A stretch of DNA of 64,000 nucleotides, taken from assembly GCF_043195095.1 (NCBI RefSeq), contig NZ_JBAFWN010000001.1, one strand, 5' to 3'. This stretch comes from Xanthobacter sp. VTT E-85242 (GTDB taxonomy: Bacteria; Pseudomonadota; Alphaproteobacteria; Rhizobiales; Xanthobacteraceae). Position 1 is the first letter of the stretch. Each line of letters opens with the position of its first letter. Both the position numbers and the translations under genes were made by a program. This document shows positions 1 to 64,000 of this stretch, in pieces. The notes beneath the pieces are model-generated. The model saw nothing but the letters and a program-made list of their open reading frames with translations, was not told the DNA's origin and searched no databases.

Positions 1-3000
1 GCAGCGACAAGGCGGCGATGCGGGTGTCCGAGAACATCGGATACATGGACGCGGGATCGGCCAGCAGATGGCGCGCGCCATTGATGATCTTGGCCGAGCC
101 TTCCGCCCCGCCGATGGCGCCGACGATCTCGGAGATGCAGGCGTCCACCTTCTCCGGCAAGCGCACGGTCATGGCATCGCCGTGGATCACCTCGATGCGG
201 TCGGAAAGGCCGAGCTTTTCCACCGTCTCGCGGGCCTTGCGGGCGGTGGCTTCCAGCCGGTCCACCGCATAGACCTTGCGCGCGCCGGCCTCCACCGCGA
301 GGCGGGCGAGAATGGCGAGCGGGCCGGTGCCGATGTCCACCACGCTCTTGCCCGGCAGATGGCGCGCGAAGGCGTCGCGATAGCGCGCGTTGCGGCCCTC
401 GTCGGCGGCCATGGCGCCATAGGCGACGTCGTCATAGACGAAGAATTCGGCCACCGAGGGCCACAGCTCCACTTTCTCCTCGGCGCAATAATAGGCCGCG
501 AGCGCAACCGAGCCGTCGTCGCGCTCCAGGTGCGCCACATGCACGTCGCGCAGGCCCTCCACCCGGCGCAGCGCGGCTTCCACCTCGCCCAGTTCCAAGC
601 GGTGGCCGGCGACCTTCACCTGGTCGTCGAGACGGCCGAGGCAATCCACCGAACCGTCGGCGCGCCAGGCGCCGAAATCGCCGGTGCGATAGAGCCGCGC
701 GCCGGTGCGCGGATGGGTGATGAAGGCGCGCGCCGTGCGCCCCTCATCGCCCTGATAGCCGCGCGCGAGCCCGAGCCCGCCGAGATAAATCTCGCCCGGC
801 ACGCCGATGGGCGCGGGCTCCAGAGTCTCATCGAGAATATGCAGGCTGGTGTTGGGCAGCGGCCGACCGATGGGCAGGCGCGCGCCCTGCGCGTCTTCCG
901 CCCGCACCCGGTGCACGGTCGCGCAGACCGAGAATTCGGTCGGGCCATAGGCGTTATAGGCGCGCAGCTGGTCGGCATGGGCGCAAAGCTCTTCCACCGG
1001 CGCGGCTTCCCCGGCGGTGATCAGCACCTTCAGGCCGTCCAGCGGCGCCCCGTCGAGCGCGCGCAGATAGGTGGGCGGCAAGGTGACGACGCTGGTGCCC
1101 GTGCGTGCCAGCGCGTCTAGGAACAGGCCCGTGTTCTCCAGTGTGGCGCGCGACGGCAGCACCACGCACGCGCCGGCGAACAGCGCCATGAACAGATTGG
1201 CCAGCGAGGCATCGAACGAGGGCGAGGCGAACTGCATCACCTTGTCGTCCGGGGTGATCTCGAAGGCTTCGATCTGCCCGAGCGACATGTTCACGAAGCC
1301 GGCGTGCTCCACCATCACCGCCTTGGGCTCGCCGGTGGAGCCGGAGGTGAAGATCACATAGGCGACCTCCCCCGGCGCGCTGCGGTCGAGCGGTGGCGCG
1401 CCGTCTTGCACAAGGACCGGCGCCACGCTCGCCTGCGGCAGGGCGCTGTCGGCGATGCGCTCGGCGTCGGTATCGGCGAGGATCAGCCGGCATTCGGCGC
1501 GCGCGAGCATGAAGTCGATGCGAGCGCCGGGCAATTCCCCGTCCACGGGCACATAGACCGCGCCGGCTTTCAAGATCGCGAGCAGCGCCACCAGGGATTC
1601 GATGGAGCGATGGGCCAGCACCGCCACCCGGTGTCCCGCTGCGATGGCATGGTCCGCCACCAGCAACGCCGCCAGGCGATCGCTCGCGGCATCGAGCGCG
1701 GCATAGGTGAGCACACGGCCTTCTTCGTCTTCCACTGCGGGACGATCGGCATGAGCCGCTGCCATGGCGCGGAAGGCGCCCACCATGGTGGCGGGCACGC
1801 GACCGACGCGGAGACCCTGCGCGAATTCGGCGATCCGCTGGGCTTCCTGCGGCGGCACCAGCGGCAGGCGCGCCACCGGCAAGCTGGTATCCTCAAGCGC
1901 CGCGCCTGCCATGTGCGCGAACTGGGCGCCGGCCCGTTCGATGCGGTCGGCGTCGAACAGGTCGCTGTTGTAATTCAGGTCGAGGATCAGCGCGCCGTCT
2001 TCCTCCTGGAAGTGGAAGACCATGTCGTAGCGCGAGAAATTCCAGGCGTTGCGGGCCCCGAACGGGGCGATGGAGACGCCCTCCAGGGTCAGGTCGACCC
2101 CGGCGAAATTTTGCAGCACGATCATGGCGTCGAACAAGGGCGAGCGGCTCATGTCGCGCTCGATCTGGAGTTCGTTCACCAAGGTGTCGAAGGGATAATC
2201 CTGGTGCGCCAGGGCGGCGTTGATGGTCGCGCCCACGCGCGCCAGGAAGGCCGCGAAGCTGCCCCCCTCCGCGAGACGGTCACGCAGGGCGAGGGTGTTC
2301 ACATAATAGCCGATCTGGTGCTCCAGGCCGGCATCGGCGCGGCCGGCGACCGGGCAGCCGAGCACCAGTTCGCCCTGGCCGCTATAGCGGTGCAGGAACG
2401 CCTTGGTGAGCGCGGTGAGCACCACGAACAGGGTGGTGCCGCTGCGCTGGGCGAGGGTTTCCACCGCGCGCAGCATCGGCACTCCGAGATCGAAGCGGGC
2501 GGTACGGCCGTTGAGGGTCTGCACCGGCGGGCGGGCGCGGTCGCGCGGCAGGTCGAGCGGCGGCACGGGGGTCACGAACTGGTCCAGCCAGAATGCCCGG
2601 TCGGCGGCAAGCGCGCCGCTGGAAGCGCGCTTCGCCTGCCAGACGGCGACATCGCGCATCTGTACCTCGAGCGTCGGCAACACCGGCGGGCGAAGTTGGC
2701 GCAGCGCCGCGTAGCATTCGGCCAGCTCGCGCACCAGCACGCTCAGCGACCAGACGTCGGCGACGATGTGGTGGATGTTGAACAGCAGCAGATGGGCCGG
2801 CACGCCGCCCGCGTCGGGCAGGCGCACCAGCACCACCCGCATCAGCGGGCCGGCGACGAGATCGAAGCGATGGGCGCCATTGGCGGCGGCGAGCCGTTCG
2901 GCCTCGCTCTTCGGGTCGCCATGCCGGCGCAGGTCCACCTGCTCCATGTGCCAGGGCAGCTCGGCATGCACCACCTGCGCGCCGGCGCCGTCCGGGCCTT

Positions 3001-5038
3001 CGCGGAAGGTGGTGCGCAAGGATTCGTGGCGCGCGATCAGCAGCGCGAACGCATGCTCCAGCGCATCCTCGTCGAGCGCGCCGTGGAGTTCGTAGGTCTC
3101 GAAGAGATTATAGGCGGTGGGCGCGACGCCCAGCCGGTCGAGCCGCCACAGGCGGTTCTGCGCGGGGGTCGCGGGATAGAAGTCCGCCGGCGCCGCGCGG
3201 GGAATGGAAACCTGTGCGGCGGCCTGCGGACGGGCCGCGTCCACCAGCGCCGCGAGCGCGCGAATGTGAGGGGCGGCGAAGAAATCCTTCAGGCTCACCT
3301 CGACGGCGAGCGCCTGATAGATCTTCTGCACGGCCCGGATGGCTTTCAGCGAATCCCCGCCGAAATCGTGGAAGCGGGTTTCCACGCTCACCTTGCTGAG
3401 GCCGAACAGCTCGGCCCAGATCTGCGCGAGCGCCGCCTCCGTGGCGGTCTGCGCCGGCACGAAGCCGTGCTGGGCATAAAACAATTCCTCCGGTCGCGGC
3501 AGCGCCTTGCGGTTCAGTTTGCCGGAGATGGTGGTGGGCAAAGCCTCCAGCGGCAGGAACACGCGCGGCTGCATGGCGGGCGGCAGGGACTTGCCGAGCT
3601 CGCCCTTCAGCAGATCCACTGAAAGCGGGATCGCCTCGCCGTCGGCGCGCACATAATAGCCCACCAGCACGGGCATCTGCCCCTCGCCCTCCTGGAGCGC
3701 GGCGGCGGCAGCCGCGATGCCGGGAACGGCGCGCAGGGCGGCTTCGATCTCGCTCAATTCGATGCGCACGCCGTTGATCTTCACCTGATTGTCCTGGCGG
3801 CCGAGGCATTCCACCGTACCGTCGGGCAGCAGGCGGCCAAGGTCGCCGGTCTTGTAGAGGCGCGGCGCGCCCTCCCCCTCCAGCGGATTTGTGATGAAGG
3901 CGGCGGCCGTCAATTCGGGATCATTGAGATAGCCGAGCGAGGGATAGGCGGTCTCAATATGGATCTCGCCGATCTGGTTCACCGCGCAGGCGCGGCCGTT
4001 GTTCAGCACCAGCACTCGCGTATCCGGCAGCGGCCGGCCGATGGGCAGCACGCGCCGCAGGTCGCCCGGCAGCGCGCCGACCTTGTGGAACACCTTGGCG
4101 AGGGTGGTCTCGGAGGGACCGTAGAGATTGACCACCTCCGCCCCCTCCCCCGCCGCCGCGCGCCAGGCGGCGACATCGGCGCCGAGCAGCGGCTCGCCGG
4201 CCACCAGCAGATGCTTCAAGGCGGGCAGAGGATCCGCCTCGCCCCGCCGCTCCAGCTCGCGGGTGAGGAGGCGCAGCACGGTGGGCACGCAATGCACCAG
4301 CGTGACGCCCGCCGCCTTCAGGGCGTCCACCAGATGGCGCGGCGACAGGCGGATGTCCTCGTCCACGGCGCAGAGCGTGCCCCCGACCATCAGCGGCGCC
4401 AGGATGTCGCGCAGGCTCACGTCGAACGTGACCGGCGCGAGCCAGGAGCCGCGCGTCGTCTCGGTGAGGCCGAATTCGCCGATCTCCCAACGCAGGAAGT
4501 GGGAAAGGCTGCGATGCGGGCCGAGGATCGCCTTGGGCGCGCCGGTGGACCCAGAGGTGAACATCACATAGGCCGCGTCCGTGGGCCCGATACGCCGCTC
4601 TGGGGGCGCGGCAACCGCATCGCCGCAATCTTCCAGCGCGATGATTTCCACCGGCCCGTCGGCGAGCGCCTGCGTCGCCGCGAGGCGCGCGCGCAGATCC
4701 TCCACCAGCGCGGCCTCGGTGAGGATGACGCGGCTTCGCGCCTTGTTCAGATAGGCGCGCAGCCGCTGTTCCGGCAGGTCCGGCGGCAGCGGCAGGAAGG
4801 CGCCGCCCGCCTTCCCGGTGGCAAGCAGAGCGGCGACATAATCGACGCCCGCCGGCAGGAACAGGCCGACGATGGCATTGCGCCCCACGCCCGCCTGCGT
4901 GAGCCGCGCCGCGATGGCGTTCGCGCGCGCATCGAGCGCGCCATAGGTGACCGGGTCGTCGCGCCGCAGCACGGCAACGGCGTCCGGCCGGGCCGCCGCC
5001 TGAAGCTCGAACTGGTCGACATAGGAAGCGCGTTGCAT
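1..5038 (-). CDS. Non-ribosomal peptide synthetase, partial (3' end beyond window start). Domains: A-T-C-A, the second A domain interrupted by a class I SAM methyltransferase
   Basis: Reverse-strand frame read manually from the ATG at 5038 (MQRASYVDQFELQAAARPDAVAVL...). Seen in sequence: A3 core AAYVMFTSGSTGAPK (about nt 4540-4580), T-domain FHDFGGDSLKAIR, C-domain HHIVADVWS, second A3 core AYVIFTSGSTGEPK (about nt 1400-1440), A7/A8 YRTGDF...GRLDDQVKVAGHRLELGEVE. After A8 comes a PRMT-like methyltransferase: motif I VVDIGTGPLAILARLA (nt about 320-345), VDACISEIVGAIGG, LLADPASMYP, running to nt 2 with no stop. Not in the ORF track only because the ORF is open at the window edge. The 12-nt gap to asnB suggests an operon. 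Confidence 0.9.
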   Translation of the reverse strand, partial: MQRASYVDQFELQAAARPDAVAVLRRDDPVTYGALDARANAIAARLTQAGVGRNAIVGLFLPAGVDYVAALLATGKAGGAFLPLPPDLPEQRLRAYLNKARSRVILTEAALVEDLRARLAATQALADGPVEIIALEDCGDAVAAPPERRIGPTDAAYVMFTSGSTGAPKAILGPHRSLSHFLRWEIGEFGLTETTRGSWLAPVTFDVSLRDILAPLMVGGTLCAVDEDIRLSPRHLVDALKAAGVTLVHCVPTVLRLLTRELERRGEADPLPALKHLLVAGEPLLGADVAAWRAAAGEGAEVVNLYGPSETTLAKVFHKVGALPGDLRRVLPIGRPLPDTRVLVLNNGRACAVNQIGEIHIETAYPSLGYLNDPELTAAAFITNPLEGEGAPRLYKTGDLGRLLPDGTVECLGRQDNQVKINGVRIELSEIEAALRAVPGIAAAAAALQEGEGQMPVLVGYYVRADGEAIPLSVDLLKGELGKSLPPAMQPRVFLPLEALPTTISGKLNRKALPRPEELFYAQHGFVPAQTATEAALAQIWAELFGLSKVSVETRFHDFGGDSLKAIRAVQKIYQALAVEVSLKDFFAAPHIRALAALVDAARPQAAAQVSIPRAAPADFYPATPAQNRLWRLDRLGVAPTAYNLFETYELHGALDEDALEHAFALLIARHESLRTTFREGPDGAGAQVVHAELPWHMEQVDLRRHGDPKSEAERLAAANGAHRFDLVAGPLMRVVLVRLPDAGGVPAHLLLFNIHHIVADVWSLSVLVRELAECYAALRQLRPPVLPTLEVQMRDVAVWQAKRASSGALAADRAFWLDQFVTPVPPLDLPRDRARPPVQTLNGRTARFDLGVPMLRAVETLAQRSGTTLFVVLTALTKAFLHRYSGQGELVLGCPVAGRADAGLEHQIGYYVNTLALRDRLAEGGSFAAFLARVGATINAALAHQDYPFDTLVNELQIERDMSRSPLFDAMIVLQNFAGVDLTLEGVSIAPFGARNAWNFSRYDMVFHFQEEDGALILDLNYNSDLFDADRIERAGAQFAHMAGAALEDTSLPVARLPLVPPQEAQRIAEFAQGLRVGRVPATMVGAFRAMAAAHADRPAVEDEEGRVLTYAALDAASDRLAALLVADHAIAAGHRVAVLAHRSIESLVALLAILKAGAVYVPVDGELPGARIDFMLARAECRLILADTDAERIADSALPQASVAPVLVQDGAPPLDRSAPGEVAYVIFTSGSTGEPKAVMVEHAGFVNMSLGQIEAFEITPDDKVMQFASPSFDASLANLFMALFAGACVVLPSRATLENTGLFLDALARTGTSVVTLPPTYLRALDGAPLDGLKVLITAGEAAPVEELCAHADQLRAYNAYGPTEFSVCATVHRVRAEDAQGARLPIGRPLPNTSLHILDETLEPAPIGVPGEIYLGGLGLARGYQGDEGRTARAFITHPRTGARLYRTGDFGAWRADGSVDCLGRLDDQVKVAGHRLELGEVEAALRRVEGLRDVHVAHLERDDGSVALAAYYCAEEKVELWPSVAEFFVYDDVAYGAMAADEGRNARYRDAFARHLPGKSVVDIGTGPLAILARLAVEAGARKVYAVDRLEATARKARETVEKLGLSDRIEVIHGDAMTVRLPEKVDACISEIVGAIGGAEGSAKIINGARHLLADPASMYPMFSDTRIAALSL

Positions 5039-5050
5039 GGATCTGTCCCG

Positions 5051-6922
5051 TCAGGAGAGCTGCGGCAAGGCAAAGTGTTCGCGAAGCAGGCCGAAGGTGA
5101 GAACGACCATCAGAAAGTCATCCTCGAAGGTCTGGTTCAGCTCGGTCTTCGGATCGAGGTATCGGGTTTTGAGATGGGCGATGGCCGCGGGGTTGAAATA
5201 GCCGTCGGCGCGGATGCGCTCCTCGTCCAGCAGGTCGAGCACCTGTGGTTCGCGCGCGCGCAGCAGGCGGGCGCTGGAATGGGCGACGAAGGAGAATTTC
5301 TTGCGGTCCACGATCTGCGCCGGCAGATAGCGCCGCGCCACCTGCTTGAGAACGAATTTCTCCTCCCCGCCGCGCACCATCAGAGCGGGTGGAATGCGCC
5401 GCGCCACGTCGATGACGCCGAGGTCGAGGAAGGGATAGCGCGCCTCCACCGAATTGGCGAAGCTCACCCGGTCGCCATGGTCGGCGAGCAGATGGTCCGC
5501 CATGCGCAGCTTGAAATCGAGATAGGAGCGGATATGGAAGGGGTGGCGGCCGGCGATCTGGCTGCGGTCCACGACATCGCCGGCGAGGCAATCGAAGCTG
5601 TCGAAGCGCGCCGCCACCGCATCGGCATAAAGGCCCTGGCGGCTCTCGCGGCTGGCGGCGTAATTCTTCTCATAGAAAAAGCCAGGATCGCCCCACAGCC
5701 GCTCGCGCCATTCCGCCTCGATCATCTCGTCGAGGTCGAGGCTGTCCGCCGCAGCGCCGCCGCGTTCCATGTCGAGCCGATAGCCCACATAGCCGCCGAA
5801 CAGCTCGTCCGCGCCCTCCCCGGTGAGCACCACCTTCAGGCCCGCGTCGCGCACCATGCCGGAGAGCAAGAGCGAGCAGACATTATAGGATTCGCGCAAC
5901 GGCGCCTCGGCGCAGCGCACGATGTCGGCCAGCCGCCGCGAGAGGACGGAGGGGTCCACCTCCGCCTCGTGATGCACGGTGCCGAGCCGCTTCGCCATCA
6001 GCCGCTGGGGGCCGCGCTCGTCCATGGCACGGTCGGGGAAGGTGATGGAGAAGGTGTGGCGCGTGGATGAGCCCGCCACATCGGCCACGATGGCGGCGAT
6101 GAGCGAGGAATCCAGTCCGCCGGACAGATAGCCACCCACCGGAACGTCGGCCTGGAGGCGATAGCGCACCGCCTGCCGCAGCGCCGCGTCGAGCTCCTCG
6201 ACGCACTCCTCCAGCCGACGCGGCGCGATGTCCTGCGCGAGGGGATAATCGAGGTCCCAGTATTTCTGGACCTTCAGGGGCTTGTCGGGGTCCGCCACCA
6301 GCACATGGCCGGGCGGCAGGCTCTTCACCTCGGCGAAGATGGTGCGGGGCGAGACGAGGCCGGGAAAGGTGAAGATCTGGTCGAGCGCGGTCAGGTCCAC
6401 CGTGCGGTCCAGGGCGTTGTTCGACAGCAGCGCGCGGATTTCCGAGCCGAACATCAAGAGCCCGTCGCGCTCGGCATAGAAGAGCGGCGCGATGCCCACA
6501 TGATCGCGGCCAAGCACGAGCCGGCGGGTCGTCCGGTCGAACACCGCGAATGCGAACTGGCCGTTGATGCGGCGGGCGAACTCGACTCCATATTCGGCGA
6601 ACAGCGCGGGCACCAATTCGGTGTCGCAGCGGGTGGCGAAGCGGTGGCCCCGGCTCTCCAGGTCGGCGCGCAATTCGGCGTAATTATAGATCTCGCCGTT
6701 GCAGATGCCCACCACGCGCCCCTCGGCCGCGAACATGGGTTGGCGGCCGGCGGCGAGATCGACGATGGAGAGCCGGCGGAAGCCGAGGCTCACCACCTCG
6801 TCGCTGAAAAAGCCCTCATCGTCCGGCCCGCGATGGCGCAGCGTATCCGCCATGCGGACGATGAGATCGTCCGCAACCGTGGGGCCGGGGTGGCGCCTGA
6901 GATATCCGACAATTCCGCACAT
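5051..6922 (-). CDS. asnB: Asparagine synthetase (glutamine-hydrolysing)-type class II amidotransferase, 623 aa
   Basis: N-terminal MCGIVGY (Ntn Cys2 nucleophile of class II glutamine amidotransferases), GPDDEG motif, C-terminal synthetase domain with SGGLDSS PP-loop. Start codon sits 3 nt after the megasynthase stop; its own stop is 12 nt before the next NRPS start. Confidence 0.9.
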   Translation of the reverse strand: MCGIVGYLRRHPGPTVADDLIVRMADTLRHRGPDDEGFFSDEVVSLGFRRLSIVDLAAGRQPMFAAEGRVVGICNGEIYNYAELRADLESRGHRFATRCDTELVPALFAEYGVEFARRINGQFAFAVFDRTTRRLVLGRDHVGIAPLFYAERDGLLMFGSEIRALLSNNALDRTVDLTALDQIFTFPGLVSPRTIFAEVKSLPPGHVLVADPDKPLKVQKYWDLDYPLAQDIAPRRLEECVEELDAALRQAVRYRLQADVPVGGYLSGGLDSSLIAAIVADVAGSSTRHTFSITFPDRAMDERGPQRLMAKRLGTVHHEAEVDPSVLSRRLADIVRCAEAPLRESYNVCSLLLSGMVRDAGLKVVLTGEGADELFGGYVGYRLDMERGGAAADSLDLDEMIEAEWRERLWGDPGFFYEKNYAASRESRQGLYADAVAARFDSFDCLAGDVVDRSQIAGRHPFHIRSYLDFKLRMADHLLADHGDRVSFANSVEARYPFLDLGVIDVARRIPPALMVRGGEEKFVLKQVARRYLPAQIVDRKKFSFVAHSSARLLRAREPQVLDLLDEERIRADGYFNPAAIAHLKTRYLDPKTELNQTFEDDFLMVVLTFGLLREHFALPQLS

Positions 6923-6925
6923 GGC

Positions 6926-21601
<14,676 letters not shown>

Positions 21602-21695
21602 GCCTATGACAGGTGGCTAAATCACGATGTCTTATGAAGGACGCACTTCATCTGTAATTTCATTTCGGAAACGCCGGTGCGCGGGGGCGGAGACC

Positions 21696-22814
21696 ATGAC
21701 AGATACGACAAACACCCCGTCTCGGCACGATCAGAACATAAGCCGGCAACGCGCCCGGGATGCCGGCTTGCGCCTGCCCGGCCAAACGGGACCGCTGAAC
21801 GCAATCACAGACGTACCAGGGGTTGAAGTCGGTTTTAATACAATCATCCGGGACGATGACACGCCGGTGCGCACCGGCGTCACCGCCGTGCTGCCGCGCC
21901 CGCTCGCGCAGGTGGTCGACCCGGTGTGGGCCGGCTTCTTCTCGCAGAACGGCAGCGGGGAGATGACCGGCACCCATTGGATTCGCGAGGCCGGCTGGCT
22001 CTCCGGCCCGATCACTATCACCAACACCTTTTCCGTCGGCCTCGCGCACCACGCCACGGTGCGCTGGATGTGCAGGCGCTTCCGCGACAAATTGGACCAT
22101 GAAAGCTGGGTGATGCCGGTGGCTGCCGAAACCTTCGACGGCTATCTGAACGACATCGTCGGCCAGCATGTCACCGAGGACGACGTGATCGCGGCCATCG
22201 AATCGGCCCGCTCCGGCCCGCTCGAGGAGGGCAATGTGGGCGGCGGCACGGGCATGATCTGCTACGGCTTCAAGGGCGGCACCGGCACCGCGTCGCGCCG
22301 CGTGCGCACGCCGGCCGGCACCTTCACGGTGGGCGTGCTGGTGCAGGCGAACCACGGCATTCGCCCCTGGCTCCAGGTGCTCGGCCTGCCCGTGGGCCGC
22401 CATCTGCCGGATCCGCGCGGCATCAATCGCGAAAGCGGCTCCATCATCGGCATCATCGCCACCGACGCGCCGCTGTATCCGACCCAATTGGAGCGCCTCG
22501 CGCGGCGCGGCGGGCTTGGCATCGCGCGCGGTGGCACGCCCTCGGGCAATGCCTCGGGCGACATGTTCGTCGCCTTCTCCACCGCCGGCGGGCCCGGGCC
22601 ACTGCCGGAAAAGCCCCTCTCCACGCTGGAGTGGCATGCGAATGAGAGCCTCGATCCGCTGCTGTTGGCGGTGGTGGAGGGCATCGAGGAAGCGGTGCTA
22701 AACGCGATGCTCATGGCGCGAACCATGACCGGCCGCGTCGGCACCATCGCCGCGCTCGATCCGACGGAGCTTTTCGCCGCGATGGATCAGGCGGGCGGCG
22801 AATGGCGGGCGTGA
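21696..22814 (+). CDS. DmpA/BapA-family (peptidase S58, Ntn-hydrolase) aminopeptidase: L-aminopeptidase D-Ala-esterase/amidase or beta-peptidyl aminopeptidase homologue
   Basis: Family-typical GGGTG, ATDAPL, glycine-rich body. Using the ATG at 21696 (MTDTTNTPS...), the predicted autoproteolytic Gly|Ser pair falls at residues 248|249 (ESG|SIIGIIATDAPL, nt about 22437-22442), essentially the DmpA Gly249|Ser250 position. The track ORF begins at 21627, but its first 23 aa look non-native. Divergently transcribed from the megasynthase. Confidence 0.8.
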   Translation: MTDTTNTPSRHDQNISRQRARDAGLRLPGQTGPLNAITDVPGVEVGFNTIIRDDDTPVRTGVTAVLPRPLAQVVDPVWAGFFSQNGSGEMTGTHWIREAGWLSGPITITNTFSVGLAHHATVRWMCRRFRDKLDHESWVMPVAAETFDGYLNDIVGQHVTEDDVIAAIESARSGPLEEGNVGGGTGMICYGFKGGTGTASRRVRTPAGTFTVGVLVQANHGIRPWLQVLGLPVGRHLPDPRGINRESGSIIGIIATDAPLYPTQLERLARRGGLGIARGGTPSGNASGDMFVAFSTAGGPGPLPEKPLSTLEWHANESLDPLLLAVVEGIEEAVLNAMLMARTMTGRVGTIAALDPTELFAAMDQAGGEWRA

Positions 22815-22839
22815 GGGGCGACGAACCCCGGGGTCGCGG

Positions 22840-23397
22840 TCAGGGCTGCTTGGACGCCGCCGGGCACCGGGATCGGTCGAAAATGCCCATTGCCATCGGG
22901 GCCACATAGGTCAGTTGATCGCCGCGGCGCGCACCGTAAAGATCGTACAACAGGCCGAGCATCATATCGGCGACGCGGTCAAGGTCCTCACCGGGTTTCA
23001 GAATGACCAGAAGCTTCTGAAAATTCCCTTCTGAACTGTCGGTGTCGAACCCCGCCGCTTCCAGGATCGCCAAGTTGCTCATTCGCACCTCGTCCCGGAC
23101 CTCGCCTTTCTTCACGCCATAGAAGCCGGAGGCCGCCTCGCACAGCATCTGAATGTTGTCCTCCAGCAGCAGGCATTGCACATATTGCTGGTCCCCGCCC
23201 TTCACCGACACAGCGACAAATCGGTCCATCTTTTGCCGCACGAGGTAGGTCACGAAGAGGCGGTCTGAGATCTTGCAGTGGTTCTCGGCGATGAATGTCG
23301 CCCGCCCGTCCGCCGCCATGGCCGACGGCACAAGAAAGGCCAGCCAGACGCAGGCAGCCGCAAGCCGCACCAGAGTCCTCACCCGATTCGCATGCAT
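22840..23397 (-). CDS. Hypothetical secreted protein (signal peptide, 4 Cys), 185 aa
   Basis: N-terminal h-region LVRLAAACVWLAFLVPSAMAADG. No family recognised by eye. Lies between the two peptidase genes. Confidence 0.5.
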   Translation of the reverse strand: MHANRVRTLVRLAAACVWLAFLVPSAMAADGRATFIAENHCKISDRLFVTYLVRQKMDRFVAVSVKGGDQQYVQCLLLEDNIQMLCEAASGFYGVKKGEVRDEVRMSNLAILEAAGFDTDSSEGNFQKLLVILKPGEDLDRVADMMLGLLYDLYGARRGDQLTYVAPMAMGIFDRSRCPAASKQP

Positions 23398-23511
23398 GAT
23401 CAGCCCCCGCCGTATCGGGGCGAAAGCTTAACCTGTGCGCGAAAGTTGCGTAAGGAGAGGCGAGCAAACGCGGCTGCAACCAAAGCGCACAGGGCGGCCG
23501 ACGCTTCTCCG

Positions 23512-25134
23512 TTACAGGCGGTCGAACACCAGGTCCGCGCTCTGGTCGGAATTCAGCACAAGGCCGCCGGGTCGCACCCACGCGCTGAACAGCCAGGCGG
23601 AATTCCAGGGCGAGGCCAGCCAACGCCCGTGCAGATCCTCAGCGTCGGGCACCGCGCGGAACAGATCGCCGTCGCAGGCGAGGAGGCGCGCCCGGCAGAT
23701 GCCATAAGGCGAGGCGAGTGTGATGCGCAGGTCGCCCGCGTCTCCCGTCACCTCCGCCTCAAGGGCCACGTCCCGCGCCCGGTAGCGGCCGCGCGGATCG
23801 GCGCGCGGCGCGTCCGGGCGTGCGGGCACGAAGCGCGCGACGCGCCCCCAGCGCGCGATGTGCAGCGCCGCGCCCGCCTGCGCCAGCACCGCGAGCGGCG
23901 GCAGCGCCATCTGCGGGATCACCCAATCTCCCTCACCCGGCCCCTGCTCCGCCGGCACCAGTGGCGCCGGCCCCATGCTGGTGGTGAGCGTCGCGCCCGC
24001 TGCGTCCGCCGCGAGCTCCAGCACGCGCCCGCCGCCCTCCTCCCGCCACACGCCGCTCATGGCCCGCAGCGGCGCCAGCGCTTCCTCGGGCAGAAACGCG
24101 GCGGAGGGACGGCGCAGCAGGATGTCCAGCACCTGCCGCACCAGCGCGAACACCGGGATATCCTCGCGATTGGCGATCAGCACCACGCCGAGATCGGGGC
24201 CGGGAAAGCGCACGGATTCCGAACGCGCGCCCACCACCGAGCCGCCATGCCCGATCCCCACCACGCCGCCATGGACCGTACGCACGAGGCCGAGCCCGTA
24301 CGGCGAGGGGCTGCCGCTGGCGAGCGGCACGGCATCGGCGGGCTCCATCTGGCTGATGATCGGATCGCCGGAAAGATGCCCGGCCCGCAAATGCTTCTGC
24401 CAGCGCACCATATCGGCGCGCGTGGACACCAGCCCGCCCTCCCCGCCCAAGGCGGCGAGCGACATGGCGCGTAGGAAGCCGCCGGCCCCGTCGCGGCGAT
24501 AATGGCCGGCGAGGCGCGGCGTCCATTCATCGTCCCGCCACAGCAGGCGGGTGTCGGCCATGCCGAGCGGGCCGGTGACATAACGTGCCAGCAGATCCTC
24601 GAACGGCGCACCAGAGGCCGCCTCCACCGCATCGGTGAGCAGCAGGAAATTGCTGTTGGAATAAAGCAGGTCCGCGCCCTCTTCGGCGGCGACGCCGGGG
24701 CTCATGGCGATCACCCGCCGCTCCAGGTCGCGCGAGACCGGACCGAGCGCGTTGACCCCGCCCAGCACCATCAGATCCAGCAGGTCGCGGATGCCGCTGG
24801 TGTTGGCGGCGAGGCTGCGCAGGCGCACGTGGCGCCAGGCGGACGGCACCCAGGAAACGTGCTTGCCCACCGCATCGTCAAGCGACAGGCGGCCCGCGCG
24901 TGCCAATTGAAGCGCGAGATAGACCGCGAACTGCTTGCTCTGTGAGCCCACGCGCAGCACGCTCGCGCCATCGAGCGGCACGTTCTGGGCCAGATCCGCA
25001 CGGCCATAGGCGTGTTCCAGCACGCATTCCCCGCCGCTCAACACCGCCAGCACGGCACCCGGCGCATCGTCTTGAATGCGATCGCGAAACAGGCGATGGA
25101 TCTGCGCCGTCTGGTCGCTGTCGGGGATCATCAT
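23512..25134 (-). CDS. Beta-lactamase-fold serine hydrolase of the D-aminopeptidase (DAP) type, 540 aa
   Basis: SxxK (GSQSKQF), YxN (YSNSNF) and HxG (GHGGS) motifs in order in the N-terminal roughly 330 aa, plus an about 200-aa C-terminal extension as in Ochrobactrum DAP (520 aa). Confidence 0.7.
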   Translation of the reverse strand: MMIPDSDQTAQIHRLFRDRIQDDAPGAVLAVLSGGECVLEHAYGRADLAQNVPLDGASVLRVGSQSKQFAVYLALQLARAGRLSLDDAVGKHVSWVPSAWRHVRLRSLAANTSGIRDLLDLMVLGGVNALGPVSRDLERRVIAMSPGVAAEEGADLLYSNSNFLLLTDAVEAASGAPFEDLLARYVTGPLGMADTRLLWRDDEWTPRLAGHYRRDGAGGFLRAMSLAALGGEGGLVSTRADMVRWQKHLRAGHLSGDPIISQMEPADAVPLASGSPSPYGLGLVRTVHGGVVGIGHGGSVVGARSESVRFPGPDLGVVLIANREDIPVFALVRQVLDILLRRPSAAFLPEEALAPLRAMSGVWREEGGGRVLELAADAAGATLTTSMGPAPLVPAEQGPGEGDWVIPQMALPPLAVLAQAGAALHIARWGRVARFVPARPDAPRADPRGRYRARDVALEAEVTGDAGDLRITLASPYGICRARLLACDGDLFRAVPDAEDLHGRWLASPWNSAWLFSAWVRPGGLVLNSDQSADLVFDRL

Positions 25135-25218
25135 CGGTGGTCCATCCCTGCGCGCGCATCCGCGCCGGAGGGGCAGCGCGTGGCCCTCCCGGCGGCTGTG
25201 AAAAGGAGAGCGGGGCGG

Positions 25219-25997
25219 TGATCGAACTTTACCTGCTCGCCCTCGACCGGCTCGGCCCGCGGGAGGATGCGCTTTTCGCCGCCGTGCTGGACGCGGAGGA
25301 ATGCGCCCGCGCGGCGCGCCTGCGCTTTGCGCGCGATCGCACCGCCTTCATCGCCGCCCATGCGCTTGCGCGCTTCGCCCTCAGCCGCGCCCGCCCCGCC
25401 GTCCCGCCGGCCGCTTGGCGCTTTACGGCGCCGCCGCTCGGCAAGCCCGTGGCCCATGCCGAAGGCGGCGCGGGCGTGAGCTTCAGCCTCTCCCACACCG
25501 CCGGGCTGGTGGCGGTGGTGGTGAGCGAAGACGGCCCGCTGGGCGTCGATGTGGAAGCCATCGTTCCGGCCACCGCGACGCTGGATCTCGCCACCGCCTT
25601 CTGCGCGCCGGCCGAGCATGCGGCCCTGGCCGCGCTCAAGGACGAGGCCGCCCGCGCCCGGCGCTTCTTCGCCCTGTGGACCTTGAAGGAAAGCCTGCTG
25701 AAGGCGGCCGGCCTCGGCCTCTCCCAGGCGCCGCAGACGGTGCAGTTCGCGTTCGATCCGTTCGCGGTGACGCAGCTTTCCGGAGCGGCGCGCGGCGACT
25801 GGCAGCTGTGGAGCGGCGTTGCGCCGCCCGGCCATTGCCTGGCGGTCTGCGCCGGAGGCGAGAAGCAGCCGCATCTCGCCGCCTATACGATCAACGACGG
25901 CGCGGCGCTGGCAGCGGGCGCCGCCTTGCCGGACGGTGCGCTGACGGACGCGTCGCTCACGCTCAGCACCTGCCGCAGCAGGGCCAGCACCGTGTGA
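25219..25997 (+). CDS. 4'-phosphopantetheinyl transferase, Sfp type
   Basis: GTG start (VIELYLLALD...). FSLSHTAGLVAVVVS and WTLKESLLKAAG (W/KEA) motifs. The ORF tail overlaps the convergent NRPS gene by about 115 nt. The upstream extension in the track (24900..) is not supported. Confidence 0.8.
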
Positions 25998-28900
25998 ACA
26001 TGGGGCGGGTGGAACATGGAATAATGATCCCCACCCACCTCGTGCAACACGAAGGGGCCCCGCGTCGCCGCCCGGAACGCCACGCCGCCCGCGCGGGGCA
26101 CAGCATCCGCCGCCTCGATGCACAGGATGGGCGCTGAGAGAGGCGCCGCCTCTGGCCGGTGGGCGCGGGCGATCGCCTGATTGTGGGCGGCGAGGCGTTC
26201 GATGCGGGCGAAATCCTCCGCCGGCAATTGCTCCATGATGGCGAGCACCCGCCCCCAATAGGGCGTGGTGCGCAAGTGCGCGAAGGTGAAGGCAGCGGGC
26301 GGCGTCGCGCCCTTTTCCGAGGCTCTCTCCTCCGGCGCCGCATCGAGCAGGACGAGGGTGACCGCCCGCCCGCGCGCTTCCAGCAGCCGTGCGGTCTCGA
26401 GCGCGAAATGCGCGCCCAGCGACCAGCCGACCAGCCGCACGGGATGGGTGCTTTCCACCGGCACTATCTGCGCCGCAAACAGCGCCGCCGCCGCCGCAAG
26501 GCTCGGCGCGAACGGCATGTCGGCATCGAACCCCGGCGCCTGCAGGCCGTAGCACGCGACATCGCAATCGAGCGGCTCGGTGAGATCGCGATAGAGCGTC
26601 GAGGTGCCGAGCGCGGGCGGGAAGAAGAAGGCCACCGGCGCGCCGGGCGTGCCTGCGCGCAGCTTCAGCAGCGGCGCGGGCGCCGCGTCGGCCGGTGGAC
26701 GCTCCAGATGAGCGGCGAGCGCGCGAATGGTGGGATGGTCGAACAGGGCGCGCAAGGTGAGCTGGCGGCCAAGCGCCGCCTTGGCCTTCGAGACCAGGGC
26801 GATGGCTTTGAGGCTATGGCCGCCGAGGGCGAAGAAATCCTCCTCCAGCCCCACCTGTTCGAGGAACAGCACCTCTTTCCAGAGCGTCCGCAACCCCTCC
26901 TCCAGGGCGCTGCCGGGCGCATCCGCGCGGGCGCCGGCGGCGGGGGCGCGCCAATGCTCTTCCAGCGCCTTGCGATCGAGCTTGCCATTGGCGGTCATGG
27001 GAAAGCGCGAGATCGGGAAGAACCGGCTCGGCACCATGGCCGGCGGCAGGCGGGCGGCGAGCGCGGCGCGCAGCGCTCCGGCATCGGCGCCCGCGCCCTC
27101 GGCGAGGATCACATAGGCGAACAATTCCGCCGTGCCGCTGCGCGCATCCACCACCGCAGCGGCATCGGCGACCTGCGGCAGCGCGCGCAAGGCGGCTTCC
27201 ACCTCCTTCAGCGAGACACGATAGCCGCGAATCTTCACCTGGTCGTCCATGCGACCGAGGAATTCCAGCTGCCCGCCGGGGAGCCAGCGCACCTTGTCGC
27301 CGGTGCGATACACGGGCACGTCGCTCGCGCCCGGATCACCCGACAGGGACAAGCGGGTGAAGCGCGCGGCATCCGCGGGGGACGCGTTCACATAGCCCTG
27401 GGCGAGCCCCGCGCCGCCCACCAGCAATTCACCCGCCACCCCTTCCGGCACCGGCCGCAGGGTGTGGTCGCACACGAAGGCGCGGGCGCCCACGATCGGC
27501 CGGCCGATGCGCTGCGGCCCTTCCCCGGCGCGGGCGAGATCGTCCAGCGGCCCGCTCACGCAACCGATGGTGGTCTCGGTCGGCCCGTAATGATTGGCCA
27601 GCGACACGTGCGGCGCGAGCCGCTGAAGATGCTGGAGATCGGCGAAATTCTGCCCCTCCCCGCCCAGCAGGATGAGCCGCAGGTCCCGCGCGTCGGCGAA
27701 CGCCGCGGCGCTGCCGGGCGTCGCCATCAGCATGGCGAGATAGGAGGGGGTAAGCTTGAGCAGCGTGAGCCTATGGGCGGCGAGCAGCGCCAGCACGTGC
27801 TCGGGATCGCGGCGCGCGTCCTCGTCGAGCAGCGAGAGGCAGCCGCCGCCCAGCAGCGCTCCGAAGATGGCGGTATAGCCGAGATCGAACGCCGGCGAGG
27901 TGAGCAGCGCCGTGCGGATCGGAAAGGTCGGCCCGCAGCGCTGCACCAGCCAGGACACATAGGCGAGCAGCGCCCCATGGCCGATGCGCACGCCCTTGGG
28001 CTGGCCCGTGGTGCCCGAGGTGTAGATGACATAAGCGGTGGGATCGGCCGGCAGCGGCGGCAGGTCGGCACACGCGAGCTCCCCCGCCGCGTCCCGCGCG
28101 CGCTCCAGCTCCTCTTCCAGCGACAGCAGCGCCACGCCGTCCACCAGCTCCGGCAGGCGCTCCGGCGCCGCGCTCAGCACCAGGCGCGCGCCGCAATCGG
28201 CGAGGATATGGCCGAGCCGCGCCGGCGGGCTCGGCAGATCCAGCGGCACATAGGGCACGCCCAGCAGAAGGCAGGCCAGCATGGCGGTTGCCAGCCCTTC
28301 TCCCGCGTCCGCATGCAGCGCTACCGGAATGGATGGGGTAGCGCCAAGGTCCGCGAGCCGCTGGGCGAGGTGGCGCGCGTGACGCTCAAGCGCCGCGTGG
28401 GACACGATCCGCGCGCCGATCCGCAAGGCCGGCGCCTCGCCCTCCCGCGCGACCAGGGCGGCACGCGCCGCGCGCAGATCAATCGCCGGGGCCGGCAACG
28501 CCCCGCCATGGCCCCACGCCATCACCCGGTCGTGCTCCTCCCGGCTCATCAAGGTGAGGTCGTCGACCGCGCGCTGCGGGGCCTCCGCGATTTGCTCCGC
28601 CAGCACCTCCAGCCATAGGGCGAGGCGGGAGACGCGTTCCGGGTCCACCACGTCGGCGTTGAAGGTGAAGGCGATCTTCAGGGCCGCGCCCGGCAAAGCG
28701 ACCACGCCGAAATCATAATTGGAGGTCTGATAGACGCTGACATCCTCGATGGTGACGCCCGGCGCCAGCTCCTGCGCCGCGCCCTGGAAGCGGTCCTCCA
28801 GCGGATAATTCTCGAACACGAAATAATGGCCGATCAGCCCCTGGCGCAGGGGGCTCGCGGCCTGGATGTCGGCGAGCGCGCAATGCACGTTCTCCAGCCA

Positions 28901-29893
28901 GTCCATGCGCTCGTCCTGTGCACGGCGCAGGAAGGCGGAGACGCTCTCGCCCGCCTTCAGGCGCACCCGCAGCGGCAGCATGCCGATGCACGGGCCGAGG
29001 ATCGCGTCCGCGCCCTCCATGTCGGGCGGACGCGTGGACGCCATGGCGCCGAACACCACGTCGTCGCGATCCTCGACCTTCGCCAGCAGCAGGCCCCAGA
29101 GCGCCTGGATCAGGGAATTGAAGGTGGCCCCGCTCGCCTGCGCCCGCGCGGCGAGGCGGCGCGTGAGGTCTGCGGAAAAGCCCGTCGTATGGGTGCGCAT
29201 GTCGCGCCCGGTACCGAGCGCGCGCGCCCGCGCGGCCGGCAGCGGCAAGGCGGTGTCGGCGCCGGCCAGATAATCGCGCCAATAGCCGAGCCCGGCGCGC
29301 GCGCGCCGCGCCAGCGAGGCCTTCACGAAGGCGCTGAACGGCACCGGGCGTGGCAGCACCGGTACGGCGCCGTGCGCATACGCCTGATAGGCCCGCGTCA
29401 GCTCGTCCTGCAGGATGCCGATGCACCAGCCGTCCATCAGGATATGGTGGAAGGAGAACACCACGCGGGCAAGCTCGCGCGTCTCGACCAGCACGCCGAC
29501 CCGCAGCAGCACGTCGCGCTGGAGATCGAACGGCAGCGCCCGCTGCGCCTGCGCATAGGCCTCCACCCGCGCGGCGCGGTCCTGCGCCGGCAAGGCGGAG
29601 AGATCGACGATCTCGCAGGCAAACGGCCGCGCCTTCAGCACGATCTGAAGCGCGCGATCGCCGCCCGTGAGGCGGAACACGGTGCGCAGCATGTCGTGCC
29701 GCGCCACGACCAAAGCAAAGGCGCGATCGAAGGCGGCGACATCCAGCGGGCCGCGGATGGAAAAGCGCATCTGCTGGAAATAGCTGCGCTGCCCGTCCCC
29801 ACCGGCCTCGCGCTCCAGCAGGTCGTGAAAGGCGATGCCCTCCTGGAACGCGGTCAGCGGGTAGATATCCTTGATATTGTCGCGGCTGATCAT
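25883..29893 (-). CDS. NRPS termination module C-A-T-TE, 1336 aa
   Basis: C HHILMDGWC near the N-terminus, A core AYVIYTSGTTGQPKG, PCP FFALGGHSL, TE GWSLGAHFA (GxSxG). Approximate domain spans: C 28570-29893, A 26890-28450, T 26650-26860, TE 25883-26590. Start is 21 nt after the stop of the upstream beta-barrel gene. Confidence 0.9.
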   Translation of the reverse strand: MISRDNIKDIYPLTAFQEGIAFHDLLEREAGGDGQRSYFQQMRFSIRGPLDVAAFDRAFALVVARHDMLRTVFRLTGGDRALQIVLKARPFACEIVDLSALPAQDRAARVEAYAQAQRALPFDLQRDVLLRVGVLVETRELARVVFSFHHILMDGWCIGILQDELTRAYQAYAHGAVPVLPRPVPFSAFVKASLARRARAGLGYWRDYLAGADTALPLPAARARALGTGRDMRTHTTGFSADLTRRLAARAQASGATFNSLIQALWGLLLAKVEDRDDVVFGAMASTRPPDMEGADAILGPCIGMLPLRVRLKAGESVSAFLRRAQDERMDWLENVHCALADIQAASPLRQGLIGHYFVFENYPLEDRFQGAAQELAPGVTIEDVSVYQTSNYDFGVVALPGAALKIAFTFNADVVDPERVSRLALWLEVLAEQIAEAPQRAVDDLTLMSREEHDRVMAWGHGGALPAPAIDLRAARAALVAREGEAPALRIGARIVSHAALERHARHLAQRLADLGATPSIPVALHADAGEGLATAMLACLLLGVPYVPLDLPSPPARLGHILADCGARLVLSAAPERLPELVDGVALLSLEEELERARDAAGELACADLPPLPADPTAYVIYTSGTTGQPKGVRIGHGALLAYVSWLVQRCGPTFPIRTALLTSPAFDLGYTAIFGALLGGGCLSLLDEDARRDPEHVLALLAAHRLTLLKLTPSYLAMLMATPGSAAAFADARDLRLILLGGEGQNFADLQHLQRLAPHVSLANHYGPTETTIGCVSGPLDDLARAGEGPQRIGRPIVGARAFVCDHTLRPVPEGVAGELLVGGAGLAQGYVNASPADAARFTRLSLSGDPGASDVPVYRTGDKVRWLPGGQLEFLGRMDDQVKIRGYRVSLKEVEAALRALPQVADAAAVVDARSGTAELFAYVILAEGAGADAGALRAALAARLPPAMVPSRFFPISRFPMTANGKLDRKALEEHWRAPAAGARADAPGSALEEGLRTLWKEVLFLEQVGLEEDFFALGGHSLKAIALVSKAKAALGRQLTLRALFDHPTIRALAAHLERPPADAAPAPLLKLRAGTPGAPVAFFFPPALGTSTLYRDLTEPLDCDVACYGLQAPGFDADMPFAPSLAAAAALFAAQIVPVESTHPVRLVGWSLGAHFALETARLLEARGRAVTLVLLDAAPEERASEKGATPPAAFTFAHLRTTPYWGRVLAIMEQLPAEDFARIERLAAHNQAIARAHRPEAAPLSAPILCIEAADAVPRAGGVAFRAATRGPFVLHEVGGDHYSMFHPPHVHTVLALLRQVLSVSDASVSAPSGKAAPAASAAPSLIV

Positions 29894-29913
29894 GTGCGAT
29901 TCCGATTGTACCT

Positions 29914-31194
29914 TCAGAATTTATAGGTGATCCCGCCACCGATGATGTGTTCGTCGAAATTCTGCGAATTGTCCGACGTGATCTGGTGATTGAATTTGTA
30001 GCCGTATTCGATCGTCGTATGATCGTTCCAGGCATATTGGCAGCCGATCGAATAAACCGACTCGTCATAGACGATCGGCAGCTGGATCGCTTCCTGGACG
30101 ATATATTGGTACCGCACCTCGAACAGCGTCTTGGGATCGTATTGCTTGCGCAGAGCGACGTCGTACGTATTGATGAAGATGCCCGGCGTTCCGGGATAGA
30201 CCAGTTCGGACGCGAGCCGGCTCCAATTGAGCTCGGTGCTCCAGGTGGCATCCATCTGCCATTTCAGCTTGGCATAGCCCACGAGGGTGCTGACGATGGC
30301 AAAGCGGGGATCGGCATAATCCTGCATCAGATAGCCGAGCTGGCCGGATATGTTCAGCGCCGGGTTGAAGGCATAGGAGAAGCCGACCGCCGCCAGATAG
30401 CCGAGAGAATTGCGATCATACAGATCGGTCATAGTGTAAATGGTGCGGTCGAGAGACACCAGCGCATAGACCTTGTCGGTCTTGTTGAAATTATAGCCGA
30501 CTTTGTTGATCTGGTTGAAATCCGCCAATTCATAGAGGCTGGTCGTGGCGCCCGATCCCAGGCTCTGGGAATAGAACTGGCTGTCCTTCATCGAGACCGC
30601 GATCTCGCCGAACCAGGGGCCCTGGTCGTAATCCAGCCCGGTCTTGTACTGCTGCTTGGTGATGGTGTTGAGCGCTTTGGGCACGGCGCCCAGGGCGGCA
30701 TTTGAGAGCGCCTGCTGGGTCGCCTTATAGCTGGAATTGGAGGTCCAATATTCGTTGATCTTGCCGAAAGCGGACGGGTTGAACAGATATTCCTTCTTCA
30801 CCAGCGTATCGTGCAGGACATAATCCGTATACCGATAGGACGCCGCCAGCGCGCCGCCGTAGTTTCCCGCGTCATACTTGATATTGATGGCCGGCGCCGC
30901 CACGAGGCCGAGGTCGCCGCTGGTGGGCGGCGGCAACTCCAGCACATTGGTGGAATACAGGCTGTCGAACGAGACCTGCGGCGCCACCACCAGCGCCCCG
31001 TCGAGATAGCGAAAGCCCGTGGTGGACGTGACTTCGGGCACCTTCAGCGCACGCACCGGCGTCGTGGTGCCGGTATCCTGGTTGTTTTCCTGCGGCGCAT
31101 TCGTGGGCAGAGTGTCCGCCGCCGGGCAAGACGCGATGCCGGCAAACAAAAGCAGCACTGCGAGGACCGAAGGCAGGATCGGGCGGAAGGACAT
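29914..31194 (-). CDS. Outer-membrane beta-barrel protein, possible lipoprotein
   Basis: Start taken at MSFRPILPSVLAVLLLFAGIASC (lipobox-like IASC). Asn/Tyr/Thr/Ser-rich alternating strands, C-terminal ...GITYKF (terminal Phe). The track start at 31233 adds a non-native Arg-rich leader. Confidence 0.65.
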   Translation of the reverse strand: MSFRPILPSVLAVLLLFAGIASCPAADTLPTNAPQENNQDTGTTTPVRALKVPEVTSTTGFRYLDGALVVAPQVSFDSLYSTNVLELPPPTSGDLGLVAAPAINIKYDAGNYGGALAASYRYTDYVLHDTLVKKEYLFNPSAFGKINEYWTSNSSYKATQQALSNAALGAVPKALNTITKQQYKTGLDYDQGPWFGEIAVSMKDSQFYSQSLGSGATTSLYELADFNQINKVGYNFNKTDKVYALVSLDRTIYTMTDLYDRNSLGYLAAVGFSYAFNPALNISGQLGYLMQDYADPRFAIVSTLVGYAKLKWQMDATWSTELNWSRLASELVYPGTPGIFINTYDVALRKQYDPKTLFEVRYQYIVQEAIQLPIVYDESVYSIGCQYAWNDHTTIEYGYKFNHQITSDNSQNFDEHIIGGGITYKF

Positions 31195-31229
31195 CGGGCG
31201 CACGCCGCGACGTCTGGACCGCCCCGCGC

Positions 31230-32783
31230 TCATGGCGCGCGTCCCTGACCGGCCGGCGGCTCCTTCGGCGAGAGCCAGGCCGCCCAGCTGGCGAACAAAT
31301 CGCGCGCGCCGCCGAGGCCGAGCGGGCTGTCGACCAATTGCGCCGTATGCGGCTGCACCACTGGGTCCGGCCGCTCGCCGCTGGAGAGCGAGGCCGTGCC
31401 GGGCGGAAGCGCCCCGGGCAACACCGCCCCCGGGCGCAATTGCGGCGGTCCGCCCTGCTGGCCGGTCGGTGACGGCGCGGCCGGCACCGGCGCTCCGGCG
31501 GCGCGCGCCGCGTCCGTCGCCTCCTGGCGCACCAAGGGGGCGATGGATTGCGGCAGAAGGCCGTTCTCATACGCCCGGGTATAAGCGGAAAGATCGCTGG
31601 ACCACGCGCCCTGCGGCAGGATCGCGCCGCTGCCGCCGGGCGGGCGCTGGGCGAGATCCGGCCGCGAGACATCCAGCGATCCGGACAGCGCGGCGGAGGG
31701 CGCGGGACGATTGTAGTCCGCCGTCGCGGCGGCGGAATTGTGCGCCCCCACCGCACCGAGCGTCCCCAGCCCCTGCGCCTGTTGCTGCGGTGGCGGCGGG
31801 GTTGCCGAATCCCCGGTATTGAGGATCAGCGGCAGCCCGTTATTGCCGCCCACCACCACGGTCTTGGCATTGGGCGAGGTGGCGAGCAGGACGGTGGCCT
31901 CGATGCCGCGCCATTTCAGATAATTCTCCGAAATACCGGATTGCACGGTTTCCTGGAATTTGCGGATGCCTTCCGCCTCGATATATTTGCGGTCGGATTC
32001 ATAATGCTCACGCTCGACGCGATATTGCATTTCCTGCACCAATTGTTCCTGCTCGATCTTGCTCTGGATGGCGGCGACGATGCGCGGCGGCAAGGCCACG
32101 TCGCGCACCAGCACGTCGGTGAGAATAATCAGACAATCCTGCCAATTTCCATTCGCGTTTTCGACCGCAACATCCTGTTGCGAACAGATATAATTCTTCA
32201 CGCCAGGGTCGACGACCGCACGAAATACACGTTGCATCATGTTTTCGCGTGTCGGCCCATAATAATCCCGCACGGCGAACATGGCGAACTCCCGGCGGGT
32301 CGCGGCATTCACCTCGGGCAGAAGCAGGGTCTCGGCATAGCTCGGGCCGAGTTTGGAATTGAGATGCGGCAGGAATTTCTGGTTCAGAAACCAGCGATAG
32401 GTGATGGAAATGGAAATGTTCAGCCCGTCGGAGGTGATCGCCACGATGTCCACGTTGCGGGCCTGAAGGCGCAGATCATAGACATAGATGATGTCCCACG
32501 GCCATTTGATCGTGACCCCGCTGGGAATGGAGAAGCGCAGCTCCGTGCCGCCGAACCGGCGCCACAACACGCCGCCCGAGCCCACCGGCACGTTGACGAT
32601 CATGTAGGGGGCCAGGAACACCACGAACACGAGCGCAACCAGCAGAATCAGGGCGATGCGTCGCCGCAGCCGCCCCCAGCGGCCCGGCCCAACCGGCCCG
32701 GCCCCCTCTTCGACATCGCCCCGCAAGGGCGCGTCGTATCCGATCGGGGGCTCGCCCAACCTGTCGCTCATGGATTCACGCAC
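31230..32783 (-). CDS. SPFH/band-7 (HflK/C-stomatin-like) membrane protein with a long Pro/Gln/Gly-rich C-terminal tail
   Basis: N-terminal TM LILLVALVFVVFLAPYMI, SPFH core (ITSDGLNISISITYRW, ...QSKIEQEQLVQEMQYRVEREHYESDRKYIEAEGIRKFQE), about 200-aa low-complexity tail. Confidence 0.7.
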   Translation of the reverse strand: MRESMSDRLGEPPIGYDAPLRGDVEEGAGPVGPGRWGRLRRRIALILLVALVFVVFLAPYMIVNVPVGSGGVLWRRFGGTELRFSIPSGVTIKWPWDIIYVYDLRLQARNVDIVAITSDGLNISISITYRWFLNQKFLPHLNSKLGPSYAETLLLPEVNAATRREFAMFAVRDYYGPTRENMMQRVFRAVVDPGVKNYICSQQDVAVENANGNWQDCLIILTDVLVRDVALPPRIVAAIQSKIEQEQLVQEMQYRVEREHYESDRKYIEAEGIRKFQETVQSGISENYLKWRGIEATVLLATSPNAKTVVVGGNNGLPLILNTGDSATPPPPQQQAQGLGTLGAVGAHNSAAATADYNRPAPSAALSGSLDVSRPDLAQRPPGGSGAILPQGAWSSDLSAYTRAYENGLLPQSIAPLVRQEATDAARAAGAPVPAAPSPTGQQGGPPQLRPGAVLPGALPPGTASLSSGERPDPVVQPHTAQLVDSPLGLGGARDLFASWAAWLSPKEPPAGQGRAP

Positions 32784-32844
32784 TCATGCTTGGAACTTGG
32801 CCGACTTGAAACTGGCCGAGCGAAGGAGGTGCCGTCGCACGCGC

Positions 32845-33030
32845 CTAATAGCGCGGCAGTTTGACGGTGGTGTTGCGGTCGCCGTTGGATCCGACGATCA
32901 CGAGGATCATCAAACCCACAAGCGGAGAGAGCGCGATCGACAAGATGAAATAAAGAAAAAAACCGCCGCGCAGGCCGATGCCGAGAAAGCCCACAAGAAG
33001 GCTCAGCAACAGATAGATCATGATGGCCAT
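32845..33030 (-). CDS. Small two-TM membrane protein (about 61 aa)
   Basis: MAIMIYLLLSLLVGFLGIGLRGGFFLYFILSIALSPLVGLMILVIVGSNGDRNTTVKLPRY. First gene of the SPFH-OMP-NRPS(TE) transcription unit. The longer track ORF (to 33198) has an Arg/Gly-rich leader that looks spurious. Confidence 0.5.
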   Translation of the reverse strand: MAIMIYLLLSLLVGFLGIGLRGGFFLYFILSIALSPLVGLMILVIVGSNGDRNTTVKLPRY

Positions 33031-33216
33031 GGCACGCCCTCGCAAAAAATCTCGAGACCAAAGTGCGGCGACAGGCCCTGCTCCGCGAGACCTCGCGCCA
33101 CCGCGACCAGCCCCCGGTCCGCACCGGAACACAGCGCGCGGCACAGCTCCGCGCGATGCGCGGGACGGGCCGAAACACGGCGGGCGCGGCGCCTGCACGC
33201 CGCGCCCGCCGCAGTC

Positions 33217-33834
33217 TCACAGGACCGGGGCGACCGGGGTGCCGGCCGGCACTTCGGCGACGGGCTCGGCGACCACAACGTCCTTCTTGCGGCCGCGCAT
33301 GGTATCGCCCGCGTTGGACAGAAGAGAGGAGGTGTCGGCGCGGGCCTTTTCAAACTCCTGCACGAAATAGGCGCGCATCTTCTCCGGCTCGAAGTCGAGC
33401 AGCGTGCCGCCGGCTTCGAAATGCTGGGTGAACACGCGGCCGAGCGCGACGGTGGCGGCGGCGGAGAGCGCCGGCATCACGGCGGCGCCGAGCAGGGCGC
33501 CGATGAAGGGCACCGACTTGGCGATGCTGCCGAGGCCGCCGGTGGTCATCACCGCCGGAATGCCGCCGCCGAGCACGGAGGCCGCAACGGCGCGGATCCG
33601 CTCGCGCGAGAACGGCAGGTCATAGACCTTCGCGAGCTCGCCGATCATGGTGTACTGGATGCCCGCCACGCCGGCGACATCCACCACCGGCAGGGGGATC
33701 AGGCCCATGCCGGCCGCCCAGAGCGCGTGCGAACGCACGATCTTCTCGGCCTTGTCCTGGTTGGAGACGAGCGGGGCGGACGCCACGGGGCTGTCCACAT
33801 GCGATTCGTGGTCGTTCTGCACATCGGAAACCAT
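33217..33834 (-). CDS. DUF697-family (YcjF-like) protein
   Basis: GMGLIPLPVVDVAGVAGIQYTMIGELAKVYD matches the DUF697 IPLP-D core as I recall it; flagged for HMM confirmation. Confidence 0.5.
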   Translation of the reverse strand: MVSDVQNDHESHVDSPVASAPLVSNQDKAEKIVRSHALWAAGMGLIPLPVVDVAGVAGIQYTMIGELAKVYDLPFSRERIRAVAASVLGGGIPAVMTTGGLGSIAKSVPFIGALLGAAVMPALSAAATVALGRVFTQHFEAGGTLLDFEPEKMRAYFVQEFEKARADTSSLLSNAGDTMRGRKKDVVVAEPVAEVPAGTPVAPVL

Positions 33835-34599
33835 GGGTCATCCTCACGCGGTTGGATAACGAACATTTCGCGGCCGGACCTGCGCGCCCCTGACGCAACC
33901 TGAAGCCCCGCGGACAGTGCGCCGCGGGCGGACCTGCTGCGACCGGGCTCGCCAGCCCGACAATGATACAATCAAAATTATTTAGTCCGATTTTTTACAA
34001 TCGGATTTCCATTCTGAAGCTTAGCCCGCGGCTTGCCGTCGGCCTTCAAAAGCCGCGCACCCGCAGGCCCATCCCGGACACCATCACGCCGAAAGCCGCA
34101 CATGGCGGCTCATCGCGCGATGCGACGGGAAACTGGCATAAGCGGTTTCAGAAGTCCACATGCTTCACGTATTTAGCTGTCTATCTCAATATACATCTGT
34201 TTTTAAATCTTGCGTGCCAAGCAAATGCTTATGCTTTTGTCATATGCTTGACATCCATCTGCGACACTTCTGCCGCGCGGAAGACGACCTAATCTAATGA
34301 ACTGTCTCGCCTAGGCCTGGTAGGCATGCGCGAGCGCAGCAAACGTGAACGCGAAGCCGCCGTCGTTCGGCAGGTGAGTCTGGGGAACGGCTGCGCGAAA
34401 ATGAAGGCGAATACGCCTCGCCGGGCAGTGGAGGCTGGGCCTCCGCTGCATAAAGGCGAGCCGAACGTATTTTCCGCGAGAGAATATTACAAGTTTTAGT
34501 TGCAATTTTCACATATTCCCACGAACGCGCAGGTCTCACGACCCTACACATATCGGCCTTGCCCCATGGGCCCCGGTCGCCTCGATGAGGAACAGCGTC
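33835..34599. promoter_or_regulatory. 765-bp AT-rich divergent intergenic region between DUF697 (minus) and the type II thioesterase (plus)
   Basis: Local GC far below the window average. Inverted repeat tccgat-N8-atcgga at 33986-34005, three ATGCTT direct repeats at 34225-34248, TTGACA at 34247-34252. No supported ORF. Confidence 0.5.
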
Positions 34600-35448
34600 A
34601 TGAACGGCCTTGGTCTCGCCACGCCGTCCTGCGGCCCTGCCGCCCACACCGCCGGCCGCGTGTCTTGGCCGAACGCCCGCGACGCCGCGCGCAGCAAATG
34701 GCTGCCTTATGCGGAAGGCGGCACCGCGCATTCCCATCGTCTGTTCTGCCTGCCCTTCGCCGGCGGCGGCGCGAGCAGCTTCATGGGGTTGCGGCGCAAT
34801 GCCCCGGCCTGGCTCGATGTGCAGCCAGTTCAATTGCCCGGTCGCGAGAACCGCACGGCGGAACCTGCGCTGCGCAGTGTCGATGAGGTGGTCAGCAGGC
34901 TTGTGGAGGCTTTGCGCCCCTGGCTCGACCGCCCGTTCGGCCTGCTCGGCTATTCGCTGGGCGCGCGGGTCGCCCGCGCCCTGATCCTGCAGCTGCGCCG
35001 CGAGGACCTGCCGCTGCCGCACATCCTGTTCCTTGCCGCCCATCGTGCGCCCAACGCGCCGAGCCGCCGCCCGCCGCTGCACATGCTGCCTTCGGACGCC
35101 TTCTGGGCGCGCCTCGCCGCCTATAGCGGCACGCCCGCCGAAGTGCTGGCGAACCAGGAATTGCGCGACCTGCTGGAACCCATGCTGCGGGCGGATTTCG
35201 AGATGGCCGAGGGCAATATGCCCGTGGCCGCGCCCCTGCCCTGCCCGGTGGTCGCCTTCGCCGGCACCGAGGACCCCTTCGCCGGGCCGCAGGACATGGC
35301 CGGTTGGGCGCTGGAAACGCGCGGCGATTTCGAGCTGGTCACGGTGGAAGGCGCGCATTTCTTCCTGCGCACCAATGCCCGCTGCTTCATGGACCACGTC
35401 TTCTCGCGGGCCGCCCTCCGCCTTCTGCCCCACGCCGTCGCGGCCTGA
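34600..35448 (+). CDS. Type II (editing) thioesterase
   Basis: LFCLPFAGGGASSF N-terminal motif, GYSLGARVA (GxSxG), C-terminal His region, about 280 aa. Confidence 0.85.
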   Translation: MNGLGLATPSCGPAAHTAGRVSWPNARDAARSKWLPYAEGGTAHSHRLFCLPFAGGGASSFMGLRRNAPAWLDVQPVQLPGRENRTAEPALRSVDEVVSRLVEALRPWLDRPFGLLGYSLGARVARALILQLRREDLPLPHILFLAAHRAPNAPSRRPPLHMLPSDAFWARLAAYSGTPAEVLANQELRDLLEPMLRADFEMAEGNMPVAAPLPCPVVAFAGTEDPFAGPQDMAGWALETRGDFELVTVEGAHFFLRTNARCFMDHVFSRAALRLLPHAVAA

Positions 35449-35493
35449 ACCGAGCGGGACGCCCGAGGGGCGCCCGCTCCTTCTCGCCCGCGC

Positions 35494-36513
35494 CTATTTG
35501 CGCGCCGCCGCCAGGACGTCCGTGATGGCGGCGATCACCGCCTTGGGATCGTCGTCCTGAATATAATGCCCGGACTTGGGGATCAGGCGGTTCACGCCCA
35601 CGGTGGAATTCGCCGCCAGCTCATCGTGCAGCTGCATCCACAGCGCGTTGGCCGGCCCGCGCTCCGCCTCGGGCATGTTGGGCATGGCGTTGCCGGCGGT
35701 CAGCACGATCAGCGGCAGGGCCTTGAAGCTGCCCTTGGCGGCATTCAGCTCGCGATCGTCGCGGGTGGGATTGGCGGCATCCATCGAGAACATATTCTCA
35801 TGCTCCGACAGCATGGCCTGCCAATAAGAGGCGGTCATGCTCCAGCCGTTCTCCACCGCCGCCAGGGCGGCATCGGCACCCGCGGTCACATTGCCGCAAT
35901 CGGCGAGGATCTGGCTGCCCGGCGTGATGTCGCCGACCTTCGCCGCGTTCAGGCACTTCACCAGCAGCGCTCGCTGGCTGGCATTGGCCTGGTAATAGGA
36001 TTGGGTCACCGGCGCCATCAGCTTTTCCTGATTCGCCACCGCCGGGTCGACCAGCACCATGCCCGCCAGATCGTCGAGGTGACGGTCGGCGAAGTAGACG
36101 GCGTTCATCCCGCCCATGGAATGGGCCACCAGCACGATCGGCCGTTCGATGTTGGCCGCGCGCAGCATCTTGTGCAGGTCGCGCGTCATGACCGGCAGGT
36201 TCTGCGGCTCGGGCGTGGGATCGCTGAAGCCAAGGCCGGCGCGATCATAGGCGCAGGCGCGGGTGAGCTTGGCGATCTCCCCCTGCACATAGCGCCACGT
36301 CACCGAGGTCTCGCCGAAGCCGGCCTCGAAGATCACGGTCGGGCTACCGCTGCCCTGGCACACCAGGTTCAGCCGCCGCCCCGCGTCGACATCCACCAAT
36401 TGGCCGGGCTTGCCATAGAGCGCCTGGTCAAACGGCTGACCCGTCTGTGCCAGGCAAGGAACGGCCCCCATCGCGCTCGCCACAACCACAAGACCAAAGT
36501 TTAGCCAAGACAT
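35494..36513 (-). CDS. Secreted alpha/beta-hydrolase
   Basis: Signal peptide MSWLNFGLVVVASAMGAVPCLAQ, nucleophile elbow AHSMGG. Confidence 0.7.
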   Translation of the reverse strand: MSWLNFGLVVVASAMGAVPCLAQTGQPFDQALYGKPGQLVDVDAGRRLNLVCQGSGSPTVIFEAGFGETSVTWRYVQGEIAKLTRACAYDRAGLGFSDPTPEPQNLPVMTRDLHKMLRAANIERPIVLVAHSMGGMNAVYFADRHLDDLAGMVLVDPAVANQEKLMAPVTQSYYQANASQRALLVKCLNAAKVGDITPGSQILADCGNVTAGADAALAAVENGWSMTASYWQAMLSEHENMFSMDAANPTRDDRELNAAKGSFKALPLIVLTAGNAMPNMPEAERGPANALWMQLHDELAANSTVGVNRLIPKSGHYIQDDDPKAVIAAITDVLAAARK

Positions 36514-36712
36514 GATCCACCCCCATGCTGCGAGGTGGCCTTAGCGGCAAGATGTTTCAGCGTGACGACGGTTGGAGGAACACACCGGATTCATCGCGAT
36601 TTCGGCGCGATTCGCGCGATGCAGACAAATTCCTCGAAACGTTCCGGCGACGTTCCGACGAATAGCGCTGAAATCGCGCGGTTATGTGCGGAGATCCGGG
36701 ATGAAACCGGCG

Positions 36713-37711
36713 TTAAACTCCATTTCCTCGCGCCAATTGCGTCGTCAGCACCACTTTTCCCTTCACCCGCCGGCCGGCAATCTCGCCGAGCGCGTCGGCG
36801 CAATTCACCAAAGGAAATGTGGTATCCACATGGGCCGAGATGCGGCCGGCACGAGCATGGCCGATCAGCTCCGCCGCTGCCGTCCTGAGCCAGGGCACAT
36901 CGCGCCGCGCCTGCGCCCCGAAGGCCACGCCGCGGGCATCACAATTCTTCAGCAGCAACAGGTTGAGCGGCAGTTTCGGGATCTCGCCGGCGGCGAATCC
37001 GATCACCAGCAGACGCCCGCACCAGCCCAGCGCCCGCACCGCCTGCTCGGATTGCGCCCCGCCCACCGGATCGAACACCACATCAATGCCCCGCTCCCCG
37101 CCGAGCGCTTTCAGCGCGAGTTTAAGGTCTTGCTGCGTATAATCTATTCCCTCGTCGGCCCCATGCGCGCGGGCAAAATCCAGCTTGTCCTGGGCGGAGG
37201 CACACGCGATCACGCGGGCGCCCAGGACCTTGCCCAGCTCCACCGCCGCGAGCCCCACCCCTCCCGCCGCGCCGAGCACCGCAAGTGTTTCTCCCGCCTT
37301 CAATTCTCCGCGATCCCGCAGGGCATACAGAGCGGTGCCATAGGTGACGATGAGGCCGGCGGCGCGCACCAGGTCGAGGTCGTCCGGCACCGGGGCGAGG
37401 ATCTGCGCCTTCACCACCACCTTCTCCCGCGCGGCGCCGCTGGTCATGTAGCCGGCCACCCGGTCGCCGATGCGAAGGTCGTCCACGCCCTCCCCCAAGG
37501 CACTGACAAATCCGGAGAATTCCGCACCAGGCGAAAACGGCAGGGGCGGCTTGTGCTGATAGAGATCGCGGATGATCAGCGTGTCGAAGAAGTTGAGCCC
37601 GACCGCCGCCACGTCCACCACCACCTCGCCGGGACCTGGCACCGGATCGGGCAGATCCTGGACCACCAATTGCTCCGCCGGCCCGTGGCGCACGCACATG
37701 ACAGCCTTCAT
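36713..37711 (-). CDS. NADPH:quinone oxidoreductase (zinc-type ADH/MDR superfamily)
   Basis: MKAVMCVRHGPAEQL..., Rossmann GAAGGVGLAAVELGK. Start moved to the internal ATG at 37711 (the track ORF starts at 37852 with a non-native leader). Confidence 0.8.
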   Translation of the reverse strand: MKAVMCVRHGPAEQLVVQDLPDPVPGPGEVVVDVAAVGLNFFDTLIIRDLYQHKPPLPFSPGAEFSGFVSALGEGVDDLRIGDRVAGYMTSGAAREKVVVKAQILAPVPDDLDLVRAAGLIVTYGTALYALRDRGELKAGETLAVLGAAGGVGLAAVELGKVLGARVIACASAQDKLDFARAHGADEGIDYTQQDLKLALKALGGERGIDVVFDPVGGAQSEQAVRALGWCGRLLVIGFAAGEIPKLPLNLLLLKNCDARGVAFGAQARRDVPWLRTAAAELIGHARAGRISAHVDTTFPLVNCADALGEIAGRRVKGKVVLTTQLARGNGV

Positions 37712-37981
37712 GACCCCATCCCCATCATCCTCGCCACGGGGCGCAGCACCGCCCGACGCAGCCTTGCCGAAACCGGCGGAACCGCGCGATCCTTCCCACG
37801 AAACCGGGGATGGCGCCCATGGCGTCTTGTCAACTCGCCGCCCTGGCCGCAAAGGATGCCAGCGCGTTAAGGAAGCAAAAGCAGTCTGTGTGCCATTTTT
37901 TTGTCGGCGTCCACATTTAGGGGCATTGAAGCAGCCCGCTGCGCTGCCTTTCCTGCACCGCGTTCAGATCTAGGAGAAGTC

Positions 37982-38503
37982 ATGGCTCCGTTCCGCACAC
38001 GCCTTGCCGTCCTCGGCGGCCTCGCCGCCGCTCTGGTCGCAGGCCCGGCGTTCGCCCAGCAGGCGCAGCCCAAGCCGGTCGCGCAGTTCGGCGATTGGAG
38101 CGTCTACGTTAGCGCCACGCCCAACGCCAAGGTCTGCTACACGATCTCGCAGCCCAAGGACCGCCTGCCCGCCGGGCTGAAACGCGATCCGGCCTATTTC
38201 TTCATCTCCACCCGCCCGGCCGAGAATGTGAAGAACGAGATCAGCCTGACCATGGGCTTCGCCCTTAAGGAAGGCAGCGAAGCCAAGCTGACCGTGGGGA
38301 CGCAGGCCTTCGCGCTCTATACGAAGTCCGAAGGCGCATGGGTGCGCAATGTCGCGGACGAGGGCAAAATGGTGGAAGCCCTGCGCAAGGGCAGGGATGT
38401 AACCGTGGTGAGCGTGTCCGCGCGCGGCAATTCCACCACCGACAAATACGGTCTCGCGGGCATCGCCCAGGCCCTCGACCGCGTCGCGCAGGAATGCAAA
38501 TAG
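37982..38503 (+). CDS. Invasion-associated locus B (IalB) family periplasmic protein
   Basis: Signal peptide, FGDWSVYVS...KVCYTIS...GLAGIAQALDRVAQEC, typical IalB family, about 173 aa. Confidence 0.75.
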   Translation: MAPFRTRLAVLGGLAAALVAGPAFAQQAQPKPVAQFGDWSVYVSATPNAKVCYTISQPKDRLPAGLKRDPAYFFISTRPAENVKNEISLTMGFALKEGSEAKLTVGTQAFALYTKSEGAWVRNVADEGKMVEALRKGRDVTVVSVSARGNSTTDKYGLAGIAQALDRVAQECK

Positions 38504-38625
38504 CCGCCGGCGACAGCCCCGGCGCGGCCACTTTGCCCGAACCGCGCCGCAATCCTTGCATTTAAAGGGCCTGAAGGATCGGATCGCGTCCGTCGTGCGG
38601 CTGGCATGGCGGGCGCGAAACCATT

Positions 38626-39852
38626 ATGTGTGACCCGATGACGCTCCTGATCGACACCACCCCCGCCGCCGCGCCGGCCCCTGCCCCCGTTTCGCTCCCC
38701 TCCCTCGTGGGGCTAGACCGGGAGAAGCTGGGCCGCGCGCTCGCCGCCGTGGGGGTCGCCGAACGCGACCTGCGCATGCGCGTCAACCAGCTCTGGCATT
38801 GGATCTACCTGCGCGGCGCGCTCAATTTCGACGAGATGACCAACGTCTCCAAGCATTTGCGGGCGACCCTGGCACAGGCCTATTCGCTGGAGCGGCCGGA
38901 GATCGTTGTGGAGCAGGTGTCGCAGGACGGCACCCGCAAATGGCTGCTGCGCCTGCCGGCGGATACGCCCGGCGAGAAGCCGCACGAAGTCGAGTGCGTC
39001 TATATTCCCGAGAGCGACCGCGGCACCTTGTGCGTCTCAAGCCAAGTGGGCTGCACGCTCAATTGCTCATTCTGCCACACCGGGACCCAGCGCCTGGTGC
39101 GCAATCTTTCCGCCGCCGAGATCGTGGCGCAGGTGATGGTGGCGCGCGACCGGCTCGGCGATTACCCCGGCCGCGACCGCGCGGTCGGCCCCGGCCTGCC
39201 GACCGAGGGGGACAGGCTCGTCACCAACATCGTCTTCATGGGCATGGGTGAACCCCTCTATGCGTATGAATCCGTGGCTGAATCCATTGAGATCCTGTCG
39301 GATGGAGATGGCCTCGGCCTCGGCAAGCGGCGCATCACGGTCTCCACGTCCGGGGTGGTGCCCGAGATCGAGCGGCTCGGCCGCGAGGTCGCGCCCATGC
39401 TCGCCATCTCGCTCCACGCGGTACGTGACGAATTGCGCGACGTGCTGGTGCCGATCAACAAGAAATACCCGCTGGCGCAATTGCTTGAAGCGTGCCGCAC
39501 CTATCCGGCCGCGTCCAACGCCAAGCGCATCACGTTCGAATATGTGATGCTGAAGGGCGTCAACGACAGCCCGGCCGATGCCCGAGCCCTGGTCCGCCTG
39601 CTGGAAGGCATTCCGGCCAAGATCAACCTCATCCCGTTCAACCCCTGGCCGGGCACCCAATACGAGTGCTCCGACTGGGAGACGATCGAAAAGTTTTCCG
39701 ACATCGTGTTCCGCGCGGGTTATGCCAGCCCGGTGCGCACCCCCCGCGGACGCGACATTCTCGCCGCCTGCGGCCAGCTCAAGAGCGAGACGGAAAAGCT
39801 TTCCGCCCGCGAGCGGCTGGCGCTGCGCGCCATGGCGGCAGCTGCCGAATAA
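38626..39852 (+). CDS. rlmN: 23S rRNA (adenine2503-C2)/tRNA methyltransferase, radical SAM
   Basis: [11 protein letters not shown] radical-SAM cysteine triad, [20 protein letters not shown], conserved catalytic Cys near the C-terminus. Confidence 0.9.
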
Positions 39853-39886
39853 TCGTTCCGCATCAGGCTTAAGGCCACGCGCGCCC

Positions 39887-40402
39887 ATGGATTCCGTCTT
39901 CCGTCTCCTGCTGCGGCTCATCCTCATTCCGGCCGGATATGTGGTGGCCATCTGCGCCGGCACGGCGGTGATCCTGTTCGGCCAATGGCGCATCGGCACG
40001 CTGTTCGCCAGCGCGCCGGAAAGCCCGGATACGTTGGTGATGCTGGTGGATGCGCTGTTCACCGCCGGATTCCTGGTGGTGTTCCTGGTCTCCACCATGT
40101 GGCTGGTGGCGGCAATCGGCGTGCTGTTCTCGGAAATGTTCGCCGTGCGCTCCTGGATGTTCCATGTGGCGAATGGCGCGGTTTCCGCCTTTGTCGGCGC
40201 ACAGCTCTTTCCCACCCTCAGCGGCGAGCGCATGCCCGTGGCGGACCCGTTCTACATTCTCGCGGCGGGGCTGGCAGGCGGACTTGCCTATTGGCTCGTG
40301 GCGGGATGGAGCGCTGGCTTCTGGAAGCCCATGCTGCTCTCCTCCGGCCGGGCCCAGCTTCCCCCGCCCCCGCCGACCGGCGGAACACCGCCGGCGCAAT
40401 GA
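39887..40402 (+). CDS. Hypothetical polytopic membrane protein with Pro-rich C-terminus
   Basis: Four hydrophobic segments. Start at the in-frame ATG 39887 (the track ORF 39578.. overlaps rlmN). Confidence 0.5.
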   Translation: MDSVFRLLLRLILIPAGYVVAICAGTAVILFGQWRIGTLFASAPESPDTLVMLVDALFTAGFLVVFLVSTMWLVAAIGVLFSEMFAVRSWMFHVANGAVSAFVGAQLFPTLSGERMPVADPFYILAAGLAGGLAYWLVAGWSAGFWKPMLLSSGRAQLPPPPPTGGTPPAQ

Positions 40403-40411
40403 AGGCGGTGC

Positions 40412-41041
40412 CTATTGGGCGGCGGGCTGCGGCGCATGGGCGATCTGCACCGCATGGTCCAGCGCCATTTCCAGCCGGTCGTTGCCCCAGAACAAGTCCT
40501 TGTCCGCGGTGACGAAGGTGGGCGCGCCGAATATGCCGAGCGCCTGCGCCTCCTCGACCGTGCCGCGCAACTTGTCCTTGTTTGCCTGCGTCTCCGCCTG
40601 GTCGATCACCTCGTCGCAGAAATGCCCGAGCCCGGCGAGCACCTGCCGCACCACCGTGCGGTCGGAAATGTCGCGTCCCTCGGCGAAGGCCGCGCGGAAC
40701 AGGGCGCGGGTGAAGGCCGGGCGGGAGGCATCGTTGAGCCGCGTCGCCACGCGCGCACCGAGCAGGCCGTTGACCGGGAAGGGCTCCGGCCGGGTCACCG
40801 GCGGCAGGCCATAACGCGCGGCCAGCCGTGCCAGGTCGCGCCACATATGCGCGCCCTTCAGGGGGTAGACATTGAACGGCGAGGAGGAATAGCCCTGGGC
40901 GGCGAAGATCGGCCCAAGCAGGAAGGGCTTCCATTCCACAAGCACGCCCACAGCTTCCGCCAACGGCGCGAGGCGACTCGCCGCGAGATAGGAATAGGGC
41001 GAGGCGAACTCGTAGTAGAAATCAAGCGTGGCCCTGGTCAT
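40412..41041 (-). CDS. 2-hydroxychromene-2-carboxylate isomerase / DsbA-like thioredoxin-fold protein
   Basis: MTRATLDFYYEFASPYSYLA N-terminus and ...GIFGAPTFV... typical of the HCCA-isomerase family. Confidence 0.7.
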   Translation of the reverse strand: MTRATLDFYYEFASPYSYLAASRLAPLAEAVGVLVEWKPFLLGPIFAAQGYSSSPFNVYPLKGAHMWRDLARLAARYGLPPVTRPEPFPVNGLLGARVATRLNDASRPAFTRALFRAAFAEGRDISDRTVVRQVLAGLGHFCDEVIDQAETQANKDKLRGTVEEAQALGIFGAPTFVTADKDLFWGNDRLEMALDHAVQIAHAPQPAAQ

Positions 41042-41072
41042 CGGCCCCTCCTCAGGCTAAATCGGCCGGAGT

Positions 41073-42008
41073 GTGCTGCCGGTCCGCGCATCCCCGCAAG
41101 GGGTTGGATCAAACCGGACCGGAAACCGGGTGCATCAGCGTCACGCGCCAGAGGCAAGGGGAAACACAGGTGATCCGTTGAAGCTCGTGCTTTTCTTCGC
41201 CCTCGTGACCGGCGCGGCCGTCGCGATCCTCTTCACGGTCTTTCCGCAATGGGATCTCGCGATAACCGGGCTGTTCTGGGACGCGGGCTCGCGCAGTTTC
41301 CAGGTCGCCGCCTCGCCTCTCGGCAAGATGCTGCGCAGCGCGGGCAACATTATTCCCTGGCTGTTCGCGGGACCCGCCTTCGCGGCCATCATCCTCAAGC
41401 TGCTGTTTCCGCGGGCGCCCATGTTCATGAGCGCCCGCGCGGCGCTGTTGCTCGCCCTGTCCATGGCCCTCGCGCCGGGCCTGCTGGTGAACGCAGTGCT
41501 GAAGGAACATTGGGGCCGTCCCCGTCCCGTCCATGTGGAGACCTTCGGCGGCAAGGACGTGTTCAGCCCATGGTATTCCACCGACGGCACCTGCCCCGGC
41601 AATTGCTCTTTCGTATCCGGCGAAGGCTCGCTCGGCTTCTGGATGCTGGCACCGGCCAGCCTTGCCCCGGCTCCGTTGCGGCCGGTCGCGGTCGGGGCGG
41701 CATTGGCGTTCGGCATGGCGGCGGGCGGCCTCCGTATCGCTTTCGGCGGCCATTTCTTCACCGATACGGTGTTCTCGGCGCTGCTCACCATCCTCGTCAT
41801 CGTCGGCCTGCGCTGGCTGATCTACGACCGCAGGGGGGCGCTCTCGAGCGCGACGCTGGAGGACGGCATCGGCAAGCTCGGCTTCGCGCTGAACGCGCTG
41901 TTGCTCGCCGTAATGCGCGCGCTCTGGTGGGTTTCTCGCACCGCCATGCGCAAGATTGGCCATGCCTTGCGCGCCCTCCCCTTGCCATGGCGACGCTCCG
42001 GCCTATAG
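41073..42008 (+). CDS. PAP2-family membrane phosphatase
   Basis: KEHWGRPRP (KxxxxxxRP), SFVSGE (PSGH-like), GGHFFTDT (SRxxxxxHxxxD-like) motifs. The true start may be the TTG at 41178 (LKLVLFFALV...). Confidence 0.65.
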   Translation: MLPVRASPQGVGSNRTGNRVHQRHAPEARGNTGDPLKLVLFFALVTGAAVAILFTVFPQWDLAITGLFWDAGSRSFQVAASPLGKMLRSAGNIIPWLFAGPAFAAIILKLLFPRAPMFMSARAALLLALSMALAPGLLVNAVLKEHWGRPRPVHVETFGGKDVFSPWYSTDGTCPGNCSFVSGEGSLGFWMLAPASLAPAPLRPVAVGAALAFGMAAGGLRIAFGGHFFTDTVFSALLTILVIVGLRWLIYDRRGALSSATLEDGIGKLGFALNALLLAVMRALWWVSRTAMRKIGHALRALPLPWRRSGL

Positions 42009-42047
42009 TCCGCGCGCTCTTCAAGGCCCTGTATTTCGAGAGATGAG

Positions 42048-43274
<1,227 letters not shown>

Positions 43275-43338
43275 ACCCACGCGCGCCGGCCTTGCGCCGG
43301 CGCGCCGCCTCCTCCCGGCGCCCTCTCCGGAGCTTTTC

Positions 43339-43977
43339 ATGCAGCCGATTCAGATCTCGGTGGTGCCGGTCACCCCGTTCCAGCAGAATTGCTCCATCCT
43401 GTGGTGCACCGCCACCAACAAGGCAGCAGTGGTCGATCCCGGCGGCGACCTGCCGCGGATCCGGGCGGCGCTCGCGGAAACCGGGGTTGAAGTCGAAAAA
43501 ATCCTCCTCACCCACGGCCATTTCGACCATGCCGCCGGTGCGGCGGAGCTGGCGGAGAGCCTCGGCGTGCCGATCGAGGGACCGAACGCCGCCGACCAGT
43601 TCCTGCTGGACGCGGTGCCGGAGACGGCGGCGAAATATGAGTTCGAAGGTCGGGCGGTAACGCCGGATCGCTATCTGTCCGAGGGCGAGACAGTTCGGGT
43701 TGGCGATCTCACTTTGGATGTTTTGCAGGTGCCGGGGCACACGCCCGGGCATGTGGTGTTCGTGCACGCCCCCTCGAACGTCGCCATCGTGGGCGATACG
43801 CTGTTCAAGGGCTCGGTGGGCCGCACGGATTTTTCCTACGGCAACGCCGAGCAGTTGATCCAAGGCATCGTCACGAAGCTGTTGCCGCTGGGCGATGCCA
43901 TGGTGTGCCTGCCCGGTCATGGGGCCGTCACCAGCATCGGCGACGAGCGGGCGACCAATCCCTTCCTGCCGCGCTGA
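43339..43977 (+). CDS. MBL-fold metallo-hydrolase (glyoxalase II-like)
   Basis: THGHFDHAAG metal-binding motif, later His/Asp ligands, 212 aa. Confidence 0.75.
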   Translation: MQPIQISVVPVTPFQQNCSILWCTATNKAAVVDPGGDLPRIRAALAETGVEVEKILLTHGHFDHAAGAAELAESLGVPIEGPNAADQFLLDAVPETAAKYEFEGRAVTPDRYLSEGETVRVGDLTLDVLQVPGHTPGHVVFVHAPSNVAIVGDTLFKGSVGRTDFSYGNAEQLIQGIVTKLLPLGDAMVCLPGHGAVTSIGDERATNPFLPR

Positions 43978-43996
43978 TCACGCCCCCGGTGCACGC

Positions 43997-45697
43997 TCAG
44001 GCGGCGCGGGGATTGGGCCTGCGGTCCGCGACCGCGATGCGATTGCGGCCCGCATTCTTGGCCTCGTACAGCGCCATATCGGCACGTTCGATCACCTCGT
44101 CCACGTCCTGGTCGCCAGGTTGCGCCAAGGCCGCCCCGAACGAGACCGTCACCGCGATCTCCTGCCCCTCGACGAGGACCCGGCTCGAACCGATGGCGCT
44201 GCGCATGCGCTCGGCGAGCGCCATCACGCCGGCGCGATCCACGTTTAGCAGCAGGACAACGAACTCCTCGCCACCGAAGCGCGCGACCCGGTCATGCTGG
44301 CGCAACGCCGCGCCGATGGAGGCCGCAACGCTGCGGATCACCGCGTCGCCTGCCGGGTGCCCATAGACATCGTTGACCAGCTTGAAATGGTCGATATCGG
44401 CCATCAGGATGCCCAGCCCGTCGCTGGTGCGCGACCCGTTGAGGGCAGCGTCTGCGACAGTGAGGAACGAGCGGCGGTTGAGCAAGCCGGTGAGCGGATC
44501 GGTATCGGCAAGCTGGCGCAGTTCTTCCATGTCCTGCTGATATTGCTCGGCCGACCTGATGATCTGCGCCTCCACAGAACCGAGCCGTCGCAGCAGGGCG
44601 CGCAGCGCGCCTGACAATTGCAGCACTTCCAGGCTGCCGCGCTGATGCGGCAGGTTGTTGGTGTGGGGATCGCGTCCGATGTGCGCGGCCGCCTGTGTCA
44701 GCGTCACCAGTGGACGCGCAATTTTCCGCGCGAACCAATAGGCGCCGAGAAAGGTCACTGGCAGGGCCAAAAGGCCGATGCCGAGAATGATGAGGGCAAG
44801 GCGCGTCGCGTCCGCGAAGGCCATCGTCGCGTCCTGGCGCGTGACCACGATCCAGCCAAGGCTCGGATAATCGCCATTGCGTCCCGTGACGGCAAAGCCG
44901 GTGAGCACGCGGTGCCCATCGCTCTTATCGACAAAGACCCCACTGCGCTCATCCATCATGGACGCGATGAGCTCGTCCGAAAATGGCTTCGGGTTCTCGG
45001 AATTGCCCAGCAGCACCCGCCCGTCGCGCCCGATAAGCCACACCGTGGTCGCCCCGTTCCTTGGCGCGATATCGCTCAGCAGCTTGGTCCACTTGACACT
45101 CAAATGCGCGCCGAGGGTCCCAAGGAGACGATTTTCGGGGGAATAGACCGGCAGGGATACATCGACGAAGCGCGTCGTATCGTCGACCTGAGGCAATGAC
45201 AGCAAGCGAGCGAGCTGTTCGCCTTCCTCCGCATCCCCGACCGAGGGCACGTTCAGTCCATTGCGGAACCAGTCGCGCGCGAGAACAGACGTACCTTCCA
45301 ACACGCGTCCCGTGGCGGCCAGGACGATACCGTCGGGATTGGCAAATCCGATCCAGACGTAGCGCGGCCGCGCCGTCTTCAATTGCTCGATGACTGCACG
45401 GACCTCGTCCGGGCTCTCTTCCCAGATGCGGCTCAAGGGACGCATGTCCGCGATCTGAAGGATGTCGCCATAGCGCTCGGAAAGGTCCAGATCGAGACGG
45501 TCCGCAAGGGAGGTGGCCTTTTCCGCCATTTCCGCCTTCAGATGCGCGATCAGCCCGCGCCGGCTGACGCCCGCGCTGGTAAGCGCGACGGCGGTCAGGG
45601 TGACGAGTCCGATGCTCGCCATGGCAAACGCCATCTGCTGGCCCACCGTCATGCGATCCTGCAAATGGTGCAGTCGCAGGCGCAACCGATGAAACAC
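43997..45697 (-). CDS. Membrane sensor diguanylate cyclase (periplasmic Cache-like sensor + GGDEF)
   Basis: N-terminal TM, about 250-aa periplasmic region, second TM, then GGDEF domain with RFGGEEF A-site. Confidence 0.8.
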   Translation of the reverse strand: MFHRLRLRLHHLQDRMTVGQQMAFAMASIGLVTLTAVALTSAGVSRRGLIAHLKAEMAEKATSLADRLDLDLSERYGDILQIADMRPLSRIWEESPDEVRAVIEQLKTARPRYVWIGFANPDGIVLAATGRVLEGTSVLARDWFRNGLNVPSVGDAEEGEQLARLLSLPQVDDTTRFVDVSLPVYSPENRLLGTLGAHLSVKWTKLLSDIAPRNGATTVWLIGRDGRVLLGNSENPKPFSDELIASMMDERSGVFVDKSDGHRVLTGFAVTGRNGDYPSLGWIVVTRQDATMAFADATRLALIILGIGLLALPVTFLGAYWFARKIARPLVTLTQAAAHIGRDPHTNNLPHQRGSLEVLQLSGALRALLRRLGSVEAQIIRSAEQYQQDMEELRQLADTDPLTGLLNRRSFLTVADAALNGSRTSDGLGILMADIDHFKLVNDVYGHPAGDAVIRSVAASIGAALRQHDRVARFGGEEFVVLLLNVDRAGVMALAERMRSAIGSSRVLVEGQEIAVTVSFGAALAQPGDQDVDEVIERADMALYEAKNAGRNRIAVADRRPNPRAA

Positions 45698-45864
45698 GCC
45701 AATTATCCTTCATTCACCCCGCACAGATCTCGCGCGATCGGTTTGTGAATGAACCTCAAGGCTTTCCTGAGGCTCGCACCTCGGGCTCCGGCCGACAGAC
45801 GAAGGCGCGGCCATCTCAATGGCCTCTAGATTGTAAGGCTAACTTATATTATGTAGCCCATATC

Positions 45865-46311
45865 ATGACCGAAACACCCCTCGGCTTCCTGCTCGTGGAC
45901 GCCGCCCGCCTCTATCGCGCAAGCATCGACCGCGCGTTCGAACAGACCGGCCTCGGGCTCACCGCCGGCGAGGCGCGCACCCTGGTCTATGCCGACCTGC
46001 ATCCCGGTCTGCGCCAGACCGCCCTGGCGGTGCGCATGAATGTGGAGCCCATGACCCTCGTGGGGTTCCTGGACAAGCTCGAAGCACAGGGGCTGATCTC
46101 CCGCGCGCCGGACCCGAGCGATCGCCGGGCCAAGACCGTCAATCTCACCCCCGCGGCGGATGCCATCCTCTCGTCGGTGCGCGCCTCCGCCGCCGGCGTG
46201 CGGATGCGCGCACTTGAAGGCCTGTCCGAGAGCGAGAAGGACACTTTCCGCAAGGCGCTCGAACAGATCCGCTCCAATCTCTGCCTGACCGCGAAGGACG
46301 ATGCGCAATGA
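45865..46311 (+). CDS. MarR-family transcriptional regulator
   Basis: 148 aa, winged-helix region ...LHPGLRQTALAVRMNVEPMTLVGFLDKLEAQGLISR...DRRAKTVNLT. 4-nt ATGA overlap with the downstream MFS gene. Confidence 0.75.
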   Translation: MTETPLGFLLVDAARLYRASIDRAFEQTGLGLTAGEARTLVYADLHPGLRQTALAVRMNVEPMTLVGFLDKLEAQGLISRAPDPSDRRAKTVNLTPAADAILSSVRASAAGVRMRALEGLSESEKDTFRKALEQIRSNLCLTAKDDAQ

Positions 46312-47618
46312 CCCCCGTCATGTCGCAAAATCGCACCGCCGTCATTGGCGCGCTGATCGTTGTGATCGGGCCGCTGTCGATGTCGCTCTATACGCCCGCT
46401 TTGCCCGCGCTGGTGCACGCATTCAATTCGACGCCGTCTGCCATGAAGCTGACCCTGAGCGTCTATTTCTGCGGCTTCGCCTTCTCTCAACTGCTGTGCG
46501 GCCCGCTGTCGGACGCGTTCGGCCGGCGGCCCGCCGCACTCGGCTTCTTCGCGGTCTATGTGGTGGGAAGCCTGGTCGCGGCGTTCGCGCCAGACATGGT
46601 GTGGCTGGTCATTGGGCGCGGACTCCAGGGGATAGGGGTGGCTGCCGGCCCGGCCATATCGCGTGCCATCGTGCGCGATCAGTTCACCGGGCAGGCCTCG
46701 GCGCGCATCCTCAACCTCATCGGGACCATGCTCGCCATCGGCCCGGCGCTGGCGCCTACCGTGGGCGGCGCGATCCTGGTGACGTTCGGGTGGCACCCGA
46801 TCTTTTTCGTGATGGTCGCGTACGGCGTCCTGGTGGTGTTGCTGCTGGCCTTTGGGGTGCCGGAAACCAACCGCCATCCCGAACCGGCCCAGGCGCGGCC
46901 GGCGCGCGTATTTGCCAATTACCGCACCTTGGTGCTCAATCGCGGCTTCATGCGCATGAGCCTGCTGATCGGCTTCACCCTAGGCGGCATCTATACGCTC
47001 GCCGCCATCCTGCCGTTCGTGCTGATCGAGAAGATCGGCCTCTCCCCGACCCAGTTCGGCTTCGCGATGATCTGCCAGACCGGATCCTACATGCTGGGCA
47101 CCATCGTGGCCGGGCGGCTGATGAAGAAGGTCGATGCCGTGCATCTGATCCCCGTCGGGCTTGGCTGCGCGCTGGTGGCGGCCGCCGGGCTCGTGCTGGT
47201 TCCGCCGCTATTTCCCCATGCCTTTCTCGGCGTCATGGGGCCGGTGGCCCTGTGGGCGTTCGGCGTCGCGATGCTGCTGCCTGGCGCCACGACGCTCGGG
47301 CTTGCCGGATTTCCCACCATGGCCGGCTCGGCCGCCGCGCTGATGGGCTTCATGCAGATTGGCGGCGGTTTCGTCGGCTCTCTGGTCGCGAGCACGTTTG
47401 GCGATCCCGGTGCCGCGCTGATGCTGGTGGTGCCGGGCATGGCCACCATCGCCCTGCTTTGCTTCGTGCTGCTGCGGCCGCGCCGTGGCGCTGCGGAACC
47501 CGCGGTCACCCCGGGCATGGTGGATGAGGGAGACCTTGAGATCGCGACCGATCCCGCCGGCCTGGTTGGTGCGGCCGGCGACGAGATCGAAACCCGCATC
47601 TTTCGCAAATCCGCCTGA
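46308..47618 (+). CDS. MFS drug efflux transporter, Bcr/CflA type (12 TM)
   Basis: Motif A-like GPLSDAFGRRP, 12 predicted TMs, 436 aa. Confidence 0.8.
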   Translation: MTPVMSQNRTAVIGALIVVIGPLSMSLYTPALPALVHAFNSTPSAMKLTLSVYFCGFAFSQLLCGPLSDAFGRRPAALGFFAVYVVGSLVAAFAPDMVWLVIGRGLQGIGVAAGPAISRAIVRDQFTGQASARILNLIGTMLAIGPALAPTVGGAILVTFGWHPIFFVMVAYGVLVVLLLAFGVPETNRHPEPAQARPARVFANYRTLVLNRGFMRMSLLIGFTLGGIYTLAAILPFVLIEKIGLSPTQFGFAMICQTGSYMLGTIVAGRLMKKVDAVHLIPVGLGCALVAAAGLVLVPPLFPHAFLGVMGPVALWAFGVAMLLPGATTLGLAGFPTMAGSAAALMGFMQIGGGFVGSLVASTFGDPGAALMLVVPGMATIALLCFVLLRPRRGAAEPAVTPGMVDEGDLEIATDPAGLVGAAGDEIETRIFRKSA

Positions 47619-47665
47619 TCGCCGGGCAAGGCGGCCCGGTGTCATCCACCGGCCCGCCGGTCGCT

Positions 47666-49000
47666 TCAATCATGATCGCCGTGCGACAGGCGGATGCGGC
47701 GCACGAGCGACCACACCGCCAGCACCGCCACCGGCACGGCCAGCGCAGTGACGAGACCAGGTTCCAACTCCAGCCCCACCGCCGCGTCGAGATGCCCTTC
47801 GTGCAGGCCCTCCGCCAGCAGATGGACAAGGCTGACCACATAATAAGAGATCGCCGCCACGGAGAGCCCTTCCACCGTGCGCTGCAAGCGCAATTGCAGG
47901 CGGGTGCGCTCGTTCATGGAAGTGAGCAGGTCGCGGTTCTGCTGCTCCAGTTCCACGTCCACGCGGGTGCGCAGCAGATCGGCGGCACGGGCGAGCTTGG
48001 CGGAAATGTTGGCCTGGCGCTCCTCCACCGACAGGCAGGTGCGCATGGCCGGCGCCATCCGTCGTTCCAGGAATTGCTGCCAGGTGGGAAAACCCGCGAC
48101 CTGTTCCTCGCGGATGATGGCGAGGCGCAGACGCACGATTTCCGAATAGGCCCGGCTGGCACCGAAGCGGAACAGCGATGCGGTGGCCCCGGCCTCCAGC
48201 TCGGCCGCGAGCGCGACCAGTTCGTCGAGCAAGGCGTTATTGGCCGCCAACCCCTCGGACTGCCGCATCTCGTTGGTGGCCTGGGCAAGGCGTGCCTCGA
48301 TCTTGCCGATCTGCGGCGCGAGACGTTGGGCCTCCGGCAGGCCGAGCAGGGCGAGCAGGCGATAGGTTTCGATCTCCAGCACGCGCTGCACCAGCGCGCC
48401 GGCGCCCTCCGCCCCGAGACCGCGGTCCCGCACCAGGATGCGCACGAAGCCCGAGGGGTCCGGCTTGAAATCCGTGACGATCTCGGCCGCATTGTTGACC
48501 ACGTCGGATCGCGCAAGGCTCGCGCGGTCAAAGACCGCATCGAGCTGCAGGTCTTCCGCCGTATCGGTCGCGAGATGGAGATCCACCGCCACCAGCAGCG
48601 GACCGGGCGCGGGAATCTGCGTCAGCGGCCCCGACAGCACCAGCGCCGGCGGGTGGAAGGGCAGCACGCCCGGACCCAGCTCGCTTGAAGGAAAATCCCA
48701 GGTATAGGTCGAGAATTCCGCATGGCTCTCCCACCGCAGCGTCGCGCCGCCGAAGGAAACGCGATGATGCTTGGCGCCGGGCGGCGGCCCCTGAACACCG
48801 CGCGCGACGCACAGATCGTTCACCGCCGCACGCGCCGCTTGGGCGTTTGCGGGATCGGTGAGGAAAGCCACGTGCAGGAAACGGCGCGGGGTCTCCACCG
48901 GGAAGAAGGGGCGAGCATGCAATTCCCCCAGCACCGCCGCGCGCAGGGGATGCGCCTCCAGGATTTTCCCTTCGCCGATGCCGAGATCCGCCGTGCCCAT
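47666..49000 (-). CDS. DUF3422-family membrane-anchored protein
   Basis: HPLRAAVLGELHARPF N-terminal signature, C-terminal 2 TM. Start moved to the ATG at 49000 (the track ORF extends to 49288 with an Arg-rich leader). Confidence 0.55.
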   Translation of the reverse strand: MGTADLGIGEGKILEAHPLRAAVLGELHARPFFPVETPRRFLHVAFLTDPANAQAARAAVNDLCVARGVQGPPPGAKHHRVSFGGATLRWESHAEFSTYTWDFPSSELGPGVLPFHPPALVLSGPLTQIPAPGPLLVAVDLHLATDTAEDLQLDAVFDRASLARSDVVNNAAEIVTDFKPDPSGFVRILVRDRGLGAEGAGALVQRVLEIETYRLLALLGLPEAQRLAPQIGKIEARLAQATNEMRQSEGLAANNALLDELVALAAELEAGATASLFRFGASRAYSEIVRLRLAIIREEQVAGFPTWQQFLERRMAPAMRTCLSVEERQANISAKLARAADLLRTRVDVELEQQNRDLLTSMNERTRLQLRLQRTVEGLSVAAISYYVVSLVHLLAEGLHEGHLDAAVGLELEPGLVTALAVPVAVLAVWSLVRRIRLSHGDHD

Positions 49001-49173
49001 TCTCTTCCCGTCTCCGCTCGAAGCCACGCGACCGGCGGGCGGGCCGGTGCGATTGCTGGCGCCCATGCGGTGCTTGCACGCCGCCGCCCCGCTTTCAAGC
49101 GCGCGTGATGATGCAGCGCGGCGGAGCCGGCGCAGTTTGCCGGCCCTTGACCCTCGCCGATCCTGCCATTGCC

Positions 49174-49842
49174 TCAACCCGCCGTCAGCCCCGATAGGTG
49201 GGATGTGTCGTTGAGGCGCAGCAGCTTGGCGGCCGTGCCGCTCCATTCGATTACGTTCAGGTTGCACGGCTCCTGCGCGAACCGCCAATAAGCCGAGAGC
49301 GGCAGGTCCAGCAGATGGGTCAACAGCACCCGGTTGACGCTGTCATGGCCCACCAGCACCACCGTTTCGCCGGCATGTGCGGCCTCCAGGCGGCGGATCA
49401 GGTCGGCGGCGCGAACCGCCAGATCCTGCAGCGATTCCCCCATGGGAAAGCGCATGAGCTGCGGCGCCTCGTGCCAAAGTGCATAGAGATCAGGAAATGC
49501 GGCCTTCACCTCCGCGTGGGTCTGCCATTGCCATTGGCCGTAATCAATGTCGCTCAGCGCATCGTCGGCTTCGCTCGATACGCCGCAGGCGGCGGCGATG
49601 GCGGTGCCCGTGGCGATGCAGCGGCCGAGCGTGCTGGTATAGACCTTCACCGGCTTCCAGGTGGCGGCGATGCGCTGCGCCACCGCCAGCGCCTCCTGCT
49701 CGCCGATCGGTGACAGGGCCACCTCGATGCGGCCGCGGAAGCGTTCCGGCTTGATGCCCGGCACATGGCCATGGCGGGTGAGGATGAGAGTGGTCAAGGA
49801 AACTCCCGCGTTAGGATTCGCCGGGAAGCTTAGCATTGGCAT
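49174..49842 (-). CDS. Histidine phosphatase (phosphoglycerate-mutase-like) family protein
   Basis: LILTRHGH catalytic RHG motif, later His in VLVGHDSV. Confidence 0.7.
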   Translation of the reverse strand: MPMLSFPANPNAGVSLTTLILTRHGHVPGIKPERFRGRIEVALSPIGEQEALAVAQRIAATWKPVKVYTSTLGRCIATGTAIAAACGVSSEADDALSDIDYGQWQWQTHAEVKAAFPDLYALWHEAPQLMRFPMGESLQDLAVRAADLIRRLEAAHAGETVVLVGHDSVNRVLLTHLLDLPLSAYWRFAQEPCNLNVIEWSGTAAKLLRLNDTSHLSGLTAG

Positions 49843-50037
49843 GGGGGCGACGGCGTGACAGCGCAAACGAGCATGCGGAGCGCCCTCGCCGCAGCCGGCG
49901 CGGGGCGTGTCAGACCTTCCACGCCGATGATCCCGCTCGTCCCGGCGACGTGAAGAACGGAACCGTCTGGCTGCCGAGGACTTGTCCTAGCGAGCCGCCA
50001 CGCGTGCGTCGGCGCAATCCTCCACATCGAAAGGTTC

Positions 50038-50397
50038 ATGATGCGGAAAATCGCTATTTTCGCTGCCCTTATGGTCGCGACCTCCCCAGCGGCAATGCTC
50101 TCCACCGCCCAGGCGCAGCCCGCCGGACCGCCGGGTTACCATCATGCCGCGCCGCCCCCTGGCCCCCATGGCGCGCCTGCTTATCACCATCCGCCGCATG
50201 CCCCAGCCCACCCCAACGCATGGCGCAAGAAAGGTGGGCACGTTCCGCATGGCCATGGACAGGTGGTCACGGATTATCGCCGCCACGGCCTGCGCCAGCC
50301 GCCACGCGGCTATCATTGGGTGCGTGACGGAAACAATTATATCCTCGCAGGCATCACCAGCGGGATCATTTCCAGCATCCTGAACGCCACACGATAA
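50038..50397 (+). CDS. RcnB-family periplasmic protein with His/Pro-rich region
   Basis: Signal peptide, HHAAPPPGPHGAPAYHHPPHAPAHP, C-terminal GYHWVRDGNNYILAGITSGIISSIL matches the RcnB/YohN core. Confidence 0.65.
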   Translation: MMRKIAIFAALMVATSPAAMLSTAQAQPAGPPGYHHAAPPPGPHGAPAYHHPPHAPAHPNAWRKKGGHVPHGHGQVVTDYRRHGLRQPPRGYHWVRDGNNYILAGITSGIISSILNATR

Positions 50398-50456
50398 TGG
50401 GGCGATGGCCGGGGGCTCCGGCCGCGCTTGCCAGATGTTCTGTCTTCGCGTCGAGT

Positions 50457-51215
50457 TTAGTTCTCGTCGTCATCCGGAGGCAGCCGGTTTACGTCCTTCC
50501 GCGCGTGTACCGGCGCGAGGCCTGACCCAAGGCCAGCGCCGGTACCGCCGCCCATTCCTCCACTGCCTCCCTTGTCCCCGCCTCCCCGGCGGGATCCCTC
50601 ATCGCCCCGCTCGGCCTTTCCCTTTCCGCCCGCGCCGGAGGGGCGCGTAGGGCCTTGCATGGGAATGTCCAGGTCCGGGGGGACGGGATCCAGATCAAGA
50701 GCGGCGCGCACGAAGTCGCGCAGCGACACGACCAATTCGTGAGTGTGGACGGGCCGGCCGGCAATCAGTTCGCGCACCGCTTGCGCCGCAAGGCGGACCT
50801 GCTGGTCGGTGCCGAGCAGGATGATGTCCGACAAGGCCGCTTCCACCGCATCCCGAACGCGTCGGCCACGCTCCGAGCCCATGGGCAAATCCAGCACCTC
50901 CGCAGACATAGCCTCCGCGCCGATGTCCCCGCCGCGTCGGCGCAGATCGCGCAGATGCGTGGGATCGACGGTGAGATCTCCCGTGAACGAACCGCCGAGG
51001 GTCTTGTAGGCCGCGATCAGCGTGCGCAGGCGCTCATTGATCTGCCGGTTCATGCGCTCGCGGCGTTGCTGGATGGTGAACATCACCACCAAGCGAATGC
51101 CGACGCCGATAAGCGTGACCAATGCCAGGCCGATCAGCGTCACCAGCAGGCTCTCCCAGGAGCTGAAATCGAGGTTTCGCAGGGGTGCCTCCACGATTGG
51201 GCGGGGAAAACGCAC
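50457..51215 (-). CDS. Hypothetical single-TM protein with Gly-rich acidic C-terminus
   Basis: TM WESLLVTLIGLALVTLIGVGIRLVVMF, tail GGGDKGGSGGMGGGTGAGLGSG. Start uncertain. Confidence 0.4.
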   Translation of the reverse strand: MRFPRPIVEAPLRNLDFSSWESLLVTLIGLALVTLIGVGIRLVVMFTIQQRRERMNRQINERLRTLIAAYKTLGGSFTGDLTVDPTHLRDLRRRGGDIGAEAMSAEVLDLPMGSERGRRVRDAVEAALSDIILLGTDQQVRLAAQAVRELIAGRPVHTHELVVSLRDFVRAALDLDPVPPDLDIPMQGPTRPSGAGGKGKAERGDEGSRRGGGDKGGSGGMGGGTGAGLGSGLAPVHARKDVNRLPPDDDEN

Positions 51216-51696
51216 GGTCTGGAAACAGGCCGCCGGACCTTGCGCTAAAGATCATAGGCAAAACCGGGATCCTCTTCGCGGAAATTACATATTTCTTCCG
51301 CCGTCCATGGCGAAAACGCCCTGGAGTGCCAATCGGATCCGTGGGCTCTCCCAGCCAATCCCACCGGTCACAAATGCCGCAGCACGCGCACCGCCCGGTG
51401 CCGAGGTAACGAGCATCACGCGCGCAGCACCAAGTCAAAACTTGCCAATTTGGAGGAGACCGGCTGCACGATGAGAGGCCGTCGATGACACTAAGGCCGC
51501 CTTGATCCCAACGCTTCCCTCTCGCAATAGCCCCGTGGGTACCCATGTATATGCAATTAACATGCGAAGTCAGCCGAACCTCGCCCCCTCAGCATGGTCC
51601 GCCTCTGCCGGGACAACACGATGCTTGACCCATTAAGCTCTCGAATTGTACGATTTGCGTAACGACACACGACATTCAGCGCCGAAGACTTAACCC

Positions 51697-52518
51697 ATGA
51701 CGAAAACTACGATTTCAGTTGGTTGCATTGGCGGCAGTGGATCGCGTGTGGTTGCGAGAATACTGAAATCTTGCGGGTATTTCATCGGCGAGGATTTAAA
51801 CGAGGAGATGGACAACCTGTGGTTTACCCTCTTATTCAAGAGGCTGTCAGTCCTGGTAGAAGAGCTTGATAGAATCAAATTCCTGTACGCAAACTTCTAC
51901 CACAGGATGCGCTACGGCGATCTGCCATCCCACGAAATCAAGGATATTCTAGCAAATCTTTCCGTCAGAGATCGGATTGTCCACGATCCGGATTGGCTCG
52001 CCGCACGTATGCGCTCGTTCCTGAATGAGCGCGGAGGCGCCGTTGATAAAATGGCATGGAAGGAACCCAATACGCACATCGTTGTCGATCGGCTCCTGAC
52101 CATCGACCCCGATTTGCGTTACATCCACATCACGCGCAGCGGCCTCGACATGGCGTATAGCGCCAATCTGAACCAACTGCTGCTTTGGGGAGCCACTTTC
52201 CTGGACCGGCCGGTAGTGTTGGGTCCCAGAGACGCCTTATCGTACTGGGTCGCTGTGGAGCAGCGCATGAGGAGGCTTCAGAAGAGCTATCCTGGCCGTA
52301 TATTGATCGTCAGCTACGAGGAGCTTGCCTTCAGGCCGAAGGACGTCGTCGCCGAAATCCTCCACTTCTGCGGGGAAAGCGATATGATACGGGCCGCGGA
52401 TGCCGCCGAAATCGTCATCCCTGCCGGCAGTATAGGGCGGCACAAGTCTCAGGACCTCGGCGCTCTCCTGCAGCAAGATGTCGATTACGCCAAAGCCATA
52501 GCAGCCCGCAGCGTGTGA
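51697..52518 (+). CDS. Sulfotransferase-family protein (putative), in low-GC island
   Basis: P-loop-like 5'-PSB region VGCIGGSGSRVV, 3'-PB-like IHITRSGLDMAYS. Markedly lower GC than flanks. Family assignment by eye only. Confidence 0.5.
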   Translation: MTKTTISVGCIGGSGSRVVARILKSCGYFIGEDLNEEMDNLWFTLLFKRLSVLVEELDRIKFLYANFYHRMRYGDLPSHEIKDILANLSVRDRIVHDPDWLAARMRSFLNERGGAVDKMAWKEPNTHIVVDRLLTIDPDLRYIHITRSGLDMAYSANLNQLLLWGATFLDRPVVLGPRDALSYWVAVEQRMRRLQKSYPGRILIVSYEELAFRPKDVVAEILHFCGESDMIRAADAAEIVIPAGSIGRHKSQDLGALLQQDVDYAKAIAARSV

Positions 52519-52622
52519 CACGAGCTTCCGGCGCGCTTTGTACTTGAAGCGATCTCCGGATCTCATGCCGCGACGGCCGGCGGAGCTTTCTCCAGCCGCC
52601 AGTTACATCCCTTGAAGCACAA

Positions 52623-54593
52623 TCAAGGCGCACTTCCGTTTTCCGGAAATGACAGCCGGTATAGCCGCATATGGTAATGCGGTTGCCATAGCCAATCCGC
52701 AAGCCCCTCGGACCGTATGCTGACGGAGACCGGCCGGGGTGCATCGGGCGCCCCCTTGGGCAGCGCGGCGAAATCGGATGCGCCGCTGACAACCGGCGAG
52801 ATGACGAAGCCCGTCTCCCCCATTCGGTAGATGTAACGATAATCGCGTTCGGCCCCATCAGGAAAACGGTAGGTTATGAATAAGCGCGGAGACTTATAAA
52901 CTAGTCCCCAGATCTGCCCGATGAGGGACGGACGTATTTCGATCTCCGCCCAAATTACCGAACCCGCCTCCCGCGGCAGATCCATTCTTTGTCCAAAACT
53001 CAGCCTGTCCTCGCCCAGTGGCTCCAGACGGAAGCTGCCCGGCGTGGCGCGGCGCTGTAAGATCGTGGCGTCGGACCCATAGGGCGACAGATGCAGGAAT
53101 TGGAGAGGGTGATAAAGGCTCAGCAGCAGAGGCCAGCTATTCCCGTCCTCCAACATGGGAAGTCGGCCGTCAATGGGCTGAACGGAGAAGATGATGTTGC
53201 GAGGATGCTGCGATCCGATCAAATGGTCAGCATCCTTCCGCAGCAATTGTGGCGTATAAGCCGAATAGCTTTGAAGCACCGGGCGCGGCCGCCATTCCAA
53301 TCCAGCGGCAAGCAAGGCCGATTGCGTGAAGGAATAGGCGTCCGTCGGCCCCTTCAGAGCAGGCAATGGAGCCGCGGCCCGGATTTTTTCCAAGCTTTCC
53401 AAGTATTGCGCATCCAGGGTGCCGGGTCGGGCGAGCCGCAGATACAAGCCTTCCCCCGCACGATAGAAAGGGAGCAATATCTCTGCGGCAGGTTTCCAGG
53501 CCATCGTAATCGCCAGCCAGCAGGCAAACGTGACGCCAAGACTGAGCCGTGCCCGGCCGGGCACGGCCAGCATCAGCCCGGCCCAGCAGACCAGGATCGC
53601 CATGCCTGCCGCTGCCGAGGGGTGGCGCCCCCCTTGCCGCACGAACCCCTCCTTGTATGCCAGGAACAGCAGCAGAGCCATGCCCAGCAACAGGATCTTG
53701 CCGGTCATCCCGCCCCCGAGATGACGCAAATGCAGAATGTAAAGAAATGCACAGGCCACGAAGAATATAATAATATGCCAGTATGGCCCCGGGACAGACA
53801 TGGCATCGGAATAGCCGGATATGATGTACCACTCGGAAACAAAATAATCCGGCAAAGCCGAAATCTCCTGGGAACTGACAACCCAGAGCATCGGAATGCT
53901 CGCCATGAAAATGGCGAGACAGGCCAGGGCAAGGCGCCGCTTTCCCGCCCATGTCATCATCATGGTCGAGAAAAGAACCATGCAGAGCGCCGACACGGCG
54001 GAGGTGCCCTTCACCAGCACCAGCATCGCGAGCGCCGGCATCATCAGAGGCAGAACCATTTGCCGCCAATTTTGCGCAGGCATCGTCAGTGAAGAAGCGA
54101 TTCGGTAGGCGAGCAGAAGCGCGAGCAACGGCACCGCCATCAGCTGCGGATCCTTGTCTACCAACGGCAGGAACAGCGCGAACCCCACCGCAGGTCGCCA
54201 TGCGCGCGCGCCCACCACCGCCAGCAGCGCGCAGATGGCCGTCACCGCCAGCAGCACTCCTCCAAAGATCGCCAATCCATCGGTTTCCGGCATATAAAGC
54301 GCGGTGTAGATCGGGGCAAAAGGCCCGAAGGTGAAGGTTAACGGCCGGCCGACGAGACCTTGGCTCGTCGCCGCGTTCATCCCGAGCTGCCATCCGCCTC
54401 CCAGGGTTGCAATCGGAAAGATCGGCGCCAAGGGGACGAATGCGGAAATGCAGCCCCACACTATGGCAAGGACGGCGCAAACCTTTAAAAATCCGTCCAG
54501 CGGACGTGTCTCGTTTTCAACCACAGTGACAATAGCCAATTGATTCTGGAAGGATCGGAAGATATTTCCCGCCCGCAGACTATGCCGCCCCAA
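52623..54593 (-). CDS. Large polytopic integral membrane protein (about 13-14 TM in the N-terminal 380 aa + about 270-aa soluble C-terminal domain), possibly a GT-C-like glycosyl/other transferase
   Basis: Hydrophobicity pattern only. No catalytic motif identified. Confidence 0.45.
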   Translation of the reverse strand: MGRHSLRAGNIFRSFQNQLAIVTVVENETRPLDGFLKVCAVLAIVWGCISAFVPLAPIFPIATLGGGWQLGMNAATSQGLVGRPLTFTFGPFAPIYTALYMPETDGLAIFGGVLLAVTAICALLAVVGARAWRPAVGFALFLPLVDKDPQLMAVPLLALLLAYRIASSLTMPAQNWRQMVLPLMMPALAMLVLVKGTSAVSALCMVLFSTMMMTWAGKRRLALACLAIFMASIPMLWVVSSQEISALPDYFVSEWYIISGYSDAMSVPGPYWHIIIFFVACAFLYILHLRHLGGGMTGKILLLGMALLLFLAYKEGFVRQGGRHPSAAAGMAILVCWAGLMLAVPGRARLSLGVTFACWLAITMAWKPAAEILLPFYRAGEGLYLRLARPGTLDAQYLESLEKIRAAAPLPALKGPTDAYSFTQSALLAAGLEWRPRPVLQSYSAYTPQLLRKDADHLIGSQHPRNIIFSVQPIDGRLPMLEDGNSWPLLLSLYHPLQFLHLSPYGSDATILQRRATPGSFRLEPLGEDRLSFGQRMDLPREAGSVIWAEIEIRPSLIGQIWGLVYKSPRLFITYRFPDGAERDYRYIYRMGETGFVISPVVSGASDFAALPKGAPDAPRPVSVSIRSEGLADWLWQPHYHMRLYRLSFPENGSAP

Positions 54594-54640
54594 GGGTCAG
54601 GTAAACCGGCGGGACCGGGAGGGGCTCAATTCCGCTCTGA

Positions 54641-54697
54641 CGCCCAGCGCTCACTCCCAATGCTTCAGCCTTGAAATCCGCACCAGATTTTCCCGCC
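54641..54697 (-). pseudogene. Truncated fourth copy of the 63-aa DUF2384-like gene (encodes MIDGRENLVRISRLKHWE then stop)
   Basis: Sequence 54600-54769 repeats the 3' part of the array unit; the ORF stops after 18 codons and the expected downstream 122-aa partner is absent. Confidence 0.6.
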
Positions 54698-54769
54698 CAT
54701 CGATCATCGCCCAGGGATAGCCCGCTGCGGCTGCGGCCGTCGCGACAAGGGCGAGCTACCCTGCTCGGC

Positions 54770-55138
54770 CTATGTCGGCTTGAACGTTCCATCGTCGAGG
54801 TTCCTCAATCGCGATCCTGCTTCGTAACACTGCGGCACCCAAAAAGACGCACGGATGTCCTCAAGCAATCGGCGCGCAGCCTTCGGCGCAACGGCAAGGG
54901 TCGCAGTCGCCGCGTTCAGGCGGACCTGCATGTTCGGGTAGTCGTACAGCGCCATCAGCGCACGCCGCTGATCGCCGGGGCGCGTCTTCAACTCGGCTTC
55001 TATTGCCCGTTTTTCTAAAAACGAACGGTTGTATTTACGTATTTCATCGTAATCCAAATTATATTGTAAAATACCAATCTGAACATAATCTTTGACGAGC
55101 TTGTCCGTCGACATTTCACTCAGTTTTGCCTTCTTCAT
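54770..55138 (-). CDS. 122-aa array protein, copy 1 (possible DUF2019-like, HEAT-like C-terminal half)
   Basis: MKKAKLSEMSTDKLVKDYVQIGILQYNLDYDEIRKYNRSFLEKRAIEAELKTRPGDQRRALMALYDYPNMQVRLNAATATLAVAPKAARRLLEDIRAS... Its ATG overlaps the stop of the upstream small gene (ATGA). Confidence 0.75.
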   Translation of the reverse strand: MKKAKLSEMSTDKLVKDYVQIGILQYNLDYDEIRKYNRSFLEKRAIEAELKTRPGDQRRALMALYDYPNMQVRLNAATATLAVAPKAARRLLEDIRASFWVPQCYEAGSRLRNLDDGTFKPT

Positions 55139-55326
55139 GGCTTTAGAACTCCATGATCTATCAGTGCTTTTATACCCACCCGCTTTCGCTCAGGCCTATC
55201 CCTATCCTTCAGGTATTCGCGCGGCGAGACACCTCCATAATCATCATTTCCTTTTTGATACCATGCGCTGATCTCCCAATGCTTCAACCGGGAAATCCGC
55301 ACCAGATTTTCCCGCCCATCGATCAT
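55135..55326 (-). CDS. 63-aa DUF2384-like (Xre/MbcA/ParS antitoxin toxin-binding-domain-like) protein, copy 1
   Basis: MIDGRENLVRISRLKHWEISAWYQKGNDDYGGVSPREYLKDRDRPERKRVGIKALIDHGVLKP. The W...N...GG.SP.E.L......V...L..i.hG pattern matches my recollection of DUF2384. Confidence 0.7.
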   Translation of the reverse strand: MIDGRENLVRISRLKHWEISAWYQKGNDDYGGVSPREYLKDRDRPERKRVGIKALIDHGVLKP

Positions 55327-55388
55327 CGCCCGGGGATAGCCCGCTGCGGCTGCCGCCGTCTCGACAAGGGGGAGCTACCCTGCGCGGG

Positions 55389-55757
55389 CTATGTCGGCTT
55401 GAACGTTCCATCATCGAGACGCCGCAATCCCATTCCGGCTTCGAACGCTTGCGGTTGCCAGCCAGACGCGCGGATATCCTCGAGCAAACGGCGAGCAGCC
55501 TCCGGCGCAACGGCCAGCGTCGCCGTCGCCGCGTTCAGGCGGACCTGCATGTTCGGGTAATCGTACAGCGCCATCAGCGCACGCCGCTGATCACCGGGGC
55601 GCACCTTCAACTCGTCCTCTATTGTCATTCTTTTGAAAAATGAACGTTTATACCGACGAATGTCGTCGTAATCTAATTTATATTCAAAAATTCCGATTTT
55701 AATATAGAAATCAACGAGGTCCTGTGTAGACATTTTGCTCAGATTTTCGTTTTTCAT
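55389..55757 (-). CDS. 122-aa array protein, copy 2
   Basis: MKNENLSKMSTQDLVDFYIKIGIFEYKLDYDDIRRYKRSFFKRMTIEDELKVRPGDQRRALMALYDYPNMQVRLNAATATLAVAPEAARRLLEDIRASGW... Confidence 0.75.
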   Translation of the reverse strand: MKNENLSKMSTQDLVDFYIKIGIFEYKLDYDDIRRYKRSFFKRMTIEDELKVRPGDQRRALMALYDYPNMQVRLNAATATLAVAPEAARRLLEDIRASGWQPQAFEAGMGLRRLDDGTFKPT

Positions 55758-55945
55758 GGCTTCAGAACCCCATGCTCCACAAGAGCTTCTATGCCGACCC
55801 GCTGGCGCTCAGCCCAATCATTATCCTTCAGGTATTCGCGCGGAGAGAGTTGCCCAAAAGCACGATTCGGCCTTTGATACCATGCGCTGATCTCCCAATG
55901 CTTCAACCGGGAAATCCGCACCAGGTTTTCCCGCCCATCGATCAT
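55754..55945 (-). CDS. 63-aa DUF2384-like protein, copy 2
   Basis: MIDGRENLVRISRLKHWEISAWYQRPNRAFGQLSPREYLKDNDWAERQRVGIEALVEHGVLKP. Confidence 0.7.
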   Translation of the reverse strand: MIDGRENLVRISRLKHWEISAWYQRPNRAFGQLSPREYLKDNDWAERQRVGIEALVEHGVLKP

Positions 55946-56007
55946 CGCCCAGGGATAGCCCGCTGCGGCTGCGGCCGTCTCGACAAGGGGGAGCTACCCT
56001 GCGCGGG

Positions 56008-56376
56008 CTATGTCGGCTTGAACGTTCCATCATCGAGTCGCCGCAATCGCATTCCCGCATCGTAAGCTTGTGGTGGCCAGCCGGACGCGCGGATATCCTC
56101 GAGCAATCGGCGCGCCGCCTCAGGCGCAACGGCAAGGGTCGCCGTCGCCGCGTTCAGGCGAACCTGCATGTTCGGGTAGTCGTACAGCGCCATCAGCGCA
56201 CGTCGCTGATCACCGGGGCGCGCCTTCAACTCGCTCTCTATTGCCCGTTTTTGGAAAAAAAAACGATTGTATTTTCCGATTTCATCGGTATCCAATTTAT
56301 ATTGATAAATACCAATTTCAATGTAAACATCTACAAGTTCTTTTATAGATATTTTGCTCAAATCTTGTTTTTTCAT
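56008..56376 (-). CDS. 122-aa array protein, copy 3
   Basis: MKKQDLSKISIKELVDVYIEIGIYQYKLDTDEIGKYNRFFFQKRAIESELKARPGDQRRALMALYDYPNMQVRLNAATATLAVAPEAARRLLEDIRASGW... Confidence 0.75.
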   Translation of the reverse strand: MKKQDLSKISIKELVDVYIEIGIYQYKLDTDEIGKYNRFFFQKRAIESELKARPGDQRRALMALYDYPNMQVRLNAATATLAVAPEAARRLLEDIRASGWPPQAYDAGMRLRRLDDGTFKPT

Positions 56377-56564
56377 GGCTTCAAAACCCCATGCTCCACG
56401 AGAGCCTCTATGCCGACCCGCTGGCGCTCAGCCCAATCCTTGTCCTTCAGGTATTGGCGCGGTGAAAGGCCTTCATAATCATCATTTCTTTTTTGATACC
56501 ATGCGCTGATCTCCCAATGCTTCAACCGGGAAATCCGCACCAGATTTTCCCGCCCATCGATCAT
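56373..56564 (-). CDS. 63-aa DUF2384-like protein, copy 3
   Basis: MIDGRENLVRISRLKHWEISAWYQKRNDDYEGLSPRQYLKDKDWAERQRVGIEALVEHGVLKP. Its ATG (56564..56562) overlaps the TGA (56563..56561) of the upstream 220-aa ORF. The track ORF to 56645 is an out-of-context extension. Confidence 0.7.
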   Translation of the reverse strand: MIDGRENLVRISRLKHWEISAWYQKRNDDYEGLSPRQYLKDKDWAERQRVGIEALVEHGVLKP

Positions 56565-57223
56565 CGCCCGGGGATAGCCCGCTGCGGCTGCGGCCGTCTG
56601 CTCGACAATATGATGCACATCGGTCCCTGCTGCAGGCACATCCACCGCGCCTGGAGTTCGGCCAAGGTCTTCGGCGGCTCCAGATACGCCGTGATGTGAG
56701 GAATAAGGAGATCAGCAATCCAGACTGTCGCCTCCACAGCGGCCGCAAACAGCTTCGCCTGCGGGCTGGGGCCGTAACGCATTGCGCGGAGCAGCCAGCC
56801 GGCCGCGCGCCGCACCACGCGCATGCGGTCCTGCGCGGTGGGCGGCGCCTCGCGTGGAATGGCCGGCGGGTCTTCGAGAGGCGGGCCGCCATTGTGCCCG
56901 ATCTCCGGGGGCCGCGGGGTGATGATGATGCGCGGCGGGTCTCCCTCGCCCCGGGGCGGGAGTTGCGGACCCGCAGGTGGCGGCGTGACGGGCTTGGAGC
57001 CCGACGGGGCTGTTCCGGCGCCACCCGGGCCGGCCCATTGTCCCCCGTGTGGGTTGTTCCTTGGAATGCGCGGCTGGTTCGGGTTGAAACCCGCCTTGCG
57101 GATCGCCTCGCGCAGCCGCAGGAGCTTGACGTGAAAACTTAGATCCACCAGCGCGGCGCGGATGTCCAGAAGCTCCTGAACATCCGGCTCGGACACCGGG
57201 GTGTTGGATTGCCACCGATACAT
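56561..57223 (-). CDS. Hypothetical 220-aa protein: short N-terminal helix region, about 90-aa Pro/Gly-rich linker, about 80-aa C-terminal domain. Translationally coupled to the array
   Basis: MYRWQSNTPVSEPDVQELLDIRAALVDLSFHVKLL...PRIPRNNPHGGQWAGPGGAGTAPSGSKPVTPPPAGPQLPP...GHNGGPPLEDPPAIP...RAAGWLLRAMRYGPSPQAKLFAAAVEATVWIADLLIPHITAYLEPPKTLAELQARWM. The last about 15 codons are encoded by repeat-unit DNA. Confidence 0.5.
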   Translation of the reverse strand: MYRWQSNTPVSEPDVQELLDIRAALVDLSFHVKLLRLREAIRKAGFNPNQPRIPRNNPHGGQWAGPGGAGTAPSGSKPVTPPPAGPQLPPRGEGDPPRIIITPRPPEIGHNGGPPLEDPPAIPREAPPTAQDRMRVVRRAAGWLLRAMRYGPSPQAKLFAAAVEATVWIADLLIPHITAYLEPPKTLAELQARWMCLQQGPMCIILSSRRPQPQRAIPGR

Positions 57224-57438
57224 GGGTCAGCCTCTCTCCTTTGCTTCAGGATGAGGCCGTTTCGGACGATAGGAATAAATTCATGGAGACGCTTGGCCGT
57301 CTGAAAATCACTTAGGGAAAGCAGGGGTGAATTTTTAGGTTTATTTTCCTAGCGTTATCCGCCCGCCTTCGGAAGAAAATAAATCTGCCTAGAGCGCAAA
57401 TCGCGAAAATCTTTCCCCACCCGCGCAGCGTTCCCCGC

Positions 57439-60000
57439 TCACAGATGCCGCAGCACCCGCACCGGCTTTTCGCTCAGCGCCCGCCACGTCCCGAGCAGGC
57501 CAAAGCCGAGGGTAAACACCAGCGCCAACCCCATCGCACCGGCCGCCGCGCCGGGGGCGAAGGCAAAGCCGATCTCCATCACCCGCGTCACCACCCCATA
57601 GGCGGCGAGCGAGCCGGCGGCGATGGCGAACAGCGCCGTCACGAGCCCGAGCCCGGCATATTCAAGCCCATAGGCCAGGATCAGCCGCCCGCGCGTTGCG
57701 CCGAGCGTCTTCAGGATCACCGCGTCATAAACGCGATGCTGATGGCCTGCCGCCAAGGCTCCGGCCAGCACCAGCACGGAGGTAAGCAGCGTCACCAGCG
57801 AGGCGATGCGGATGCCGAAGGCGAGGTCGCCCACCATCTTGTTGGCCTGCTCCAGCGCCTCCTTCACCCGAATGGTGGTGATGGCGGGATAAGCGCGCGC
57901 CATCTCCCGCAGCAAGGGGATTTCACGCGCGGCGTCGGCGCCCTCGGGAAAGGTCAGGGTGGCGAGCAAGGTATGGGGCGCGCCGGCGAAGGTCGCGGGC
58001 GAGAACACCATCACGAAATTGATGCCCAGCCGCTCCCATTTGACCTCGCGCAGGTTGGAGATGCGGGCGGTGATCGCCCGGCCGAGCACGCTCACCGTCA
58101 CCGTATCACCGAGCTTGAGCCCGAGGCCCTGCGCCAGCTTCTTGTCGAAGGAAACCAGCGGCTCGGTTTCGTTCGGGCCCCACCATTGGCCCTCCACCAC
58201 CTTGGAGCCTTCCGGCACCTCGGAAGCGGTGGAAATGCCCCGGTCGCTCTGCAGCACCCAGGCGGCATCGGCGGAGGGCTTCACCTGCTCGGCCGGGATA
58301 TCGTTGAGGGCGAGAATGCGCCCACGCAGCATCGGCACGGCACGGTAGGCGGCACCCGGAGCATGGGTGGCGATGAAGCTGGCGAATTCCTGCGCGTCGG
58401 CGCTCGGCACGTCCACGAAGAAGAAGCTCGGCGCCTTCTCCGACAGCGCGCCGGAAATCTCCTGCGTCAGGCTGCGGTCGATCAGTGCGATGGCGGTCAG
58501 CAGCGAGAGGCCGAGCCCGAGCGACAGCACAACGGTGGGCGTGAGCGCGCCGGGCCGGTGGATATTGGCGAGCGCGAGCCGCGCCATGGTGTTGCGCGGG
58601 CGCGGCAGGCGCGCGGCGAGCGCCATGATGCCCATCGCCACCAGCCGCAGCAGGCCGAACACGCAGGCCGCCGCGCCAAGGAAAATCATGGCCGCGCGCT
58701 TGTCCTCCGCCGTCAGCACGGCAAGGGCGGCGAGGGCCGCCATGGCCAGGGCACACAGGCCCGTATAGATCCATTGCGGGCGGCGGCGCTCCTGCCCCAG
58801 CGCGTCACGAAACAGGCTGGAGACCGGCGCCTCCTGCGCTCGCGCGAGCGGCCACAAGGTGAAGGCCAGCGTGACCAGAGCGCCGTAGAGCGCCGCCATC
58901 GCCAGCGCGAGCGGATCGAGGTGCGGCGCCAGCGGAAATGGGATGAGGCTCGCAATGGCCGCCGTGGCGACGAACGGCAAGGCGGCGCCCAGCACGAGCC
59001 CGATGGCGATGCCGATCGCCGCCAGGATCGCCACCTCGAAGAAATAGGTGCCGAAAATGGTGGCACGGGTGGCCCCGAGCGCCTTTAAGGTCGCAATCAC
59101 GGTGCGCTTCGTCGCGAGATGGCTCGCCACCGCATTGGCCACGCCCACGCCGCCCACCAGCAAAGCGGTCAGGCCCACCAGCGTGAGATATTGGCTGATG
59201 CGCCGAACATTGCGCTCCAATTGCGGGGAAGCGGCATCGCGCGTACGCACCTCGAACCCGGCCTCGGGCGCCCCCTCGCGGACGCTCTTGGTGAAGGCGT
59301 CGAGTGCGGCAGCGGAAGGATCGTCCAACAGCACCCGATAGCTCCAGCGCACCAAGCTGCCGGGCTGGATCAGCTGGGTTGCCGGCAGGGCTGCGGTGGA
59401 AACCAGCAGGCGCGGGCCGAAGCCGACGCCGGCGGAAAGCCGGTCCGGCTCGGTGTCGAGCACCGCGCGGATCTGGAAGCGCGTCTCGCCCACGCTGAGC
59501 ATATCGCCGATCTTCAGCGAAAGGCGCGACATCAGCGTTTCGTCCGCCAGGGCCCCGAACGTGCCGCCGTGCTCCGCCAGGAGATCGGCCAGGGGAGCGG
59601 CGGGCGTGGTTTCGACCGCGCCGACCATGGGATAGGTGGCATCCACCGCCTTGAGCTCCACCAGGGTGGCGTCGCCCTCTCCGGTGCGGGCCATGGCGCG
59701 CAGGAAAGCGACCTGCCCCACTTTGCCGCCGGCGGTGATCAGCGCCTGCTCCTGCGGGCTCGCCGCGCGCTGGATCAAGGTGAATCCAGCATCCCCGCCC
59801 AGGATGGCGCGTCCCTCGCGGGCCAGTCCGTCGGTGAGTGCGCCCGCGAACGAGCCGATGCCGGCGATCGCCATGACGCCCAAAGCGAGGCAGGCGAGGA
59901 AGATGCCGAAACCACGTCGCGCGCCGCGCAATTCGCGCAGCGCCAGCCGCAGGCTGACGGGAAGGCGCGACGCCGCTTGCGCCGGCACAGCGGCGCTCAC
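57439..60000 (-). CDS. ABC transporter permease with two FtsX domains (YbbP-like), about 853 aa
   Basis: Start assigned to the GTG at 60000 (VSAAVPAQAASRLPVSLRLALRELRGARRGFGIF...), overlapping the ATPase stop (GTGA). The track ORF (to 60747) is a fusion with an out-of-frame leader. Confidence 0.75.
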   Translation of the reverse strand: MSAAVPAQAASRLPVSLRLALRELRGARRGFGIFLACLALGVMAIAGIGSFAGALTDGLAREGRAILGGDAGFTLIQRAASPQEQALITAGGKVGQVAFLRAMARTGEGDATLVELKAVDATYPMVGAVETTPAAPLADLLAEHGGTFGALADETLMSRLSLKIGDMLSVGETRFQIRAVLDTEPDRLSAGVGFGPRLLVSTAALPATQLIQPGSLVRWSYRVLLDDPSAAALDAFTKSVREGAPEAGFEVRTRDAASPQLERNVRRISQYLTLVGLTALLVGGVGVANAVASHLATKRTVIATLKALGATRATIFGTYFFEVAILAAIGIAIGLVLGAALPFVATAAIASLIPFPLAPHLDPLALAMAALYGALVTLAFTLWPLARAQEAPVSSLFRDALGQERRRPQWIYTGLCALAMAALAALAVLTAEDKRAAMIFLGAAACVFGLLRLVAMGIMALAARLPRPRNTMARLALANIHRPGALTPTVVLSLGLGLSLLTAIALIDRSLTQEISGALSEKAPSFFFVDVPSADAQEFASFIATHAPGAAYRAVPMLRGRILALNDIPAEQVKPSADAAWVLQSDRGISTASEVPEGSKVVEGQWWGPNETEPLVSFDKKLAQGLGLKLGDTVTVSVLGRAITARISNLREVKWERLGINFVMVFSPATFAGAPHTLLATLTFPEGADAAREIPLLREMARAYPAITTIRVKEALEQANKMVGDLAFGIRIASLVTLLTSVLVLAGALAAGHQHRVYDAVILKTLGATRGRLILAYGLEYAGLGLVTALFAIAAGSLAAYGVVTRVMEIGFAFAPGAAAGAMGLALVFTLGFGLLGTWRALSEKPVRVLRHL

Positions 60001-60710
60001 GCCGTCACCTTGGGAGAGGCGCTGTCGGCCTCGATCCGCCCCGAGCGCAGATGCACGGTGCGCCCGCAGCGCGCAGCGAGGGCCGCATCGTGCGTGACGA
60101 GGACGAGCGTGGTGCCGCGCGCCAGATGCGCGGCGAACAGCAGGTCCATGATCTGCCGCCCGGTCGTCTCGTCGAGATTGCCGGTCGGTTCGTCCGCCAC
60201 CAGGATCGCGGGATGGGGCGCGAGCGCGCGGGCGACCGCCACGCGTTGCTGCTCGCCGCCGGACAATTGAGAGGGATAATGGGAGAGCCGCCCGCCGAGT
60301 CCCACCGCCTCCAATTCCGCCGCCGCCCGGCCGAAGGCATCGGCGCGCCCGGCGAGTTCGAGGGGAATGGCGACATTTTCGAGTGCCGTCATGGTGGGGA
60401 TGAGGTGGAAGGATTGGAATACGATCCCCACATGGGCACCACGGAAGCGCGCGAGCGCATCCTCGCCACGCCCCGTCAGCACCTCGCCGGCAACCCGCAC
60501 CTCGCCGCCGTCCACCCGTTCGAGGCCCGCCATCACCATGAGCAAAGTCGACTTGCCGGAGCCAGACGGCCCGACCAATCCCACGGTCTCGCCCGCGCCG
60601 ATGGCAAGCGATACGCTCTTCAGCACATGCACCCGCGCCGCCCCGCTGCCGAGCGAGAGATCCACATCGGTCAGCGTAATAGCGGGCGCGGGAGAGGAGT
60701 GAGTATCCAT
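59997..60710 (-). CDS. ABC transporter ATP-binding protein (YbbA/LolD-like)
   Basis: Walker A GPSGSGKST, ABC signature LSGGEQQRV, Walker B ILVADEPTGNLD, H-loop VTHD. Confidence 0.9.
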   Translation of the reverse strand: MDTHSSPAPAITLTDVDLSLGSGAARVHVLKSVSLAIGAGETVGLVGPSGSGKSTLLMVMAGLERVDGGEVRVAGEVLTGRGEDALARFRGAHVGIVFQSFHLIPTMTALENVAIPLELAGRADAFGRAAAELEAVGLGGRLSHYPSQLSGGEQQRVAVARALAPHPAILVADEPTGNLDETTGRQIMDLLFAAHLARGTTLVLVTHDAALAARCGRTVHLRSGRIEADSASPKVTA

Positions 60711-60858
60711 GCGGTCTCAGATCGATTCGCACGTCGCGGAGCATCAAGCGGAGCGTTTCACATGGCTCCGCATGGCGCGCGCGGCGGCGCTGGGATGGGC
60801 GCGTCGGGGACGCGCGGCCGGACGGCGTCCGGTGCTTGGGGCATATGGAACGTCATTC

Positions 60859-61506
60859 ATGTCGCGGAAAGGGCTGATCGCGCTTATGGTCGCATTCACG
60901 TTTGCGTCAGCACCCGCCCTCGCGAAGACGGTGAAACTGGTGGCCTTGGGCGACAGCCTCACCGCCGGCTACAACCTCCCGCGCGCCGACAGCTTCGCGG
61001 CGCAGCTGGAAACCGCCCTACGTGCGAAGGGCTATGACGTCAGCGTGGCCAATGCCGGCGTCTCGGGCGACACCGCGAGCGGCGGGCTCGCCCGGCTGGA
61101 CTGGAGCGTGCCGAAGGGCACCGACGGCGTGATCCTGGAACTTGGTGCCAACGACATGCTGCGCGGCCTCAACCCGGATATCGCGCGCCAGGCGCTGGGC
61201 GAGATCATCGTTCGCCTCAAGGCTCGCGGCATCCCGGTCCTGCTGGCCGGCATGCGCGCCTCGCTCAATATGGATTCGGCCTACCGGCGCGAATTCGATT
61301 CCATCTACCCGGACCTTGCCGCCCAATACGGCCTGCCGCTTTATCCCTTCTTTCTCGACGGCATCGTGGGAGATCGCAGCCTGAACCTGCCAGACGGGCT
61401 GCATCCGACCGCGCAAGGGGTGGCGCGGATCGTGTCCGGCATCTTGCCGCAGGTGGAGGCATTCCTCGCGCAGATCGGGGCTCCGAAACCGGCGGGCGCT
61501 CAGTAG
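60859..61506 (+). CDS. SGNH/GDSL arylesterase-thioesterase (TesA-like), secreted
   Basis: Signal peptide then GDSLTAGY block I, later G, GxND and DGLHP blocks. Divergent from the ybbA/ybbP-like pair, as in E. coli tesA-ybbA-ybbP. Confidence 0.8.
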   Translation: MSRKGLIALMVAFTFASAPALAKTVKLVALGDSLTAGYNLPRADSFAAQLETALRAKGYDVSVANAGVSGDTASGGLARLDWSVPKGTDGVILELGANDMLRGLNPDIARQALGEIIVRLKARGIPVLLAGMRASLNMDSAYRREFDSIYPDLAAQYGLPLYPFFLDGIVGDRSLNLPDGLHPTAQGVARIVSGILPQVEAFLAQIGAPKPAGAQ

Positions 61507-62327
61507 CGATACAGCGCGGCGAGCACGAGCCCGTTCTCCTGCAAGGCGTTGCGCGCGAAATAGGTGGTCACCAGGCTGGCCTGGACCGCCAAGCTGTCGG
61601 AAACGTCGTACATCACGCCCATCTGCAGCTTGTAATACTCATAGGAGGCGTCGAAATAGGGCGCCTCCCCCGCCCCTTCGGACATCACGTTGAAGGATTG
61701 CGCCAGCACCAGCCAGCGCGGCGCGATCCGCACCCCGAGGGTGGCATCCACGCGCCATTCGTCGGGCGGGGCGCCGAAGCGCAGGCGCTGGGCCAGTTCA
61801 AGATCGAGGAAGGCGGGCAGGCCCCATAGCACCAAGTTCCAGCCGGCCAGCGCCCGCAGATCCAGTTCGCCATTGACATAGCCGATGACCGCCGGCCCCT
61901 CGCTCGGCTTGGCGCCGGGAAAGCGCGCCACCGCCTGGAGCGAGGCCACGAAGCCGTCTCCCTGCGCGATCTTCACCCGCCCACCCAGATCCGTATAGCC
62001 GGGACCGAGATAGGACGTGTCGGCCGGGCTGCCGAGGGAGATGGAGAGCAGCTCCGGCGCCAGGATCAAGGTGAGGCTGTCGGTCGCGCCCACCTCCATG
62101 AACAATTGGGTGGAGACCTTGTCATAGGTCTGCGCCGCATAAAGATTGGACGAGCCGTCGAAGGCATGGTCGGCCCGCGTCATGGTCGATTGAAGATAGG
62201 CCTGAAAGCCGGATTCCTTCAGCGTCCAGGCGCCCGCGCAGGCGCGCTGGGGCGCGGACGCCAGCCCGCAGGCCGCCAGCACGGCGCATAGGGCCGAGCC
62301 AATGGAAAGACGCCCCCCAGCGCCCAT
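61500..62327 (-). CDS. Outer-membrane beta-barrel protein (MipA/OmpV-like?), signal peptide
   Basis: N-terminal signal sequence, alternating amphipathic strands, C-terminal ...LAALYRY aromatic terminus. Confidence 0.45.
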   Translation of the reverse strand: MGAGGRLSIGSALCAVLAACGLASAPQRACAGAWTLKESGFQAYLQSTMTRADHAFDGSSNLYAAQTYDKVSTQLFMEVGATDSLTLILAPELLSISLGSPADTSYLGPGYTDLGGRVKIAQGDGFVASLQAVARFPGAKPSEGPAVIGYVNGELDLRALAGWNLVLWGLPAFLDLELAQRLRFGAPPDEWRVDATLGVRIAPRWLVLAQSFNVMSEGAGEAPYFDASYEYYKLQMGVMYDVSDSLAVQASLVTTYFARNALQENGLVLAALYRY

Positions 62328-62544
62328 GATTTTGCTCCCCGCCGGCGGGCAATTGTGCCCCGGCCCGCTCTGCTCATGCTATCATGCAAACGGTTCGGGC
62401 GCGGGATGGCGGGCGCGGGTGACGTTGCGGAAATTTCATGAAACGGTCTCTTGCCGCCACATTTTGAACCCACCATATTGACCGTGAACCGCTGGGACGG
62501 CGCGGCCGGAAGGTCGTGCCCAGGTCCCGCGGTCGAAGTGGAGA

Positions 62545-63339
62545 ATGACGATGTCCGATTATGATCGCAACGTCGCCGGGCGTTACGGAACGACGGTGAC
62601 GCGCTCGGAGGCCGCGATCGACCAGGGCCTCCGCAGCTATATGCTGAGTGTCTACAATTACATGACCCTCGGCCTCGCCATCACCGGGCTGGCCGCGCTG
62701 GGCGTGTTCATGCTGTCCGTGACCACCGATCCCAGCCAGGCGGCGGGCCAGGTGGCCGGCGGCATCATGCTGACCAAGTTCGGCTATGCCCTGTTCGTGA
62801 GCCCGCTGAAGTGGGTGGTGATGCTCGCCCCCCTTGCGGCGGTGTTTTTCCTCAGCTTCCGCATCCAGAGCATGAGCGTGGGCGCCGCCCAGGCGACCTT
62901 CTGGGTCTATGCAGGCCTGGTGGGCGTATCGCTCGCCACGATCTTCCTCGTGTACACCCACGAGAGCATCGTGCGCGTGTTCTTCATCACCGCTGCCACG
63001 TTCGGTGCGTTGAGCCTCTACGGCTACACCACCAAGCGTGACCTGTCGGCGATGGGCTCGTTCCTGATCATGGGCCTGTTCGGCATCATCATCGCCTCGG
63101 TGGTCAACATCTTCCTCGGCTCCACGATGCTGCAGTTCATCGTGTCCGTGGTCGGCGTCCTGGTGTTCGCGGGCCTCACCGCCTACGACACCCAGCGCAT
63201 CAAGGAGATGTATTTCGCTGGCGACGACAGCTCCACCATGGGCAAGAAGGCCATCATGGGCGCCCTCGCCCTGTATCTGGACTTTATCAACCTGTTCATG
63301 ATGCTGCTGCAGCTGTTCGGCAACCGCAACAGCAACTGA
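62545..63339 (+). CDS. Bax-inhibitor-1/YccA (TMBIM) family 7-TM protein
   Basis: LRSYMLSVYNYMTLGLAITGL..., seven hydrophobic segments, conserved C-terminal ALALYLDFINLFMMLLQLFG. Confidence 0.8.
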   Translation: MTMSDYDRNVAGRYGTTVTRSEAAIDQGLRSYMLSVYNYMTLGLAITGLAALGVFMLSVTTDPSQAAGQVAGGIMLTKFGYALFVSPLKWVVMLAPLAAVFFLSFRIQSMSVGAAQATFWVYAGLVGVSLATIFLVYTHESIVRVFFITAATFGALSLYGYTTKRDLSAMGSFLIMGLFGIIIASVVNIFLGSTMLQFIVSVVGVLVFAGLTAYDTQRIKEMYFAGDDSSTMGKKAIMGALALYLDFINLFMMLLQLFGNRNSN

Positions 63340-63384
63340 TCGCCAGCATCTGATCCGCCCCTCGCGGCGGGCACATATGAAGAA

Positions 63385-63412
63385 GGCCCCGGCTTGCGCC
63401 GGGGCCTTTTTT
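63385..63412. terminator. Rho-independent terminator after the BI-1 gene
   Basis: ggccccggc-ttgc-gccggggcc perfect 9-bp stem, 4-nt loop, followed by tttttt (63407-63412). An A-rich run upstream allows bidirectional use with the convergent permease gene. Confidence 0.8.
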
Positions 63413-63473
63413 CATGCCTGCCCGTCACCCCCGCGCCAGGCTCCATGTCGGAGACCCCATGCGGGGGCTCGCA

Positions 63474-64000
63474 TCAGTCCCTGGACAAGCCCAGGCCGGG
63501 ACGCAGCCGCAGGATCACGACGCCGATCACGATGAAGCCGATGACCACATAGGGCCAGAGGTTGGCGGGGAAAGGGGGGACCGGAAAGAGCGAATTGCGG
63601 AACGGCCACACCATCGCCACCGTGCCGGCCGCGCCAATCACCCCGTAGATGAAGCGCGACCTTACGCCCACCACCGCCATCGAGACGGTGACGGCCAGAT
63701 AGACCAGGATCACGCACAAGGTGGCGATGGTGGCCACGTCGCCGAAATAATCGCCGGCCCCCAGCAGCGGACCCAGCACCACCAGGCCCAGCACCATCAA
63801 CACGCTGATCATCAATACGGCCCGCGCCGGCGTGCCGTGGACCGGATGCGCGACCCCCAGAGCCGGTGCGAGACCGGCGCGTCCGAGCGCATACAGCATG
63901 CGCCCGCCGGCGCTCACCGAGCCCAAGACGGCGGAGAAGGCCGAGATCGCGGCCGCCAGATCCAGCAGGGTCGCAAACCCGCGCGAGCCATATTTCAGCG
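63474..64000 (-). CDS. APC-family amino-acid permease, C-terminal part (5' end beyond window)
   Basis: The reverse frame is open to the window edge (...LKYGSRGFATLLDLAAAISAFSAVLGSVSAGGRMLYALGRAGL...), last TM helices, stop at 63474. Confidence 0.7.
   Translation of the reverse strand, partial: LKYGSRGFATLLDLAAAISAFSAVLGSVSAGGRMLYALGRAGLAPALGVAHPVHGTPARAVLMISVLMVLGLVVLGPLLGAGDYFGDVATIATLCVILVYLAVTVSMAVVGVRSRFIYGVIGAAGTVAMVWPFRNSLFPVPPFPANLWPYVVIGFIVIGVVILRLRPGLGLSRD

Follow-up and report, generated by a model that had tools for sequence, protein, structure and literature searches.

Two putative peptidase genes lie among the synthetase genes of a predicted lipopeptide cluster in Xanthobacter sp. 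VTT E-85242. What are these enzymes, do they belong to the cluster, and what might they do there? The whole stretch of DNA that was analysed (64,000 nucleotides) is referred to as the window.

Gene content of the cluster

The window contains the following cluster genes:

2..5050, minus strand: third NRPS gene, A-T-C-A with an embedded methyltransferase (open frame with coding GC3; Pfam)
5051..6922, minus strand: AsnB-type glutamine-dependent amidotransferase between two NRPS genes (Pfam Asn_synthase and GATase_7)
6926..21601, minus strand: megasynthase, 4891 aa, FAAL-ACP-KS-AT-ACP-aminotransferase-C1-(A remnant)-T-C2-C3-A-T-C4 (Pfam)
21696..22814, plus strand: S58/DmpA-family aminopeptidase precursor, 372 aa, predicted autoprocessing site Gly248|Ser249, cluster-dedicated paralogue
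22840..23397, minus strand: small secreted-type protein, 185 aa, between the two peptidase genes
23512..25134, minus strand: D-aminopeptidase (DAP)-like S12 serine hydrolase, 540 aa, beta-lactamase-fold catalytic domain and two C-terminal beta-barrel domains
25215..25997, plus strand: Sfp/HetI-type phosphopantetheinyl transferase (PPTase; Pfam ACPS; NCBIfam HetI-like match below cut-off)
25883..29893, minus strand: terminal NRPS module C-A-T-TE, 1336 aa (Pfam)
29914-31233, minus strand: BBP2 porin, cluster-associated (Pfam)
31230-32783, minus strand: SPFH/Band 7 protein, cluster-associated (Pfam)
33220-33837, minus strand: DUF697 protein, cluster-associated (Pfam)
34405-35445, plus strand: type II thioesterase, cluster-associated (Pfam)

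The peptidase pair and the 185-aa gene have the megasynthase (FAAL-PKS-aminotransferase-NRPS) on one side and the genes for the PPTase and the C-A-T-TE module on the other. The Pfam domains of these flanking genes agree with an earlier interpretation made from the letters of the DNA (the sequence-only reading), which had placed the peptidases inside a beta-amino lipopeptide cluster. The FAAL-PKS-aminotransferase arrangement of the megasynthase, with an aminotransferase of class III, implies that the starter is a beta-amino fatty acid, and the protein is predicted to make this beta-amino fatty acyl starter and the first residues. Its C1-(A remnant)-T module contains no complete A domain. Colinear megasynthase orthologues are found in loci L009-L017. 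The third NRPS gene is open at the left end of the window, and therefore the cluster extends past it. The AsnB-type protein matches TIGR01536 above the cut-off (446 bits), and its orthologue in the Sphaerotilus cluster L018 is 60% identical.

The C domain of the C-A-T-TE protein has its best match in a post-epimerisation (DCL-type) C domain (NCBIfam PRK05691, positions 3251-3653), so that at least one D-residue is expected in the product. The sequence-only reading had assumed several C/E-type domains, but among the families listed at E <= 0.01 none of the five condensation-family domains matched the E-domain marker. The visible synthetase yielded no canonical E domain, and a DCL-like character is seen for just one C domain, that of the TE module. 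Within the cluster family, C-A-T-TE orthologues share 47-92% identity. The PPTase gene points away from the DAP-like gene and towards the C-A-T-TE gene, with which it shares 115 bp at its 3' end; loci L002/L003 and L091 show this convergent overlap as well. The set of porin, Band 7, DUF697 and thioesterase genes adjoins the C-A-T-TE gene also in L002/L003, L017, L091 and L092.

The small protein encoded between the peptidases has a signal-peptide-like N-terminus (MHANRVRTLVRLAAACVWLAFLVPSAMA|AD, read from sequence), and its score against Pfam PF22552 (YbjN/TY-Chap3-like) is just under the cut-off (26.9 bits versus 27). Its family comprises 266 representatives of ~180 aa, and the gene has a dN/dS of 0.41; a single-sequence structure model was unusable (pLDDT 38). 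Orthologues were found only in L009/L010 and are absent from L001-L003. The small secreted protein described earlier is present as an open reading frame, but judging from its distribution it is a lineage-specific insertion limited to the Roseixanthobacter versions of the cluster.

The S58 protein is a DmpA-type aminopeptidase

The S58 protein matches the same Pfam family as DmpA, Peptidase_S58 (PF03576), with an E value of 2.7e-110 (369 bits, cut-off 23.9), and its top solved structure is DmpA (1b65, E 4e-111, matched over nearly the full length), whereas BapA (3n2w) gives only 1e-70. Both matches support the family proposed from the sequence. The NCBI annotation has an identical 372-aa product (WP_394066618.1), and an alternative in-frame ATG upstream at 21627 would give a protein of 395 aa. 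The gene is divergent from the megasynthase gene, with start codons 95-155 bp apart. The protein has no signal peptide (read from sequence) and no transmembrane segments.

Alignment of the cleavage motif ...NRESG|SIIGIIATD to DmpA places Gly248 and Ser249 at the equivalent G249|S250, exactly where the self-cleavage site had been predicted. In an alignment of 47 sequences, the invariant columns include E145, Q217, N219, S249, S287 and G288 (window numbering), and G248 is nearly invariant. The six invariant residues correspond to the DmpA active-centre residues E144, Q216, N218, S250, S288 and G289 (PMC9570944). The catalytic-site residues are kept, except for Tyr146, which is replaced by Phe.

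The sequence identity is 54.6% to DmpA and 46% to BapA, and BapA has a signal peptide, unlike the window protein. In a phylogenetic tree with BapA as the outgroup, the protein branches within the alphaproteobacterial DmpA-like group. The DmpA/BapA-family assignment made before stands, with the qualification that the predicted enzyme is DmpA-type, not BapA-type. The tree also separates the cluster-linked S58 proteins from DmpA as a single clade on a long stem (200/200 bootstrap), nested in the DmpA-like group and apart from BapA. Roseixanthobacter glucoisosaccharinicivorans (the species of the window), R. liquoris and R. finlandensis have a second, housekeeping DmpA (~60% identical) on a different contig, so the copy encoded within the lipopeptide cluster stands beside a housekeeping one. 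The S58 gene shows a dN/dS of 0.08-0.18 and a cross-lineage protein identity of 78-81%. This surpasses every other whole protein in the comparison and most domains of the megasynthase; KS (81-83%) and the aminotransferase (84-86%) are the sole domains to match or exceed it.

The S12 protein resembles D-aminopeptidase

The DAP-like protein, 100% identical to the annotated R. glucoisosaccharinicivorans protein P0121, matches Pfam Beta-lactamase (PF00144; E 5.9e-47). Its motifs S64-Q-S-K67, Y158-S-N160 and H296-G-G298 are invariant in 39 family members, consistent with the beta-lactamase fold and the SxxK/YxN/HxG motifs recognised by the sequence-only reading, and they match S62/K65, Y153/N155 and H287/G289 of DAP (PMC3347556). 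The top solved structure is D-aminopeptidase 1ei5 from Ochrobactrum anthropi (MEROPS S12, EC 3.4.11.19), with E 1.4e-27 for the single sequence, and with the family profile the alignment spans residues 18-477 of the 520 in DAP (E 4e-70). In a Foldseek comparison, the AlphaFold model (pLDDT 92) matches 1ei5 over its full length (TM 0.82/0.86), whereas the next matches cover the catalytic domain and at most one extra domain. The additional C-terminal DAP domains noted earlier are therefore real, and the protein shares with DAP a penicillin-binding fold and two beta-barrel domains. Like DAP, it is predicted to be cytoplasmic, with no signal peptide (read from sequence) and no transmembrane segments. 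However, the two enzymes are only ~21% identical in the structural alignment, and the non-cluster members of the window enzyme's family are found in peptide ABC-transporter operons. There was no Pfam DAP_B match at E <= 1e-3, and the score against the NCBIfam D-aminopeptidase equivalog was 139.7 bits, below the cut-off of 443. In the cluster clade, two tryptophans next to active-site motifs or elements are replaced (W225S and W299S); because of these changes and the sub-cut-off equivalog score, the specificity may differ from that of DAP. The dN/dS of the gene is 0.25-0.42.

The cluster-linked S58 clade also has its own substitutions (Tyr146Phe, F99L, A273G and I291M), among which Tyr146Phe and Ile291Met are proximal to the active site. 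If a linear beta-amino lipopeptide inhibited aminopeptidases (compare bestatin and the microginins), the cluster copies could be insensitive versions of its targets. Divergent duplicates of housekeeping enzymes are the pattern used in target-directed genome mining, and the two S58 changes and two Trp-to-Ser replacements near the active sites would fit it. We nevertheless find this extremely improbable. Neither DmpA nor DAP is known to be essential, which leaves little need for a resistant copy, and microginin-type inhibitors hit metallo-aminopeptidases rather than Ser-nucleophile S58 or S12 enzymes.

The peptidase pair is co-inherited with the cluster

The pair adjoins an orthologous megasynthase gene in three lineages with rearranged gene order: the window with Xanthobacter sp. 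VTT E-85238 and E-85241 (L009/L010), a metagenome (L002/L003), and Pseudochelatococcus sp. B33 (L001). It has stayed linked to the synthetase through at least three rearrangements and 50-80% protein divergence, and both peptidase genes diverge in step with the synthetase genes. Both genes are real, under purifying selection and co-inherited with the cluster in these lineages. The sequence-only reading had asked about co-occurrence with similar megasynthases, and this does not extend to at least one colinear orthologous cluster, that of a Pseudochelatococcus MAG, where the pair is absent from both ends seen. In Methylobacterium sp. EM32, Azospirillum and Telmatospirillum, the 10 kb upstream of the megasynthase likewise contains no such pair. 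The pair is therefore an accessory of one sub-lineage and not part of the core pathway, and the MAG cluster indicates that it is dispensable for making this compound class.

Conservation elsewhere, such as beside peptide-uptake genes, had also been considered. The nearest non-cluster relatives are indeed found in SBP_bac_5/Opp-type peptide ABC-transporter operons (DAP-like) or in housekeeping or unrelated gene contexts (S58), but they are only paralogues with 41-43% and 60-68% identity, respectively, and it is with the cluster that the pair is conserved. The general catabolic or housekeeping nature of these relatives, together with the absence from the MAG cluster, might suggest ordinary peptide-catabolic genes that lie in the cluster by chance and are functionally unrelated to it. 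Nor are the two genes co-transcribed: they are never in one operon, with a convergent arrangement in the window and L003 and, in L001, a thioesterase gene on the opposite strand between them. A chance association is quite unlikely, however, given the retention through rearrangement and divergence, the monophyly of the S58 clade apart from the housekeeping copy retained in the same genomes, and the purifying selection on both genes. Moreover, the two families pair only in this cluster and were adjacent in none of the six non-cluster contexts examined. Co-inheritance and purifying selection suggest that the pair probably acts on the lipopeptide of the cluster or its fragments.

An exported alkaline-D-peptidase-like S12 peptidase is present in six orthologous clusters, including B33 (loci named for it: L016-L018 and L091-L093), and is fused to an autotransporter in four of them. 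The best PDB matches of the L017 protein are alkaline D-peptidases 4y7p and 3wwx. Since this peptidase is unrelated to the DAP-like enzyme, two different S12 lineages are attached to the cluster family. The exported one is more widespread in the family than the pair, and none was seen in the window.

Proposed role of the pair

Beyond the observed assignments, linkage, paralogy and selection, we infer the substrates, reaction direction and physiological role of both enzymes. The mechanism we tentatively favour is sequential cytoplasmic N-terminal trimming of the linear lipopeptide by recruited, functional, cluster-dedicated paralogues. The S58 enzyme would originate from a housekeeping DmpA-type Ntn-hydrolase and the DAP-like enzyme from a three-domain S12 hydrolase otherwise found in peptide-uptake operons, both recruited into one sub-lineage of the FAAL-PKS-aminotransferase-NRPS cluster family. 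As the conserved residues suggest, the S58 precursor would cleave itself at Gly248|Ser249. In line with the beta-aminoacyl specificity of the family, the new N-terminal Ser249 would attack the amide after the N-terminal beta-amino fatty acid, whose beta-amine would be free only where the lipopeptide is not cyclised or its ring has been opened. The DAP-like enzyme (Ser64/Lys67/Tyr158) would then take off the exposed N-terminal D-residue(s). The pair would thereby clear away or recycle linear lipopeptide that is mis-released, truncated or re-imported, which would also protect the producer; scaffold assembly would not be its task.

The absence of signal peptides from both enzymes fits action on cytoplasmic species. 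Characterised DmpA favours small N-terminal residues (beta-Ala, Gly, D-Ala amide) over beta-residues that are bulky or lipidic, so the proposal assumes that its cluster paralogue accepts a long-chain beta-amino acyl group. Hydrolysis of N-terminal beta-aminoacyl residues is documented for DmpA and BapA (PMC9235088). The sequence-only reading knew of no such pairing in lipopeptide clusters, and our literature search likewise turned up neither a report of an S58/DmpA gene within an NRPS cluster nor a precedent for editing or recycling by cytoplasmic aminopeptidases in such a cluster. If true, the proposed trimming would be a variant of the known cluster-encoded, product-directed peptidases for which no literature precedent was found.

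Comparison with known systems

ClbP-type peptidases remove an N-terminal acyl-D-amino-acid unit; ClbP itself resides in the inner membrane, has its catalytic domain in the periplasm and ends in three transmembrane helices. Peptidases of this type share with the DAP-like enzyme the S12 catalytic domain and encoding in NRPS/PKS clusters (colibactin, xenocoumacin and others; 3o3v, 7mdc). This raises the alternative, also listed by the sequence-only reading, that one or both enzymes mature a precursor, for example by removing a beta-amino fatty acyl or D-residue leader, as ClbP does with N-acyl-D-Asn. The genes are embedded among synthetase genes and conserved together, known pro-drug activators are S12 peptidases with ClbP among the structural matches, and the AsnB-type amidotransferase and first module without a working A domain loosely echo acyl-D-Asn leaders. 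We consider maturation unlikely, in particular as a ClbP-like periplasmic step, because neither protein has a signal peptide or transmembrane segments, the DAP-like C-terminus forms two beta-barrels instead of three helices, and the TM score of the fold match is lower (0.49-0.54). Activation in the cytoplasm would make a pro-drug pointless. The colinear MAG cluster has no pair at either end seen, and the exported autotransporter-linked S12 peptidase is the better candidate for such a step.

SurE, a PBP-type thioesterase, has one lipocalin-like domain and comes from actinobacterial clusters without a cis TE. Such enzymes (6ksu) are stand-alone proteins of NRPS clusters with a DAP-related S12 fold and an added beta-barrel. 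In vitro, DmpA, BapA and DAP pass through acyl-enzymes and can synthesise peptides by aminolysis (PMC9235088; PMC9053604). The pair might accordingly work as transferases, passing an activated beta- or D-aminoacyl group (e.g. a carrier-protein thioester) to an amine, and so supply the A-less module, extend the free beta-amine by a residue, or off-load and cyclise the product like SurE. This appears very unlikely: the SurE fold match (TM 0.50/0.60) is far weaker than that to DAP, and the cluster already has a cis TE domain and a type II thioesterase. The A-less module is also kept in the MAG cluster without both peptidases, so something else must load it.

Compared with the trimming proposed here, the Lip3/Lip7 DL-peptidases of Paenibacillus, which have the S12 fold (9sn1 is the fourth structural match), cut another organism's lipopeptides at D-residues from the C-terminal side and are not cluster-encoded (PMC12903863), whereas the window enzyme is. 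By analogy, the nearest functional precedent for the pair would be TriF and BogQ. These are exported, alkaline-D-peptidase-like endopeptidases of Firmicutes. They are S12-type, D-residue-directed NRPS-cluster peptidases that hydrolyse the D-amino-acid-containing peptide of their own cluster (Li et al. 2018, Nat Chem Biol 14:381, cited in PMC6095874). In contrast, the window enzyme is a predicted cytoplasmic DAP-type (exo)peptidase, alphaproteobacterial and paired with an S58 enzyme. Within this cluster family, the exported S12 enzyme of L016-L018 and L091-L093, in most cases linked to an autotransporter, corresponds better to TriF and BogQ.

Organization of the gene cluster

The three open reading frames that the sequence-only reading had described between the megasynthase and the PPTase gene are all present as described. 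As it had also proposed, the two peptidase genes lie within the lipopeptide cluster, with synthetase genes on both sides.

Genes of the left part of the window (coordinates, strand, product)
2-5050 (-), third NRPS gene, A-T-C-A with an embedded methyltransferase, open at the left window edge
5051-6922 (-), AsnB-type glutamine amidotransferase (TIGR01536, above cut-off), between two NRPS genes
6926-21601 (-), megasynthase, FAAL-ACP-KS-AT-ACP-aminotransferase-C1-(A remnant)-T-C2-C3-A-T-C4
21696-22814 (+), S58/DmpA-family peptidase, 372 aa, Pfam Peptidase_S58 (PF03576)
22840-23397 (-), small protein, 185 aa, signal-peptide-like N-terminus, sub-threshold YbjN/TY-Chap3 match
23512-25134 (-), DAP-like beta-lactamase-fold protein, Pfam Beta-lactamase (PF00144, E 5.9e-47)

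To the right of the peptidase genes are encoded a PPTase, a C-A-T-TE protein, a BBP2 porin, an SPFH protein, a DUF697 protein and a type II thioesterase. Since the third NRPS gene is open at the left edge, the cluster extends past the window and its peptide should contain more residues than the visible modules account for. Scanning metagenomes with the left-most NRPS segment yielded unrelated loci only.

The E-domain marker was matched by none of the five condensation-family domains (C1-C5) among the families listed, so the case for D-residues comes only from C5, the C domain of the TE module, whose best match is a post-epimerisation (DCL-like) C domain. On this domain assignment, the presence of at least one D-residue in the lipopeptide is plausible, but the several C/E-type domains of the sequence-only reading were not borne out among the families listed.

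Several other features of the cluster were recorded. The first amino-acid module of the megasynthase (residues about 2260-3810) contains C1, no more than a remnant of an A domain, and T, and is followed by the condensation-family domains C2 and C3 in tandem, about 20 residues apart; this layout is kept in all colinear orthologues (loci L009-L014, L016 and L017). The AsnB amidotransferase, a candidate for serving the A-less module or for amidating the product, has a 60% identical counterpart in the Sphaerotilus cluster, likewise positioned (L018:16748-18613). Across the cluster family, the C-A-T-TE gene is accompanied by the genes of the DUF697 and SPFH/Band 7 proteins and by a 62-aa (approximate length) open frame (window 29914-33837 (-); L002/L003, L017, L091 and L092), usually together with the BBP2 beta-barrel porin gene, and this set may represent an export or envelope-protection module. 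The PPTase (+) and C-A-T-TE (-) genes overlap convergently at their 3' ends by 115 bp (25883-25997), with overlaps of 109 bp in L002/L003 and 127 bp in L091. The GC content of 50001-56000 is 0.57-0.61 vs 0.64-0.74 in the rest of the window, which may point to a foreign insert. Modelling of the 185-aa small protein gave an unusable structure (pLDDT 38), and its gene showed a dN/dS of 0.41 against orthologues. A promoter and terminator scan of 21400-25400 gave results no better than shuffled sequences.

The S58 peptidase

The 372-aa protein, identical to an S58 product in the NCBI annotation (WP_394066618.1), matches profile positions 1-305 of 307 of PF03576 (E 2.7e-110, 369.1 bits, cut-off 23.9). 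It aligns over nearly its full length with DmpA of Ochrobactrum anthropi (PDB 1b65, E 4e-111) and also matches BapA (3n2w, 1e-70). A place in the BapA lineage was not borne out by phylogeny: the protein is of the DmpA type, falling within an alphaproteobacterial DmpA-like group with BapA outside it. This tree position, together with the sequence identities (54.6% to DmpA vs 46% to BapA), rules out membership of a BapA-type subgroup.

The autoprocessing site proposed at Gly248/Ser249 was supported by the alignment, in which NRESG/SIIGIIATD (slash, predicted cleavage) stands opposite Gly249/Ser250 of DmpA. Among 47 aligned S58 sequences Ser249 is invariant and Gly248 nearly so, consistent with a predicted self-cleavage that would generate an N-terminal Ser nucleophile. 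The invariant columns of this alignment (E145, Q217, N219, S249, S287 and G288) include the counterparts of DmpA E144, Q216, N218, S288 and G289, and the catalytic apparatus is thus intact. DmpA, as characterised, prefers small residues. Its active-centre residues include the five named here, and Y146 is a variable position (PMC9570944). Tyr146 is replaced by Phe in all four cluster-linked S58 sequences, and F99L, A273G and I291M are further changes specific to this clade.

The DAP-like S12 protein

The second peptidase gene encodes a protein that is also annotated, with 100% identity, in Roseixanthobacter glucoisosaccharinicivorans (Xanthobacteraceae), where its gene lies on a 769-kb contig. 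The expected SxxK/YxN/HxG motifs were located at S64xxK67, Y158xN160 and H296xG298 and are invariant in 39 relatives, matching the DAP motif residues S62/K65, Y153/N155 and H287/G289 (PMC3347556). Its best solved relative is the D-aminopeptidase 1ei5 (E 1.4e-27), with a weaker match to the alkaline D-peptidase 4y7p (7.5e-20), and its family profile aligns with DAP over residues 18-477 of 520 (E 4e-70). An AlphaFold model (pLDDT 92.1) superposed on the whole of 1ei5 (TM 0.82/0.86), whereas SurE, ClbP, the R61 DD-peptidase and class C beta-lactamases match part of the model only.

The extra C-terminal domains of DAP were recovered as two beta-barrel domains (B and C) by the family profile and the fold match to 1ei5. 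The homology of this region to DAP rests on profile and fold, since a single-sequence search of PDB with the C-terminal 200 residues, modelled with high confidence as beta strands, found no match; Pfam DAP_B did not match the protein at E <= 1e-3 either. Against the NCBIfam D-aminopeptidase equivalog NF009622 it scored 139.7 bits, far below the cut-off of 443, and the protein is therefore DAP-like in architecture and not a DAP orthologue. Other identities were rejected: all NCBIfam models of class C beta-lactamases scored far below cut-off, and the structure model and fold comparison ruled out both a ClbP homologue and a SurE-type cyclase.

Two substitutions beside active-site elements, W225S and W299S, are specific to the cluster-linked DAP-like clade. 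Together with the four clade-specific changes of the S58 protein, they may, judging from the sequences, alter the substrate pockets. At residues 494-500 in domain C, 14 of 16 members of a transporter-operon clade have a conserved His-Asp and the remaining two diverge there; this position is His-Gly in the Roseixanthobacter cluster-linked proteins, His-Glu in the metagenome lineage and His-Asp in Pseudochelatococcus sp. B33. In DAP, a domain-C Asp is reported near the substrate amino group (PMC9053604), and it may correspond to the Asp at this position.

Conserved linkage to the megasynthase

The peptidase genes proved to be conserved with the cluster: the pair stands beside an orthologous megasynthase in three lineages, within one sub-lineage of the cluster family.

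Loci sharing the peptidase pair (identity to the window proteins)
L009, L010, Xanthobacter sp. VTT E-85238 and E-85241; S58 94%, DAP-like 87%; window arrangement with the small protein present
L002, L003, metagenome lineage; S58 81%, DAP-like 60%; pair directly adjacent, without the small gene; PPTase, C-A-T-TE, porin and SPFH genes present
L001, Pseudochelatococcus sp. B33; S58 78%, DAP-like 51%; type II thioesterase gene between the pair, second beta-lactamase-fold gene after it

In all three lineages the pair flanks the N-terminal end of the megasynthase (FAAL 68-95%, aminotransferase 84-97% identical); the linkage has withstood rearrangement of the genes. In B33, the extra beta-lactamase-fold gene (328 aa, L001:11734-12720 (+)) directly follows the DAP-like gene and precedes SDR, aldehyde dehydrogenase, 4HBT thioesterase, SnoaL-like and alpha/beta-hydrolase genes.

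The cluster-linked S58 proteins form one clade (200/200 bootstrap) with a long stem inside the alphaproteobacterial DmpA-type group, and the next-best match among the 8000 database matches listed has 68% identity. R. glucoisosaccharinicivorans, R. liquoris and R. finlandensis carry a second, housekeeping DmpA (about 60% identical) on another contig; the idea that the cluster genes are resistant copies of a target is possible but weakly motivated. Three S58 outgroups examined, at 62-67% identity, occur in unrelated chromosomal contexts. The DAP-like relatives of Labrys, Rhizobium and Nitratireductor (41-43% identity) are located in operons for SBP_bac_5/Opp-type peptide ABC transporters; two of these three operons also contain amidohydrolase genes, and NRPS genes occur in none of them. 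The cluster enzymes are paralogues of housekeeping or catabolic copies, and the two families were neighbours in none of these six non-cluster contexts. Both genes are under purifying selection, with dN/dS values against orthologues of 0.08-0.18 (S58) and 0.25-0.42 (DAP-like). That the linkage is conserved and the S58 clade distinct argues against the view that these are hitch-hiking genes.

An exported S12 peptidase in orthologous clusters

Colinear orthologous megasynthases, sharing the A-less module and tandem C2-C3, are also present in a Pseudochelatococcus MAG (L012), Methylobacterium (L013, L014), Telmatospirillum (L016) and Azospirillum (L017). In L012, L014, L016 and L017, the 10 kb preceding the megasynthase contain no S58 or DAP-like gene (the upstream sequence of L013 is too short), and none was found at the other end of the L012 cluster (L091). 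An alkaline-D-peptidase-like S12 peptidase recurs instead in orthologous clusters (best PDB matches of the L017 protein, 4y7p and 3wwx).

Alkaline-D-peptidase-like S12 peptidases
L017:5775-9197 (-), fused to an autotransporter beta-domain
L016:6361-9900 (+), fused to an autotransporter beta-domain
L091:3071-6505 (+), fused to an autotransporter beta-domain
L092:727-4689 (+), fused to an autotransporter beta-domain
L018:1317-3404 (+), without the autotransporter domain
L093:7144-9264 (+), without the autotransporter domain

The autotransporter beta-domain, present at four of these six loci, suggests that this peptidase would be surface-exposed. It is more widespread in the cluster family than the S58 and DAP-like pair. 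In B33, it occurs together with the pair on one contiguous cluster, which rules out the autotransporter peptidase and the DAP-like enzyme as mutual substitutes and indicates that the former is additive to the pair. The 64-kb window contains no orthologue of it; by analogy with L091 and L092, where an ABC transporter also follows, the gene could lie just to the left, beyond the third NRPS gene.

Possible functions of the peptidase pair

The assembly line would start with a beta-amino fatty acid, whose amine should be free in linear species only. Both window enzymes appear to be cytoplasmic exopeptidase types, and no signal peptide was detected in either sequence. DAP removes N-terminal D-residues. 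N-terminal beta-aminoacyl residues are cleaved off by DmpA/BapA enzymes, which are also active in aminolysis (PMC9235088). Based on the starter unit, these specificities and the exopeptidase types, we tentatively favour a cytoplasmic process in which linear lipopeptide, whether mis-released, truncated or re-imported, is trimmed sequentially from its N-terminus, serving clean-up, recycling or immunity. The enzymes could instead have a synthetic or transferase role. Their cytoplasmic location and the absence of the pair from an orthologous cluster make maturation or pro-drug processing less likely.

A more specific form of the trimming reading, which we consider less likely than not, is that the cluster-linked S58 enzyme is a beta-aminopeptidase with the N-terminal beta-amino fatty acid of its own lipopeptide as natural substrate. 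It would perform with the DAP-like enzyme a two-step cytoplasmic 'N-terminal unzipping' of beta- and D-residues, perhaps downstream of the exported autotransporter D-peptidase, in a complete producer-encoded turnover route. If the S58 enzyme does act on this residue, it would provide the first natural substrate and physiological role for the S58 family. We know of no natural substrate of beta-aminopeptidases, whose characterisation has relied mainly on synthetic beta-peptides and small amides. A concrete candidate is offered by a clade dedicated to a cluster for an N-terminal beta-amino acyl peptide. In the Roseixanthobacter and B33 versions, the cluster encodes up to three different peptidases with unusual residues as targets, which suggests an integral and evolving role in the pathway for turnover, editing or activation of the product. 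Both enzymes would be useful biocatalysts if they accept lipidic beta-amino acyl or D-aminoacyl peptides.

Comparison with known systems

The peptidases known from NRPS clusters function in self-resistance (TriF, BogQ) or pro-drug activation (ClbP) and are exported S12 enzymes; these resistance peptidases and ClbP-type pro-drug peptidases are the nearest functional precedents. In our literature search, neither an S58/DmpA enzyme nor its pairing with a DAP-type enzyme was reported for any NRPS cluster, nothing relevant on D-aminopeptidases in such clusters emerged, and there was no characterised product for this cluster family, which spans Hyphomicrobiales, Azospirillum/Telmatospirillum-type alphaproteobacteria and Sphaerotilus and is exposed here as an uncharacterised group.

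TriF and BogQ are described as D-stereospecific resistance peptidases whose genes belong to NRPS clusters (Li et al. 2018, cited in PMC6095874). The DAP-like gene has a conserved location inside its own NRPS cluster, the product of which is a putative substrate. TriF and BogQ are exported and alkaline-D-peptidase-like, whereas the window enzyme has no signal peptide and is nearer to DAP than to 4y7p. The ClbP type combines a periplasmic S12 domain with three C-terminal transmembrane helices, in contrast to the window protein, which has no N-terminal signal and a beta-strand C-terminus (TM to ClbP 0.49-0.54). The SurE type has a single lipocalin-like domain after the S12 domain and no cis TE; the DAP-like protein has two extra domains (TM to SurE 0.50/0.60), and its cluster encodes a cis TE in the last module as well as a type II TE. 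The S12 enzymes Lip3 and Lip7 remodel lipopeptides from other organisms (PMC12903863). Unlike the exported S12 peptidases of known clusters, the pair described here combines an S58 Ntn-hydrolase of the DmpA type with an S12 aminopeptidase of the DAP type, both cytoplasmic and inherited together with the synthetase of a beta-amino-fatty-acid lipopeptide.

Follow-up and report, generated by a model that had tools for sequence, protein, structure and literature searches.

A 619-bp tandem array of DUF2019 genes in Xanthobacter as a probable polymorphic toxin-immunity locus with orphan cassettes

What is encoded by a tandem array of small, overlapping genes whose units agree in length to the base and differ in sequence? 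The window, the whole 64,000-nucleotide stretch of Xanthobacter sp. VTT E-85242 DNA that was analyzed (contig NZ_JBAFWN010000001.1), carries on its minus strand three such units at an exact spacing of 619 bp, followed by a terminal remnant. In our judgment the region is probably a polymorphic toxin-immunity locus that includes orphan cassettes; the architecture is known and its parts are new: the toxin family is undescribed and its DUF2019 partner has no assigned role.

The three 122-aa ORFs of the array, numbered from its head (gene 1, 56008-56376; gene 2, 55389-55757; gene 3, 54770-55138; all minus strand), recur with a period of exactly 619 bp, as do the four copies of an 88-nt repeat family, D3, at 54654, 55273, 55892 and 56511; Tandem Repeats Finder did not report the array because the longest period it covered was 500. 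The original prediction of a perfect array with three full copies and one truncated copy holds for spacing, copy count and unit length but not for perfection, as units are 81-83% identical overall and their 17-19% difference is structured and mosaic. A small 63-aa ORF overlaps each 122-aa ORF as an ATGA start/stop, which agrees with that prediction, and the small ORFs, described there as near-identical, are so over codons 1-24 (99-100% between copies) but not over codons 25-63 (74-81% DNA identity, 64-77% protein identity). Codons 1-53 of the 122-aa genes (56218-56376 in gene 1, with equivalents at 55599-55757 and 54980-55138, minus strand) are AT-rich and divergent as had been stated, with a GC content of 31-38% in the composition profile against 67.3% for the window, 71-74% DNA identity and 57-62% protein identity, whereas codons 54-122, thought to be nearly invariant, include a further variable stretch at codons 99-115 (61-84% DNA identity between copies). 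Divergence extends beyond the AT-rich 159 bp and falls into three blocks, namely the tail of the small ORF and codons 1-53 and 99-115 of the 122-aa gene. The near-identical stretches that separate these blocks are the places where alleles recombine, and between units the conserved blocks are nearly free of synonymous differences. One conserved block is a candidate recombination handle, 94-100% identical among its copies on the minus strand at 56511-56598 (in the lead gene), 55892-55979, 55273-55360 and 54654-54741; the fourth copy is the terminal remnant, which corresponds to toxin profile positions 69-97 and stops inside '...RLKHWE' at the array end, and comparable trailing remnants occur in related loci L003 (profile positions 69-98) and L012 (69-99). 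The supposed 62-bp spacers are only half spacer, with about 33 nt 5' of each small-ORF ATG forming an in-frame coding remnant homologous to the upstream gene (…VE-TAAAAAGYP-A-M…). The suggestion that the AT-rich segment is a compositionally foreign cassette appears doubtful, as does recent import: because all alleles of the clade, in two length classes, are AT-rich there, the segment looks like a standing property in Xanthobacter, Roseixanthobacter and Aquabacter.

The array is headed by a gene on the minus strand (57223 to 56373) for a protein of ~283 aa, which a single-G deletion splits into a "220-aa" ORF and the first "63-aa" ORF. The 5' part (codons 1-192, 56648-57223) is a 100% match to P0052 and is 68% identical over residues 1-192 to the intact, colinear 283-aa orthologue in L001; like this orthologue, the homologue P0001 runs colinearly through the 220-aa ORF and into the next frame. 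Comparison with L012 DNA and tblastn locate the deletion (GCGGCGGTG to GCG-CGGTG) at 56646-56650, with a frame switch after ...AELQA. The 63-aa ORF adjoining the 220-aa ORF, earlier counted as a separate gene, is part of a frame that stays open as far as 56711 and carries on the 220-aa ORF past the missing nucleotide. As a result of the frameshift, NCBI annotates the 220-aa ORF as a hypothetical protein; this ORF covers just the N-terminal two thirds of the predicted toxin, whose C-terminal domain consists of the first "63-aa gene" and 27 upstream codons. The 5' part encodes an N-terminal module with the motif FNPNQPRIPRNNPHGGQW, common to full-length relatives, a Gly/Pro-rich linker, 'PPAIPREAPPT' and a helix 'AAGWLL', and the 3' part (56373-56645) encodes a predicted HNH-like (beta-beta-alpha) nuclease domain ('DVHHIVEQ...ENLVRIS..KHWEI') with a variable helical tail, its stop overlapping the start of DUF2019 gene 1 (ATGA). 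The lead gene is dead by this 1-nt deletion, and all three DUF2019 genes are intact. A sequencing error in this one assembly might explain the frameshift, yet four relatives bear different lesions, so that the lead toxin is independently damaged in five of six Xanthobacter/Roseixanthobacter loci: by frameshifts at different sites (window, L002, L004), by a nonsense codon (L012) and by N-terminal truncation (L003). With a dead lead gene and intact immunity genes, the locus is therefore at most a defensive immunity repertoire.

The C-terminal domain spans ~100 aa with a conserved HH...N...H motif, and the signature G-[YT]-D-[VI]-H-H-I-V-E...N-L-V-R-I...H-W is kept across 47 sequences. A structure model of the intact domain has a beta-beta-alpha arrangement with DNases as top fold matches, all of them weak, and we predict an HNH-type (beta-beta-alpha-metal) DNase. 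The domain sits at the C-terminus of 150-570-aa proteins, extending to the final residue in each of the 150 representatives listed, and is present at E <= 0.001 in 1774 proteins of the representative library (~1,800 representatives at 50% identity). It went unrecognized by every profile library tried and constitutes a large undescribed family. Matches to the AHH nuclease profile in three of 28 family members (best E 0.048) stay below threshold, and the Tox-AHH (PF14412) signature is not reached either, the family having [VI]HH, N, one H and W-Y instead; the last ~40 residues of the toxin (LSPR-YL...W-ER...G...L) match DUF2384 (PF09722) weakly in both sequence and fold. No signal peptide or recognized secretion or trafficking domain was found in the toxin, and its N-terminal 190 aa, like the full-length relatives, have no match in Pfam, PHROGs or NCBIfam and display only an undescribed conserved motif.

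The remaining 63-aa ORFs are 5'-truncated C-terminal pieces of the domain of this ~283-aa protein. The HH dyad, encoded by two His codons (CAT CAT) at 56610-56615 on the minus strand and equivalent to the nearly invariant H71 and H72 of alignment A2, occurs in the lead copy and is missing from every downstream fragment. Using hmmsearch, we placed fragment 1 (55754-55981) and fragment 2 (55135-55362), both on the minus strand, at toxin profile positions 68-142, and alignment A1 supports the assignment of both. In fragment 1, in-frame homology starts with ...VE-TAAAAAG, immediately past the HH position, and the annotated 63-aa ORF begins at an internal ATG (55945); that of fragment 2 begins at ATG 55326. 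Across 99 related loci, the starting points of orphan fragments range over profile positions 54-119, and all but two begin at or after the HH dyad (positions 63-64). Such fragments, cut immediately past a catalytic-type HH, would be inactive alone. The arrangement in the window of two orphan cassettes and a remnant recurs in at least 10 other loci.

All three 122-aa proteins belong to DUF2019 (PF09450), with 106-118 bits against a cut-off of 23.3 over profile positions 1-105 of 105 (E 1.5e-34, 3e-33 and 1.2e-30 for genes 1, 2 and 3), and match PDB 2I9C (RPA1889) over the full length at E ~1e-30 (9.5e-31). In the searchable literature we found no statement on the function of DUF2019, and 2I9C comes from structural genomics. 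Gene 3 is 93% (N-half) and 99% (C-half) identical to allele L012_i2; alleles are common to different strains, and L012_i1 is a chimera. The 122-aa partner is the one that is kept intact and multiplied, and for this reason we read DUF2019 as immunity rather than toxin: the three genes are probably antidotes of the toxin, gene 1 being the predicted cognate immunity gene of the lead toxin and genes 2 and 3 those of orphan cassettes 1 and 2. The idea of a diversified immunity array for the 220-aa protein came near the evidence, but that ORF is an incomplete toxin and orphan toxin tails are also part of the repeats.

Gene linkage is consistent throughout the survey. A DUF2019 gene lies within 60 nt 3' of 93 of the 97 HH-containing domains in the 99 loci, mostly overlapping or abutting, and the order domain then DUF2019 was found in 62 of 64 loci of the first set. 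A toxin-immunity-(fragment-immunity)n pattern characterizes L001, L002, L003, L004, L012, L019, L057, L063, L073 and L081; runs of DUF2019 genes only are present in L033, L049, L051 and L077, and 38 of the 99 loci hold at least two complete DUF2019 genes. Copy number across related strains, a check proposed with the original prediction, varies from 2 to 4 at the orthologous site (2, 3, 3 and 4).

Polymorphic toxins combine a C-terminal toxin domain with common N-terminal regions, an N-terminal trafficking or secretion domain, a downstream immunity gene and orphan cassettes (Zhang et al. 2012, PMC3482391). The present family has its toxin domain at the extreme C-terminus, varied toxin domains behind a common N-terminus, an immunity-type gene directly downstream and stand-alone orphan cassettes with their own DUF2019 genes; a recognized N-terminal trafficking or secretion domain was not found in Pfam, PHROGs or NCBIfam. 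We propose that the C-terminal domain of the lead gene would act as the toxin, a predicted HNH-type DNase ending in a small variable helical tail, and that the DUF2019 protein whose gene overlaps the toxin stop would bind and block it as cognate immunity protein. Each orphan cassette would comprise a truncated toxin fragment with its own DUF2019 gene, a last fragment ending the array. The ~105-nt block (TAAAAAGYPRAMIDGRENLVRISRLKHWEISAWYQ), near-identical in four copies, may serve as recombination handle: crossing-over from copy to copy would expand or contract the array, and could join an orphan tail, together with the immunity gene linked to it, to the lead gene. The diversified parts, namely the toxin tail and immunity codons 1-53 and 99-115, presumably form the specificity interface, and the three diverged tail/immunity pairs of the window, set on a fixed 619-bp scaffold, lend themselves to a 3x3 matrix in which the encoding of specificity could be mapped.

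The N-terminus of the toxin bears a conserved 'NPNQPR-P...GGQW' motif, followed by a Gly/Pro-rich linker. In related loci the QPRVP...GGQW module precedes other toxin domains, among them Gln_amidase/Tox-PL1 (32 bits), a MafB19-like deaminase (27.4 bits) and other C-termini. RcGTA-like head gene clusters contain about half of the family loci (30 of 64 genome loci, 17 of 28 IMG/VR loci), and the locus in the window lies outside, with no GTA or phage genes found near it. In these terminase-portal-capsid clusters, whose hosts are Hyphomicrobiales, the toxin genes are co-oriented and usually placed directly after the portal or protease gene, and the L096 relative is fused to a portal domain. On a bolder reading, to which we assign a rather low probability, the small toxins are cargo of gene-transfer-agent or phage-like particles: the 'NPNQPRVPAGNPDGGQW' N-terminal module would direct them to the portal or into the capsid, as this usual position and the single portal-toxin fusion suggest, and they would be injected with DNA into recipients; RcGTA-like particles would then be kin-discriminating weapons, and DUF2019 arrays would be resistance repertoires against GTA-delivered nucleases of neighbors, kept after the strain's own toxin is lost. 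The RcGTA-like context and the toxin-swapping module thus raise the question of whether GTAs deliver protein toxins besides DNA, which, if true, would change the understanding of how a GTA benefits its producer.

The same context might instead point to an unexported intracellular module, a GTA- or prophage-linked nuclease with its inhibitor that serves addiction, abortive infection or particle maturation. HK97-like phages have an HNH partner of terminase, and the small size of the toxin, its lack of a known export domain and the co-orientation of about half of the family loci with terminase-portal-capsid genes are all consistent with such a role. We nevertheless regard it as improbable: related loci swap the nuclease-like domain for a glutamine deamidase or deaminase behind the same N-terminal motif, an exchange not expected of a packaging enzyme; orphan fragments, immunity arrays and the shuffling of alleles between strains are signatures of inter-strain conflict; the window's locus is far from GTA genes; and a defense-system library gave no match.

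A new type II toxin-antitoxin pair, in which the 63-aa protein is a DUF2384-like antitoxin lacking the HTH and the 122-aa DUF2019 protein a tandem-amplified new toxin, was one of the two functions originally put forward, and the ATGA translational coupling would suit it. One of the three 63-aa copies matches Xre_MbcA_ParS_C (E 0.0016), as do five of 28 family members, but at 18.8 bits against a cut-off of 24.5 the assignment of the 63-aa ORFs to DUF2384 falls away, every such match being below the Pfam cut-off. The 63-aa ORFs are 3' pieces of a longer domain, C-terminal in proteins of 200-400 aa, whose HH...N...H core is upstream; in-frame homology extends 33 nt beyond their start codon, and the family does not conserve this Met. 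Profile searches found neither a RES, MbcT or ParT partner nor an HTH, and DUF2019 stays intact while the upstream gene decays and forms fragment-less runs (L033, L049, L051), which is how an antidote behaves; we consider this pair highly unlikely. Least credible is an assembly artefact or a recent, neutral and functionless duplication, which the exact period and head-to-tail copies might suggest, against 17-19% structured mosaic differences between units, three intact DUF2019 frames with full-length Pfam matches, and the same architecture at the orthologous site of independent assemblies (L001, L003, L012) with differing copy numbers and common alleles.

The polymorphic toxin-immunity reading has its closest counterparts in CDI (cdiA-CT/cdiI), Rhs and MafB loci, which carry orphan toxin/immunity cassettes downstream of a full-length toxin gene. 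Shared with these are the order of a full-length toxin gene, its immunity gene and then 5'-truncated toxin fragments each with its own immunity gene, a conserved stretch in the fragments able to recombine with the lead gene, copy-number variation from strain to strain, and immunity genes that outlast the toxin. In contrast, the toxin here, only ~283 aa long, lacks any known delivery domain such as CdiA, Rhs, MafB, PAAR or LXG, the cut falls inside the toxin domain just past HH rather than at a pre-toxin motif, and unit length is fixed at 619 bp; unlike CDI/Rhs orphans, the tails are moderately variable, diverged forms of one fold (64-77% identity) that are not replaced wholesale. The domain itself resembles Tox-AHH and the HNH/EndoVII fold in its HH dyad on a strand, followed by Asn and then by His at a helix start, and shares with Tox-AHH the C-terminal position, the immunity gene directly downstream and weak AHH matches. 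Tox-AHH has the defining signature [AG]HH, N, H, H, Y (Zhang et al. 2012, PMC3482391), whereas the present family shows [VI]HH-I-V-E followed by one His only, scores fall below the Pfam threshold, and an extra C-terminal helical tail is weakly DUF2384-like; this segment differs from Xre/MbcA/ParS antitoxins (DUF2384) as the tail of a nuclease-like domain, with no HTH or RES-type partner. The MuF toxins carried by temperate phages (Jamet et al. 2017, PMC5576092; Zhang et al. 2012) are likewise similar in that about half of the family loci have the toxin gene within the head-morphogenesis module, downstream of portal and with immunity adjoining, varied toxin domains share one N-terminal module, and L096 is a portal fusion. 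A MuF domain (PF04233/PF06152-type) gave no match at E <= 1, and the clusters that host this family are RcGTA-like ones of Hyphomicrobiales rather than prophages, the window's copy lying outside any cluster; the words 'GTA' and 'Alphaproteobacteria' are absent from the main text of PMC5576092. The three 122-aa proteins clearly belong to the DUF2019/RPA1889 family (PDB 2I9C), which here gains a consistent genomic partner and, with its predicted role as an immunity protein, a testable function.

Comparison with related loci indicates that the "220-aa" and first "63-aa" proteins of the window, read as separate gene products in the original prediction, are a single lead toxin gene (57223 to 56373, minus strand) split by a frameshift. 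The small ORF adjoining the 220-aa ORF (the third "63-aa gene" by coordinate) is not free-standing: upstream of it the frame stays open as far as 56711, with the reading ...VDVPAAGTDVHHIVEQTAAAAAGYPRAMIDGRENLV..., and a search with this stretch returned 51 relatives of 61-190 aa (E down to 1e-40) that are colinear from '...AAGWLLRA...YLEPPKTLAELQAAV', a segment matching the end of the window 220-aa ORF, into '...GTDVHHIVEQ...'. The orthologue in locus L001 (Xanthobacter sp. VNH20) is intact at 283 aa, with residues 1-192 aligning with the 220-aa ORF and residues 187-283 with the next frame, and one G is missing in the window relative to its closest relative, locus L012 (GCGGCGGTG -> GCG-CGGTG at 56646-56650). 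The colinear relatives, the intact orthologue and the single-G loss thus show one frameshifted gene. A programmed frameshift is unlikely, since the GCG CGG TGG site is not slippery, the extra G is found in the closest relative, and the lesions of other relatives lie at different places. In the downstream copies, in-frame repeat homology starts from ...VE-TAAAAAG, right after the HH codons (56610-56615), and the 63-aa ORFs start at an internal Met codon (ATG) that the family does not conserve. Rather than stand-alone genes, the 63-aa ORFs are 5'-truncated fragments, the third continuing the 220-aa ORF across the 1-nt deletion.

Among 47 sequences of the C-terminal toxin domain, G, D, H, H, I, V and E are near-invariant, with a second conserved stretch (N-L-V-x-I) ~21 residues on and H-x-x-I-x-x-W 8-9 residues after that. 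AF2 models of the domain are confident (pLDDT 88.5; 93 for the trimmed 90 aa) and place DVHHI in a strand, LVRIS in a second strand and KHWEI... at a helix start, a modeled strand-strand-helix order that would match the beta-beta-alpha layout of HNH-type nucleases. Foldseek with the domain gave no significant match, nor did the toxin against Pfam, PHROGs, NCBIfam, PADLOC and PDB sequences, and the Pfam AHH match was weak (E 0.048, 3 of 28 members); given these weak scores and the lack of library recognition, the predicted nuclease assignment is likely, if unproven. At E <= 0.001 the family comprises 1774 representatives; every one listed carries the domain at its very C-terminal end, and the longer members (404-572 aa) contain no Pfam domain. 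There is weak similarity between the last ~40 residues and the Xre/MbcA/ParS C-terminal domain, which explains the earlier impression of a DUF2384-like 63-aa protein and is what a type II toxin-antitoxin pair could draw on. The DUF2384 profile matches fall below threshold and the small ORFs are truncated toxin pieces, so antitoxin identity was rejected for them, and we consider a type II pair improbable.

The 122-aa proteins belong to DUF2019 (Pfam E 1e-30 to 1e-34), match PDB 2I9C over their full length (E 1e-30) and are also weakly similar to designed armadillo-repeat proteins; no function for DUF2019 or RPA1889 was found in the searchable literature. Across 99 loci collected from genomes, metagenomes and IMG/VR, 93 of 97 HH-containing domains have a DUF2019 gene <=60 nt downstream, mostly overlapping, and at least two complete DUF2019 genes are present in 38 loci. 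The window order of toxin, immunity, (fragment, immunity)n recurs in many loci, other loci carry DUF2019 runs alone, and the orphan fragments begin at or after the HH position with two exceptions only. The best-supported reading is that of a polymorphic toxin-immunity locus with orphan cassettes, in which DUF2019 would act as the immunity protein by neutralizing the toxin.

The three 122-aa ORFs (54770-55138, 55389-55757 and 56008-56376, minus strand) are successively spaced by 619 bp, as are the four copies of an 88-nt repeat family (starts 54654, 55273, 55892 and 56511), in agreement with the three units originally described, and the ATGA overlap said to couple the small and large ORFs was likewise read in the sequence. 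Tandem Repeats Finder reported no repeat in the window because the period exceeds 500, and the array was detected by repeat search and alignment in its place. The supposedly "perfect" units are just 81-83% identical overall, and their alignment reveals mosaic conservation. DNA identity between units is 97-100% over the 33 nt before the small-ORF ATG and the first 24 codons, 74-81% over small-ORF codons 25-63, 71-74% over codons 1-53 of the 122-aa ORF, 92-93% over its codons 54-98, 61-84% over its codons 99-115, and 100% over the last 24 nt. From these segment-wise identities, divergence is neither even nor, as had been proposed, restricted to the AT-rich block, small-ORF codons 25-63 and 122-aa codons 99-115 being variable as well. 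Synonymous differences in the conserved blocks are nearly nil (0-1 per 24 codons vs 6-10 in the next 39), which points to recombination or gene conversion, beyond protein-level selection alone, as having shaped these blocks; the near-identical 105-nt block would serve as a recombination handle.

The array is flanked by a ybbP-like ABC permease and a 656-aa membrane protein, both flanks being common to the related loci L001, L003 and L012, and the upstream flank only also to L002 and L004. The orthologous site holds 3 DUF2019 copies in the window, 4 in L001, 3 in L003 and 2 in L012, and a trailing fragment as in the window also closes the L003 and L012 arrays. That the array is an artefact, a reading set against this range of 2-4 copies in related strains, has a low probability. 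The multi-pass 656-aa protein (52623-54593, minus strand), downstream of the array, and a 273-aa ORF (51697-52518, plus strand) are both kept beside the array in L001, L003 and L012, and neither matched NCBIfam.

Only L001 has an intact lead toxin gene, and the five other loci are each damaged differently: by a 1-nt deletion in the window, a Trp-to-stop codon in L012, frameshifts at other positions in L002 and L004, and absence of the first 165 residues in L003. The window DUF2019 genes are intact; in the best-supported reading, this strain has lost the lead toxin and retained a three-member immunity repertoire. Damage in L002 (6441-7436; Xanthobacter sp. VTT E-85241) extends to the immunity genes, one of which has a frameshift and another an in-frame stop; here the entire locus, not the toxin alone, is decaying. 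Window gene 3 and L012 gene 2 are 93% identical in the N-half and 99% in the C-half, window gene 1 is 90% identical to L003 gene 2 in its N-half, and L012 gene 1 joins an L001-type N-half to an L003-type C-half. These alleles common to strains, together with the chimeric L012 gene, show that DUF2019 modules are exchanged at the conserved middle block.

Codons 1-53 of the DUF2019 genes (54980-55138, 55599-55757 and 56218-56376) are AT-rich and divergent, as originally predicted, with 31-38% GC vs 67.3% for the window and 57-62% protein identity. Family-wide, mean GC is 0.49 in the DUF2019 N-half vs 0.60 in the C-half, and N-half values of 0.31-0.43 (GC3 0.23-0.53) occur only in Xanthobacter/Roseixanthobacter loci and three of four Aquabacter genes, where low-GC N-halves are found in alleles of both length classes. 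Extreme AT-richness of codons 1-53, third positions included, is also seen in L001, L003, L004, L012, L006 and L030. A single recent foreign import was rejected because all clade alleles have the same composition; the composition might stem from AT-biased mutation, if gene conversion bypasses the segment, from selection acting on the translationally coupled start, or from silencer binding. A promoter and terminator scan was uninformative, with matches solely inside AT-rich segments. The only sigma-70-like hexamer pairs of the region (55701-55730 and 56266-56321, minus strand) lie inside the AT-rich immunity N-halves and are probably a by-product of composition, although they could be internal promoters for downstream cassettes.

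The toxin-DUF2019 pair is co-oriented within head-tail gene clusters in 30 of 64 genome loci and 17 of 28 IMG/VR loci, in the order terminase, portal, (protease), toxin, DUF2019, capsid, head completion, tail completion, tail tube. All seven contexts reached via DUF2019 homologues contain the pair, six with portal and/or capsid genes around it. The pair lies co-oriented between portal/protease and capsid genes of RcGTA-like (gene transfer agent) clusters in L010, L011, L020, L034, L050, L051, L056, L059 (Hyphomicrobium zavarzinii), L065-L069, L076, L085 and L097, among others. In L008 the toxin gene follows a GTA_TIM-domain gene (RcGTA g15 type). No GTA genes were found in the window.

The N-terminal motif F[DN]PNQPRVPAGNPDGGQW ('QPRVPAGNPDGGQW') also heads other toxin domains in these loci (L015 9725-10726; L058 4463-5494; L056 8030-8863; L008 7185-8015; L081 3963-4901), whose C-termini match Gln_amidase/Tox-PL1 (PF15644, 32 bits) or MafB19-like deaminase (PF14437, 27.4 bits) in Pfam or, by eye, are AHH-like ('GHHFV'), JAMM-like ('HTHP..S..D') or CxxC...DHQPP...CxxC. 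Conversely, the HHIVE domain also follows a second, long, different pre-toxin region ('...DPRWQPRPSAYESVEGLIR...') in the representative-library proteins P0195 and P0216 (555-570 aa); this region, which has no Pfam domain, is common to the deaminase (L058) and CxxC (L081, L096) proteins. Such swapping of toxin domains behind common N-termini is a hallmark of polymorphic toxins (PMC3482391). An HNH packaging enzyme was rejected in view of the domain swaps with deamidase or deaminase and the accompanying orphan and immunity arrays. A GTA-linked module that is not exported would fit the position within head-tail clusters, and we give it little weight beside these swaps. The IMG/VR contig L096 (3-1643) encodes a single 547-aa frame with a Phage_portal domain (60 bits), a QPRVP...GGQW motif and a toxin-like C-terminus, a fusion suggesting that toxins of this class are physically linked to the portal.

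For the polymorphic toxin-immunity locus we infer nuclease activity, neutralization, a specificity interface, cassette switching and an export route. That GTA particles deliver these toxins is rather unlikely, and if they do the interest would be high; the literature searched yielded no paper that connects GTAs to polymorphic toxins of the present kind. MuF toxins, encoded immediately downstream of portal genes, are presumed to be carried in phage heads (PMC5576092); the gene position is alike here, whereas the MuF domain of those proteins is not detectable in the present toxins. The locus architecture is already familiar from CDI, Rhs and Maf systems; apparently undescribed are the toxin domain together with its N-terminal module, a role for DUF2019 and the connection to GTA clusters.
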